Assembly (NCBI GenBank): GCA_040285855.1 | Contig: JAUFOQ010000004.1 | Location: forward strand, 806,001-870,000 | Direction: 5' to 3' | Length of the DNA stretch: 64,000 nt | From: Eukaryota sp. GEM-RC1 | Lineage: Eukaryota | Shown here: piece by piece, positions 1 through 64,000 of the stretch | Numbering within the stretch: the stretch's first letter is position 1 | Layout: each line of letters opens with the position of its first letter | Made by a program: the position numbers and the translations under genes | The notes under the pieces: model-generated | Seen by the model: the letters and a program-made list of their open reading frames with translations, nothing else | The model's database searches: none | Told to the model about the DNA's origin: nothing

Positions 1-88
1 CCATTAAAGATAATGGTTTGATCATGGAGACTGGAGTGTTGGACTGGAGTGTAGAGAGAGTGTTGGGTGAGGTGGATGTGAGTGACAT
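1..88 (-). CDS. 5' end of a BTB-coiled coil-SPRY family gene (runs off the left edge)
   Basis: Reverse complement reads ...ctccttcaATG TCA CTC ACA TCC ACC..., nearly identical to the starts of the copies at 11366, 21914, 28901 and 48873. Confidence 0.85.
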   Translation of the reverse strand, partial: MSLTSTSPNTLSTLQSNTPVSMIKPLSLM

Positions 89-599
89 TGAAGGAGAGAA
101 TTGAATGAAGATTATCTAAGAGATAACAGATCTTTCTATTAGGGATGGCGGCCGGCCCACTTTTTACTCTCGACTTCAAAGGGACGAAAATTCATACTGT
201 ATCGGTTGTAGGTCAGTCTTTATATTCAAGAGTAGAAGTAACATCACTTCTTGTTTGTTTAACGTAGTGATGTGGAAAATTTATTTAATTATAATTAATT
301 GAGTTAATTCCCTGAGAATTAATTACATTAATTGTACTTTACTGAAGCCTGGCAAAAAGGCATTGTTGTTTTTACATGTGTCGGACCCATTTGGGATTAA
401 GAAATCAAACATATAACGACCAGTTATTCTCCCCAAAAGTGATCGGGAAAGATATTTTTTGACATAAACTCCTTTCGTGATCACTCTTGGGATATATACG
501 TTAGACGAAGTGTATAGTGGATAGTTACACCATCCATCTATTAGCAAAACGAGTGATTTTACAAAATCGTTAAAGAGAGAATTGATGTAAGAACATTCG

Positions 600-1130
600 A
601 TATGTATGTCTGTACTCTCCTTAGTATATGGTCGGGCAGATTGGCGGTAACAAATGTTTGAAGGTATAACCCATCATATTCAAAATTCTTGCACTTGTTT
701 TATACAAAGATTGTCTTACGGTCATTCATTCAGAAGTACCGTATCCTTTGATATTATGTTTGAAACACAGAAACTGCTTAAGAAAACCCCCGAATTTAAC
801 ACTAACTGTGACGGTAAACAAACAGTAGGATGCTGCTCGGTCAAATAGACGAATCTCTATATACCAGCAACAAACTTATCGAAAATATAATATAAATAGT
901 GTTCACTTGGAACACACAACATCCGACTATTTACTATTTACAGCAATCTCATCTTCTACAAGTGTTACGTTCGACAGAGTTTGAGAGAAAAAGACTCAAC
1001 TTTGTTTTTTTGATGAGCTTGAGTATTTCACAAGTCATGTCTCAAGCCAATCCACTCTCTCGATCACTAAAGTAACTCATGTATTATAGAGAACGAGACC
1101 AATGAAGTTTACTTTCCGGCAATTTCTCTA
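600..1130 (+). pseudogene. Possible decayed Merlin/IS1595-like transposase remnant
   Basis: GGT CAA ATA GAC GAA TCT CTA (GQIDESL) at about 839-859 is followed shortly by RKYN in a shifted frame, resembling the Merlin V(E/Q)IDES...RKYN motif. No intact ORF; boundaries approximate. Confidence 0.25.
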
Positions 1131-1271
1131 TATGTATTTATATTTTGTTTAATTTGTTTTATTTTGTTTTATTTGCATATTCTTCAAAAAGGCCCAAAAA
1201 GAAATAATAATACAAATAAATACAATTCATTAGAATTTGTATTTATTTATGAGGAGCCCTGGATATACTGT

Positions 1272-1516
1272 ATTTAAAAAAACGGTTTTTATTTAATCAT
1301 ACAAATACAAACTACCATCAATATTCACAAATGAGATTCAAATACCTCTACATCATGTCAAATGCATGACTCAATGCAAAGAGACGGTCGAAAATCGAAT
1401 CAAAACACCTAAATAATGCTTTGAAGAGGAAAAACGTTTACCTTCCTCCCCAGTAATTCTTTGCATACTGTTTACACAATTTGCCAAAATCTATGAGAAA
1501 TTGTTGACCGAAGCTT
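1272..1516 (-). mobile_element. Degenerate 3' fragment of a CRE-clade non-LTR retrotransposon
   Basis: Aligns by eye with about 52555-52806, the 3' UTR and last RLE codons of another copy (e.g. ctcaatgcaaagagacgg, tgagaaattgttgaccgaagc). Confidence 0.8.
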
Positions 1517-1635
1517 GTTAATCACATACTTGTTGATCACACTCGTTTTGTCAGTGTGATCACAATCACAAATGCTGTTTATTGGGAAACAAACAGTTGA
1601 TAATACTGTATTATACTGTGTTTTTTTTTGCCTTC

Positions 1636-4600
1636 ATGTCTTTAAGAAATTCTGCCAGATTGTCTAGTCTTTCTCTTTCTAACCGTGAGTCTTCTGACTC
1701 TGGTGTTGTGAAGGGTAAGTCCAAATTACCATATCATCTGGCTAAAAAACTGGCAGGTACTTCTTCTTCCTCTATTACTACTCCTCCTCTTGCTGCTCCT
1801 GTTCGGGGGTATGCTCGGCTTTCAAATCGTTTAGTTCGTAAGTCATCTCATTCTTCTGTCTTTGCCTCCAACCAACCTTCTTCAGTTCGTTCTGCTTCTT
1901 CTCCTCTTAAAGCTGTTTCTTCTGTCTTTGATGGAAGTTGTTCTGTCTCTTCTCTTAAGTACTTAGCTCGAAACCCGTGTTTTTCTTCTTTTTCTTCATC
2001 CAATCAATCTTCTTCTCTTCGTTCTACTTCTCCTCCTTCTAAGGTTGTAACTTCTGTTTTTGATGGAAGTACAGCTATTTTTTCTTCATCCAATCAATCT
2101 TCTTCTCTTCGTTCTATTTCTCCTCCTTCTAAGGTTGTATCTTCTGTTTTTGATGGAAGTACAGCTATTTTTTCTGTTAAATCTTCCTTCTCTATAAGTC
2201 CATTAGTTCAGAATGTTTTGAATGAGGCAATTGCTCCGAATTTTTCTGCTTGTATTCCTTTGGTTGGTCTTACATCGTCAGATAATACTTGTATTTCTCG
2301 GCCAGTTGTTGCTGAATCGATGCATGAGTCTAGTAGAAAGTGTGGTGTGTGCAAACTGGGTGGTCATGATCGACGTAATTGCCCTACTAGGAAGTCTGCT
2401 TCAGATGATGCCAAGATTGCCGAAGTTGTTTTGTCTGTTCAGTCTAAACAGTCTGTTCTTGATTTCCAAGAGACTGTTTGTGAGCCTAAAATTAATTCAT
2501 CAATTTCATTGACCTGTCTTTTTTGTGCTAAATCTGTTTCTGGGAAAAATAAATCCAATCGTCCACTTCTTGTGTGGTTTGATTGTTCACCTATTGATGT
2601 ATGTCGTCCACAATTTAGAATTCCTATCATGATATCTCCAATGGCGGCCGTTAATGTCGGGACTGCTCTTAGAAGTGTGACACAAATTTTACGTGGTGGA
2701 ATTTGGAATCCCGCACCTTTTGGCGATATATGTTGTCAATTGTTAAGAAGTCCAATAGAAAAATTAAACCTGTTCTTAAGTCTCAAGTTAGTGATAAGTT
2801 TATTGCTAAAAGATTTCAAAATCTTGTTTTACGAGGTCAGTTTTCTTCTGCTTTGTCCTCCCTTAATCACACACTTCCAGCTGAAGTTTCTGTTGAAACT
2901 GTTGAAAAACTGAAAAAATTACACCCTGTTGAAGAATTTTCAGGCAATCCGGTTTTTGGTGAGCTTTCCATGTCGTACTGGACTAACAAACCTGTTTTAG
3001 TTGATGAAATTTTACAATTAATTTCGTCATCCCCTTCTGGTCGTGCTGCTGGTCCTTCTGGTATGAGTTTTGATCATTTTAAAATTGCCGTTAATGCTGT
3101 TCCTGAAATTTGTGAAGATCTTGCTGTTTTCTTTAATGAAGTTTTATTAGGCACAAAGAAATTACCTCATGCTCTTTGCTCTTCTAGATTAGTGGCTTTA
3201 AGCAAACCAAATGGAGGTGTGAGACCAATTGCAGTGGGTGAAACAATTTCTCGTATTTTTTCAACTTTGTGCTTTAGGAGAGTCAGAGATTCCTCTGTTG
3301 AATTCTTTAGACCGTTTCAATTTGCAGTTGGAGTTCCTGATGGTACTACGTGTGCTGCTTTAACCTCTGATTTTCTTTTTCATTCAAATGAGGAAAATGC
3401 CATTTTGAACATTGATTTTAAAAATGCATTTAATTGTGTTTTAAGATCAACTATATCTGACGAACTTTCTAAATTTTTTCCTCAGTTGATTCCCTATTTT
3501 AATATTTTTTATGGTAAAGCGTCGAATTTAATTTATGACAAGTTTGATATTAAATCAACTAGAGGGGTTAAGCAAGGTGATCCTTTGGGTCCTTTTTTGT
3601 TTTGTCTCGCTCTGCAAAAATTATTTAAAATCTTACAATTAGAATTTCCAACTGTTAAAATTTGTGCTTATGCTGATGATTCTTCGCTGATCGCTCCAGT
3701 TGACGTTCTCAAAAAGTGTTTTTCACGTTTCATCGAACTTTCTTTGAGTATTGGTTTAACAATCAATTTTGATAAGTGTTTTCTTGTTGTTAAGTCTTCG
3801 AATGTTTCTAATCTTGGTTTTTGTAATATTCCTATCATCGATTATTCTACTCAATGTTTTCGTTTCCTTGGCACGTTTTTGGGAAATTATGAGAAAATTC
3901 ATTCAGAATTGGAGAGTTCATTAACTACAATTGAAGAAAAACTAAATCAAATATTATCTTTAGATGTGAGCAAACATGTTTCCTTTGCTATGCTTCAGGT
4001 CTGTTTTTCCGGGAAAATTAATCATTTTTTACGTTCATTAGACTATTCCCTTACTGAAACATTTGCCAAGAAATTTAATTCTATTAGAACAAATTTTCTC
4101 TCTAACTTGGCTGAAATTGATGAGTCTAAGATTCCATTTCATGCTTTTTATTCTTCTGAATTCGCAGGAGTAGGTTTCACCCATGCAAAAATCATTAGAA
4201 AATCTGCTCTTTTAGGAGGTGTTAAGAATTTTATGTTTGAATTTTTGAAACGGTTTCCCTTGGATGGAATCAATCTGTTGAATTCCAGTAATTGCCGTTG
4301 GATTCAATCTGCTAAAGATTTGTTATCATCTTTGTCTCCTGAAATGTGGGAATCTTTGTTCCCTGCTCATTTGAAGGAGACTCCTTTAAAAATATTTCAT
4401 CTCTACCATCTGCTGTATGTAAGCTGCAAAATAAATTGACAAGGAGTTTGAACTCTTGGACTTTAATAATCGTATTAGCTTGGCTAAAACTAATAGTCCC
4501 GAGTTCGCTGCTTTTTTAATCGATCTTTGTAATAGTGGACCTTCTGGATTTATTTCTCAAATTCCAAAGGTGTATGGATTACATCTATCTGATGAAGCTT

Positions 4601-5310
4601 GGATGATCAATATGCGTCTTCGTTTGGCTATTTGGCCTGCAAATTTATTAAACTATTCAACGTGCTCTTGTGGAGCTAATGGTGTTTTTCGTCATTTAAT
4701 TAATTGTCGTTATTTTATTCATCTCCGTGCAGTAATTCATGATGGTGTACGTGATTCTTGTTATTCCATGTTTAAAGCACATGGTTTTCACTCTAAAGTT
4801 GAACCAGTTTTGAATCATCTTTCAGAAAATGAATTTACTGATCAAAAACGAGGGGATCTACATACTCCGTGGCTTAAATCGAGTCAAGCATTAATGGATT
4901 TTACTACAGTAGATGTATGTAACAAATCTTGTGTTAGTAGGATATTAGATTCTTCTTTTAATCCATTAACAGCAGCTGAAAAGCTCAAACACACCAAGTA
5001 TGACTCTCAAGTAGAAGAATTAAATAGAAACTCATATTCCAAATTTGTGTTTCAACCTTTTGCTGTTTCTCTTTTTGGATCTATTAGTCCTGCTGGTGAT
5101 CAATTTTTCAAGGATTTCGAAGAATTGTGTAAAGAAAAGAAGCGTAAGTTTAGAATGGCTGAATGGAAAAACCGTATAGTGTTTTCCTTATATCGGAATA
5201 TGCCTTTCTATTTCTCTAGATTAATTGAGAAATTGTACAAGTTTGGTGTGAAGGTTCATGTAGATAAACGTAATCTTTTACCGGGTGGTGATGAAGTCGT
5301 TTGGATTTAA
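1636..5310 (+). CDS. CRE-clade non-LTR retrotransposon ORF: Ser-rich N-terminus, CCHC knuckle, reverse transcriptase, restriction-like endonuclease
   Basis: CGVCKLGGHDRRNC knuckle. RT motifs AAGPSG, RPIAVGE, QFAVG, DFKNAFN, GVKQGDPLGP and YADD. C-terminal CSCG..HLINC, IHD, RGDL, DFT, EKLKHTKY and PFAVSLFG (RLE). Split by three apparent 1-nt deletions: about 4390 and about 4441 at A runs, and one between 2673 and 2913 (probably about 2700). Confidence 0.92.
1990..2175 (+). repeat. 90-bp coding tandem repeat (2 near-perfect copies plus a degenerate copy at about 1860-1945)
   Basis: FSSSNQSSSLRS(T/I)SPPSKVV(T/S)SVFDGSTAI is repeated; DNA units are offset by 90 nt (1991 and 2081). Confidence 0.9.
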
Positions 5311-5430
5311 TCTTAGTATTATTTGTTTGTTTTTACAATTTCATAGTTTGTAGAAAGGTTACCTTATTGGGTGCCGAATAAACATCTCTCTCTGTATTAT
5401 AATAATTATTATTGTTATAATTACATAACC

Positions 5431-6200
5431 CTACAGCTTCCTTTTGCGAACACGATCTATTTCACTGTCCTGAGACCAATCTACATCAATGTGCTCCTCC
5501 ATATCTGCTTCTTCGATCACAAAAGCTTCTCCAATATCCTCATCCTCATCGTCATCGTCAACTGTGATGTCGTCAAAACCACCTCTCAAATCAACATTTG
5601 CTACAACATCCATTGTATCTGCCGGTTCTTCTTCTTCTGCCAACAACACTAAAGAATCTTCTCTGTTTGATGCCCACATTTCCACATCCAAAAGAAAATC
5701 CTCCACTCTAGATTTTGTCTCAAGTATTTAGTTGAGAATACCGAGATTCAAATGTTTGGGTTCTTGTTTTAGAAGAGGAGTATCAAAATGAATAATCATG
5801 ATGTCATCCAAATGATCGTTGGTCAATTTCAACCTTCTTTTGGACACCTGGAAGTCAAATGAAGACCAATTCCTTTCTGTTGTAGATGCTGAACCAGTAT
5901 GACCTGTAATTCTTTGAGCTAATTGACTCAACTGTGGATAAAGCTGTCTACCATCAGAGTACCACCATTGATGGACAGCCGTTGGGGAAGTAGTAAGTCG
6001 TGTGGTAAAATCTACTGTATGATATATTATTGTTTGATATCTTATAGCACCCTTGACATTGAAAGTCTTCCTTACTTGATGTGTTTTCACGAACTTTCAT
6101 GAGCTGGTAAAGCGTATTGTCCTTGTTACGATCGGATTGGAGAAACGGAAGTGATGACAGTGTGTGGAAACGGTAAATGTAGTTTTCGAGCACCAGATTA
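5431..6200 (-). pseudogene. hAT transposase remnant (C-terminal dimerisation domain plus acidic tail)
   Basis: HQWWYSDG..YPQLSQLAQRI..SASTTERNWSSF..SKRRLKL matches the hAT dimerisation domain; the catalytic core is absent. Confidence 0.85.
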
Positions 6201-6429
6201 GACTCTAAACTTGTGTTCTAAACTGTAGAGTGTTGTTGAACAATTAAAACTGGTCCAGTTTTATCACATACATGTATTGTATTAATGACTTCACTTCAGT
6301 ATGGATCATATCAGAATCACAAATGATGTTATCACAAAAAAAAGGCCAGTGTGATCACATGTGTTTGTGCTCCACAAGTATGGTTTGGATTGTCTCTCCT
6401 ACCAATTCATTACTTTGTTTATTAGCTAA

Positions 6430-6845
6430 TAATTCTCAAAATTAATTGCATTCGGTGTGATGAAATTCTTAATCAAACTGAGGGGCACAACTGAATTGTT
6501 CTTTACTATAGAGAAGTTTTCCTAAGTATTTGAATCGTATAATGAACAAATTGTATCATGCATCAAGTGCAGATGTAGTGCGTTTGATATTTTTTAGAAA
6601 TACACCAATCAATAGAATTAGTCTAACATAGTCGAATTTGTTGTTACATTTTCCAACTGCTGATATGGGTATTGATCGATGTTAGATTAATTACCTTGTC
6701 AGATTAAATAGCATCCGAGACAATAGTCTAACTTAGACCAATTTCAGCACATACTTTCATTACTCAATTGCCAGGGAGATTGATTTTTAATCTAAAAGAT
6801 CATGAATGGCTTGTTAACATGAGACTTTGTTTAGGTTTTTCTCCG
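6430..6845 (+). mobile_element. Degenerate CRE retrotransposon fragment
   Basis: FNLKDHEWLVNMRLCLG at about 6786-6836 matches FNLKDHEWLINIRLRLG of the copy at 53053-53508. Confidence 0.65.
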
Positions 6846-9517
6846 CATATAAATCAGTTTTTTTATTTCGATGTTCAGAACTTAATCTAACCATAAAAGA
6901 AGGATTCATTTAGACTTCCAGTATTGCCCTCACCAATTTTAACTACACGTTCTCCTCCTGATGAACTACTTCATTATACTGACAGTTGACTTCCTCAATT
7001 CTGTCAGAATTTCATACTGATGCTATCTTTGATCATATTTCTTCAGATATTATGGATGACTTAACAGTTCGGTCGCAGACATGATCAGCAGTGTCATAAA
7101 CACATTAAATTGGATAGCTTATATTAACCCATGTGTTTAAATAGAGAAAATGGTATACTCTTATTCCAGAATTCTTGTTTAGAATTTCTATTAGAATGTC
7201 CAGTTACGGTTAGCCAAATAAATCCCATGGTTTCTTTTAACACTCCTCGAAGTAAGAACAACAGTTACAATATTGTTAGAAGTATTTACTTCATGTTCTT
7301 GAATTCGAATCCATCTGCAAGATCCGAAACAGTGGTTGTCTACTAAGAAACCCTATTAAATATAGAGAACTAAATGAGAATACATACAAGACATATAATT
7401 AAAATGGATTTCTCATTGTCCTTCTTAATGTCTAATTCAGTAGTCTTTACTATAAATGGAAAGTACATAGATTCAATGCACAATTTGTGTTCAGAATTTG
7501 GTAGGAAGTTCCTACTGGAGTAGAATGGCCATGTCAAGCTTTCAGTGGATTAAAGATATGTTGACTCAATTTTGGCCAAGCTGTTTAGAAGTAACTACTT
7601 TTCGTAATTTGGTAGTTCTGTTGGTACAATTAATAGTGTAATAATGTGTGTATCTTAATCTAGATGAAAGAATTGTCTTAATAAACATCAAGTTTCTTGT
7701 ACCATGTTAGTCTGCTTTTGGGGTACTTTGACAATGAATGTCATTAGTGTTATCTCATTATGACACCTTACAAAATTTGATTTACCTTAAAGACTCAACA
7801 ATACCAGAAATATTGCAATAAGTTGAGATAAGTCAGTCAAGTCAAGTAAGACAGAATAAATAAACAGAATTAACAATAAAAGTGATACAAGCTAAGAAAT
7901 AGAAATTATTGTTAAGTTATTTGAATCTATATGTATCGAGTAATCAAGTCGTTGACAGGTTATTAATTCAGAAGGGAAATTCTTTTTTTGAAGGGATGAT
8001 CATGCACTGTAAGAAAACAACAACAATACATGAACAAGATCGAACCTCCAAAGAGTATTTGGTTTCGATTGTTGTTGGGTGAACGTGGTAATTGCCTTAA
8101 TGCTACACAATGTTGACTATCCGTTATGTCTCATCAAATTATTGATTGTGATATACGACGAATTGAATGTGATGGACTTTACAAGAGTTGGCAATGTGAC
8201 TCAAATTTGGCTAACAAAATAATGACCTGCAATTATTGAGCTCTTAATACCAAATGTCAAAATTAAAAAACGCCTAAAAAATGAATTAATTTCGAGGAGA
8301 ACTGATCAACTCAATTAATTAATGAACCAAGATTAAGTCTGTATTTACAAGTTATTGTGCTTGCATTTTGTTGACACTTCACTCGAAGTGGCCACTCCCG
8401 TGTTTTCCATCAAATGTCAAAATTGTGGTAAAGAAATACAGTAAAAGGTTACAAAACAAACGGATTGTGTTGAAGAGAATTAATGCAGTTTCAAAATTTA
8501 ACACAAAGATAGTCAAGAATTTTCTATAACTATTTTGAAAAATTTAAAATGGAATATTGTGACAAATTTAAATTTTTGATTTTGATACTAACAATCACAC
8601 TCGAATTTGTTGTTGTACCCTTTTGAATGTTCACTGTCCGGTTTTTTAGGTGAATCTGCAACATCGTTACTTGAATCTTTGTGAAAATTGTAAAGGAAAA
8701 AACATCTAGGACTTTTGGTCTTAGATTTTGGAAAAATCGAACTGTGTTCTCTATTTCTAAAGGCATGGCGACCTCTCTTTCTAGAGCTTTACCATCTCTT
8801 TGCGGTATGAACATATGATTGGTGACAATTTGCAATCTAGACTTTGAGGATATTGATTATTAGCCCGTTTAGTTTTTACATGTAAGTGTGCTGTTAGAAT
8901 GAAATAATTTGTTTAAAAAAATTAAACATTTTCGGTAAAACAAATGTATTAAAAGAAAACATTTTCTAACAATCACTCATAAGAATCAAGGCAATCTAAT
9001 CTATAGGAATGTTATCTAAATGTCATACGAAAGTTCCTGGTAGTCATGCTCAACTACGCACATCCTTGTTAAACCAATAAAAATTAAATATTTTGAATAT
9101 ATTTAGAAATTATTGAGTTTAGGAATCCTTTTCGCCCCTTCAAAGTTCTTACAATGACCTATGAACTATCAAAAGCTGGACAACAAAAGATACCATAAAA
9201 GCAATCCCCAAAAACACTGGTAGAAATTAAATATTCATATCGTCCCTCGAGTTAAAATAAAAACAATGGACGAACTTTGGTGTGGTTAAACACGCGTCTG
9301 AATAACAACACAAGATCCCACGACGACCTTGCATTCAAACAAACCCATAAGACAAATGAAAAGAAGTACAATGATAAGCACGTAGAACCAACTCTTTTGA
9401 AAGAAGTCAAGATCACCTTCAAATCAACAACTGTATAACGATAAATATCGGGTGATTATTCAACGATGAAGCTATCTCCAATCAAAAGAACGTCACCTGT
9501 CAATCAGATAGAGACAA

Positions 9518-11299
9518 TCAATCATGTTGACTATGATACTCTTTAATAACTCTTGGCATATCAATATCTGCCACATCAAAGTAATTAACCCCCTTGAGAG
9601 TAACAATATCACCAAACTCTACATACAACTTCACCAACACATGCTCCACCTCTCTGGTACTCTTCAAAAGCCTCTCTTCAAGTTCCTGGATATAACAACT
9701 AAGTTTATCATTAATAACTGATGAATCCTTGGCTATTTGTTGAGAAACATCTTTCTCAGACAGTAGGCGTTCACGTTGAGTAATAGAAACAGAAGCCATT
9801 TCCCATAGAACAACAGCTTCTTTAAGTCTAAACACGAACTCAGTGGTAGTGTATTTGATCATGAGATCAATCTTTTGGAGTAATGGCATTGCTAGAACAG
9901 TCATCACGTCATCAAATCGTTGTGACAGCTCATCAATGACGTGGTTTCGAGTCGTTGATTCAGGAGAAAGGTTCATTTTGTTGAGAGGTGAGCTTTTGAC
10001 TTCCCCCTTGTAGATTTTTAAAGACTTTTCAACAGGAGTTGTGGAAGAATCGCCAATAAAAGGGAATTCTTGGTGAGACTCATGGACATATAGGTCTCCA
10101 ATAGAGTTGTTCACGTCGTAATTGGTCTCTATTTCTTGCATGATTGCTTTTCCAATCAAATCCTCGTCATAGTCAATCAACGACTTCGCCATTCTTTGAA
10201 CTGATTTGCTCGATGGCAATCCAAACGACTGTGATGCAGCTTGATTAAGAATCGATTGTTCATTAAAATTCGATACATTTGTGACTTCGCTTGACTTCCG
10301 CTGATCAAAAAAGAAAACATCTTCAGGGTGACGATCAGCCAGGTTAGCATCCCTCCCATACTTAGTGAAGTCCGTGGGAAGAAAGGAAGGGAGAAGAGAA
10401 CCGTGGGGATTGACCTTACAAGCAACAGGAGGAGCACTGGGGGGAGGGACAGGGAGAGTTGAGGGAACCTGGTCATGGGGATAGATGGTGATGGAAGGTC
10501 GGAATGAGTTGTCAAGGTAGATGTGAGATTCGGAGCGAGTTCTAGTGACGGTAGAGGGAGGTGGGGAAGGGGAAGAGAAACGAGATGCCGGCAAAGTCAT
10601 CATTTCCTCATCTTCCTCATCAAAGAATTCAAGATCATGATCTAATCCTGAATCTTCACTAACACTACTACTCTCAATGGCTTCACTCTCCCTCGGTGAC
10701 TCAGCATTGGGAGTGGCAACTAGTAGCTGAAGGTCTTTCTTAACAGCAGCTCGTAGTTGAGGATCAGTATAGTGAGAGGTGTTAAAGTGAACTGTAGGGA
10801 GAGTGGCAGTATCAGAAGGAAGAATTATGGTGGTTTTCTTAGGAGATGAAGGTTCAGGACTATCTGATTTGGAGACGATTTCTTGGACACACGCTCTAGT
10901 GATTGCATCAATGTTTATGCTTTGGGATAATTCTAGAGAGAAACCAGCAGATGCCCTAATAGAGTTTGATTCATTGGAGAACAGATGTCTTTGGTTTAGT
11001 TTGGATTGTCTTGCTTTCCATTTCCTTGATACATCTCGCTTAATTTTATCTACTTTCTTTGATACTTTAGTTAGGAGTTGAGATGTTTGTTCAGGAGAAA
11101 AAGAAGATGGGACTTTTATGAGATGAAGAAAGGATTCCATTGGAATTGAGCTGACGGTGCTGATGTGGTCAGTGGATTTATCATCTGCATGAGCCAATGA
11201 GACAGTTGTGGAAGAATGATTTAGCTTAGTAGATAGAGACTTCTTCAAGTGAGAAGGAGGTTGGACATCACTCAGTTGTTGGAGGAAGGGTCTGCTCAT
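9518..11299 (-). CDS. CCDC87-like coiled-coil protein, 593 aa
   Basis: Long intact ORF. The C-terminal LAMPLLQKIDLMIKYT..WE.AS..IT.RE and FGDIVTLKG.NY segments resemble the CCDC87 family. The CDS is certain; the family call is tentative. Confidence 0.6.
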   Translation of the reverse strand: MSRPFLQQLSDVQPPSHLKKSLSTKLNHSSTTVSLAHADDKSTDHISTVSSIPMESFLHLIKVPSSFSPEQTSQLLTKVSKKVDKIKRDVSRKWKARQSKLNQRHLFSNESNSIRASAGFSLELSQSINIDAITRACVQEIVSKSDSPEPSSPKKTTIILPSDTATLPTVHFNTSHYTDPQLRAAVKKDLQLLVATPNAESPRESEAIESSSVSEDSGLDHDLEFFDEEDEEMMTLPASRFSSPSPPPSTVTRTRSESHIYLDNSFRPSITIYPHDQVPSTLPVPPPSAPPVACKVNPHGSLLPSFLPTDFTKYGRDANLADRHPEDVFFFDQRKSSEVTNVSNFNEQSILNQAASQSFGLPSSKSVQRMAKSLIDYDEDLIGKAIMQEIETNYDVNNSIGDLYVHESHQEFPFIGDSSTTPVEKSLKIYKGEVKSSPLNKMNLSPESTTRNHVIDELSQRFDDVMTVLAMPLLQKIDLMIKYTTTEFVFRLKEAVVLWEMASVSITQRERLLSEKDVSQQIAKDSSVINDKLSCYIQELEERLLKSTREVEHVLVKLYVEFGDIVTLKGVNYFDVADIDMPRVIKEYHSQHD

Positions 11300-11365
11300 C
11301 TAATAGAAAGACCACTAGCAAGCAGGGCATAACAAAATAATCCTAATACCAGAATCTCTCCTTCA

Positions 11366-12742
11366 ATGTCACTCACATCCACCTCTCCCAACACTCTCTC
11401 TGCACTCCAGTCCAACACTCCAGTCTCCATGATCAAACCATTATCTTTAAAGGTGAGTCCTTCTCTGTCATTAAGTCAGTCCTTGCTTCCAACTCTCAGT
11501 ACTTCTTCTCTCTTTGGTTTATGGAGTTTGGAGATCGCTTCGAGAATCCTTTGGACTTCTCTCATTTGCCCTTATCATCCGAGTCTTTCTCCGCCTTCAT
11601 CTCTTCCTTCTTTGGTAACTCCATCAACCTCACTTCTTCCAACGTCTATGAAGTTTTCTACCTCGCTACCTACTTCCAATGTGATCATCTTGAGACTACT
11701 CTTATGGAGATTCTTCCTTCAAAAATGACCAATTGGGACTGGTGCAGTAAGTTCTTGACAAAGTGCGTTGAACAAGAAGACTTGAGAGGATTAAAATTTG
11801 TTCGAGATTTTCTTAACGAAATTGACAACATTGGTCAAGAATCTGAATTTGTCTTTCCATTTGTTTTTCTCCAAAGTTTACTTGAATTTTGCACTTCTTC
11901 AAGTTCTTTCAAATGGTTTTTAAAGTCACTTGTGGCTTCAGTTAAATCAGAAACTATAAATTCTGAAGAATTATCTGAAGTTCTGGCCCTTGCTGACGTT
12001 AACCTGTTGACTTTTTAAAGACTGGGATGAGCTGTTTTTAAATCATCTTGATAATATTTCAAATTTGGAAGACGTTTTGATGAAGTTTCACTTTAAACAA
12101 TTACGTCCGATATTTTTTGTGTCAATAATTTCTGAAAATTTGACCTTGAAAGAACAATTATTTGAAGCAACTGAATTAATTAAGGAAAAAGATGATGAAA
12201 TATTAAAATTGAAGGAAATTGTTGAAACACAAGAAGAATGTGCAAAACCTGTTGAATCTTCAGTTTTGAGTTTTTCTTCTAATATCAAACATCAAAATTT
12301 AAATATTTCAAATGGAGGAAAAACTGTTACTCACAATGGTTCAGGCCGGTCCAATGTTATTTCAGAAACTCCTCTTCTTACAGGAAATGTCTATAAAGTT
12401 AGGGCTAGGAATGGCACTCCTTCGTCTGTTCATAATAATCTAATGATTGGAATTATTCCTAGAAAAGAGTTTGATTGTAGTGGTAGTGTTTGGAGTGGGT
12501 CAAATGCTCATTGTTTTCACAGTTATTACAATAACTTCTGTCCACCAGGAACCCCTAATGGAAAATGGCTCCCAAATGAAATCATTGAAATCACAATTAA
12601 TCTTGTGAATAATTCAATAACTGTTACAAAAAAGTCAGACTCTGGATTTAATTGTACAAGAGAAATTAGTTCTTTAGATAATGATAACTACCATCTTGTT
12701 GGGTGTTTGATTTGTCAAACTTCTGTTCTTGAATTGTTATAG
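11366..12742 (+). CDS. BTB/POZ - coiled coil - B30.2/SPRY-like protein, copy A (frameshifts at about 11420 and 12013)
   Basis: BTB (DQTIIF.GESFSVIKSVLASNSQYFFSLW..EF..LATYFQC), coiled coil and SPRY-like C-terminus (ISNGGKTVT..MIGIIP..IEITINL). Extra T in a T run at about 12013. Confidence 0.85.
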
Positions 12743-15700
12743 CTTCATTTTCTCATAAACGACTTTTTTCCATTTCCACAACTATTTGTTCTTGTTTTTC
12801 TGTTTATGACGAAGGCTTTTTCATTCAATGATTACTAGCTTTTGCCACTGCCAGCAGAACAATAAAGAAGGAATTTATGTAATTTCGGATAATACTTTTC
12901 ACAATGTCTATTAAGTTATATTATATTTAATCAACCTGCAGTACCATTCTATCACATCAGTACTTAGGAAATTGGAAAATTCAAAGAAATGTTGCTGCAT
13001 AGGTTAAACACGTGTCAAAAAAAATATGGGACAAACACAAAAGACAAGAACATATACTACAACTGAATACCATTAAAGCAACATTCACTGCCATTGAATC
13101 TCACAAACACCTTTTCTTCATCGAAAATATTAAGGTCAAAAAGAGCTCATGGGATTATAACATGAAGTATTTTAAAAGATTATTCAGGGATCACGATTTA
13201 ACCAAAATGTATACTCAACAGTCTTGATCATTCATATATTGAATTTTCAAAATGACTAACCTTTTACTCAACTTGCCGTGAATGTTTGAAAGCTGTCAGA
13301 TGATCATCGTATTTGATTCTGTTAAATTGTTCTAAGAAATCTGGGGGTGAAACTTCATTTTTAGCACCTTTAAATGCACCTTTTGTAAACAAAACCTGTA
13401 ATCACAGAGAAGACCGTCAATTCGTCATTGATTAATGAAAAGGATTACTTGTGAATCAGAAAACGACTTTTAAAAATAACTACTAGTAAAAAGTAGTACT
13501 GAACATTAAGTATTTCCACAACTTCAGTTACAGAAAGTTTGAGAGGACAAGAAGCAGAACAGCTTTGGTTGGAGCACTGGGCAAGGTTGATACATTGGAA
13601 ATACTTAGACTTAGACAGTCTAGGTCGAAAAGATATCTACCAACTTAATTCAGTTCTACACTTCTGCAAGTGTATCCATCACTCTTCGTTCTTTGAAGGT
13701 GACATCCTTATCTTGCCATCGTCATCATTGTCGCTGCATTTAATATCCTTACACGTCTTTTTTGAATCATCTTCTACGGACTGTAGTTGATGTCTTCAGA
13801 CCGTAAACTTGATCTCCATGATTACTTTCTTTCCTTCCAGGGCATGATCTAGAACCTTCTGTCAGTCATAGAAACTTCACCCCAAAAGAACTTTGGGGCT
13901 CCATCAACTTGCCCAATCAGATCTTAATCGGGGTCAAATATCTACATTTGATTGGTTCAAACAGTAAGCTGCTATCCGTTGTTTCCTGTCATTACTGTGG
14001 GTGTTAGAAGAGTTCACCAAAGGTCACAATCATTTTTGATTACTGTGATTTACAGTTGAACACCTTCCCATCACACTTTACATTTAAAATTCCGGAAATT
14101 TAATTTTTACTATCATTTTAAGTTCTATTCTGTGTAGCTCTGTTTGATAGTGGAAGAAAATTTCCACTATTCTATTGTTAAGACCACTTTTTTAGTTATT
14201 CAATTATTTAATCTTCTGAAGATGCCATTATTTTACCCTTATTGTTCAAGATCAAGATAACTATACACCAAGATCTTAGCGATCTTACTTAAAGTGAAAG
14301 TTTCACTGGAATAGTTACTGAGAGCTTGAACATTAAAAATTTAATAGTTTGAAACGAATTTGTGGTTCAAGACTTATGCAGGTTTTCCACGACTGCTGTC
14401 TCTCAAAGAGGTGATCTGATCTCCATGTTCGATTGGGATACTAGTTGTTCAACTAGCTAGCAGATTCTTACTTGGTGATTGGTGTAGTTACCTGCGTTAG
14501 TCATCTACGTGCTCCTGGGTTACATACCCAGGAGCACACTGTTTTGTTCTGGTAATCTGATTAGTTGACATCGAATGTCAGCTAACCAGGCTGCGATGCG
14601 AGAACCATCATCATGGTCTTCAACGCAAACATTGGCAAGTTCACCAACTTTCATAACGGTGCTTGATTTCCAGGAGCAGCCCTTGGATATCATTGGAATA
14701 AGGTATTTCCTGGCTAATAATTGTCTTGTTTCTATCCGGTTATTTCTAGGTAAGTACCAGATAACAATTGTAGATGATGTAATCATTGTAAACGTCATCA
14801 ATTTTGAATTACACAAGTAGTTAGATGATTTCTTTGGTTTGATTCAGTTTAAACCGTTAAAGACACTGAAAGATCATTCAGCTGGAGATAACTTACTCTT
14901 GTTGCTAGATCAATTTTGAGTTGATGAAGCTTCCTTTCAAAACCTGTTCTTGGGCCTCGTTTCAACTCTTTCTTGTTTTTCAGAGTTGTCATTCTTTGGA
15001 TCAATTCATCTGAGAGAATGATACAACCAGGCGTTTCTACAAAATTTCTCCAGTAAGGACAAATAGAGTTTATCACTGTAAGAATAGATCGAGTCTCAGA
15101 TAATTTGTTGACCGAGAATAGATGGCGCAAATGGTCTCCGGGTCATCCATAAGTTCGATTAAAGCTCGAACTTGACCACGGAAGGTGTTTTGTGGTTTAT
15201 ATCCGTTTGAAAGCAGTATGTAATTCATTTGTTAGTTTTGTCAGTATCCAGACGATTTGTCAGGTTGCAAAATAAAGTTCAGTTTTATTACTAAACTCTT
15301 CATTGAAGATGACGAATCAATGTCCTACAGTTCAAAGAAAAGTGCTCCGAGGTTGATCTTCTTCACTTACATTTGAAACATTTAAAATAAATTTCTGTTT
15401 GAGTATTGAGACCATTCACCCATCACGTGATGTTACTGTTGAAATAGTTTATGAGTATACCAATGGATAAATTATGAGGGTAAGAACATGATTAACATAT
15501 TAAGTTTCTACACTCAGAAAACATTATCCCACTAAGCCAAAACTTTATCCACTCTCATACCAAATGAAAGGTATGAACAATTAATTAGAGAGAATCAAAA
15601 GTAATTGTAGAACTGTTTGCAATAAACTGTCAGCAGTAAAATACAAGATCTAGCAATTGATTCCACTCTTTGTGTCCACTGTCAGTCTTCCTTGCACCTC

Positions 15701-16637
15701 ACGTCACCGTCCACGTCATCCTTAGCTAGAACTGACACCTTAACAACTCATGTACTTTACCTAGGTTTGTTAATCCTTGTGTCATGGGTCTAGGAATGTC
15801 ACTGTCCTTCAACACATTAACTGGCCCTCAACAGTTCGAACACTTTGAAAACGTGAGCATCTTATTCTACAAGTAGGATGATGTGATTTAGGTCCTGCCA
15901 CACTCTTCTTGAATGGCTTTCCCTCCTCCTCCCCTCAACATTGCCACCCCCCCTTCCCCTTTGGAAATCATCTCCTTAGTTGATCTCTTCTTGACCTTTT
16001 TTTGATGGTCTTGATCTAGGACCTTTTGTCAGTGATACAAACTTCACCTTTTGTAATAATAACTTTCCCACGATTCCTTCGATTCGAGATATTCTTGAAA
16101 GTATATGTCGGCTTTAGTGATTTCATTACTCTGATTTTTACTCTACTTACTTCATTAATTAGGTAAATGTTCGGATAATGTTCAACTTTCATCATTCATA
16201 GCAACGTCTCAAAAACTCTTTCTTTGTCCAATGTTTACTAAATTCAACTTAAAGTTATGGAAATTAAATGTTTACATAAACTTTTAGATCCGTCTTTTAG
16301 TAGTTCTATTCGATTAATGGGGAAAGAAATTTTCCACTATTGTGAACTTTACTACTTCTATCTGTGGACGTCTTTTGGGAATTTCATTTTCGTCCCCAAC
16401 TTGTAAACAAACAACTTTTATGACACCTGACTCCCCTACAACTACAACTACAAAACTAAAAGCACTATTGCCTTACAGTAAACAAGTTATTGGAGAGTTC
16501 TGTATCTGAACACAATATCTGAACATTGGTCGTCCGTTGAAGCGTGTAGTATCCCTCCCCTAGTCTGCATGAGAGTGCGGAAGGCGTTGTAAAGAACGAA
16601 GGTGACATTCAGATGAAACTCTCATCATTCTTATAAG

Positions 16638-17072
16638 GTGAAAAACTTCTTCCCTAAACAAATACAGATCCCTCTTGTTCCCTTTTCATTTGACTTTATT
16701 CTTTCTTTTAACCAACTACGAACACTTAAAGTTCACGCTTCTGATGATACCAAAGTTAGAGCATGTTACACTTATCTTTTTAGTGACTATGCTCAAAAAG
16801 ATGTCAGTTATTTTTTTGGTGTTGACCAATCCACTCTTAGTATATGGGTCAACAAACTTTGGGATCCATCAATTCAAGGTATTCTAACATCAAGAGGTAT
16901 GCTTAGCGAGGAACAAGAGCAGATTATTGTTGATGAGATCCAATCGGATCCTTCGTCTTTTCTCAGAGAAATACGCTACATATTTTATATAAGATGTTAT
17001 TTAAATATTAAAATATTCATGGAAGTGAACTTACTGTTATTTTGTCCACACCACAATTCCAGATCACAGTAA
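16638..17072 (+). pseudogene. Tc1/IS630-like transposase N-terminal HTH remnant
   Basis: HAS..TKVRACYTYLF..QKDVSYFFGVDQSTLSIWV..IVDEIQSDPSSFLREI is a bipartite HTH pattern; no DDE domain is visible. Confidence 0.55.
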
Positions 17073-18869
17073 GCATTGTGATCTGCACTTTCCTTAATCA
17101 TATTTGGACTGGATTTTTCGGTCCTTAAGATCATTTTGAAGGGCCTAAATCTGGTTCGTCTGTATTTGGTGCAGTTCATCAGTAGCTCGGTCATTGGAAG
17201 GTATCCGACCAGTTATCATAGTCATTGAAATCAGCTAGGAGTTTTCACTGTGTGAACTACATCACGATTTCTATGTTAGGAGAATCCGGTGCTACACCGT
17301 TGCTTTGACTATAATTGGGAACATCAGTTGATACAAAGATGTTTTTTTCAGGAAACCGCAGAGTTCTTCGAATGTATGATTGGCGTATTCTGGGCCATTG
17401 TCACTGTGGTCGGCAGCTGGAATGTTAAAGATTGCACATAGCTTTTCCTTTGTCCTAGACGTGGCGTAAAGACTTTGGACAGGTTGAGCTTAAGTAGGAG
17501 TGCTAGGACGAGGAAATCAGTAAATGAGACGACATATTGGCTTTAGTTTCTGAAACACCATTAGAGCATCTGATTTTTCAAAAACTGTAGGCTTTTTTGA
17601 ATAATCGTTGACCGGGGATTTGGCAATAGAAACAACGATTTTCTTCACGATTTTGGAATTGGGCTGGACTCTAGCTGGCTATAGGTACTTAATTCATGTA
17701 GAAGATCACCAGCAGCTTGTCATGTGGTAGCCACTACGTGGGATCAACCTAGGATTAGTTCAGATGAATGTGGTAGAAAAGATCTTTGGTAATTGGACAA
17801 TGAAGTTCTTAATCGAAGGAGAGTGACTGTTGTTAATGACTTTTTTAAGATCAAGAATGTATCTAACAAATTCGATCGTATGTTTTTTCGTAATTGGTTA
17901 TAAAATCACATTTTTGACTAAAAAAATACGATCATGAACATCCACATCACCGTAGCACTATCATTACTATAGTTTAGACTAAATTAATATTTACAAATTG
18001 ATTGTCTTTTTAATACGATTGGTGAGTTCTGGCTCTATATGTGTACGTTCCAATACAATATATTTCCTAACCTTTGACAGTGAAATTATATTGCTATTTT
18101 GGCCAATATACCTCATGCGACTCAAGAGTTGGTATGATACACAGAAATGGGCAATTGTTTTCGACGTAGTCCAATGAGATTATTCAGCAGAATATGAAGT
18201 AGTTCTGAGTAATTATACTAACGGGTAGGCAAAAGTTCTTGGCTTAAGAGTAACTGTACTGAGCTAATCTAGCCAATTCATCAGCCAATTTGTCTAGTTT
18301 TAGATAGTTTATCTTTTTCTGGTTCATTTGTCCTTAAATTTTTTGTAAATTTAGCCATGATTACGGGTTGATCATAAAGGAAGTCACACACATGTGTTTG
18401 AATGCTGGAATGAACCAAGTGGATGCCAGCTACTTGTTTGATTCAACCATCAAGTATGGTACTTTAAATACCGAACGATTTAATGAATACAAAATACAAT
18501 AAGAATGAATTAGTCAGTAAAACAATAGGAATTCCACATTGTAAATAGTATTTCTGAAAAGCCTTTGCACTCATCTTGAAGATCCTGTCATTGCTAGGCC
18601 TCTTCAAAGCTGGTTTTCTACATCACAACAGTGTTTAACCAGTTTCACAACATTTTTTGTTGTTTAAACATTAGATTGCATTGATTAAATAAGACTCCAT
18701 CTAAAAGACATTGTAATGAATGTTCATCCTTGATTCCATTAGTTTTCACTATTAGAGGTTTACTTGAAATAGGACTCACTTATGGACGAAAAGATCGTCT
18801 TCAGTCAATAAGAGACAAGAACAAATGCACTGTAGTATGAAGAAAATTTATTGGGTGAAAATATTACAC

Positions 18870-19700
18870 CAATGCAAGAACAAATCCTGTATAATATAAA
18901 CACCCAACAAGATGGAAATTAGTAGGGTTGTTAAAAGATCAGGTCAAGGCCTGAAAATCCCAGGTCAGGTCAGGTCAAGGTCTCATACATCAGGTCAAAG
19001 GTCAGGTCAAGGTCAAACATTTGGCAGTTTATGTGTGAGTTTCTTGTTTTAAGTGATCAAAATTAGATCATCATACACAATTTACTCTTAGTATACACTA
19101 ATATTCAAGGAATTATTAGATTTGACTGCGTTTATACGGATTTTCGATAGTTAAAGAATATAGTAAATTGTAGATTTCATGTCAAAGGTCAGGTCAAGGT
19201 CAACTGATTCAGGTCAAAGGTCAGGTCAAGGTCCACAATAACAGGTCACGGGTCAGGTCAAGGTCATCAAATGAATTGACCTGACCTGTGACCTGTGACC
19301 TTTAACAACCCTAGTAATTAGCATTATCTAAGCGGCTAATTATGCTTGTACAATTAAATCCAGAGTATGACTTTTTTTGTAACAGTTATTGAATTATTCA
19401 CAAGATTAATTGTGATTTCAATGATTTCATTTGGGAGCAATTTTCCATTAGAGAATCCTGAAGAATATAAGTTATTCCAATAACTATAGGAACAATGAGC
19501 ATTTGACCCATTCCAAACACCACCACAACGATCAAAACAGACAAAAGAGGGCCATTCCTAGTCTTCACTTTATAGCCATTGCCTGTAAGAAGAGGAGTTT
19601 CTGAAAGAACACTGCTCCATATAGAATTTGCACCACTGTGGGTCACAATTGTTTCTCCATTTGAAATATTTACATTTTGTTTTTTTAATCAAGTGCATTC
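18870..19700 (-). pseudogene. SPRY-only pseudogene of the BTB-SPRY family (copy E), interrupted by a MITE
   Basis: ISNGETIVTHSGANSIWSSVLSETPLLTGNGYKV... and NEIIEITINLVNNSITVTKK. It has an internal deletion, frameshifts and no BTB part. Confidence 0.85.
18923..19313. mobile_element. hAT-type MITE with AGGTCA-rich subterminal repeats
   Basis: TIRs TAGGGTTGTTAAA / TTTAACAACCCTA, 8-bp TSD GAAATTAG / GTAATTAG (7/8 match), and many CAGGTCAAGGTC repeats. Confidence 0.9.
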
Positions 19701-20533
19701 TCTACTAAAGATGCCAATTGACTCGATTCAGCATACTCAAAAGTTTCTCAGTCGAGTCAGTGTGGACTCAGAAGTGTCCGAGTTGAGTTCAGTACGCTGA
19801 TTTCACACTGGATAAGAGTAGTTTCTGTAATTTTGATGTTCTAAAGATGTTTATTTTTTAGATTACACAGTAACAAGTTGACAATGAATTGTGTTGAGTT
19901 TCTTTATTAGAAAAAGTTTTATGACGAATATATATTTTGAAAAAACTTTTAGGTTGTGTTTTTCCACTTTTGATAGATTGAGTAAACAAACATTTATAAT
20001 TAGACATAATGAGGGTGTTTATACATTATTCCGACAATAATTGAAGGAAAACAGAACCTATAAGGACTTTATGAAGATCACGGCAATGTTAAGTTGAACT
20101 TATAGTGTCTTGGTAATGGATTTTGAGTTTCATGAATGATTAAACAGTGTTTTGAATCATTGGTTGTTCCGATATCACTTGAAAATATTTAACACAATTT
20201 TTGATTGAGTGTACAAATTAAGTGTTACTGTATTGTGAATGACTCCAGCAACACACACATGAGTAAGTGAGTTTACATGAGTAAAATTCAAGTGCATCGC
20301 CACGTTAATTTTATTAGAGAGACAAATATATTTTTTTTTGAGAAAAACACAGCAAGAAAACAACAAATAAATAAAGACTATTAAAAATTAAAACCAGAAT
20401 TGGAATCAATTAATATGTACTGATAAAACTAACACAATTAATTCAAATCAAATCTTGCACATAACCTGTTTTACTACCTCTAATGTTGAACCATCACTTC
20501 ACTTACAGGATGCAAGTTTATTAGAAAAAGAAG

Positions 20534-21914
20534 CTATAACAACTCAAGAACAGAATTGTTCCAATGCAAACACCCAACAAGATGGTAGTTATCATTATTT
20601 AAAGAGCTAATTTCTCTTGTACAATTAAATACAGGGTCTGACTCTTTTGTAACAGTTATTGAATTATTCACAAGATTAATTGTGATTTCAATGATTTCAT
20701 TTGGGAGCCATTGTCCATTAGAGGACACTGAAGGACTATAGAAGTTATTCCTATGACTGCTAAAACAATGAGCATTTGGCTTATCCCAAACACCACCACT
20801 ACAATCAAACTTCTTTCTAGGAATAATTCCAAGCATTAGACTATTACGAACAGAAGAAGGAGTGCCATTCCTAGCCCTAACTTTATAGACATTTCCTGTA
20901 AGAAGAGGAGTTTCTGAAAGAACGTTTTTCCAGTCATCTGAACCACTGTGAGTAACAGTTTTTCCTCCATTTGAAATATTTAAATTTTGATGTTTAAGGC
21001 TAGAGGAAAAAGGCAAAACTGAAGATTCAACCGATTTTGCACATTCTTCTTGTTTTTCCACAATTTCCTTCAATTTAAATATTTCCTCATCTTTTCCCTA
21101 ATTAACTCAGTTGCTTCAACTAATTGTTCTTTCAACGTAAAATTTTCAGAAATTATTGTCTCAAAAAGTATCGGACGTAATTGTTTAAAGTGAAACTTCA
21201 TCAAAAGTTCTTCCAAATTTGAAATATTCTCAAGAGGATTTGAAAACAGCTCATCCCAATCTTTAAAGGTCAACAGGTTAACGTCAACAAGGGTCAGAAT
21301 TTCAGATAATTCTTCAGAATTTATAATTTCTGATTTAACTGAAGCCACAAGTGACTTTAAAAACCATTTGAAAGAACTTGAAGAAGTGCAAAATTCAAGT
21401 AAACTTTGGAGAAATACAAATGGGAAGACAAATTCAGATTTTTGACAAATGTTATCAACTTCTCTAATAAAATCTCCAACAAATAATAATCCTCTCAAGT
21501 CTTCTTGTTCAACGCACTTTGTCAAGAACTTGCTGCACCAGTCCCAATTAGTCATTTTTGAAGGGAGAATCTCCATAAGAGTAGTTTTAAGGTGATCACA
21601 TTGGAAGTAAGTAGCGAGATAGAAAACGTCATAGACGCTGGAAGAAGTGAGGTCGATGGTGTGACCAAAGAAGGAAGAGATGAAGGCGGAGAAAGACTCG
21701 GATGATATGGGCAAATGAGAAAAGTCCAAAGGATTCTCGAAGCGATCTCCAAACTCCATAAACCAAAGAGAGAAGAAGTACTGAGAGTTGGAAGCAAGGA
21801 CTGACTTAATGACAGAGAAGGACTCACCATTAAAGATAATGGTTTGATCATGGAGACTGGAGTGTTGGACTGGAGTGTAGAGAGAGTGTTGGGTGAGGTG
21901 GATGTGAGTGACAT
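20534..21914 (-). CDS. BTB - coiled coil - SPRY-like protein, copy B (frameshifts at about 21858 and 21093)
   Basis: Colinear with the other copies; the A run in GAA AAA GAT is one base short. Confidence 0.85.
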
Positions 21915-24900
21915 TGAAGGAGAGAATTGAATTGTTTGTTTTTGAATGGATTACTTTCACTATCACGAACACAAAGATTCAATGTATCTTGTTTCACATG
22001 GAAGGATTGATATTGTTTGGGATATTTTCTACTACAATGCAACGTATTAGCTATACATGTTTTTGTAGTTGCATGTTTAAAGCTGTATGTACACTAGAAT
22101 TTGATGTCATTAAGACAAAAACCCATCACTATCAAGTCCTAACACAGCTTTATCCTCAGGAAACGAATTCAATGTTAATAACACTCAGGAGACGAAAAAG
22201 TTGAATTGTTGAATTAACAGAACTTAATACAGTACAATGTATTTTGCTTATTAAGTGTCAACACTCCACATAACTGACAGTTCAACATCGGCAAAGCAGT
22301 CGCACTACACATCTATCATTTACAGAGGAAGAAGGAACAAGTTACGTGTGTGTAATACCTTGACATGAAGATTTGTCCGGTTCAGCTAAATGATTCTTCT
22401 TGTTCCTCACATTGGTTAGTGTAAATAGTATTAGTGTACCTGACTCTATCTATTGAGGATTATAGTGGCATTCCTGAATAGTGAACACATCAGAATGAAG
22501 TTCTGAGAGGCGCCAGCAGTGCCAAGTTATATCATAATATATCATGGAGTACAATTTAAAAGGAGCAAAAAGTATATAACTTGCAATTTGGAGGTACTCT
22601 TTTGCCTAATAAAATTACAAGCATTGGTATTAACCAGTACAACAAAAAACACAACCAAAAATTACCTAATTAGATTATTAATTTGGACGAGGTAGTGAAA
22701 CAAGACTTACGTATTTCAAATTGATACGCATAATTTACTTAAAAATTCTTCCATTAAGTGATTTTATTACCTTTGTAAATTGTTTGTGACGAATCAAAAT
22801 GTTTTTGAAGTACCAAAGATTCCCCAGAAACTGAAGATTATTCGAAAATTGGACAACAAACTGAGTTGAAAAAAATATTCTACAACAATCAGCGCATATC
22901 TCTCGCAATTCTGGTTGTTATTACGGTGTAGATCATTGTATTCTATTTGGCAATCTCTCTGCACCCTATTGATCAGGTTATAGGATATATTTTCGTATAT
23001 TATTGTCTATCTTCCGACCAAAGTTCTGGATAATTAAGTCTTCTGGTATTTCAATTTTGAATGTGTAGGTGTTAAGACAAGTACAGAATAGAAATAGGTG
23101 ACGAAGGACAGCTGAATGTACCTACTCGGATTGAAACTTTCCTGTAATGGGTGTGAGTTTCTTCAATTGAGCTCTACTAAAACACACCAAACTCTACTTC
23201 ACTCCAAATTTCTAAAAAAATTTCTTTTTGGAGTCGAACTGGAGTTTTATCAGAATTTTACGTGGAGTGAAATAAGTTTCTAAGTTCAGTATTGTACATA
23301 ATTTACAAAAAACGCCTATACCAAGGGGGAGTAACCGTTTTTGTAGTTACCATCGACCAAAAATCAAATTAACTTATCTATGCTTTCGCTTAAAAGGCGG
23401 AGAACTTAAAACTTTCGCCCAGCAAGACCTGTTCAACTTACCTACCGAATTGTGAACACAGTTATTGAATTTAATTCTGAAGCTCTTCTTTAGTAGTTGT
23501 TGAACTTATCATAAAAACAGATACAATGACACATCACGATGAATATCGAATTAAAAGTGTCTGTTTTAGTGTGAATCGAAGCACACTGAGTCATCGTTGT
23601 TTCGTTTATAGTTGGTATAAGTTACTAAAGCGTCAAATGAGGGGATTTGTATACAGACAAAATGTAATAAATTTAGTGTGAAATGAAGTCTACAAGTAGC
23701 TTGAGTTGGAGTGAAGTCAGGTTCAGTTGTAAAACTTATTGTTTGGAGTGACGTCGTGTAGGAGTTTCCAGATTTTGTCAGATTGTGACAGCACCATTTT
23801 TGTCACCATTTTGCTGTGGGAAAGTGTTGTCAATCACAGGTTTATGATCTCATAATATATTTTTGTCGCACGACAAAAATTGTCGTGTTTGTCTTTTGTA
23901 TATGTATTCATTTTGTATATTTAGTTGTATATTTAGGTGCCTCAAAATTGTTATCATTTGCCTTCAAGTTTCTCTACTATCAGGTAACTCCATATCAACC
24001 CTTGATTTCTTACTTTTAGAAAGTACTCTTCTTCTGGAGTTTCGTCAACGGGAGTACAGAGTTTTGCGTTATCAAGAAGCGGAGAGAGACGGTAGAAAAT
24101 GCTGTAATCAAAGAAGTAGGAGAATGTTGTGTGTACACTACTATACTTGCAAGTAGCATTGTCGTCATTCTGATTCGAAATTGTCATTGTAACAGTATTT
24201 CGTTGAATTTTTTGTATTGTATCAGATCAAAGTGGTTGTGTTTTTCAGGTATGGTTTCAGGTGCAGCAAGGACTGGGAGTGTCTGAATCAAATTTCTGTA
24301 CTTAAAAATGGCAGCAGATAATCTGTCTACATGTCTAAAATCTGTTAGCAGCAAAGTCCACAGAGGAAGCATCTTTAAAGGTCTTTAAAGGTGGGCTCCT
24401 ACTCTGCAATTTCAAATATTTGACAATGTTGAAATATTTGAATGTGACTTTCAAACAACTAAGTCGTTTAATGATGAACTGTACAGATGTACATACATAT
24501 AATATCCAAGTAGAAACTGCAATGAGCTCTGATGGTCATACGGCTCGTAAGACTGAAAAATTGTGGTGGTTAAATACAACTCAAAAAAGTGGTGAAGTCA
24601 TGATGATTCACATGGTTTTTATATACAACTCACGGAAAAGGAAACATTTCCGCAACATCAGATCTAAGTTCAACATTTGTGCACTGAGAATCTCAGTCTG
24701 AGATATCACAAACATGTTGCAGCATAACCTACATGGTCCAGCTGAGGGTTAGGGCCCTCTTGTGCACACTTGATAAGACCTTGCCAACATGCATGAAGAC
24801 ATCCACCAACCCAGATTAAAAAAAAGTCCCCAGGCTAGAAGTACCAGTATAAAATAACAGTATCTTCCAATCCAACCCACTTCAGAAACAGATAGATAAG

Positions 24901-25813
24901 ATATACCACCAAAGACACAACAGCTAAGACAGCACAGACGATGAAGAAACCTTTAAGGTCTTCCTAGAAGGATCGGATCCGTACCTGTATCCTGGATTTC
25001 AGAGATTCTGAAGTCATAGCGTGTTAAAAGAACTCGACTCTTCAAATCAATCCGAATAAATTGACGAATTGTCAGTGACATTTTGTTACACGTGTCCCGT
25101 TCCAAAACGCTGTTAACGGCCCAACGTGAAAATGACTAACGGTGAAGTAAGTACCTTGACCTCTACTTTGAGTTTATGTCAAATATTACCAGGCAGTTTC
25201 TGCAGTGGTTTTTATCTGTTGTAGATGATGTGGATTCCTTTCTTCTTCTAAATAATATAGTGAATTAATGGATTGTATGATCGGACTCTTGAACGATTGA
25301 AATCATCAAGTGGTGTGGAAATAACCCTCATTATAGCGTACAGTGTCTTCCAACAGATACAATTGAGCAAATAAACGTAGTGATAGGAGAAATTTTGCCC
25401 TGATGCTGCTTTGATTACGTTTATCATTTTTGACAAAGTTATAAAAAATGAGTTCTTAGAGATTTTACAATAAAGTCGAAATACCCACAACATATGATAG
25501 GTTTTTTCTAACCTCGACTTAATACATTTTCTGGTTTCTGCTTAATTGATCGTTTTATTGTATTTGGAAGACTTTTTGGAGAGTTGTAGAGCCAAGTGAT
25601 GCCAAAAAGCACTGAAAATCAAGAAGAGAAAATTCATAAAGAAGATAATTCTACAATACATCCACAACACAAGCTGGGTGTATGACATCATACATGCTCG
25701 TATGAAATCAGCTTATACTAGTACTGTACATCCAAATTTAGTTAGATTGTGACAGCACAGAATTTGTTGTCACTTCATCAAACTGTCATTTCTTGAGGAT
25801 TTCATTTTGTTAA

Positions 25814-28108
<2,295 letters not shown>

Positions 28109-28339
28109 GTTTTTGAACACTTTATATGTTTATAAATCTGCACTTTTACGTATTTTTACTACTAAATACTGTATACTGTACTAAATACTGTTGTATCGTG
28201 GAGATTCTCTTGTTACAAGTCACTTTAATTACTGCACAAGCTTACACTTTGCTGTGGACCTTGACGCTGCTTAATTAGAATATGTCCTGAATAAAAAAGT
28301 ACCAAACATCATCACATCAACCATACCAATAAATTACAC

Positions 28340-28498
28340 AATTCAGATCTATACGGTTCGGCTCAGGCCGTAAACCGAACGACTTGAGCCAAGTCATATC
28401 GAAATTTGGCTTGGCTTACTCAAATGACTCAAGCCAAAGCCTAACCAGTTTGGAATTTTACAAGCCAAACCATTCGGCTCAAGCCGTTGACAGCTCTA
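28340..28498. mobile_element. Solo end of a hAT-like element
   Basis: A cluster of GGCTCAAGCC/AAGCCAA repeats ends in TTGACAGCTCTA (reverse complement TAGAGCTGTCAA, a hAT-like terminus). No partner end was found. Confidence 0.45.
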
Positions 28499-28900
28499 AG
28501 TGTAATGAACTTTCAAGAAGTGTGATTTAGTATACAACCTGTATTTTAGTGTGTTTTTCAAATAACCATGTCACGCGCTATTTTAGCCGAACTTCTTACA
28601 TTACTCTGATCAAAAGGGTGAATACAAGTTGTACAAGACATTATTCCTTAAAGTGATTTTCTACGAAGAAAACGCTGATATCAGTTTTAATGGCAATGGA
28701 TGTTGCTTTAATGATATTGAGTTCTAGTTTTTGTTCTTATCTTACTGTTTGTTTTCCATAAACTTCGATGAAAAAAATTAAAGTGACAACTACAAGTTCA
28801 AATTGGACAACCCATTTCAGATAATCAAACGATTTCTTAGAAGAATAAATAAATACTTCTTAGTTCTAACAATTCTGAATGAATTCAAATCTCTCCTTCA

Positions 28901-30286
28901 ATGTCACTCACATCCACCTCTCCCAACACTCTCTCTACACTCCAGTCCAACACTCCAGTCTCCATGATCAAACCATTATCTTTAATGGTGAGTCCTTCTC
29001 TGTCATTAAGTCAGTCCTTGCTTCCAACTCTCAGTACTTCCTCTCTCTTTGGTTTATGGAGTTTGGAGATCGCTCCGAGAACCCTTTGGACTTCTCTCAT
29101 TTGCCCATATCATCCGAGTCTTTCTCCGCCTTCATCTCTTCCTTCTTTGGTAACTCCACTCCCTTCTTTGACCTCACTTCTTCCAACGTCTATGACGTTT
29201 TCTACCTGGCCACTTACTTCCAAATGTGATCATCTTAAAACTATTCTTATGGAGATTCTCCCTTCCAAAATGACCGATTGGTACTGGTGCAAGTTCTTGA
29301 CAAAGTGCATTGAACAAGAAGACTTGAGAGGATTAAAATTTGTTGGAGATTTTCTTAATGAAGTTGAAAATATTGGTCAAAAATCTGAATTTGTCTTCCC
29401 ATTTGTCTTTCTCCAAAGTTTACTTGAATTTTGCACTTCTTCAAGTTCTTTCAAATGGTTTTTAAATTCACTTGTGACTTCAGTTAAATCAGAAACTGTA
29501 AATTCTGAAGAATTATCTGAAATTCTGACCCTTGTTGACGTCAACCTGTTGACTTTTAAAAACTGGGATGAGCTGTTTTTACATCCTCTTCAGAATATTT
29601 CAAATTTGGAAGAAGTTTTGATGAAGTTCCACTTTAAACAATTACGTCCAATATTTTTCGAGTCAATAATTTCTGAAAATTTGACGTTAAAAGAACAATT
29701 AGTTGAAGCAACTGAATTAATTAAGGAAAAAGATGATGAAATATTTAAATTGAAGGAAGCTGTTGAAAAACAAGTTGAATGTGTAAAACCTGTTGAATCT
29801 TCAGTTTTGAGTTTTTCTTCCAGTCTTAAGCATCAAAATTTAAATATTTCAAATGGAGGAAAAACTGTTACTCGCAATGGCTCAAATCAAACTTGGCAAC
29901 ATGTTCTTTCAGAAACTCCTCTTCTTACAGGAAATGTCTATAAAGTTAGGGCTAGGAATGTCAATCCTTCGTCTTCTTCTGATGGTATTATGATTGGAAT
30001 TATTCCTAGAAAAGATTTTGATTGTAGTGGTGTTTACTCAAAGCCAAATGCTCATTGTTTTTACAGTCATAGGAATAACTTCTATCCGTCAGGAACCCCT
30101 AATGGAAAATGGAACCCAAATGAAATCATTGAAATCACAATTAATCTTGTGAATAATTCAATAACTGTTACAAAAGAGTCAGACCCTGGATTTAATTGTA
30201 CAAGAGAAATTCGTTCTTTAGATAATGATAACTACCATCTTGTTGGGTGTTTGGTTTATCAAAATTCTGTTCTTGAATTGTTATAG
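28901..30286 (+). CDS. BTB - coiled coil - SPRY-like protein, copy C
   Basis: The 461-aa ORF reads the BTB out of frame: the shared shift at about 28957 is cancelled by an extra A at about 29224 (ttccaaatgt vs ttccaatgt). The BTB frame is the 28879-29229 ORF. Confidence 0.85.
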   Translation: MSLTSTSPNTLSTLQSNTPVSMIKPLSLMVSPSLSLSQSLLPTLSTSSLFGLWSLEIAPRTLWTSLICPYHPSLSPPSSLPSLVTPLPSLTSLLPTSMTFSTWPLTSKCDHLKTILMEILPSKMTDWYWCKFLTKCIEQEDLRGLKFVGDFLNEVENIGQKSEFVFPFVFLQSLLEFCTSSSSFKWFLNSLVTSVKSETVNSEELSEILTLVDVNLLTFKNWDELFLHPLQNISNLEEVLMKFHFKQLRPIFFESIISENLTLKEQLVEATELIKEKDDEIFKLKEAVEKQVECVKPVESSVLSFSSSLKHQNLNISNGGKTVTRNGSNQTWQHVLSETPLLTGNVYKVRARNVNPSSSSDGIMIGIIPRKDFDCSGVYSKPNAHCFYSHRNNFYPSGTPNGKWNPNEIIEITINLVNNSITVTKESDPGFNCTREIRSLDNDNYHLVGCLVYQNSVLELL

Positions 30287-30509
30287 CTTAATAAACTTTA
30301 TTTATTATTTCAGTCATATTTGTTTACGACTAAGTTCTTTTTAATCAATAAATGATTATCACTGCATTAAACACCACTTCGTGAAGTACACACTACTACT
30401 TTACTAGTAGTAAAGCATACCAAAAAGGGTCACTGTTAAGGGATTTATGGCATTACTAAGTTCTGACAGTGAGTTCCAGTTTAAAGAAAAGTGTACGGTT
30501 TTCCTAGTA

Positions 30510-31234
30510 CAGTCAGGTTGCTATAATTTCAAACTTATCCGGACCTTGAAATTACAGGAACCTTGAATTTATAGGATCTCTATATCATCTCAACTACTTT
30601 CACTCATTATACGCTCTGTAGTCTCTGTATAACCTAATAAAACACCAATTCTTCATTGTATTGCTTAGTCCTTCACATGAATCGCACTGATTCGATAAGT
30701 GTTCATTTCTCGTTGATCTTGTCGTCCGCAAGGGTGTCAATGATGTCCTTTTCCGTGGACTTCATCAACGGAACGTGTAGAGCTGAGTTTTGCATGTTTC
30801 AGACCACGTTTAGCAAGATTTGCGGAAATGAGTAACCAACAGTACTACCACAACAACGAAGAAGACGCTTGGAGTTTCATAGTTAAGTATTTTGGTATGT
30901 AAGTGAGTGGAAGAAAACCACCAGTTGGAACGCAGGCAAACGCGAAAACACGATTTATGACACACAAAGTAACATCAAACTGACTCTACCAATAATCAGC
31001 ATAGCTAGAATGCATTTAGATAGCTATCAGAACACTAAAGGCTCGAAAACAGGAAATTCCATGCAGACTCATATCGGCGTTCCAGAAGATCCACTTAAGT
31101 AGTTCTAGTAGCTGATAGCAGTTATATTAGAGAAAAGTTGATGTTAGAGGTATTCGGAAGGGTGTAACATTTTGGGACCTTGAAATTAGAGGATCTTTGA
31201 AATTATGGGGGTTGAAATTATAGGAACCTGACTG
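30510..31234. mobile_element. pogo/Tigger-type non-autonomous element
   Basis: TIRs CAGTCAGGTT(G/C)CTATAATTTCAA, flanked by TA on both sides (30508-9 and 31235-6), with subterminal CCTTGAAATTA repeats. Confidence 0.88.
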
Positions 31235-31348
31235 TACTCATGACAATCCTTTTCATTTATATATCAAGAAGTGTTATAACTACAGTCTATTGTCATAAGA
31301 AGAACACATTTACAACCAGTACAGATTTCTTGCCAGATAGTAAAACTA

Positions 31349-33018
31349 CTAATTAGAGACAATCGGAAAATACGAATCGTTTCTACAATTACCAGCATGT
31401 CCTTTCCTAGCTGCTCGCGGTTGATAAGGAGCACCGCAACACCACCAATAGTCATGACCACAACTTAAGCAATGTAAATGAAGACACCCTCCCTCTTTTA
31501 CAGTAGGACTATTGCAAGAAGGACAAGGGGAAGTGTTGTTCCTAATGAAACTGACAGAACTATCGTCATGGTCTCGCCACTGCTCACAGGTTTGTCCAAC
31601 ATGCCAAGGTACTTTGTCATGAGCACACATATCATGTCGACAGTGATTACATCTGACCTTGCGATCATCTGCACTGTTGATGAAGAAACCATTTCCACAA
31701 TCTTGATGGGCACACCATCGGAAAGTTGGTTGGGAATTTAGATATTGTACAGTTAGACCCTTTTCAAAATCTTGGTAAATAGCAGTTGAAGAAGCAAATC
31801 TTTGAACATCGTTGGAGTGGAGAATCTCGTCACAATTAGCATGAGGACATTTAATAGGTTCAATTGCATTAAGAACAATAACTTTCTGGTCAATCCATCT
31901 AGTAATACAACTGTTGCAGACCAATCTAGAGTGCTTACACTTAGAAGTAATTGGGATAGAACATTCGCTATGAGTCATTCCACCATAACAAACTGAGCAT
32001 TCAGTTTCTGAATCAACTGAGTTATGGTCACCCATTTCAGTGAACTTGGGAATAACCAAATACTGCTTGGGACCAATTCTTAGGACGGATTTGTTAACAA
32101 TTCGAAGAGCTTCAGTTTCAGTTGCCAGTTTGAAGTTAGCCATGTGGTAACCTTTCAAGAATATCCCAGAAAAGGAAGTAACTCTGAAGTTCTGTTGACG
32201 GAGATGCTCAAAGATTCTAGTAACTTCAGCTCCAGAAGTGAGAGGAAATACTGAGATGAAGGTTCGCTTAATGTCTTCAACAGGACCAAAATTGGCATTC
32301 ACAGGTTTGATACCAAGGGTTTTGTGGCAAATTACATGAGGACTCTTATTTAGACATTTGGCGATTTCATTAGCAGTAATTGGTGGCTTTCCTTCACTCT
32401 GTAACTTCTTTGCATAGTTCATCATTCTAGGTCTGTTCAAAATGGTATTGTAGGGGACGAAACCTCTGTTCGTGGCAGCTTCTTGCTGTAGTTGAGGGTA
32501 TAAAGGATAATATGCGTCAGAAAAGTAGAACTCAACTTGACCAGCGATGTAATCCGATCTACTAGCGTTTCCGTAGAGATGATCAGACATTGTATATGGG
32601 GAAAAAGGAACAGTAAGATCGAAAGCATTGGTCTTTTTGGTTCCAGAGGGGGGATACAAGGGGTTAAATACTGGGCGTGATCCGCGGAAAAACCTGAGTT
32701 CAAGTGTGGAACGAGGTAATTCTAAGGAGGTGGAAGGACATGCGCCATTACGAGATATCATAGCTTCAACAGGGCGGCCAGAAGGTGGTATAGCAATTAC
32801 TTTGATGTCTTCTGATCCTTGACCCCAGTCTGGTGGACAGAAGAGGCGAACAGAGACAGAGTTTTTGATTCATTACGTCTTACTTGAGTGGTTCTTGGGA
32901 AGGAGTTACGATTGACGGGAGCAACAGGGGCCTACAACAAGCAATTGAATATAGAACATACATTAGATCCAGTACGATTACGTTTTGAGGTAGAGGGGTT
33001 AGTTGAGCGACGGTGCAT
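31349..33018 (-). CDS. La motif-RRM-RBR E3 ubiquitin ligase, copy 1 (zinc-finger region degenerate)
   Basis: Exon 1 is 33018-32962, then a 30-nt intron and a 1-nt A-run shortfall at about 32864. La motif GQVEFYFSD..GFVP, RRM, RING1 (CSVC..CKH..CNSC..CPHANC), IBR (WCAHQDCG..CNHC..C..WH..C) and RING2 (CPSC..KEGGCLH..C). Confidence 0.85.
32932..32961 (-). other. 30-nt GT-AG intron
   Basis: GTATGT...TTGTAG with an in-frame TAG; same position as the introns in the two paralogues. Confidence 0.8.
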
Positions 33019-35557
33019 TGGAAGAAATGTAGGAAAGCAAAATTGGGAAAAATTTTAACCTTCATTGTCAAATTTGTTCAGATCACTGTTCAATATACAC
33101 TGACACTTACATGAATTTTGATGTACTCTATTACAGGCCCATTTGCGGCTACATTTCCCGCACCAAGTTGGTCTGACAAACATAATATCTTCATGATCAA
33201 ACATCATCAATAGAGAAGAGACGGGCCCAGTCCTCGTCAAACCCCTTAACTTTAATCACAGTATATACACAGTTGTTACGTTGTAAGCCACAGTATTCCA
33301 AATCTTACATCTGGAGCTACTATTTGCGAAAATCTTTTGTACTGTTTGAATGCAAGATACAAAGGCGTGGAGTTTGTACCATAACGTGATGAATTGGTTG
33401 TTGAGAACATAGAGTCGCTGTGTTGTAACAAGTTTGTCCTCATAACAGCAGTCAACGCTAACACGTGGAAAAACCGACTCTAAACACGTCTTAGTAGGTG
33501 TTAGGTGATTACATGACCAGAATTGTTCCTAACTAAAAACTACCACTAGCAGTAGAAGTTGAAGTACAAAAAAGTAAAAAAAAAACTCAAATATGTTGAC
33601 TTGTCTTTCATTTCACAAACATATGCCAACAACTGTTCAGTGGCGTCAAATGAATATGAGGATACAACCATCTTGCTGTTAAGCCGGACTATCAGAAGCC
33701 TTTCTCTGCACAAACACCGTGCGTTTTGGGACTGTTCCATAATTGAATACTCATCAACATAAAAGAAGACATAAATGATGAGGATGACGTGGTAGACTTT
33801 TCTTTCAAATAGTTTGTTGTTCGTCAGCAATGCTTATTGCAGAATTTCTTCATTGAAACTTATGTAGTTTTGTCGATTCACAATAGATGTATCATATCTA
33901 TTTAGATATCTTTCCATCATACTGTAGATTGCGAATTCAAGTTTGATCTGTCATCACAAGATTTTCAGAGTATACATCAATTCTATTTCATAAATATTTT
34001 TATTGGTTATTGTTTCAGATATTTTAGATATTTTTGACCATAAAGCACCCTTTTTTATTTTAGAAGATGTTCATCGATTGATGCTTGATGTATCGTCAGG
34101 GTCCCAATACAAGCAATCAAAAATGCTATATACACATACCATTTACTATGCTTGTATTGGAAACTTGCTTTGTATTAGGGTCCTTTGAGTCTAACTTTTG
34201 TATTATGAAATTTTGAACATTACAAGATCAATAACAGTGAAATGGATACTTAATAACGTCAATCAGTTATCTTTAAAATACACTGATCAATCCTGATAGA
34301 CAGATAGATCAATCAGACCAAAATAAACATCAAAATATGACGCTTCTACAATTTCTTGGTCAAACAAGGCTTTCATTAATTTCGTAAATTATCGACCGCC
34401 GTTAAATCAAACGCTTCCCTAAAGCTAGTGTCTCTAGAACAAATATGTATTTGCCGTAATAATTGAGACACTTCAGTGTATCATTGTGTCCTAGATGTTT
34501 AGCTATTCTTGCGTTATAGACTTGTCCGTCAAGTGATCGAGTCCTTCTGCAAATTATGATGGCTGAGGTCATTTGTAACTAGTAAATGAAATCTACGAAT
34601 AACTCGGATACGGCTTTTTGTGGTTCTATTTTTAGAGATCAGTATTTTTCAAAAGAATTCTGTGAGTCTATATTGTGAAACAATACAAGCATACCATCTA
34701 CAAAGCTTGTATGAGGAACTCGACGATATATGAAGACAAAAAGATATTAACTGTATTCATTGTTTCCAAACCAAGTGTGTCATAAAATATGGAAAACAAG
34801 ATTATTCTTTGACAAGAAAAAATTTCAGAACAAGAAATAGTATATACCTGATAAAAACATGTTTCGATTGAACGTGTCCATTTGTTAATGATGTCATTGT
34901 CATTTACATATATTCATTAACTCAAAAAACCGCAGTAGTTTTTATATCCAAGTTGTCCAAGTTGTCCTGAAAGTTGTCCAAGATGTGTGTGATATGAGTT
35001 GTGAGCAATTGAAGAATGCATTCCCCAATCGTTCACTGAGACAGAACAAGTGAGATACCCAATTGAAAGTGCTCAACTAGAAGTTGCTGATAATTTCTTC
35101 AGTGTGAGACGACAAAACTATTGAATTTTCTCTTAGAAAAAAAAGTTACCGTGGTCCTAAGGATAAATACAGCAAAAAATTCGGCCTCCAAAATTAGACG
35201 AATATTACGTTAACTGAGACCAAAAAGCGAAAATGTCCTCCAAAAAAAATTCGTACGAGGCACATAATTTCATGACAACCTGCAGTATAGTTGTTTGACA
35301 TCTGATAGGTGGGGTGTGAGTTCTTTTACGAAAAGTTTTCATATTAATCAGTAGGCATAGTCTTTTCGTGTGTTATTGCTGTGAATGTGTAATGTCTTCA
35401 AATCAAATAACACATAAATGATTCTTGTGATGTACAAATAAGTCTTGTACGGAGTGTAAAAGTACAGTACGCCATTATTCCAATAAACATTATACAAATA
35501 TACATAAAAAATAGTCAATAGATTTATACAAACACAGTCAACATATGGTTCAACGAA

Positions 35558-37285
35558 TCAAGCAGAATTTCTTGGAAATAGACCAGTATGAGGACAACTT
35601 TCAGTATGTCCGTTCTTTTCTTTTCGAAGGTCAAAAGTGGCACTACAACACCACCAATAATCATGATGACAACCAGCGCAATGCATATGAAGGCATCCTC
35701 CATCTTTGATAGTGGGACTGGCACAATGGGGACAAGGAGAACTAATTTTCCCTATGAGGGCCAAGGACTCATCATCATTATCTCGCCACTGTGTACATGT
35801 TTGACCGGAGTGCCATGGTACCTTATCTTCAGAACACATATCATGGTGACAAGTATCACATCTTACTCTAGGATCACTGGAAGGGTGGATGAAGAAGCCA
35901 TTTCCACAATCTGCATGAGGACACCATCGAAAATCAGGATCAACTTGGAGACATTGAATGGTTAAGCCGGTCTCGAAATTTAGATAGATTTCGTACGTGG
36001 AAGCAAATCTTTGAACATCATTGGAATGGAGAATCTCATCACAATTAGCGTGGAGACACTCAATAGGTCTCATTGCATTGTACACCATAACATTCTCATC
36101 AATCCATCTAGCAATACAACTGTTACAGACCTTTCTAGAGTGCTTACAGTTGGAAGTAATTGGGGTAGAGCATTCGTCATGAGTCATTTCACAGTAGCAA
36201 ACAGAACATTCAATTTCTGAATCAACTGAATTATGGTCACCCGTTTCCGTAAACTTGGGAATAACCAAGTACTGTTTCGCACCAATTCTTAACGTTGACT
36301 TGTTAACAATTCGAAGAGCTTCAGTTTCAGTTGCCAGTTTGATATTAGCCACATGAAAACCTAAACCTTTCAAGAATATCCCAGAAAAGGAAGTAACTCT
36401 GAAATTTTGTTGACGGAGATGTTCAAAGATTTCAATTACTTCAGCTCCAGAAGTGAGAGGAAACACTGAGATGAAGGTCCGTTTAATGTCTTCAACAGGA
36501 CCAAAGTCAGTGTTGACAGGTTTGATCCCACGATCTTTGTCGCAAATAACGTGTGGGATTTTCTTGAGACATTTAAACACTTCTACTTCTGTAATGGGTG
36601 GCTTTCCTTGACTATGTAGGCGCTTTGCATAGGCTTCCATTCTAGGTTTGTTCAAGACGGTGTTGTAGGAGACGAAACCGCTGTTCGAGACAGCTTCTTG
36701 CTGTAGTTGAGGGTATAATGGATAGTATGCGTCAGTAAAGTAGAAACCAACTTGAGCCGCAATGTACTCTGATCTACGAGCGTTACCGTGAAGATGATCA
36801 CACATTGTGTAGGAGGAGACAGGAGCAGTAAGATCCAAAACATTCCAGTTTCGGGCTTTAGATGGCGGATAAAGCGGATTGAATGTCAGCCGAGATCCAC
36901 GGTAAAATTTAAGTTCAGTTTTGATACGAGGAAGCTCAATGGAAGTGGAAAGAACGACGGCGTTTCGAGAAATCGTAGCTCTAACCTGAGGGCCAGAGTG
37001 TGGTATAGCAACAACAGTAATTTCCCCTGTGTCTTTCGCCCAATCAGGAGGACAAAAGATACGAAAAGAGGGAGATTCGTTGGTTTGAGAATCTCGGCTG
37101 TCAGAGGAGTGACGGAAGTGACAGGAGGCTCCTCTTGTACACGAGTCGTCGTCCCTGCAGATATTACTTTTCAACTTGTGACGTTTTACATGAATAAATG
37201 AACACTACGATAAGGAAACAATGACGAAACATTCGTTTGAACCCTTGTTACAGCGATTAGCAAGATAATGGGTACAAATAGGCAT
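35558..37285 (-). CDS. 2xCCCH-La motif-RRM-RBR E3 ubiquitin ligase, copy 2
   Basis: Exon 1 MPICTHYLANRCNKGSN splices to CSFIH, giving C-x7-C-x5-C-x3-H. Second finger CRDDDSCTRGASCHFRH, then La, RRM and an intact RBR with GGCLH. Confidence 0.88.
37205..37234 (-). other. 30-nt intron with non-canonical GA donor (GAATGT...TAG)
   Basis: Homologous in position, length and sequence to the GTATGT intron of copy 3; its removal completes the CCCH finger. Confidence 0.7.
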
Positions 37286-39197
37286 GGCGAGAAGATTTGA
37301 ATTGTAAAATTGAATTTTTTTTAAATCATTTGATTTGAATTGCACACAGAAATTCAATAGTCCCATAAGTATATGACTCACGACAGGGTCTATTTACTTG
37401 ACTCCACTCCAACTGACTCTCACTTATGTGTTAACTAAGCATGTCATTTCCATCATGATTCTTTTAACACGTTGCTTGTCCTTGAGCAACTGAGACACTT
37501 GAAAGATGTGTATTTTGCATCCTCCAGACAGTGGTTCAAACCATTTTTCTGAAAGTAGATCCAAATCCCTGCTTGTTAGGAGTTATTGCCGCATATGTTT
37601 CTTGTTTACATTGTCAACAAAACACCAATTCGAATACACCGATACAGTCAGTTTCCTTCTTGAATATTGTAAAATAACACCTAAGTTCTGTAATAAGTAG
37701 GGTTCGCAAACACACTGTGTGGCAAATTCACTGTCCATGTGACACACGTGTGATCAAATTGATTGTATGATATTTTTTGTAGTAAACTATTTTTCCTTAA
37801 TAGAAGTCTTATGAATGAAGAAATCAGAGGTATCAATAGTTGCATTGCATATCGTGAAACGATTTTGAAAGGTTGTACAAAGTAAATATGCAATTTAGGG
37901 ATAAACTTTTGACTTTTTGAGTTAAAAAGCATGCAGAGTAACGCACACAACAAAAACGTCTAACCAAACACATAGTGTGGCTGTGTGTAGCGTACCTTAC
38001 ATTTTCCATTTGTATATTTCTCTTTTCCACAATTTGGTTTCTCTTTTTTTCAATAAAGAATAAGATACAAATGGCAAGCTACAGCCTGTTTTTTGTCTTA
38101 ACATTGAAAATGGAGAAAGAATTTTTTAATGTTTGAATTTACTGTACTTCATTGTATTCTATATCCAAACTGTTATATAATTGTGTTCTTTTATCGTGTA
38201 AATACTAATTTAACGTCACTATCTCCACTTCTATATATAGATATACTCCTTCATTATCTCCATCCATCAAAGAATTTGAAACTTTTATAATAGCTGACTT
38301 TGAGGACATATATCGAGTAAAAAATACTTTTCAAGTCAATGAATGCGATTATTGGCACTGAATACATAGAAGCTAAACAACGAGTCCTTGGTTGTGCTGC
38401 ACTGTTGGTATTTTCGAAGTGTGTGAAAGTTCAAATCTGTTCACAATTTTGAGGGACCAACACATCGGAATCCACGTTTACACACAATATACACTATTAT
38501 GACATGCTGAAATTGCGTTTCATGTGTTTGATCGTTCTAGTTGTTTGGTGTTTTCGTAAACAGAATTCTTCTTCTAGATCTGGCGCAACAATATATAGCT
38601 CATTTCCTCTTTGCAGATGTACTTATGATACCCATTCAGAATGTCGCTGACTTCTGATACTGTAAATTTCATGTTTGTAAAAAAATCGACAATTTTTGAC
38701 AATTCGAAGCAAATTTATGACGAATACTTACGTGTTATGTCAGCAATAAAGAACAATCAAGTTCACATTCCAAGAGTAGTTGGTTTTAGTTTACTTTGAC
38801 ACTTTCAAAACGGAAAAGACAGTGTCATATTGTTTCACACCTTCTCTTTTGTTGATACCTTGTTGCCCGTTTTAAAATTAACATAGAAATACTCTCCTTT
38901 TTTTCTTTGGTTTTATCTTTTGGGTTTATGCTAATGCTAATGTACGTCATAAAATGTATGTGCAGCACCCGTATCAGGCTGTTAATCCGTTCGATTTCGG
39001 AATTCTTGGTGAAACGATTAGCTTCTGTTAGGACTGTAAGAAGAATAGGACGGCCAATTTTGGCATGTCACATTCAATCTAATTAAAAGCCACAGAAAAG
39101 TTGAAATCTTTTGAAATTCATTCGTTGTAGCTCACAAACAGGATCAAAAATACATAAATATTGAATTAAATTTACACAAATAAAAAAGTAGAAACAA

Positions 39198-40936
39198 CTA
39201 AGTAGAAACATTTGGATAATAACTATCGTTAACACAACTTGCAGAATGCCCCTTCTTATCTGCTCGAGGGACAAATGGATCACGACAACACCACCAATAG
39301 TCATGCCCACAAGCCAAGCAATGCATATGAAGACATCCTCCATTTCTGATAGTGGGACAGATACAACGAGGGCACGGAGATGTATGCTTCTTAATGTAAT
39401 CCAGTGACTTATTGTTATTTCGAAATTCGGAACAGGTTTGACCAGAATGCCAAGGCACCCTATCACGAGCACACATATCATGTCGACAGTGATCGCATCT
39501 GACCTTACGGTCACTGGAACTGTTCATGAAGAACCCATTTCCACAATCCTTATGAGCACACCATCGGAAAGTTGGTTGGGAATTGAGAAATTGTATTGCC
39601 AACCCCTTTTCGAAATCTTGGTAAATGGCAAACGAAGAAGCAAATCTTTGAACATCGTTGGAGTGGAGAATCTCGTCACAATTGGCATGAGGACATTTAA
39701 TAGGTTCAATTGCATTAAGAACAATAACTTTCTCATCAATCCATCGTGCAATACAACTGTTGCAGACCAATCTAGAGTGCTTACATTTAGAAGTAATTGG
39801 GGTAGAACATTCGCCATGAGTCATACTTTCACAACAAACAGAGCATTCAGTTTCTGAATCAACTGAGTTATGGTCACCCTTTTCAGTGAACTTGGGAATA
39901 ACCAAATACTGCTTGGCACCAATTCTTAACGTAGACTTGTTAACAATTCGAAGAGCTTCAGTTTCAGTTGCCAGTTTGATGTTAGCCACATGAAAACCTT
40001 TGAAGAATATCCCAGAAAAGAGGTAACTCTGAAATTTTGTTTTCGGAGATGCTCAAAGATTTCAATTACTTCAGCTCCTGAAGTTAGAGGGAACACTGAG
40101 ATGAATGTCCGCTTAATGTCTTCAACAGGACCAAAATCGGAATTCACAGGTTTGATACCACGGGTTTTGTCACAAATAACATGAGGACTCTTATTTAGAC
40201 ATTTAAAGACTTCTTCTTCTGTGATGGGCGGCTTTCCTTGACTGTGTTCACGCTCTTTATAGGCTTTCATTCTAGGTCTGTTCAAGATGGTGTTGTAGGG
40301 GACGAAACCTCTGTTCGAGGCAGCTTCTTGCTGTAGTTGAGGGTATAAAGGATAATAAGCGTCAGTAAAGTAGAAGCCAACTTGACCAGCAATGTATTCC
40401 GATCGGCGAGAGTTGCCATACAAATGATCAGACATTGTGTACGTGGAGAAAGGAGCAGCAAGATCTAAAACATTGCATTTTCCGGTTTTAGATCGGTGAT
40501 AAAACGGATTGAAAGTGAGATGGGATCCCCGGTAGAATTTAAGTTCAGTAATAGTATGAGGAAGCTCAATGGAAGTGGAAAGAACAGCAGCGTTTCGAGA
40601 TATCGTTGCACTAACCCGACGGCCAGACTGTGGTATAGCAACAACAGTAACTTCTTCAGATCCTTTAGCCCAATCAGGAGGACAAAAGATGCGAATCGAA
40701 GTAGGTGCGTTGGTGTTACGATCTTGCTGTGGACTAATTGCACTGTCGGAGGAGTGACGGAAAGGACATGATGCTCCACTTCTACATGAACTATCGAACC
40801 TGCAGATGTTGCTTGTCAATTCATGTCGTTTTACATGAGCAAATTTGCACTATGATAAGAAAACAACGGCGATACATACACTTGACCCCTTATTGCAGTG
40901 ATCATCCAGGTAGTGGGTACAAAGACGAGTTGGCAT
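39198..40936 (-). CDS. 2xCCCH-La motif-RRM-RBR E3 ubiquitin ligase, copy 3
   Basis: Exon 1 MPTRLCTHYLDDHCNKGSS plus CKFAH, second finger CRFDSSCRSGASCPFRH. One T is missing from a run at about 40018, joining the 39926-40819 and 39198-39989 ORFs. Confidence 0.88.
40850..40879 (-). other. 30-nt GT-AG intron
   Basis: GTATGTATCG...TTATCATAG; splicing creates a canonical C-x7-C-x5-C-x3-H finger. Confidence 0.9.
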
Positions 40937-43175
40937 TGAGAAGAAAATTTGAACAATTCAGTTTGACAAATTTTAAACATGCTTCACGAAGAAAAACCTG
41001 TTCTTAAATGAACAGAAACTACATGTACAATTGTTGAACAAGGACTACAAACTTCGTTTACAGGAGTAACCTAGCATCAAACTAACATTTGGTTGTTGTA
41101 GGACATTTTGTGAAGAGATCCCCGAATCCGATTGATCTAGGCATTCCCACAATCAAACACAATTGGGAACGTTGTACAAAACCGAAAAGTATAAATGTTC
41201 AAATTCTCCGTTACTTTGAGAAACTTGAAGAGAAATGGTTAACAGGCGACAGCTTATGAATTTTTTGCTCAATATAGATAAAACAACTTCGTACACGCAC
41301 AGCTGGTGTGTATTTGTCAAAATACAGTGTTATGATTACAGTTTCTCTTAAAATGAAGATGGTCTCTTTATTGTACTCTTCAGAATCGCATGTATTAAAT
41401 AACACTTCAGAAAAAGTCTTTTTTGTCTTTAATAAAGATAGAATTGTAATTTGTATTCCTTTTATTACATTACTAAAAATACAAGGATACATATAAATAT
41501 TCCAGGTCACTTCCTTATGATAAGTTTTTACATTGAAATGCACCCCATCTTTGTACTTTCAAGTAAAGTACTACTTTGATTGATTTAATTGCTAGAATCC
41601 CATTAACATCCGTTTTGAAATCACACTGACACTGAGTCAACACTGGATATGTTGTTCTTCGAAATGTAATTAAGATGGACGTATCATGAAATCACATTTG
41701 TTGTTGCAGTATAATTGCATTGACTTAGAGAAATGACAGAGCTGATGGAAAACAAACAACTGTCATTCAAATGACTTGTGAGGAAGGATCTCACGAGGTT
41801 CAGGTTGAACTTTACACATACTATACCTACATGGAGTTTGTTGTCCTGTTCAACAGTGTTAATTCATTTAGCGTGTGAGTAACACCAAGTTAAGGCTTGA
41901 CAACGATTTGTTTGAACTATTTCCATTCTGTGACTTTTTCCATGCCCTCTTCTTTTCTACCCAAGAATTAATTTCGTTTGCTAATCTTTCAGTAGGAACT
42001 ATGAGAAGATGAAAGGACCTTACTCATGGAATTCTCCCCTTCCACACCTGAAGCAATTCTCACCTTTTTCTATTGTCCTCCACCTCAAACTGATCCTATT
42101 TTTGGACATTTCCTTTCTCTCATTTTCGTCCACTCATGGATCGAACTCCCTTAGAGATGGCCATCGACGACCTCTGGTGTTACTTCCTTTGCCGTTCTCG
42201 ACCTGATCCAGCCAAAGTGACCATACTCTGCTTAAATATCAAACAGTTGTCTGACACAGACTCCGTCGCATATGCCCGATTCATCCAGTACGTTAGCTGT
42301 GTTTGTGGTAATTCTTCATACAAGGCTTGCATTCTTAAAGACATTCGCCACATCATGAGTCTATGAGCAGTCCTTATGATTGACGTCGCTGGTCAATGAC
42401 TTGGCATTCTCATTTTGACATTATATCAGTTGGATACTGACTATGATGTCGTTAGAGGTGATGATTCCGTCCGTAGGATGATGTGATCTCAGTATGTTAG
42501 TTCCTTAGTTTTTTTCTGTACATTTCGTTTCTTTGAGTTGGTTGAGCTGATGAATGTTTTCATAAACTATATTCTTAATGTTCTTGTGAGATTGGTGGGC
42601 TGTGATATAACGCAACACGAAGAACGTTCAAAGTAATGACGTGTCATTACGTGTCAATTTTCATTTCCGTTTTGAAAAACACGTGCCTGTCTTAGCTGAT
42701 CCACCTTGCGACAGCCCTTGTGTATTGGAAGAAGAGGCATCCGTGATAATCCAAAGAAGTAGAATAACAGATGACATACAATTCATGTACTGTAGGTCGT
42801 TTGTTGGGAGATGATGGAGTATATTGACAGAGAAATTGAAATGAAAATAAGAATAGTTGGTTCAATCATCTGAGTTTGATTTAGAAACACTGTATCACAG
42901 TTTCGTGAATCTAACACAGTTTGCCCATCAACAAACAAAATTTGGCTACAATCGATAAGGACAATTGCAAATTTGTACATCAACTTAAAATGTATTATTT
43001 CTAAACAAGATGTGAGACGAGACCAGGCATAAGAACAGATAAACCTGTGTACGTGTGTTTGAAGGTACTGAATTTTACTAAGATTCTTCTCTACCGATAG
43101 AGTATGCTTGTACCACTAACTTTATGAGTGATCTTTCCTATGACAGATCGCCCGTTTTGATCCAGATTCAAATGT

Positions 43176-43207
43176 GTAAGCTTTTGGTCTAATCGAATTT
43201 CTATTAG
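43176..43207 (+). other. Probable 32-nt GT-AG intron
   Basis: GTAAGC...CTAAT...TTCTATTAG lies directly upstream of the DHHC-like reading frame. Confidence 0.5.
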
Positions 43208-43621
43208 GTTTAACAGAAACATTCCCAAACATTCATGCTGTTTCAATGTCAAAATTGTTCGTTGGACCAGATTTATTTGGGTTTTCCATTTTGTTTTTCA
43301 ATTTTCGTGTTTTTGTAGTCTTTTTTATTTTTTAATTTCTTCATGGGATTCATGTTAGCCATGGTTGCCGGATTGTTCCTTTTCCACGTATTTCTTGCCT
43401 TTTCTAATCAGACTTCTTGGGAATTCTTTAAAAGAAATAGAATAACCTATTTAAGAGAACTTCCGTCATCAATTAGACCTTTTGATAAGGGAATATTCAA
43501 AAATTTTGTAGAATTCATCATGCTAGCATTCAACAACAAAACATATTGGCTAACAAACTATGGTGACCTCAAAAAAGGCAATCAACGATCTTCAATGATA
43601 GGTTTCTTTTGGAAGAAGTAA
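43208..43621 (+). pseudogene. 3' part of a DHHC palmitoyltransferase-like gene (catalytic DHHC-CRD not seen)
   Basis: TM helix, then FHVFLAFSNQTSWE and RPFDKG.FKNF, the typical TTxE and PaCCT-like motifs of DHHC enzymes. The upstream region lacks a recognisable DHHC domain. Confidence 0.65.
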
Positions 43622-43642
43622 GTATCAATCAATCAAAACTGA

Positions 43643-44311
43643 TTACGATCTCACAGTTTTTTTCAATGAACTTGCCTTTTTCAGTGCAGATAGCCCTGGT
43701 CTTCTTGTCTTTCCTAGACCTTCTTCTTCTTCAAAACTGATCTCTGGAACTTCTTCTGAGGGTTGTTGCTCTTGAAGTCTTTGGTTTTCATTCATTAATA
43801 TTTTAATTTTTTCTTTCTTCTCATTAAGTAATAAACAAAACTTCCTATACATTTCGTCTTCAAAATCTTTCATTTCATTTGAGATTTTCTCCTTAGTTTG
43901 TTTCATGGAAACAACATCACTTTGGATAGCTGTGAGTTGCTCATTCTTAGAGGACAGGTCTGCTTCAACATCAAGAAGTTGAGATGAACAAGACTTGAAC
44001 ATAGAAAAGAGAGATGAAAATGGAGATTCAGAACTTTTAGAAAGAGATAGGTCGATCTTACACCATAGAGTATTCACAAGGAAGTGGTAAGAAAGGGAGA
44101 CCGATGACTTAGATTGGGAAAGAGAGATGTAGGCGGTATCAGAAGGACGAATGAGTAGTTTACAGAGACCTTTGAAGAGATGATCTTGAAGAACACCAGA
44201 ATATTCATAACAACCAAAAGATGAAACAAGAACAATAGAACAGCTTGTGGGATCACCAAGGATATTTAGAGCCAGCTCGATATCGTCAGCAGTGGAGATG
44301 GTACCAAACAT
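43643..44311 (-). CDS. XRCC4: XRCC4-like NHEJ protein, 222 aa
   Basis: Beta-rich head plus coiled coil containing EDEMYRKFCLLLNEKKEKIKIL, which matches the XRCC4 ligase IV-binding segment (LYKRFILVLNEKK.KI). Confidence 0.75.
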   Translation of the reverse strand: MFGTISTADDIELALNILGDPTSCSIVLVSSFGCYEYSGVLQDHLFKGLCKLLIRPSDTAYISLSQSKSSVSLSYHFLVNTLWCKIDLSLSKSSESPFSSLFSMFKSCSSQLLDVEADLSSKNEQLTAIQSDVVSMKQTKEKISNEMKDFEDEMYRKFCLLLNEKKEKIKILMNENQRLQEQQPSEEVPEISFEEEEGLGKTRRPGLSALKKASSLKKTVRS

Positions 44312-44918
44312 TTTACATCCCTAACAGTTTCTCCCCCTAAAGCTAGAACACAAACTCACATTGGCTAGATCAAACCTAAAGTGTCCATCGTCCCTGATTC
44401 TCTATCCATGTATGAGACTTCTTGAGTTGCATTGGTTTCTCTCTTGGTGACGTTACGAGATCCAATCATTCATATGATTCCAGACATCATTTTAAGAATC
44501 GGAAGAAAGATCTCTGATATCCTAAGGACATCTATTAAGTGATGAGAGATATCTACTAGGTTTCTATAAAAATGATGTTCTACTCTACCTTCCACTTTTT
44601 TAATTCATTGTGTAGCACTTCTAAAGAGTAATTCTCTAGAAGCTTTGTTTATCGCCATATTCAATTGGTCAGGGAGATTGATTAAGTAAATTACCAATGA
44701 CCATCCACTTAACCAACCAATGCCACTGATATTACAAATATATTCTCTTGATGATTGTGGCAGTAAACTGTTCTAACATTTTGATTTTGTTAGACTTTTT
44801 CTCACGAATTTTCATCATTGGAACTAAAACAATGTCTGATTTAGGAGTGAGTCCCTTCTTTTTTATTCTTTAGTTGATGTGTTAATGCTTCCCAGAAGAA
44901 CCTGAATTCTCTGTTAGT

Positions 44919-45580
44919 TTAGTCATCACCCACCCCTGGTAGAAATGACGTGATAGGTGAGAGTCTATTACGCTTCATGAGTATGGGAGCTATTGCTTCC
45001 CAGTAGAACAGCAACCTTAGACCTCTTGTGAATATAAAAGAGCCCTTCTCGCTACTCAGGAGCAAAGACCGAATGGAGAGGATCTCAAGCCACTGTGAGT
45101 AGGCAGCAGGTCCACCAAGACAGTTGACAAATTCTTCTAGAAGTCTTTGGTGGTTTGTCTCCACCCACTGATGAATGGATGGATGCCCACACAGGCTTTT
45201 GAGTATGCCTTCGGTGCAGGACATCCTCGTAACTGAGCCATGGTGTGGAACCAATTGACCACACCACTAGGCTGTTGGTGAGAATCTGGCGATGATATTT
45301 GGGCCAATTGTTTCGCCCGAGCTGATACCAACTGAGAATCAACATGGCTAGCTAGCACTCCATATGGCCAAGCAGATTTCACTTGCCAGAAGGCGGTAAA
45401 GACTTCAGGATGCCGGTTTGGCTTGTCCTGGAACTGGGCCCTAGACCTGGGATTGGTCTTCAGCACGAAATCAAATGCTGCAACCCAGAAGTCATGGGTT
45501 GTAGCCCAGCTGCCCAATTCGTGGAATTGGTGAAGAAACTTACGGACAAAGAGAGACGTTCAGTAAGCTGCCTTTGTTAA
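44919..45580 (-). mobile_element. Decayed, GC-richer non-LTR (RLE-type) retrotransposon fragment
   Basis: AAYSQWLEILSIR..F..GLRL resembles the post-RT segment of RLE elements; multiple frameshifts. Confidence 0.35.
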
Positions 45581-46426
45581 GAAGGCAATGTCTTCCACAA
45601 TTGAAGCTACACGTTTCTACTGCAGAAACGAGATCACGACATTGGCAATCAATCAATGAATAGTATTTACTTTCCAGGTAACTTCTTCAACACGTGGAGT
45701 TTTTACTACATACATCATTAAAAGGTTTTATTTCCGAGTATTTATTTGTTAGATATTTAACCAGACTACTGTAAACTTTAATCGAGGAAGTAGATTGCTT
45801 TGTAAGTGGTTCGGCGTTTTCTCCAGTGAGTCGTTAGATATGATTCTAGATCATCCTCCAATACTCTGTTTTGGAAAGAACGGAGCATAGTTGTATTGGT
45901 CTGGATTGAAAATGCGGGATGTAGTGTCCCTCCATAGTCCATCTATTGACTGAGTAGCATTGGTCGCACAGCTTGCAATGTATGAGGGCACGTGTTTTTC
46001 CCAACACCTCTACAACTTCACATACTGACTTTTATTCTTCGGAAGGAAGGAATGTCATGGAAATATATTTTGAATTTTTAGGAGAGAATGTATTGGCTCC
46101 AACTTTAATGTCCCTAAAGTAACTATATTTGTAAAGTAAAGTAGAGCTTGAACTATTCTGAATTCTGAATTTTCGACTACAGTGAAGCCTGCTGTAAAGA
46201 ATTTAGTGAAACAGATGTATATTCATGCTTCAATCTGGTCATTGAACATGAACGTGTTCAGTACAGTCGGTGAATAACAATTAGAAACCAAATTGGTGAT
46301 TACATAAAAATGATCTTAATGAAGAGTATGGGCTCAGAATTGATTGACCGAATTCACGTACTGATGATGTCAATGTGTTCTTGAACATATTTTTTGTTTT
46401 TTTTACAAATTATTGTTTATTGTACA

Positions 46427-47494
46427 GTTAAAAGAGTTTATTTGCAACAATAAATTAATACATACTAATTCAGAAAATGAAAGAAGTTAAATTCTCCACA
46501 TCAACACGAGAATTGTCCCTATACAACTTCGAATAAATGGAACATAAATACTTGGGAATGCTTCTATAAAGAGCGAACATAATTCGATTAATCCATACAG
46601 CGCTATTAAACACCTTGCCATTAGAACGACATAAAGAACTAAAATCACTGAAAAACTTTGAACCGGCTGGACCAATATTACCAAAAATTGAAATGGCAAA
46701 TGGAACAAATGAAAACTTAGAATATAGATTTTCATTAAGCTTCTGCAAAGCATCCGCATAATTTGAACACTTTCGTTGTTCAGCCTTTTCCAGATGACCA
46801 TTCGAATCATTCAATATGGAGTCTTGGTAGACTTTTGCAAACGGGTTAACTGTAGTAAAATCAACCACAACTTGAGATGAATCCAGGAAAGGAGCAATGA
46901 AGTCACCACGTCGAAAATCAAACACGTTATTGTCACTATAATGTTTCAGAAGAGGTTCAATTTTACAACTATAATTGTAGGATTTGAACATTTCTTAAGT
47001 AACGTCACGAACAGCGTTATGTAGAACAGATCGAAATTGCAAAAATTTCTTGCAACTAACAACATGACGAAATGTGGCTGTAGATCGGTTATCGCAAACA
47101 CAGATTGAATTATTTAGCAAACCACTAGGGAATAAACCTAAACGAAGACGCATATTTTACTTCCAAGCATCATTGTTCAAATGTAAACCAAAAGGTCTAG
47201 GTTGTTGAGTGATGAAGCTAGAACATTGTTGAATGTCACATAAAAAAAGCTGCAAAGACGGGATTATCAATCTTAGTCACACTAAGTCTTTTACTAAAAT
47301 CCAAGTCTTCCAACCCAAGTAATGTAGCATTCTGTAACTTAACTACAGCAAGAGGTAGAAATTCAATTGACCGATCAGGAATAGATGAAACACTTTTCGG
47401 GAAACTTTTGTTCCAAACTTCAATAGGCAAACCTTGAACTAAGTCCTCCAAAGAGTTGAATAAAGCATAAGAGCAGTCTACAACTAAATACAAC
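46427..47494 (-). mobile_element. 5'-truncated CRE retrotransposon with candidate 11-bp TSD
   Basis: RLE motifs (RRGDF, DFTTV, EQRKCSNY, PFAISIFG); flanked by TTTATTGTACA at 46416-46426 and 47495-47505. Confidence 0.88.
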
Positions 47495-48516
47495 TTTATT
47501 GTACATATTTTAATTCTAATCGTTTATTATAAATGTAATAGATCAAACAACTAGAATTTAACATCATTAAACTTGTACATATTTGGAAAAGACAAAAATG
47601 TAATTTCAGCATTTTTGTATTTCTTTTGTACTCCATTTTCTGTACTAAAAACTAATGCTTAAATCTAAAAACGCATACAGTAGAATGGGTATTTAGAATG
47701 TGTGTCTGGGTTTTTCTGTTGAAACTGCTGGTGTGTCTGTATTATTTCTAACAGCTACATTCAGCATGCATGATGTATAAAGCCTGAAAATGGTGATGGT
47801 TTGTATACACAAGATTAACAAAACAGATTTAATCAATGCACACCAAACACGTTTAGTCAAATATAAACGTCAATTGTCAACGCTTTTCTCAGGTGTTTTC
47901 TGGATTCAACTACTGCACATGTACTCACCTTTGCAAGTATTACATTTTTGAAGATCTAATTGTTTGATTTCGTTTTCCCTTTCCTAAAGCATTTATGTTA
48001 ATTATTTTTGATACATGGCATGCATTACATGCTTTGAGTATAAAAAATAGAAATAGAAATTTGATTGTGCGGTGCAAACCACATGTTGATGTATTTTTAA
48101 TGACTTAAATTATGATAATGACATTCATTTCCTTAGGTCTATGATCAATATACATTATCATAAGTACAAAACTTCAACATTGTACAGGTTTTATGGTAAC
48201 TAACGTGTAAATTAAAGAATGATTGAAATTTTCCCCAGAATGTGAGACAAATATCAGATTATCTACGAAAAACCAACACACAATTTCCTGACTTTAGAAT
48301 TTTGATCATCTGTTCCAATCAACCCTCGTGTTTATTGGAGTCAAATATCACTAAGAGTTATACAGGAACTGTGATGCCACTGATCAGAATTTTTGACTCT
48401 GTTTCATGGATAGTTTTTTGATGTTAATAGATGGTGTTTCTTTACAGTTTTTGTCATTATCGTATAAAACTTGCAACATGATGAGTCCACATTCTACAGC
48501 ACTTCTTACTTGTAAG

Positions 48517-48800
48517 CATAGCTGGCCATGACGTTATGACATCATGACAATATTACGTCATGACACACTGTAATGACGTCATGACAAAATAGCAACAAAT
48601 CGTCCAACAAGATAGTATTTCAACAGTTTTGAATTATAGTTTATAGATAAAGCTGATAAAAAACATAGAGGAGTGGATAACCAATTGTCTTTGGAATATG
48701 ACTGTACTAAGCAGTATCTGTATTTTGTTAAACCTACGTATATTTGCCAACTATGGGTGTAATTATGTAATGAATGTCATGACACCATTACGTCATCACA
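48517..48800. repeat. TCATGAC/TGACGTCA-rich cluster, probably a decayed MITE
   Basis: Many palindromic GTCATGAC motifs and imperfect inverted ends CATAGCTGGC / GCCAACTATG (48755). The repeats continue past the right end and the TSD is poor. Confidence 0.4.
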
Positions 48801-48872
48801 GTGGGGTTGTTGGTATCATAAACAGCTACTAATATGTGAAAAACGAACAAAGTCTTCATTCAAACTCCTTCA

Positions 48873-50242
48873 ATGTCACTCACATCCACTTCACCCAACA
48901 CTCTCTCTACACTACAGTCCAACACTGATCTCCATGATCAAACCATTATCTTCAATGATGAGTCCTTCTCTGTCATTAAGTCAGTCCTTGCTTCCAACTC
49001 TCAGTACTTCTTCTCTCTTTGGTTTATGGAGTTTGGAGATCGCTTCGAGAACCCTTTGGACTTCTCTCATTTGCCCATATCATCCGAGTCTTTCTCCGCC
49101 TTCATCTCGTCCTTCTTTGGTCACTCCATTGACCTCACTTCCTCCAACGTCTATGACGTTTTCTACCTCGCCACTTATTTCCAATGTGATCATCTTAAAA
49201 CTACTCTTATGGAGATTCTTCCTTCCAAAATGACCAATTGGGACTGGTGCAACAAGTTCTTGACAAAGTGCATTGAACAAGAAGACTTGAGAGGATTAAA
49301 ATTTGTTGGAGATTTTCTTAACGAAATTGAAAATATTTGTCAAAAATCTGAATTTGTCTTCCCATTTGTCTTTCTCCAAAGCTTACTTCAATTTTGCACT
49401 TCTTCAAGTTCTTTCAAATGGTTTTTAAATTCACTTGTGGCTTCAGTTAAATCAGAAACTATAAATTCTGAAGAATTATCTAAAATTCTGACCCTTGTTG
49501 ACGTTAACCTGTTGACTTTTAAAGACTGGGATGAGCTGTTTTTAAATCCTCTTGAGAGTATTTCAAATTTGGAAGAAGTTTTGATGAAGTTTCACTTTAA
49601 GCAATTACGTCCGATATTTTTTGAGTCAATAATTTCTGAAAATTTGACCTTGAAAGAACAATTAGTTCAAGCAACTGAATTAATTAAGGAAAAGATGAGG
49701 AAATATTTAAATTGAAGGAAGTTGTTGAAAAACAAGAAGAATGTGCAAAACCTGATGAATCTTCAGTTTTGAGTTTTTCTTCTAGTCTTAAACATCAAAA
49801 TTTAAATATTTCAAATGAAGGAAAATCTGTTACTCAAAATGGCTCAGGCTGGTCCAATGTTCTTTCAGAAACTCCTCTTCTTACAGGAAATGTCTATAAA
49901 GTTAGGGCTAGGTATGTCAATCCAGCTTCTCAGACTAATGGTCTAATGATTGGAATTATTCCTAGAAAAGAGTTTGATAGGAGCGCGCCACATACTGCAA
50001 TTTCAAATGAATATTGCTTTTGTAATTGGTACAGTACCTTCCGTAATTGTCCATCTAATGGTGCTTGGACCTCAAATGAAATTATTGAAATCACAATTAA
50101 TCTTGTGAATAATTCAATAACTGTTACAAAAGAGTCAGACCCTGGATTTAATTGTACAAAAAAAATTCGCTCTTTAGATAATGATAACTACCATCTTGTT
50201 GGGTGTTTGTTTTATCAAAATTCTGTTCTTGAATTGTTGTAG
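48873..50242 (+). CDS. BTB - coiled coil - SPRY-like protein, copy D (only copy whose ATG is in frame with the BTB)
   Basis: MSLTSTSPNTLSTLQSNTDLHDQTIIF... is continuous; a one-base A-run shortfall at about 49692 splits off the SPRY part. Confidence 0.88.
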
Positions 50243-50848
50243 TTTTATCGCAAAATAAATTTTTCTTAACATTATATGATCTTGACTTTTTTCTCTTTTT
50301 TTGGTATGAAAACAGTGTTTTCTTCGGTCCGCGAGTTTTGATAGAAGTAAAGACCCCTCATTGGAAATTGATGAATGTGAGCATGAATAATGAACACAAT
50401 TTAGGTTTATTTAAATTTAATGAATTTACGAGTTATTTGCGATAGTCAAGCAAAGTGTTGATACAACTTGACCAAGCCGTTTGAAAGCTCCAATTATTAT
50501 CAACATATTTATTTATTTCTTTTACAATTGGAATTGCACAGAAAGTAACTGGAATTCACTTGATATAGCCGTGTCTCTTCCGTTTTAATCAAACAGTCGT
50601 CATGGCTAGATTATCTCGATAATGAAAATGGGCATACAATGTAAGTGGTAATTGTCTGACCAATGGCTGTCGTATTTGGGGATTGATCCACATTGATAGT
50701 TACGTTCAGTTTTTGCAAAAACCTGTATCTGCTTGATGTTGGTCCTGTTCACTCAGCAGTACTACATGTAGTCATTGCCTAGTAAAAAATATTTGTATTT
50801 AAATATTTGAAATAAATATAGTGGAAATATATATTTTCACCAGAAGAC

Positions 50849-52041
50849 CAGGGATACCGAAAAATATATTGCAATTATATTGCAAGAATATTTAATTGCA
50901 ATAAATATATTGCGTTTTGGCAATATTGCAATAAATATATTGCAGATTCAGAAACTTGAAATAAATATGGCAATATATTGCAATATTGCACATAGCTAAA
51001 AACTCAAAATTCTTCCCAAATTCAGCTGCTACATTTAGTTTTGACAGCTTCCGCTGTTTGTGTGTTAGTGAACACCACATTTCTTGGTGTTTTCACACCA
51101 CTTCTCATCCTACATACATCATGAACTCCCCATATAACATACTGTTGGTCTCGATGTTGGTTTTAGGACTTTTGGTCAATTCATCAAGAGATATGATCTA
51201 CAGAGCAGTCCGCACTTAATGTATCCACCCGTGTTCCGCTGATGTACATATTTTTTCTATGATTCAAACTCAAAGAAGCCACATATCAGTTGAATCTTGA
51301 TGATGTACTATTGCTTATGCTTCTCAAGTTCATCATTTCTAAATAGTAGCTCATATAAACTAAGATGTAGCTGTTTTATCAGTTCAATACGACTTAATGT
51401 CAACAGTCTACAGGTCAGATACATACAGAACTTGTCAAACAATTACCAAATGAAGTTACTTCTACCCTTGATTATAAAGATGGGCTTACAACCATATAGT
51501 AAGAACTTTTCTGTCGTTTGAATTCGATTTTATCAACAAGTCAGTTTATAACGGCTCAGAAGTTGATTTTCTAGTGAAGGAACATACAGTAGATGAACAA
51601 CAAAAATAATTTTTTGAAAAGGAAACATTGTAAGGAATTACACTTGGGTGAGGGAGTAGACATATGAAAGTGCTTAAATTCAACTCATAGATGACACTTA
51701 TGTCATGTTGAAACAGTTTGTTTGGATTTAGTCTTAGTATTGTTTGTTGCTTTTTTCAATTTCATAGTTTGGTAGGATGGTTACCTTAGTGGGTACCGAA
51801 TAGAGTAAGTTTTGAAATAATTCAGTGTAGTTACAACAACTGTAGGCTGTTGGCTATTGAATCAATGTCTCCACGAACTTTCAAAGTTGTTTGAAAATGA
51901 CGACATAAGTATTGCAATATATTGCAATACATTGGAATATATTGCAACATTCTCATAATTGCAATAAATATATTGGTACAAAGAACCGTGAACAATAAAT
52001 ATATATTGCAATATATTGCAATATATTTTTCGGTATCCCTG
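50849..52041. mobile_element. Non-autonomous hAT element with ATATTGCA subterminal repeats
   Basis: 27-bp TIR CAGGGATACCGAAAAATATATTGCAAT and perfect 8-bp TSD CAGAAGAC (50841-48 and 52042-49). Confidence 0.95.
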
Positions 52042-52049
52042 CAGAAGAC

Positions 52050-52520
52050 AAGTTCCATTATTTATTTTTCCATTTGGAAAATAAACAGATATTTTTAGAC
52101 GTGTTTCATGACTACTTTCCGAGTTGTAATACTTACACTGCTGAAGATTCCAACGTCCTTCACTCAATCTCATTTGAGAAAAATGTTGTGAAAGTGTTGA
52201 AAAGCGCAGAAAATGAGTTAACCGAGGATGAACGACAGTCTTTAGTTAGATTTAAAAGAGAGCCCTGTAACCCTCAATTGAGCCAAGTGAACTTCGATGT
52301 TGTGTCCCAATTGAATGAGTCTGCCAACCGTATTTCGCGACACCAACCTCTCTTTCATTCCCGAAGAGTGCGACTTATAAAGAGTGCGACAGATTGTTCG
52401 TGCGTAGAACAATTGGTGATCATTGCTTTGGTCTCACAGCAGGATCGTTGAAAACACAACTTTTCCTTCACCCCAAACCGTTAGAGCTGTAATGAGGAAG
52501 AACAACCCGTGTGAAAGGGT
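52050..52520 (+). pseudogene. Possible decayed transposase C-terminus
   Basis: FEKNVVKVL..ENELTEDERQSL.RF and a later LHPKPLEL resemble C-termini of hAT-like transposases in protists; weak. Confidence 0.3.
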
Positions 52521-52555
52521 CATTGATGTAAGTGCTTAGTTATTAGATTAGTTGT

Positions 52556-53650
52556 TTAAAAAACGCCTTTTATTTACTCTTACAAATACAAACTATCATC
52601 AATATTAACAAATGAGATACCAATACCTCTATATCATCTCAAATTCATGTCTCAATGCAAAGAGACGGTTCAAAATTGAATCAAAATACCTAAACAATGC
52701 TTTGAAAAGGGAAAACGACAACCTTCCTCTCCAGTAACTTTCATTAAAATTCTTTCCATACTGCTTACACAATTTGCCAAAATCTGTGAGAAATTGTTGA
52801 CCGAAGCAACCAAACGTACCATAAAGAGAAATAGCAAAAGGATGAAAAACAAAAGGATTGTGTCGGCGAGAATTCATCTTGGAAATTAATTCGCCATAAC
52901 GATCAAATTTTTTCCTTTCAGCAGTTTCAAGAGCTGAATAGTTTTCGTCTAAAATTTTGTTAACAGAAGTTGAGTTACAGGGATCAACCGTAGTAAAGTC
53001 CATAATTATTTCTTGAGAGGACAACCAAGGACCAATCAAATCACCTCTACTCTTATCCCTCATAATTGGAGTCAGACAAAGTATTTAATACTGGTTCGAT
53101 TTTCCCATGAAAACCATTGCTCTTAAACAATTCTAAACATTGATCACGTAAACTGTTGTGAATAATTGATCTTAAATGAATAAACTTATGACAGTTGACC
53201 ACACGATGGAAAGAGGCTAAAGAAGAACCACACACACAAGTAGACTTTTGCAGGAGACCAACAGGCCATAAACCCAACCTCAAACGAATGTTGATAAGCC
53301 ATTCATGATCTTTTAAGTTGAAACTATATCTTTGAGGATATCGAGTAATCAAAGTAGAAGCCTCGTCACTAGAAATGTCTTTCAAAAAAGCACAAAAAGC
53401 GGGACTCTCGATTTTAGCCAAGCTAATACAATTGTTAAAGTCCAAGCTTTCATGATAGTTGATAAATTGCTTCTGCAATTTACGGACACATAGTGGTAAG
53501 GAGAACAAACATCTTTGAGGGATCTTAGTAACAGATATGGGGAAAGGAGACGCCCATATATCAGCATCAAGGTTCTCAATCTGATCTTGCAGACTAGTTA
53601 ACCATGAACACGGGGAAGATGAGAGAAAACGATGATCAAGCCAAAGATCA
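52556..53650 (-). mobile_element. 5'-truncated CRE retrotransposon (third subfamily)
   Basis: CVCG..HRVVNC, IHNSLRD, RGDLI, DFTTVD, ERKKFDRY and PFAISLYG motifs with frameshifts, plus a 3' UTR shared with 1272-1516. Confidence 0.9.
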
Positions 53651-53801
53651 GTAAAATAAATATCGTAGCTATATATTTAAGCAAATGTTTGGTATTTTCT
53701 TTAAATATTTTTTACCAGGCCCTGCATGTACAGTACAATGTAGTACTGTATTGTTGAAGGGATTTGATTGAAGTTCTGTTTATTTCCAACAGCATCAACT
53801 T

Positions 53802-54128
53802 ATGTTAAAGTCCACCCAACTAAACATCAGTAACTCCTTAATACATTGCTTTGTTTACTCATTAGATCGATCCTTCTTCTGTTGGATAGGCGATGATGAT
53901 AAACTAGACCAACTCTCTATTTCTTTCCCTTCAACATCAGAATCCTCCGTTTCATCTCAGTTCTTTGGTAAGGATAATTCTGGTTTCATCACCGAGATGG
54001 CTAACAGACTATCTGCAAAGTTCAAACAACCAGTATTGATAGGAGGTTCAATCAATCCAAAGGATTATGAATCTTGGATCCTTGTGGAACGATCTCTAAT
54101 ACAACTCATTCAAGAATGCACAAGCTAA
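53802..54128 (+). CDS. PSMG4: Proteasome assembly chaperone 4 (PAC4)-like
   Basis: SFFCWIG..L..LSISFP..VSSQFFG..MANRLSAKFKQPVLI matches the PAC4 pattern; 108 aa. Confidence 0.72.
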   Translation: MLKSTQLNISNSLIHCFVYSLDRSFFCWIGDDDKLDQLSISFPSTSESSVSSQFFGKDNSGFITEMANRLSAKFKQPVLIGGSINPKDYESWILVERSLIQLIQECTS

Positions 54129-54293
54129 GAACGATGAAACGGCCTGAATTCTTTCTAGGATAGACGCTATGTCCAAGTTGGTTCTCTTGGACTTTGTAAT
54201 TAAGATGCTCTTTAAAGACATGACGATGACTTAAAAGCAGAGTGTATCTAACACAATAAAGGAAACACCAGTTACCAATGTACACAGCTTTTA

Positions 54294-55034
54294 TTATACA
54301 GAAAACAATTCTTCAATCTGTCGTACAGTATCTTCAGGACTTGTAACAGTATGACCAACAACACGTGGATCTGCAAAGATCTCATAATCATTACCACCAA
54401 GATAGGTTTTGTCACCAAAGAAGTGAATTTCCGTAAATTGGTGAACAAACTGCAGGCAATAGGTTTTGTCCCAACCTTGAGGAAATATATCAAAAGACAC
54501 TTGTCCTCCTATCGAAAAGGTCAAGTTCCAAGAAGCAAATGTTGTTTTCAGCTTGGTTATGAGTTTCTCCCGGACCTTATGTTCCTTGTCATACTCATAG
54601 AATGCATCCCGTTCCTTTTGACTTACACTACGACCAACAGGTGACACATTGAGCATTCCGGTTCGGAACTCAACAAATGTACCCCTTTTGAAAGGAAGTT
54701 CTATCTGTGATAGTTCTGAGAGAATGCCATTGATGAGGATTTGCATTCTGGATTCACCCAGAAAGTCAACCATTGAACCTTGATGAACGAGAGTACCATT
54801 TTGATAGGCTACAAGACCATTCTCAGCAAAAACGTAGTCATAATCAGAGTGAACTGATTCTCCCAACTGTTCCTTTTGCTTTATGGCATCTGACCCACCA
54901 ACAACACCGACAGCAACAGATTGTTTAAGTTGTTGAAGAAGAGCTAGCATTTCTGGAGAAGCTTGTTGACGAGGAGGAGTTAAAGTTCCATCAATATCAA
55001 ACAGAACAATTGTGTTAGAACGTGAAAAAGTCAT
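54294..55034 (-). CDS. PMM: Phosphomannomutase (eukaryotic HAD type)
   Basis: FDIDGTLT, VGGSD, FAENG, RGTFVEFRTGMLNVSPVGR, GWDKTYCL and FFGDKT..GGNDYEI motifs; first ATG at 55034. Confidence 0.97.
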   Translation of the reverse strand: MTFSRSNTIVLFDIDGTLTPPRQQASPEMLALLQQLKQSVAVGVVGGSDAIKQKEQLGESVHSDYDYVFAENGLVAYQNGTLVHQGSMVDFLGESRMQILINGILSELSQIELPFKRGTFVEFRTGMLNVSPVGRSVSQKERDAFYEYDKEHKVREKLITKLKTTFASWNLTFSIGGQVSFDIFPQGWDKTYCLQFVHQFTEIHFFGDKTYLGGNDYEIFADPRVVGHTVTSPEDTVRQIEELFSV

Positions 55035-55423
55035 GGGAGTTGACAAAGAGTCAGAAGGGACTGGGTTTGTTCAGAGAAGAAGTTTTGAATCTCTTTGATT
55101 GGAAATTCCTCCTAAAAGTGAAGATTTCCTATTCTAATACATGTACATGTACTGTACTTAGAGCCAACTTACTACAAGGTAGTAGTAATAGAGAAATCAT
55201 GTCGCTTTGAAATCAATCGTTAATGTGGATAAACCTGCTTTATATAAGGCCGAAGTCTCAAGTGATTTCAGTTTCAGTGGAAATGGCTCACCAAATGTTT
55301 ATTACACTTTCTAGTAAAGAAAAAGCGACACAGTTACACAATACAGTATTCAACTAACGAATTTCGAGACATCTTCAGTATTGCCATGAGGAGATAAATA
55401 CACAGATTTGATCATTATGACAC

Positions 55424-55510
55424 TACCTAACTGTACCAAATTGATGATGAGATACCTAACTGTACCAAATTGATGATGAGATACCTAACTGTACCAAATT
55501 GATGATGAGA
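55424..55510. repeat. Perfect 29-bp tandem repeat x3
   Basis: TACCTAACTGTACCAAATTGATGATGAGA three times with no spacers. Confidence 0.95.
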
Positions 55511-55621
55511 GAGGATTCATGTATCAGACTGACCTTGTAAACGTCATCACTGCATGAAGAGAAAGATAGCATATACAGAAATCAAAGAAGAAGTAAAAGT
55601 AGAAGACTACTGATGATCGTA

Positions 55622-55903
55622 CTACAGTAAGGGTGCCAACTTTTCGAGTTTCTGCTTGTAGAGGGAAATTTCAACAGAAAGACCGCATAGAGTGGCATTA
55701 GTTGAACGTTCTTCCTGAATGAGCTGTTGATTTTCTAATATCAGAGCCCTGAGCTGTTCCCTGTCCCCCTTGACCAGTGAAAGTAGTTCTGTCATATTGC
55801 CATCATTAGAAGTCTCCAGTGAATCTAATTCACTAAGGATGCCTTCAGCTACTTGCCATGTTTGCTTAGAAATGTCTTTAGAAGTGGAAGGAGAGGCAGA
55901 CAT
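55622..55903 (-). CDS. Small coiled-coil protein, weakly Snapin/pallidin (BLOC-1)-like
   Basis: ATG-started 93-aa helical ORF; AEGIL...EISLYKQKL loosely resembles Snapin/pallidin. Confidence 0.4.
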   Translation of the reverse strand: MSASPSTSKDISKQTWQVAEGILSELDSLETSNDGNMTELLSLVKGDREQLRALILENQQLIQEERSTNATLCGLSVEISLYKQKLEKLAPLL

Positions 55904-56216
55904 TCTGGTTTGAAATTCAAGTACATGTACAAGAAGTACCCAATACCTTCCACTACAATAAGTCGTAGTCAGGACTTATCAAAACCTTAAGGATGGTAGT
56001 TTCGTGATCATCTTTATGTTCGTGGGGGGATTATACTGCTGAAGAGCGTGTATAGTCAGTCTTCCATTCTTTTGATCCTGTATCTGTTGAACAACGACTC
56101 TTATATCTTTACGGATACTGACTGTTCTACGTTTACTCCGCTACTTCTTTTCAATGTGTCCATAACACAATTCATAATGTATTTATTAGGGAAAAAGTTC
56201 TAAAAACATTAATTGT

Positions 56217-56586
56217 AAGAGTTTATTTGCAACAATAAATTAATACATACTAATTCAGAAAATGAAAGAAGTTAAATTCTCCACATCGACACGAGAATTG
56301 TCCCTATACAACTTCGAATAAATGGAATATAAATACTTGGGAATGCTTCTATAAAGAGCGAACATAATTCGATTAATCCATACAGCGCTATTAAACACCT
56401 TGCCATTAGAACGACATAAAAGACTAAAATCACTGAAAAACTTTAAACCTCCTGGACCAATATTACCAAAAATTGAAATTGCAAATGGAACAAATGAAAA
56501 CTTAGAATATAGATTTTCATTAAGCTTTTGCAAAACATCCGCATAATTTGAACACTTTCGCTGTTCAGCCTTTACCAGATGACCAT
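56217..56586 (-). mobile_element. Short 3' CRE fragment, near-identical to 46432-46801
   Basis: Same 3' UTR end (aataaactctt) and same C-terminal codons. Confidence 0.92.
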
Positions 56587-57250
56587 AAAAATAGTTATGG
56601 TTATAGTCCTAAGAAATATAATTCATCAAATAATTCGAAAAATGATGTACATTGTAACTTTTTCTGAAAAAGGCCGCATTTCTAGCCTTTACTTGAATAC
56701 ATAGCTAGAAATTATGAACTAGAAATTCCAGAAAACAAAGAACTTAACTAACTCAGTACTTAACTATGCGATTGGGTCTATATGGTAGTACATGTCAATA
56801 TATAAAAGAGCATTATAACACATTGTACGGTGATAATAAACTACCTACAACAACTAAACAAATGGAATCAAGAAATAGACATGTGTCTAAGTCACATGTG
56901 ATTTCCATTGCCGGATCGATTCAATGTACAGACGCCCAGTTGTTGATAATGAAACACACAAGACGTTTGCGCCGAAGAGTTTTATTAAATTTTCCTTTAA
57001 TCACGACACAATTTTGAAATCAAACAAATCCTAAGCAGCACTTACAGTATTGAATACCAAGAATCGATATAACAAAATACATAAATTGTTAAAGGAAGAA
57101 TAGAAGTTGGAATACAGTTTCTTCATATTGTCAGAATACACATCAATATGTCTTTTTTCAGCTTGGTATAAATGTTTTTCAGAATGACTCCAAACTGACT
57201 TGACTTGAAATACACGTTTTTGCATAACTGCACGTAGTATAAATTAACAC

Positions 57251-57607
57251 TTGTTGATCACTGATTTAACCTTAAAATGTTTATTGACCCACATTACCAT
57301 ACTCATGTTTTTGCAAAGGATGGAAATGTTATCCAACGTTCTCTGCTGCAAATGTATTTCTATAGTAGAATCAGCACTTAACTCTCGTGTATTCAGACGA
57401 ATTGTTTTTCCTGTTAAGCGAAAGCAGACACACAATGATTGTGGAATTTATGTTATAGAGTATATCCAACAATTTTTACACACTCAAAATGAACTTCAAA
57501 ACCTGTCTGCCGCTGAATCGTCCTTGCTTGATTTGGAAATTGATGCTCTTGCTGTTCGAAAAGAAATTCACTCGTATCGTGAATCACCTAAACCATCTGA
57601 GGAGTAG
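57251..57607 (+). pseudogene. Ulp1/C48 cysteine protease C-terminal fragment
   Basis: KQTHNDCGIYVIEYI matches the Q-x-N/H-x-DCG catalytic motif; the upstream part is broken. Confidence 0.6.
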
Positions 57608-58953
57608 GAAGAATCTGAAGAAGAAAAACTGGGAGAAACATTAGAAACAGTAAATATTGCCTCAGATTTATCTCAACAGCCTTGTCTCAACCATTGGCTA
57701 AAAAATCGTTAACAGACCTACCACCAAAAATACAGACCTCCATTTTGTTATATCATCGTCCATACAAAAAGTCACACTTATTATGGAAGAAAGTTTACAC
57801 ACTGAACCTGTAAAAGAAGTTGTTTCTGTAGACACCTTAGTTTCTTTGTCTGAAAAAGAACCCCATAAACCTCACAAAAGAGGAGTTACTCCTCCATTTA
57901 AGAAATCTAATCTTACTGAATTAACAGAATCAGAAGAAATCACTACGTTTTGTTTAATTGATTTTAAAACATGGATTACTGATACAAAACATAACTTGGA
58001 AAATACAGCCACTCCCTGGAAAATAATACAACAAATACAAAAAATACACTAAATACAGAATAATACAAAATAACTCGACCTAAGACAACTTTCGCAAAAG
58101 TCATGAAGAAAACTATTTCTTTTAAAGGAACAATGACTAACATTATACGGGTTTCACAACCAAACTAAAAATAACAAAACATCAAAAATACCCAAACAAA
58201 TACCAGGAAGCCATTACTTAGTTTGCCGTCTTTTCTGAGCAGAAAGAAGGCTTATCCAACCTACTTTTTAATCGTTCCACATGTTGGGATTCCCCAAAAA
58301 CTTCAGGAGGATTGGGTTTTGTTCATCATCAAGACGACTTTGTAACAACAATATGTAGTATATTCATCAACTGTACTTGCAATTCATCTTCCAATAAACC
58401 ACAGTTGCATATGCTACCTTTATTGTCATCATCAAAAACAGCTATGTTCTCGAGAAGAAGTACATCAACACGAGATCTTTGACCATCCTATATGTACTCA
58501 TACCTCCATTGATAGTTAAAAAAGTTAAACACTACCTGTTTTGTAAAGTTGATGCAAATTAGATTGTAGATCTAGGTAACTATCCAATGTTCCATGTGAA
58601 GGACCTTTCGGCCTTTGTCACTGTTGATGGTCAAGAAAAGACCAATTGGTGTCCTGTATGTTTCAAAATTACGATCAACACGTAGAAATAGAGAAAATTG
58701 AACAGTATATCTTCATCCAAAGATTGTGTGGTACCATTTTATATATAAAAATACAAAGAATACAGTAATAATTCAGCATGAAAAAATACAAAAAATACAG
58801 TATTTATCGAGTATGAGAAAATACAGAAAATAAAAAATACAGTGTTTGTTTTTTCCAAGTATGTACAAAGCAAATTGATGCAAAAATTCTCAAAGCAACA
58901 TATACAGTATTGCCTAAAAAAATGGCGACTCAGATGATATTGAAGATGACTCC

Positions 58954-60033
58954 GTGGAACAAGAGGATGCTGATATACCTAAAATCAGAAAAGAGTTGAA
59001 GCATCCAGAACAGAACTGTTTGCAAATCATCTTTATGAGTTTCAAATTTTTCTATACTAATTTCACTTCAACTGTAATTCTTAGTAAAAAGAACATAAAC
59101 AATACCTTCAAAACTGTCAGAATGGTTGTTTGTGCTTCAGAAGAAGCCATGATTGGGGAACTTATCCAAGTTTTATGTCAAACAAAACCCAGATTGTTGA
59201 TTGGATATAACACTGAGAAACTTTTGTTTCCATTTTTGATTAAACGGTGTGAACTGTTTAAGATTCAGACCAATTTTCATTTAGATCATTCATACAGACC
59301 CTATGTACCCAACTGGTTTCATAGATGGTGTAAGCTTTACAATTTTGGATCCTTTGTTTCTCTAGACTTGGCAAATGTTACAAAATCTACTTATGTCTTC
59401 AAAGGTGGTTGAAGTTTGGAAAATGTTTGTTCAAAACTGTTTCGTAAACACGTACCGAATTTCATTGTGTCGTCATTAGAATTAACTACGTGCTTCACAG
59501 AATTTCAAAAAGTAGTACCAGGCATAACCGTTAACAAGGAAATGGAGAAAGAGTTTAACTTACTCGCACACAACAAGCAAACCTTCAAACCGAGGACTGA
59601 TAATGCAAAAGTAATTACTCTGGTTGAAGATTTACTTCAACGAATTAACTGTTTAACTGATCTACACGAATATTTCTTTGATGAAGAAACTCAACATGTT
59701 CTAGAGCGCCATCCAATTAAAGTAGTGAAAAAGGGATTGGAGAAAGTTATTAAAGATCAGAATAATATTGTATTAATTAAAGACTGTGTTAAAGACGGCA
59801 ATCAAAGAGCAACAGTAAGGGGTTCTAATTTTTTGAAACATCTCCTTATTTGTGAGTTTGAAAGACAACGTTTGGAGTCAATAGAACGAGACTTAATGTA
59901 CGAACATGATTTTGATTCGTTGACACTACAACAGCACCAAACGATCTTCCTGATTTATCATACACAAATTTTTCAGTGTTCTTACCAGATTTTACAAAAT
60001 TTCTTAGCCACACTTCAATTCAACAAGTGTTGA
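58954..60033 (+). pseudogene. Decayed family-B DNA polymerase 3'-5' exonuclease-like region
   Basis: SEEAMIGEL..KPRLLIGYN..FPFLIKRC..SLDL..Y..*SLENVC follows the RNA-primed PolB exonuclease pattern. In-frame TGA at 59410; the ExoII Asp is not conserved. Confidence 0.55.
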
Positions 60034-61131
60034 GACGGATGTATGTGAAGAAATCAACTGGTTCTTCAATTACACAGTCAGATTTAGAAATATCAAGAGC
60101 AGAGGCTCAAACAGTACTTGACGACTCCCAAAAACCACAAGATTAGATTTTAATGACGTTGAAAAGAATAGTTTGAGTTAACCAAAAGGTATTAATTAAA
60201 GTTTGTTTTAAAGGACTGTGATATGTTGAAAATTACTTTCGCCATTGAAAAACCAAAAACCAAAGAATTTGGTGTCTTAAACAGATCAAAGTAAGGAGAA
60301 GTGACTCACAATGCCCTTTCAAAAGAAGGAGTTCAATGGTAGTACTGTAAAGCAGAGAAACTAAAAAGATGAACAAGACTGTCTACCAGAGCCAAAAACG
60401 AGGTAAATGGAGGTAATGAAGTCATTGAGATGGATAAGGCAAAGAAAGACGAGATGTAAACAGCGACTGCTAACATTGAACACACAAGAGCAAATATTTG
60501 TATTCATCTCTGCGTGTCAAAATTCTCCTTCCCCCCCTTTTTGATTTCACCTCGAATTTCCTGATCTTTGTTTGATGCTATTACATAGACTTTGATGCTT
60601 TGATTCGTTCTTGATTGATCCGATGTTAAGATTTCGTTCATCAGTGATCACTGGGATTCAAGGACGGCACTATGTCACACTTGTTGAACGATGTGTGGAT
60701 TGATTAGCACAATGTGGAAATCCATCTTCCGCATTCTCTATAGTCCGTAGTTGTCATTGGATTGATCCTCGTCGGAGTTTATTGACTTCTTTTCTTGAGA
60801 AATCAGTAGTAGAAAGTCTTCAGTTGTTGATATATTCACAGCGGTGCTAAGATTTGTCTCAACAAAGGGATTCTCTTTGATGGTTCCAAACTGGTTGCAG
60901 AACATTATGAACCTGTACTGGGACTCTTGTTTCATTATTGTACAATGTATTATTATTAGAATTCTGTAATTGTTTACAGTGCTGTCAAAGCTTTTTATGA
61001 GACAATGAAGACTGTCCAACTAAATTTCTACTCCCAAAAGTACATTGTTCTGTTTTAGCATGTATGGCAGTTTTTCATTTTAACTAATCTTGAACCAAAA
61101 TTTCAAATTTTATGAATACATTTCTACACAT

Positions 61132-62095
61132 CTAAGTTCTAGAGACTCCAGCTCCTCGCTCAGTTTGTCCCTCAATTCTTTCTCCTCTTTTCTCTTGTTG
61201 CAATCCAGTTTGAGAGGCAAAGTTTTCAAAGGTCATCATGTTACTCCAACAACTCTTGCAAAATTCCTGGTCTGGCTTAATAGGTTCTGAAGCAAGATAT
61301 TGGTACATCTTTTGGAAAGCTTCATCAGAGAATTGATTCCAACTGGTCTGTTCAAAAGAACATCCAAGAATTCTAGCCATTTCTTGTGGAGTTTTGATAT
61401 CACTGCAGATTTCAATGACGCCATTGTGATGAGAAAGCTTTTGAGGATCTAAACAACAATCAGCTTCAGCACGACCACAATCTCGGACTGAACACATTGG
61501 TAACTTAACATTGGGAGAAAGAGGAAGGCAAAGTTTCTTTTGAGATCGGAGAGGTTGGCTGAGTTCTTCTTCAAAGAGCAAGTTCTCCATAAACCATGTT
61601 GGTCTGACAATGCTCTTGTTGCATTTACCATTGTCACGGAGGTAGCTTTCAAGACCGCACTTAGATTGGAAATGGGGAACCTCCTTGGCACTACAACATG
61701 CAGCCCAGCTGGTCAAGACAAAGTTCTGGACATTGGAAGAAATGGCTTGGTCAATAACTCTTTTGCCGTATTCAAATTCCAAAGAAGCACCTTCAGTGAC
61801 ATTATCAGCATATTCTTTAGGATTTTGAATCAGACAAACGGTATCAATGTCTTGAAGGGCATGACGAACGTTCTCGTGGTTGGCAATGTTGCCTTCAAAG
61901 ACCTCGAACTTGTTGTTGGAGCGGGAAACAACATCCTGTAGCTGATCGTTGCTGTGACGGCAGAAGCATCTAACCTTTCCCACAGTGGAGAAGTTATCGT
62001 GACTCAAAAGTGATTCAAGGAGAGAAGTTCCTTGCTGTGATGAGTTGTTATCAACGACATACTTTTCCAGAAGCACCAAAGACAAGAATGTTCAT
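61132..62095 (-). CDS. NmrA-like NAD(P)-binding protein (2 exons)
   Basis: Exon 1 MNILVFGASGK joins QGTSLL to give the GASGxQG Rossmann motif; also VPHFQSK and RPTWFMEN. Confidence 0.92.
62035..62062 (-). other. 28-nt GT-AG intron
   Basis: GTATGTCGTTGATAACAACTCATCACAG; its removal creates the NmrA nucleotide-binding motif. Confidence 0.92.
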
Positions 62096-63040
62096 GAAGG
62101 TTCAATAAGTGATGTTGCTGTAGAATTGCGGTATTCAAGTTCAACTGTAGACATTGGACAATTACTGACACTTATCATATTTGACATCATTTAATCATAA
62201 CAATTACCTATCAACTTCAAACCCTTGTTGCTTCCAGCCATAATCGTGTTTCTTCCCTATCACAACCAAAGATGCTGATTCTGAAACTGAGACTGTGGAC
62301 GTACAACACACTGAAAGAAATGACAGTGCGGCAACAATAGAATGAATTGACACAAGATCATCGTTTGAAGAAGACTTACACGGATGATGTTTCTGGAACC
62401 ATTCAGTTTATTACAGAGGAAACAAAATGTTTTTGTATAAGATCAGAATATAATTGTAATTTAGCAAGTCAAGTCAGACCCACATTCAACACTAAATTTG
62501 AGGTGACCTAAAAGTAGATTCTAGTGATGTGTAATGACAGTAACTTCTGTGTTTTAAAAAAAATGACTGAGAAAGAGACAAACAAGCAGTCCCATAAGTC
62601 AGGATGCGAGCAGATGACTCAGAAGTAATGTCCTACTTAATGATGTACGATAGTACATTGCTGGAACATCTTTTATTGATGAAATCTAGCCACAGATTCT
62701 CTGTAGTTAATACTATGACTAAGAACGATAGGAATAGTATTGTAAGTACTGACTCCTTCATTTTCAATATAGTTATTAATTTGAATTCCAGACTTAATAA
62801 AAGATATTTATTACAATAGATGTATAGTATACTAAATGAATGATGGGGCAATAACAAAATTTCTATCAGAATTTTGAATTTTTTGTCAAGGATCGGTTGA
62901 AACTGGAACAATAAAAGTCAACTTGTTACTACAAAACCCTCAATATTGGAGAAAAACCAGAATACTATTACACAAAATATTTGTTGGTATGTCACATCAT
63001 CACATGATGTGCTAACAAAGACTTATACGTGTGTTTTAGC

Positions 63041-63275
63041 TTAACACTTGATTCGACCAATTGATATTCTTTTAACGAGTTGTTTAGTTTCAGATCCAAT
63101 GAGGTTTCCATACAGTAACATCTCAGTGATTGAAGAATTTAATTCCAATGCTTGAGCCAATGCTATACCCCCTTCGTCACCAATGACATTGTCACAGAGA
63201 TCAATAATCTTCAATGATGAGTTTAGTCTTAGTGATTCAGCCAACATTTTAGCACCTCTGTTATCAATGTAAGTA
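63041..63275 (-). pseudogene. C-terminus of an RI/NLRC3-type leucine-rich repeat gene, interrupted by a pogo element
   Basis: IDNRGAKMLAESLRLNSSLKIIDLCDNVIGDEGGIALAQALELNSSI 28-aa LRRs; the reading frame runs up to the TA at 63274-5. Confidence 0.8.
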
Positions 63276-64000
63276 CAGTATCCTCTCTATATCTTCTCGC
63301 TGTATATCTTCTCACTCTCTATAAATTCTCGTTTTTTCAATTCCCTAAGTCATTTGGTTATCTAACTTCTCGCTTTATATCTTCTCGCTTTTTATGAGTC
63401 AAACTGTACAACAACGGAAACAAAAACCCGTAGAAATCGGTGTCAAACAGTCAGCACTACTCATTCAGTATGCTGACAAGTATCCACACTTAAAAAATAC
63501 CGCTCTAGCCCTGTGGGCCAAAGAAACCTTCAATCTTCCTACACCTCCTCACCGAACAACTATAGGAAAGATACTCAAACGACGTGCCCAAATTCTTGAA
63601 CAAGCAATTACACTGGAAAAGAACTTAAGACCATCGGCAAAAGGACACGAACAGTAAAATATCCTGAACTAGATGCAGCTCTTGCTTTGTTTGTGGAAAT
63701 GAACTCGTCACTGATGACAATCACTGAAGACGTCATTCTGGCTGAAGCTGAGAAGTTGTATGAAACGCTAGAGATCCCGTTAGAAGGGCATTTAAAACAT
63801 GGTGACGGACATTAATCAGGAGATTTATGACAATCATGAAGAAGATCTACAACCACAGGCTGAAGTCACTAGAACAGAAGCATATAATGCTCTTAGAGCT
63901 TTGCAATCCTATGTTTCTGCCAACTTTCACTCAAAACACGCCTCGTTATACACTTTGGATGAAGTTGAACGTGAGTTGGAGGAATTAAGAGTTGGAGAAT
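63276..64000 (+). mobile_element. pogo/Tigger element with internally deleted transposase (runs off the right edge)
   Basis: TA|CAGTATCCTCTC terminus and CENP-B-type HTHs (LALWAKETFNL..RTTIGKIL; YPELDAAL). These join directly to a Tigger-like C-terminus (EAYNALRALQSY) with no DDE domain. Confidence 0.85.

Follow-up and report, generated by a model that had tools for sequence, protein, structure and literature searches.

Fungal proteins with a CCCH-RRM-RBR architecture were reportedly described in a 2007 review of the RBR ubiquitin ligase family, and RNF14 contains an RWD domain and is not known to have a La module. According to PMC2904391, the Helicase/Plant I subfamily is an ancient group of unikonts and bikonts in which RNA-binding domains are fused to the RBR. 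In DEAH11/12-like members, of which P0252 is an example, RNA-binding domains such as RRM, KH and DEAH helicase accompany a complete RBR, and 19 of the 120 helicase relatives listed carry both RRM_1 and IBR. Since such RNA-binding RBRs are known, the contrast with simple-RING RNA-binding E3 ligases drawn in the first-pass annotation was overstated. Ubiquitination is also aimed at RNA-associated proteins by RNF14, which resolves RNA-protein crosslinks (PMC10783637), and by the RING-type RNA-binding E3 ligases MKRN, MEX3 and Roquin (PMC5707401). Among the papers found on the known helicase RBRs, none established if RNA merely directs such a ligase or also switches it on.

The locus described here, 31349..40936 of a 64-kb stretch of DNA (the window), comprises three paralogues, all read from the minus strand; in the window, tblastn found no fourth copy. 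The encoded proteins are about 500-570 residues long. Copy 1 (31349..33018) has a basic first exon followed by a CBM48-like domain, La motif, RRM and RING1-IBR-RING2, and lacks CCCH fingers; copies 2 (35558..37285) and 3 (39198..40936, in two ORFs) have the same order after two CCCH fingers. The three La-RBR paralogues annotated initially are therefore present with their domain order, but not as three intact frames, as copies 1 and 3 are each broken by one base. Unlike the Helicase/Plant I proteins, the window copies have a La motif and a CBM48-like domain in place of helicase and KH domains, and no DEAH helicase was detected in the copies or the window (Pfam; tblastn with P0170). MKRN, MEX3 and Roquin, for their part, lack the catalytic cysteine relay predicted for the copies. 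Their La-RBR pairing, previously suspected to be new, was found neither in the literature, where no La-motif/RBR ubiquitin-ligase fusion turned up, nor outside one protist lineage among the matches listed. Judged from sequence, the array would add one variant to the known RNA-binding RBRs, most likely an RNP-directed E3, in which La-based RNA recognition may feed into a RING-HECT hybrid ubiquitin relay; its host is an anaerobic protist that is free-living and deep-branching.

The CBM48-like/La/RRM unit

The La motif is weak in each copy (Pfam E 2e-5, 0.06 and 4e-4, all below the Pfam cut-off), but the La module used as a profile matches human La at E 3e-8, and the La motif of P0008, an intact full-length orthologue from a second Skoliomonas-lineage genome (33% identity over residues 38-543), lies above the cut-off. 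No Pfam RRM match was obtained in the copies, and the RRM was recognised by its fold. Human La LaM-RRM1 occupies Foldseek ranks 1-9 (best E 7e-6) for the model of the copy 2 unit (36251..37066; pLDDT 84, pTM 0.79). Comparison of this model with LARP7 by VIA gave Z 12.1 (rmsd 4.5, 156 aligned), with Z 10.0 (rmsd 2.6, 83 aligned) for the LaM alone and Z 11.0 (rmsd 2.5, 80 aligned) for the RRM alone. The earlier assignment of the middle region to a La motif and a following RRM is thus borne out, for the La motif by profile and for both by structure prediction. La, LARP7, LARP6 and LARP4 share this order and fold, whereas the copies replace D33, F35 and F55 and add a CBM48-like domain before and a ligase after.

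The CBM48/AMPK-beta-like beta-sandwich, overlooked in the first-pass annotation, spans about 85 residues before the La motif and is predicted to fold with the La motif and RRM into one rigid 270-residue unit. In copy 1, the unit (32042..32851) consists of the CBM48-like domain (32851-32615), the La motif (32560-32303) and the RRM (32266-32042). P0171 matches AMPK1_CBM at E 2e-4, Foldseek retrieves AMPK beta subunits (E about 0.03, probability 0.97-0.99), and the Atlas neighbours, no more than a lead, fall in AMPK1_CBM/CBM_48 clusters (0.75-0.77); this weak but concordant evidence points to a predicted fold of the CBM48/AMPK-beta type.

In genuine La and LARP7, recognition of UUU-3'OH involves six pocket positions, Q20, Y23, Y24, D33, F35 and F55 (PMC7928032, PMC2430598), all described as essential for specific RNA binding in PMC7928032. 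Q20, F23, Y24 and R57 are retained in all five La-RBR rows of the alignment, and D33, F35 and F55 are replaced in the same rows by Y, Q and K/R, respectively. Because half of the La pocket is lost, the residues present make recognition of 3'-UUU-OH by the La-RBR copies unlikely. In addition, the RRM has no Pfam match and, judged by the general RNP consensus, lacks the usual RNP aromatics, both of which count against RNA binding.

A candidate RNA-tethered RBR ligase

The RBR lies at 31385..32002 in copy 1, 35594..36211 in copy 2 and 39234..39848 in copy 3, all on the minus strand. IBR and RING2 matches (IBR, IBR_1, IBR_2) exceed the Pfam cut-off in all three copies, at 31717-31586 and 31525-31385, 35926-35795 and 35734-35594, and 39563-39432 and 39374-39234, respectively. 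RING1, IBR and RING2 follow in order, and Foldseek matches ARIH1 (E 3.5e-11), ARIH2 and HOIP. A GGCLH motif, with the RING2 cysteine and a histidine at +2, occurs in all copies (31492-31478, 35701-35687 and 39341-39327) and in P0008, and its cysteine aligns with that of the parkin GGCMH; the complete RBR with a GGC-x-H site, as annotated at first, was confirmed in every copy. Stand-alone fungal and protist RBRs, which are the best sequence matches, and ARIH1, HOIP and parkin share the RING1-IBR-RING2 order and the Cys-x-His site (28-39% identity), but no La, RRM or CCCH domain was found on the 53 longer stand-alone relatives scanned. The second zinc site of RING2 reads W-W-C-C instead of C-W-x-C (model pLDDT 82-91 there), an arrangement seen in 0 of 108 matched relatives, 107 of which have a cysteine at its first position, and Asp occupies one of the zinc positions of the IBR. 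Both the W-W-C-C site and the IBR Asp were counted against the RNA-tethered ligase reading that follows.

A reading with about an even chance of being correct is that the copies are RNA-tethered ubiquitin ligases, in which a La module and a complete RBR act on protein held on RNA. The unit would dock on single-stranded RNA through the retained pocket half (Q20, F23, Y24 and R57), which may provide the penultimate-U and phosphate contacts, and through a basic surface, without using the RNA 3'-OH end; in copies 2 and 3, the CCCH pair would contribute further contacts with RNA, and the CBM48-like domain would play a structural role. RING1 would bind E2~ubiquitin, and ubiquitin could then pass to the RING2 cysteine and on to a neighbouring RNP protein, with RNA serving as the address for the ligase. 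The outcome may be remodelling or degradation of the RNP, in quality control or defence.

The strongest competitor, appreciably less probable, is that the unit is a protein-docking scaffold without RNA binding, and that a common partner recruits both the short RBR proteins and giant helicases and directs the ligase. In three Skoliomonas-lineage genomes, the unit also stands at the start of giant DEAH helicase-RING1-IBR-PARP-like-WWE proteins, where it forms a clade separate from the La-RBR modules, themselves a single clade (support 100/100). Such giant proteins, which have a PARP-like domain in place of RING2, occur in rotifers, oomycetes, metamonads and Hydra, and no description of them was found in the literature. 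The helicase copies of the unit are mostly acidic (at least 6 of the 9 parsed below pI 6.4) and have lost R57 in 5/5, so what the unit does in both settings may be something other than binding RNA. Loss of half the La pocket, the predicted rigidity of the unit and the position of its invariant residues (S41, L46, F55, Y67, G181, FPL 203-205 and E210 in the numbering of alignment A4), all outside the pocket, also favour a scaffold. However, nine of the ten aligned rows keep Q20 and nine keep an aromatic residue at 23, the La+RRM region is basic in all La-RBR rows (pI 8.7-9.8 in 6/6), two copies add a CCCH pair, and LARP4, which is RNA-related, also has a divergent pocket (PMC7928032). Its presence on helicase proteins provides an independent RNA context for the unit. 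A La module in which half of the pocket has been remodelled, and onto which a CBM48-like domain is folded, is thereby used twice, in the array on a ligase and in the giant proteins on a helicase-PARP-WWE chain.

Introns, reading frames and selection

A 30-nt GT-AG intron (40850..40879) lies inside the first CCCH finger of copy 3, which is completed by its removal, and the NCBI model P0005 has the identical splice. The tandem fingers of this copy (C-x5-8-C-x5-C-x3-H twice; second finger 40754..40804) are confirmed by P0005 and P0004. In copy 2, the second finger (C-x5-C-x5-C-x3-H) lies at 37109..37159, but the first depends on a GA-AG splice at the equivalent intron (37205..37234), downstream of which 548 codons are open. 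The CCCH pair whose first finger was said to appear only after intron removal thus holds for copy 3, with its GT-AG intron, whereas the donor of copy 2 is GA, not GT; when GT and GA donors were counted over the whole window, no pattern emerged. Copy 1 has a predicted GT-AG intron of 30 nt at the common position (32932..32961), and its first exon is basic and finger-less. The absence of CCCH fingers from copy 1 and P0008 was counted against the RNA-tethered reading.

The same reading is weakened by the reading frames, two of three copies being frame-broken as read and the third having the GA donor. Copy 1 is interrupted near 32866 at an A run (32862..32870), and copy 3 is one base short near 40020, within the RRM and beside a T run (40014..40024). 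If these breaks and the GA donor were real, the array would consist mostly of decaying duplicates, with at most one copy, or separate truncated halves for RNA binding and for ligation, being made. Damage or truncation elsewhere in the family agrees with decay: P0004, a paralogue elsewhere on the contig, has a break identical to that of copy 3, GGCLH is missing from P0003 and the RING2 site from P0007, and P0006 ends behind its RRM. However, single-base breaks recur in the window, with two at C runs within 90 nt in CDC48 and one in each of the four BTB paralogues, two of these at the same site; assembly error is therefore likely, and the copy 1 break is probably such an error. In addition, six of the seven coding indels that separate copy 2 from copy 3 have lengths divisible by three, and P0008 is intact. 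Pairwise dN/dS is 0.04-0.54 in all 18 domain-pair comparisons, covering every domain, and stays well below 1 on either side of the copy 3 break, so the domains are under purifying selection. Decay of the array is accordingly improbable.

Distribution, neighbourhood and the defence question

Among the best 150 of 3710 matches, the CBM48-like/La/RRM unit was not found outside Skoliomonas-lineage genomes, and it was absent from the giant helicase-PARP-like-WWE members of other lineages examined. The module profile retrieved only one of 450 pattern matches in metagenome contigs, an ordinary La-related gene (L001) with canonical D33, F35 and F55 and no RBR, and none of 130 in viral contigs; the ESM Atlas gave no usable match for P0008. 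In 5 supplementary files of PMC11316075, no entry matched the gene number of any of six family members. The narrow lineage and the error-prone sequence limit these observations. In the RING1-IBR tree, the window copies group with stand-alone RBRs and not with helicase RBRs (SH-aLRT 92 and 99); P0008 falls apart from them in the larger tree and groups with them at 94 in a smaller one. Descent from a helicase RBR through an internal deletion is disfavoured by the best trees, but grouping with helicase RBRs is not rejected by the AU test (p 0.053).

About as improbable as decay of the array is a reading in which the unit is a new three-domain receptor of an RNA-sensing ubiquitin/ADP-ribose immune or surveillance system of this lineage. 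It would serve two effectors, the giant DEAH helicase-RING1-IBR-PARP-like-WWE proteins without RING2 and the short ligases with RING2, which would come together on one RNA, foreign or damaged, the short ligase contributing the catalytic cysteine.

Still less probable is an RNA-triggered antiviral or anti-retroelement sensor, in which the La module autoinhibits the RBR until RNA releases it. The helicase/PARP-like/WWE partner architecture resembles defence proteins as we understand them, and the tandem expansion is recent, four or more additional records being paralogous. Flanking domains often autoinhibit RBRs, but not universally (PMC7458406); the full-length model has no fixed contact between module and RBR (pTM 0.41), and pairwise dN/dS gave no sign of positive selection. 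A retroelement-rich setting had been read as a hint of defence. Only one reverse transcriptase gene in the window was confirmed by Pfam, with more LINE-like pieces by tblastn, and no retroelement pieces lie within 14 kb to the left or 5 kb to the right of the array. Because genomes of the Skoliomonas lineage are 28-55% repetitive (PMC11316075, Table 1) and no retroelement lies near the array, the neighbourhood is background and no evidence for anti-retroelement defence. The labels "RNA-triggered" and "antiviral" are so far unsupported for the array.

Least probable of all, despite the AMPK-type matches given above, is that glycogen or another alpha-glucan is the address to which the CBM48-like domain brings the ligase, to ubiquitinate glucan-bound proteins or the glucan itself. 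Alignment A4 has no tryptophan at the two presumed CBM48/AMPK-beta sugar-stacking columns, and the domain, always accompanied by La and RRM, is also carried by RNA helicases. The precedent for such a ligase is HOIL-1, for which glucan ubiquitination in vitro is described in PMC9527308.

Three La-RBR paralogues in tandem

The array comprises copy 1 (33018-31349), copy 2 (37285-35558) and copy 3 (40936-39198), all La-module RBR (RING1-IBR-RING2) paralogues on the minus strand, and a tblastn search of the whole window found no fourth copy. IBR and RING2 score above and La below the Pfam cut-off in all three copies, each of which has the catalytic site GGCLH within RING2, bearing out the three La-RBR paralogues with GGC-x-H described in the first-pass annotation. 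A 30-nt phase-0 intron follows identical G-S-N/S codons in every copy. The proposal that its removal reveals the first CCCH finger holds for copy 3, where the intron is GT-AG and is spliced identically in the NCBI model P0005; the copy 2 intron (37205-37234) starts with GA where both paralogues have GT-AG, and is possibly a GA-AG intron reflecting mutation, error or non-canonical splicing. In copy 1 the intron is GT-AG and the adjoining exons encode a basic stretch without CCCH fingers. The earlier gene description omitted the GA donor of copy 2 as well as two one-base breaks, one base being missing near 32866 in copy 1, at an A run, and another near 40020 in copy 3, within the RRM. In a sliding-identity comparison the 5' end of copy 3 is nearer to that of copy 2 and its RING1-IBR nearer to that of copy 1, a pattern that suggests mosaic copies.

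A CBM48-like, La and RRM module

A profile built from six module sequences matched human La (E 3e-8), and a 273-residue module model obtained from 10 input sequences (pLDDT 84, pTM 0.79) had human La LaM-RRM1 as its top Foldseek match (E 7e-6). VIA-align against LARP7 gave Z 12.1 for the module, 10.0 for the La motif alone and 11.0 for the RRM alone. Because profile, Foldseek and VIA-align all match La or LARP7, the reservation that the middle region might not fold as La/RRM does not apply. The La motif is preceded by a beta-sandwich of ~85 residues, absent from the earlier description, whose likeness to the AMPK beta CBM48 domain is indicated by lines that are individually weak yet concordant: a Pfam match in a relative (E 2e-4), CBM48 matches at E <5 in 2 of 10 alignment rows, Foldseek matches to AMPK beta (probability 0.97-0.99, E ~0.03) and, as a lead only, Atlas neighbours at 0.77. 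This new three-domain module is the most interesting part of the finding. The RBR model (pLDDT 82-97) matches ARIH1 (E 3.5e-11); the whole-protein model has a pTM of 0.41 and so predicts no fixed module-RBR contact.

The RNA-binding pocket of La consists of Q20, Y23, Y24, D33, F35 and F55 (PMC7928032), of which D33, F35 and F55 contact the last nucleotide and Q20 and Y23 the penultimate U, while Y24, with N56 and R57, contacts the last phosphate (PMC2430598). All five La-RBR rows (module sequences from La-RBR proteins) retain Q20, F23, Y24 and R57, and all five substitute D33, F35 and F55. Judged from these residues, the La-RBR module does not bind RNA 3' ends in the manner of genuine La; contact with an internal U or the backbone is plausible. 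The La and RRM part is basic in 6/6 La-RBR rows (pI 8.7-9.8).

Relatives and origin of the fusion

The named relatives are labelled Eukaryota sp. GEM-RC1, TZLM3-RCL and TZLM1-RC, which are treated as free-living metamonads, Skoliomonas (PMC11316075). With copy 2 as query, 3710 matches at E <=0.001 were found among 1.84 billion cluster representatives. Among the best 150 of these, the only protein of another species spanning module and RBR was P0008 from TZLM3-RCL (33% identity over residues 38-543), whose La motif clears the Pfam cut-off and which contains GGCLH and W-W-C-C but no CCCH. Another 145 of the 150 cover the RBR only, and none of the 53 longer ones scanned contains La, RRM or CCCH. 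The module profile matches 13 of 287 proteins compared, each belonging either to this lineage or to the window, and none of the helicase-family relatives from rotifers, oomycetes, other metamonads or Hydra in that set. The helicase-family protein P0009 carries five tandem modules and then the start of a DEAH helicase, and P0170-P0173, from three genomes, run from module(s) through DEAH helicase, RING1 and IBR to a PARP-like domain, followed in P0170-P0172 by two WWE domains.

A 17-row tree splits La-RBR modules from helicase modules at 100/100, with long-branch warnings. RING1-IBR trees of 76 rows (quick) and 41 rows, whose stand-alone members were chosen as nearest matches, group the window copies with stand-alone RBRs and not with helicase RBRs (SH-aLRT 92, 99); an AU test of this grouping is borderline (p 0.053). 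More probably than not, a single module became attached to two distinct RBR lineages ahead of the divergence of these species. Among the stand-alone relatives P0040, P0044 and P0139, two are fused to WWE and one to CBM21, fusions that mark the RBR type of the window copies as one that acquires many targeting domains.

The giant DEAH helicase-RING1-IBR-PARP-like-WWE family (P0170-P0173, P0169, P0009) occurs widely and has expanded in bdelloid rotifers, oomycetes and metamonads; a PARP-like domain bearing an HGT motif occupies the place expected for RING2. No publication describing it was found in the literature searched, and it may deserve separate study. P0009, whose helicase is truncated, weakly matches the La HTH of kinetoplastid Dicer (E 0.002), and the predicted P0173 model opens, far upstream of its module, with a DnaQ-like 3'-5' exonuclease domain that may be a gene-model fusion.

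The view that RNA-binding E3s use simple RINGs is overstated. RBR is counted among RNA-binding ligase types (PMC5707401), RNF14 acts upon RNA-protein crosslinks (PMC10783637), and the Helicase/Plant I RBR subfamily is ancient (PMC2904391), RRM_1 and IBR occurring together in 19/120 helicase relatives among the matches listed. Helicase/Plant I RBRs are thus known RNA-binding RBRs; the window copies fall apart from them in the RING1-IBR trees, with the borderline AU test given above. In a literature search lying mostly outside subscription journals, nothing was found on this La-RBR architecture, nor any publication combining La motif, RBR and ubiquitin ligase. Fungal CCCH-RRM-RBR proteins are reportedly described in a review. 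La-RBR is a real, lineage-restricted and new variant of RNA-directed RBR ligase, its RNA direction being predicted.

Possible role and neighbourhood of the array

In the RBR relay, E2~ubiquitin binds RING1, the RING2 cysteine takes over the ubiquitin, and the substrate receives it last (PMC7458406). We consider it about an even prospect that the module, assisted in two copies by the CCCH fingers, would anchor the ligase on single-stranded RNA and that a protein sitting on the same RNA would be ubiquitinated, with RNP quality control or defence as the outcome. A module serving as a protein-docking scaffold is rather unlikely.

That the array consists of decaying duplicates is improbable. The paralogue P0004, which differs from P0005 at 6/326 residues, shares the break of copy 3, and the further paralogues P0003, P0006 and P0007 are partial or damaged. 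However, similar single-base breaks occur twice in CDC48 (25814-28108; near 26495 and 26580, at C runs in the Walker A region) and in 4/4 paralogues of a dispersed BTB family (11347-12742, 20534-21978, 28879-30286 and 48840-50242; fragments 3-98 and 19314-19688), one each and two at the identical residue. In addition, six of the seven coding indels that distinguish copy 2 from copy 3 have lengths divisible by three, and all 18 pairwise domain comparisons give dN/dS values of 0.04-0.54, on both flanks of the copy 3 break. The breaks in copies 1 and 3 are probably not real. RNA-released autoinhibition acting in defence is very improbable, and targeting of the ligase to glucan is the least probable reading.

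The retroelement-rich surroundings, offered earlier as a hint of defence, add nothing: the array is far from both the one RT gene detected with Pfam and a number of LINE-like pieces, and genomes of this lineage are 28-55% repetitive (PMC11316075). A non-LTR retrotransposon in the window comprises an RT gene with an ORF upstream of it, plus several 3' fragments (1537-5310, 46470-47261, 52629-53676, 56279-56587). Directly downstream of copy 1 lies a 733-bp MITE-like element (30506-31238); its terminal inverted repeats are 27 nt long (96%), and each end carries TA. The CDC48/p97 gene is ~3 kb from the array, and its position next to ubiquitin ligases is probably chance. The BTB proteins, about 90% identical, combine a coiled coil with a C-terminal domain that has no Pfam match and that we take to be SPRY-like from its look. 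Small unannotated cysteine-rich reading frames lie between copies 1 and 2 (33060-33680, minus strand), and the window also holds a DHHC palmitoyltransferase end, an XRCC4-like gene, a phosphomannomutase, family B DNA polymerase pieces and an NmrA-like gene (43319-44320, 54294-55070, 58918-60033, 61132-62091).
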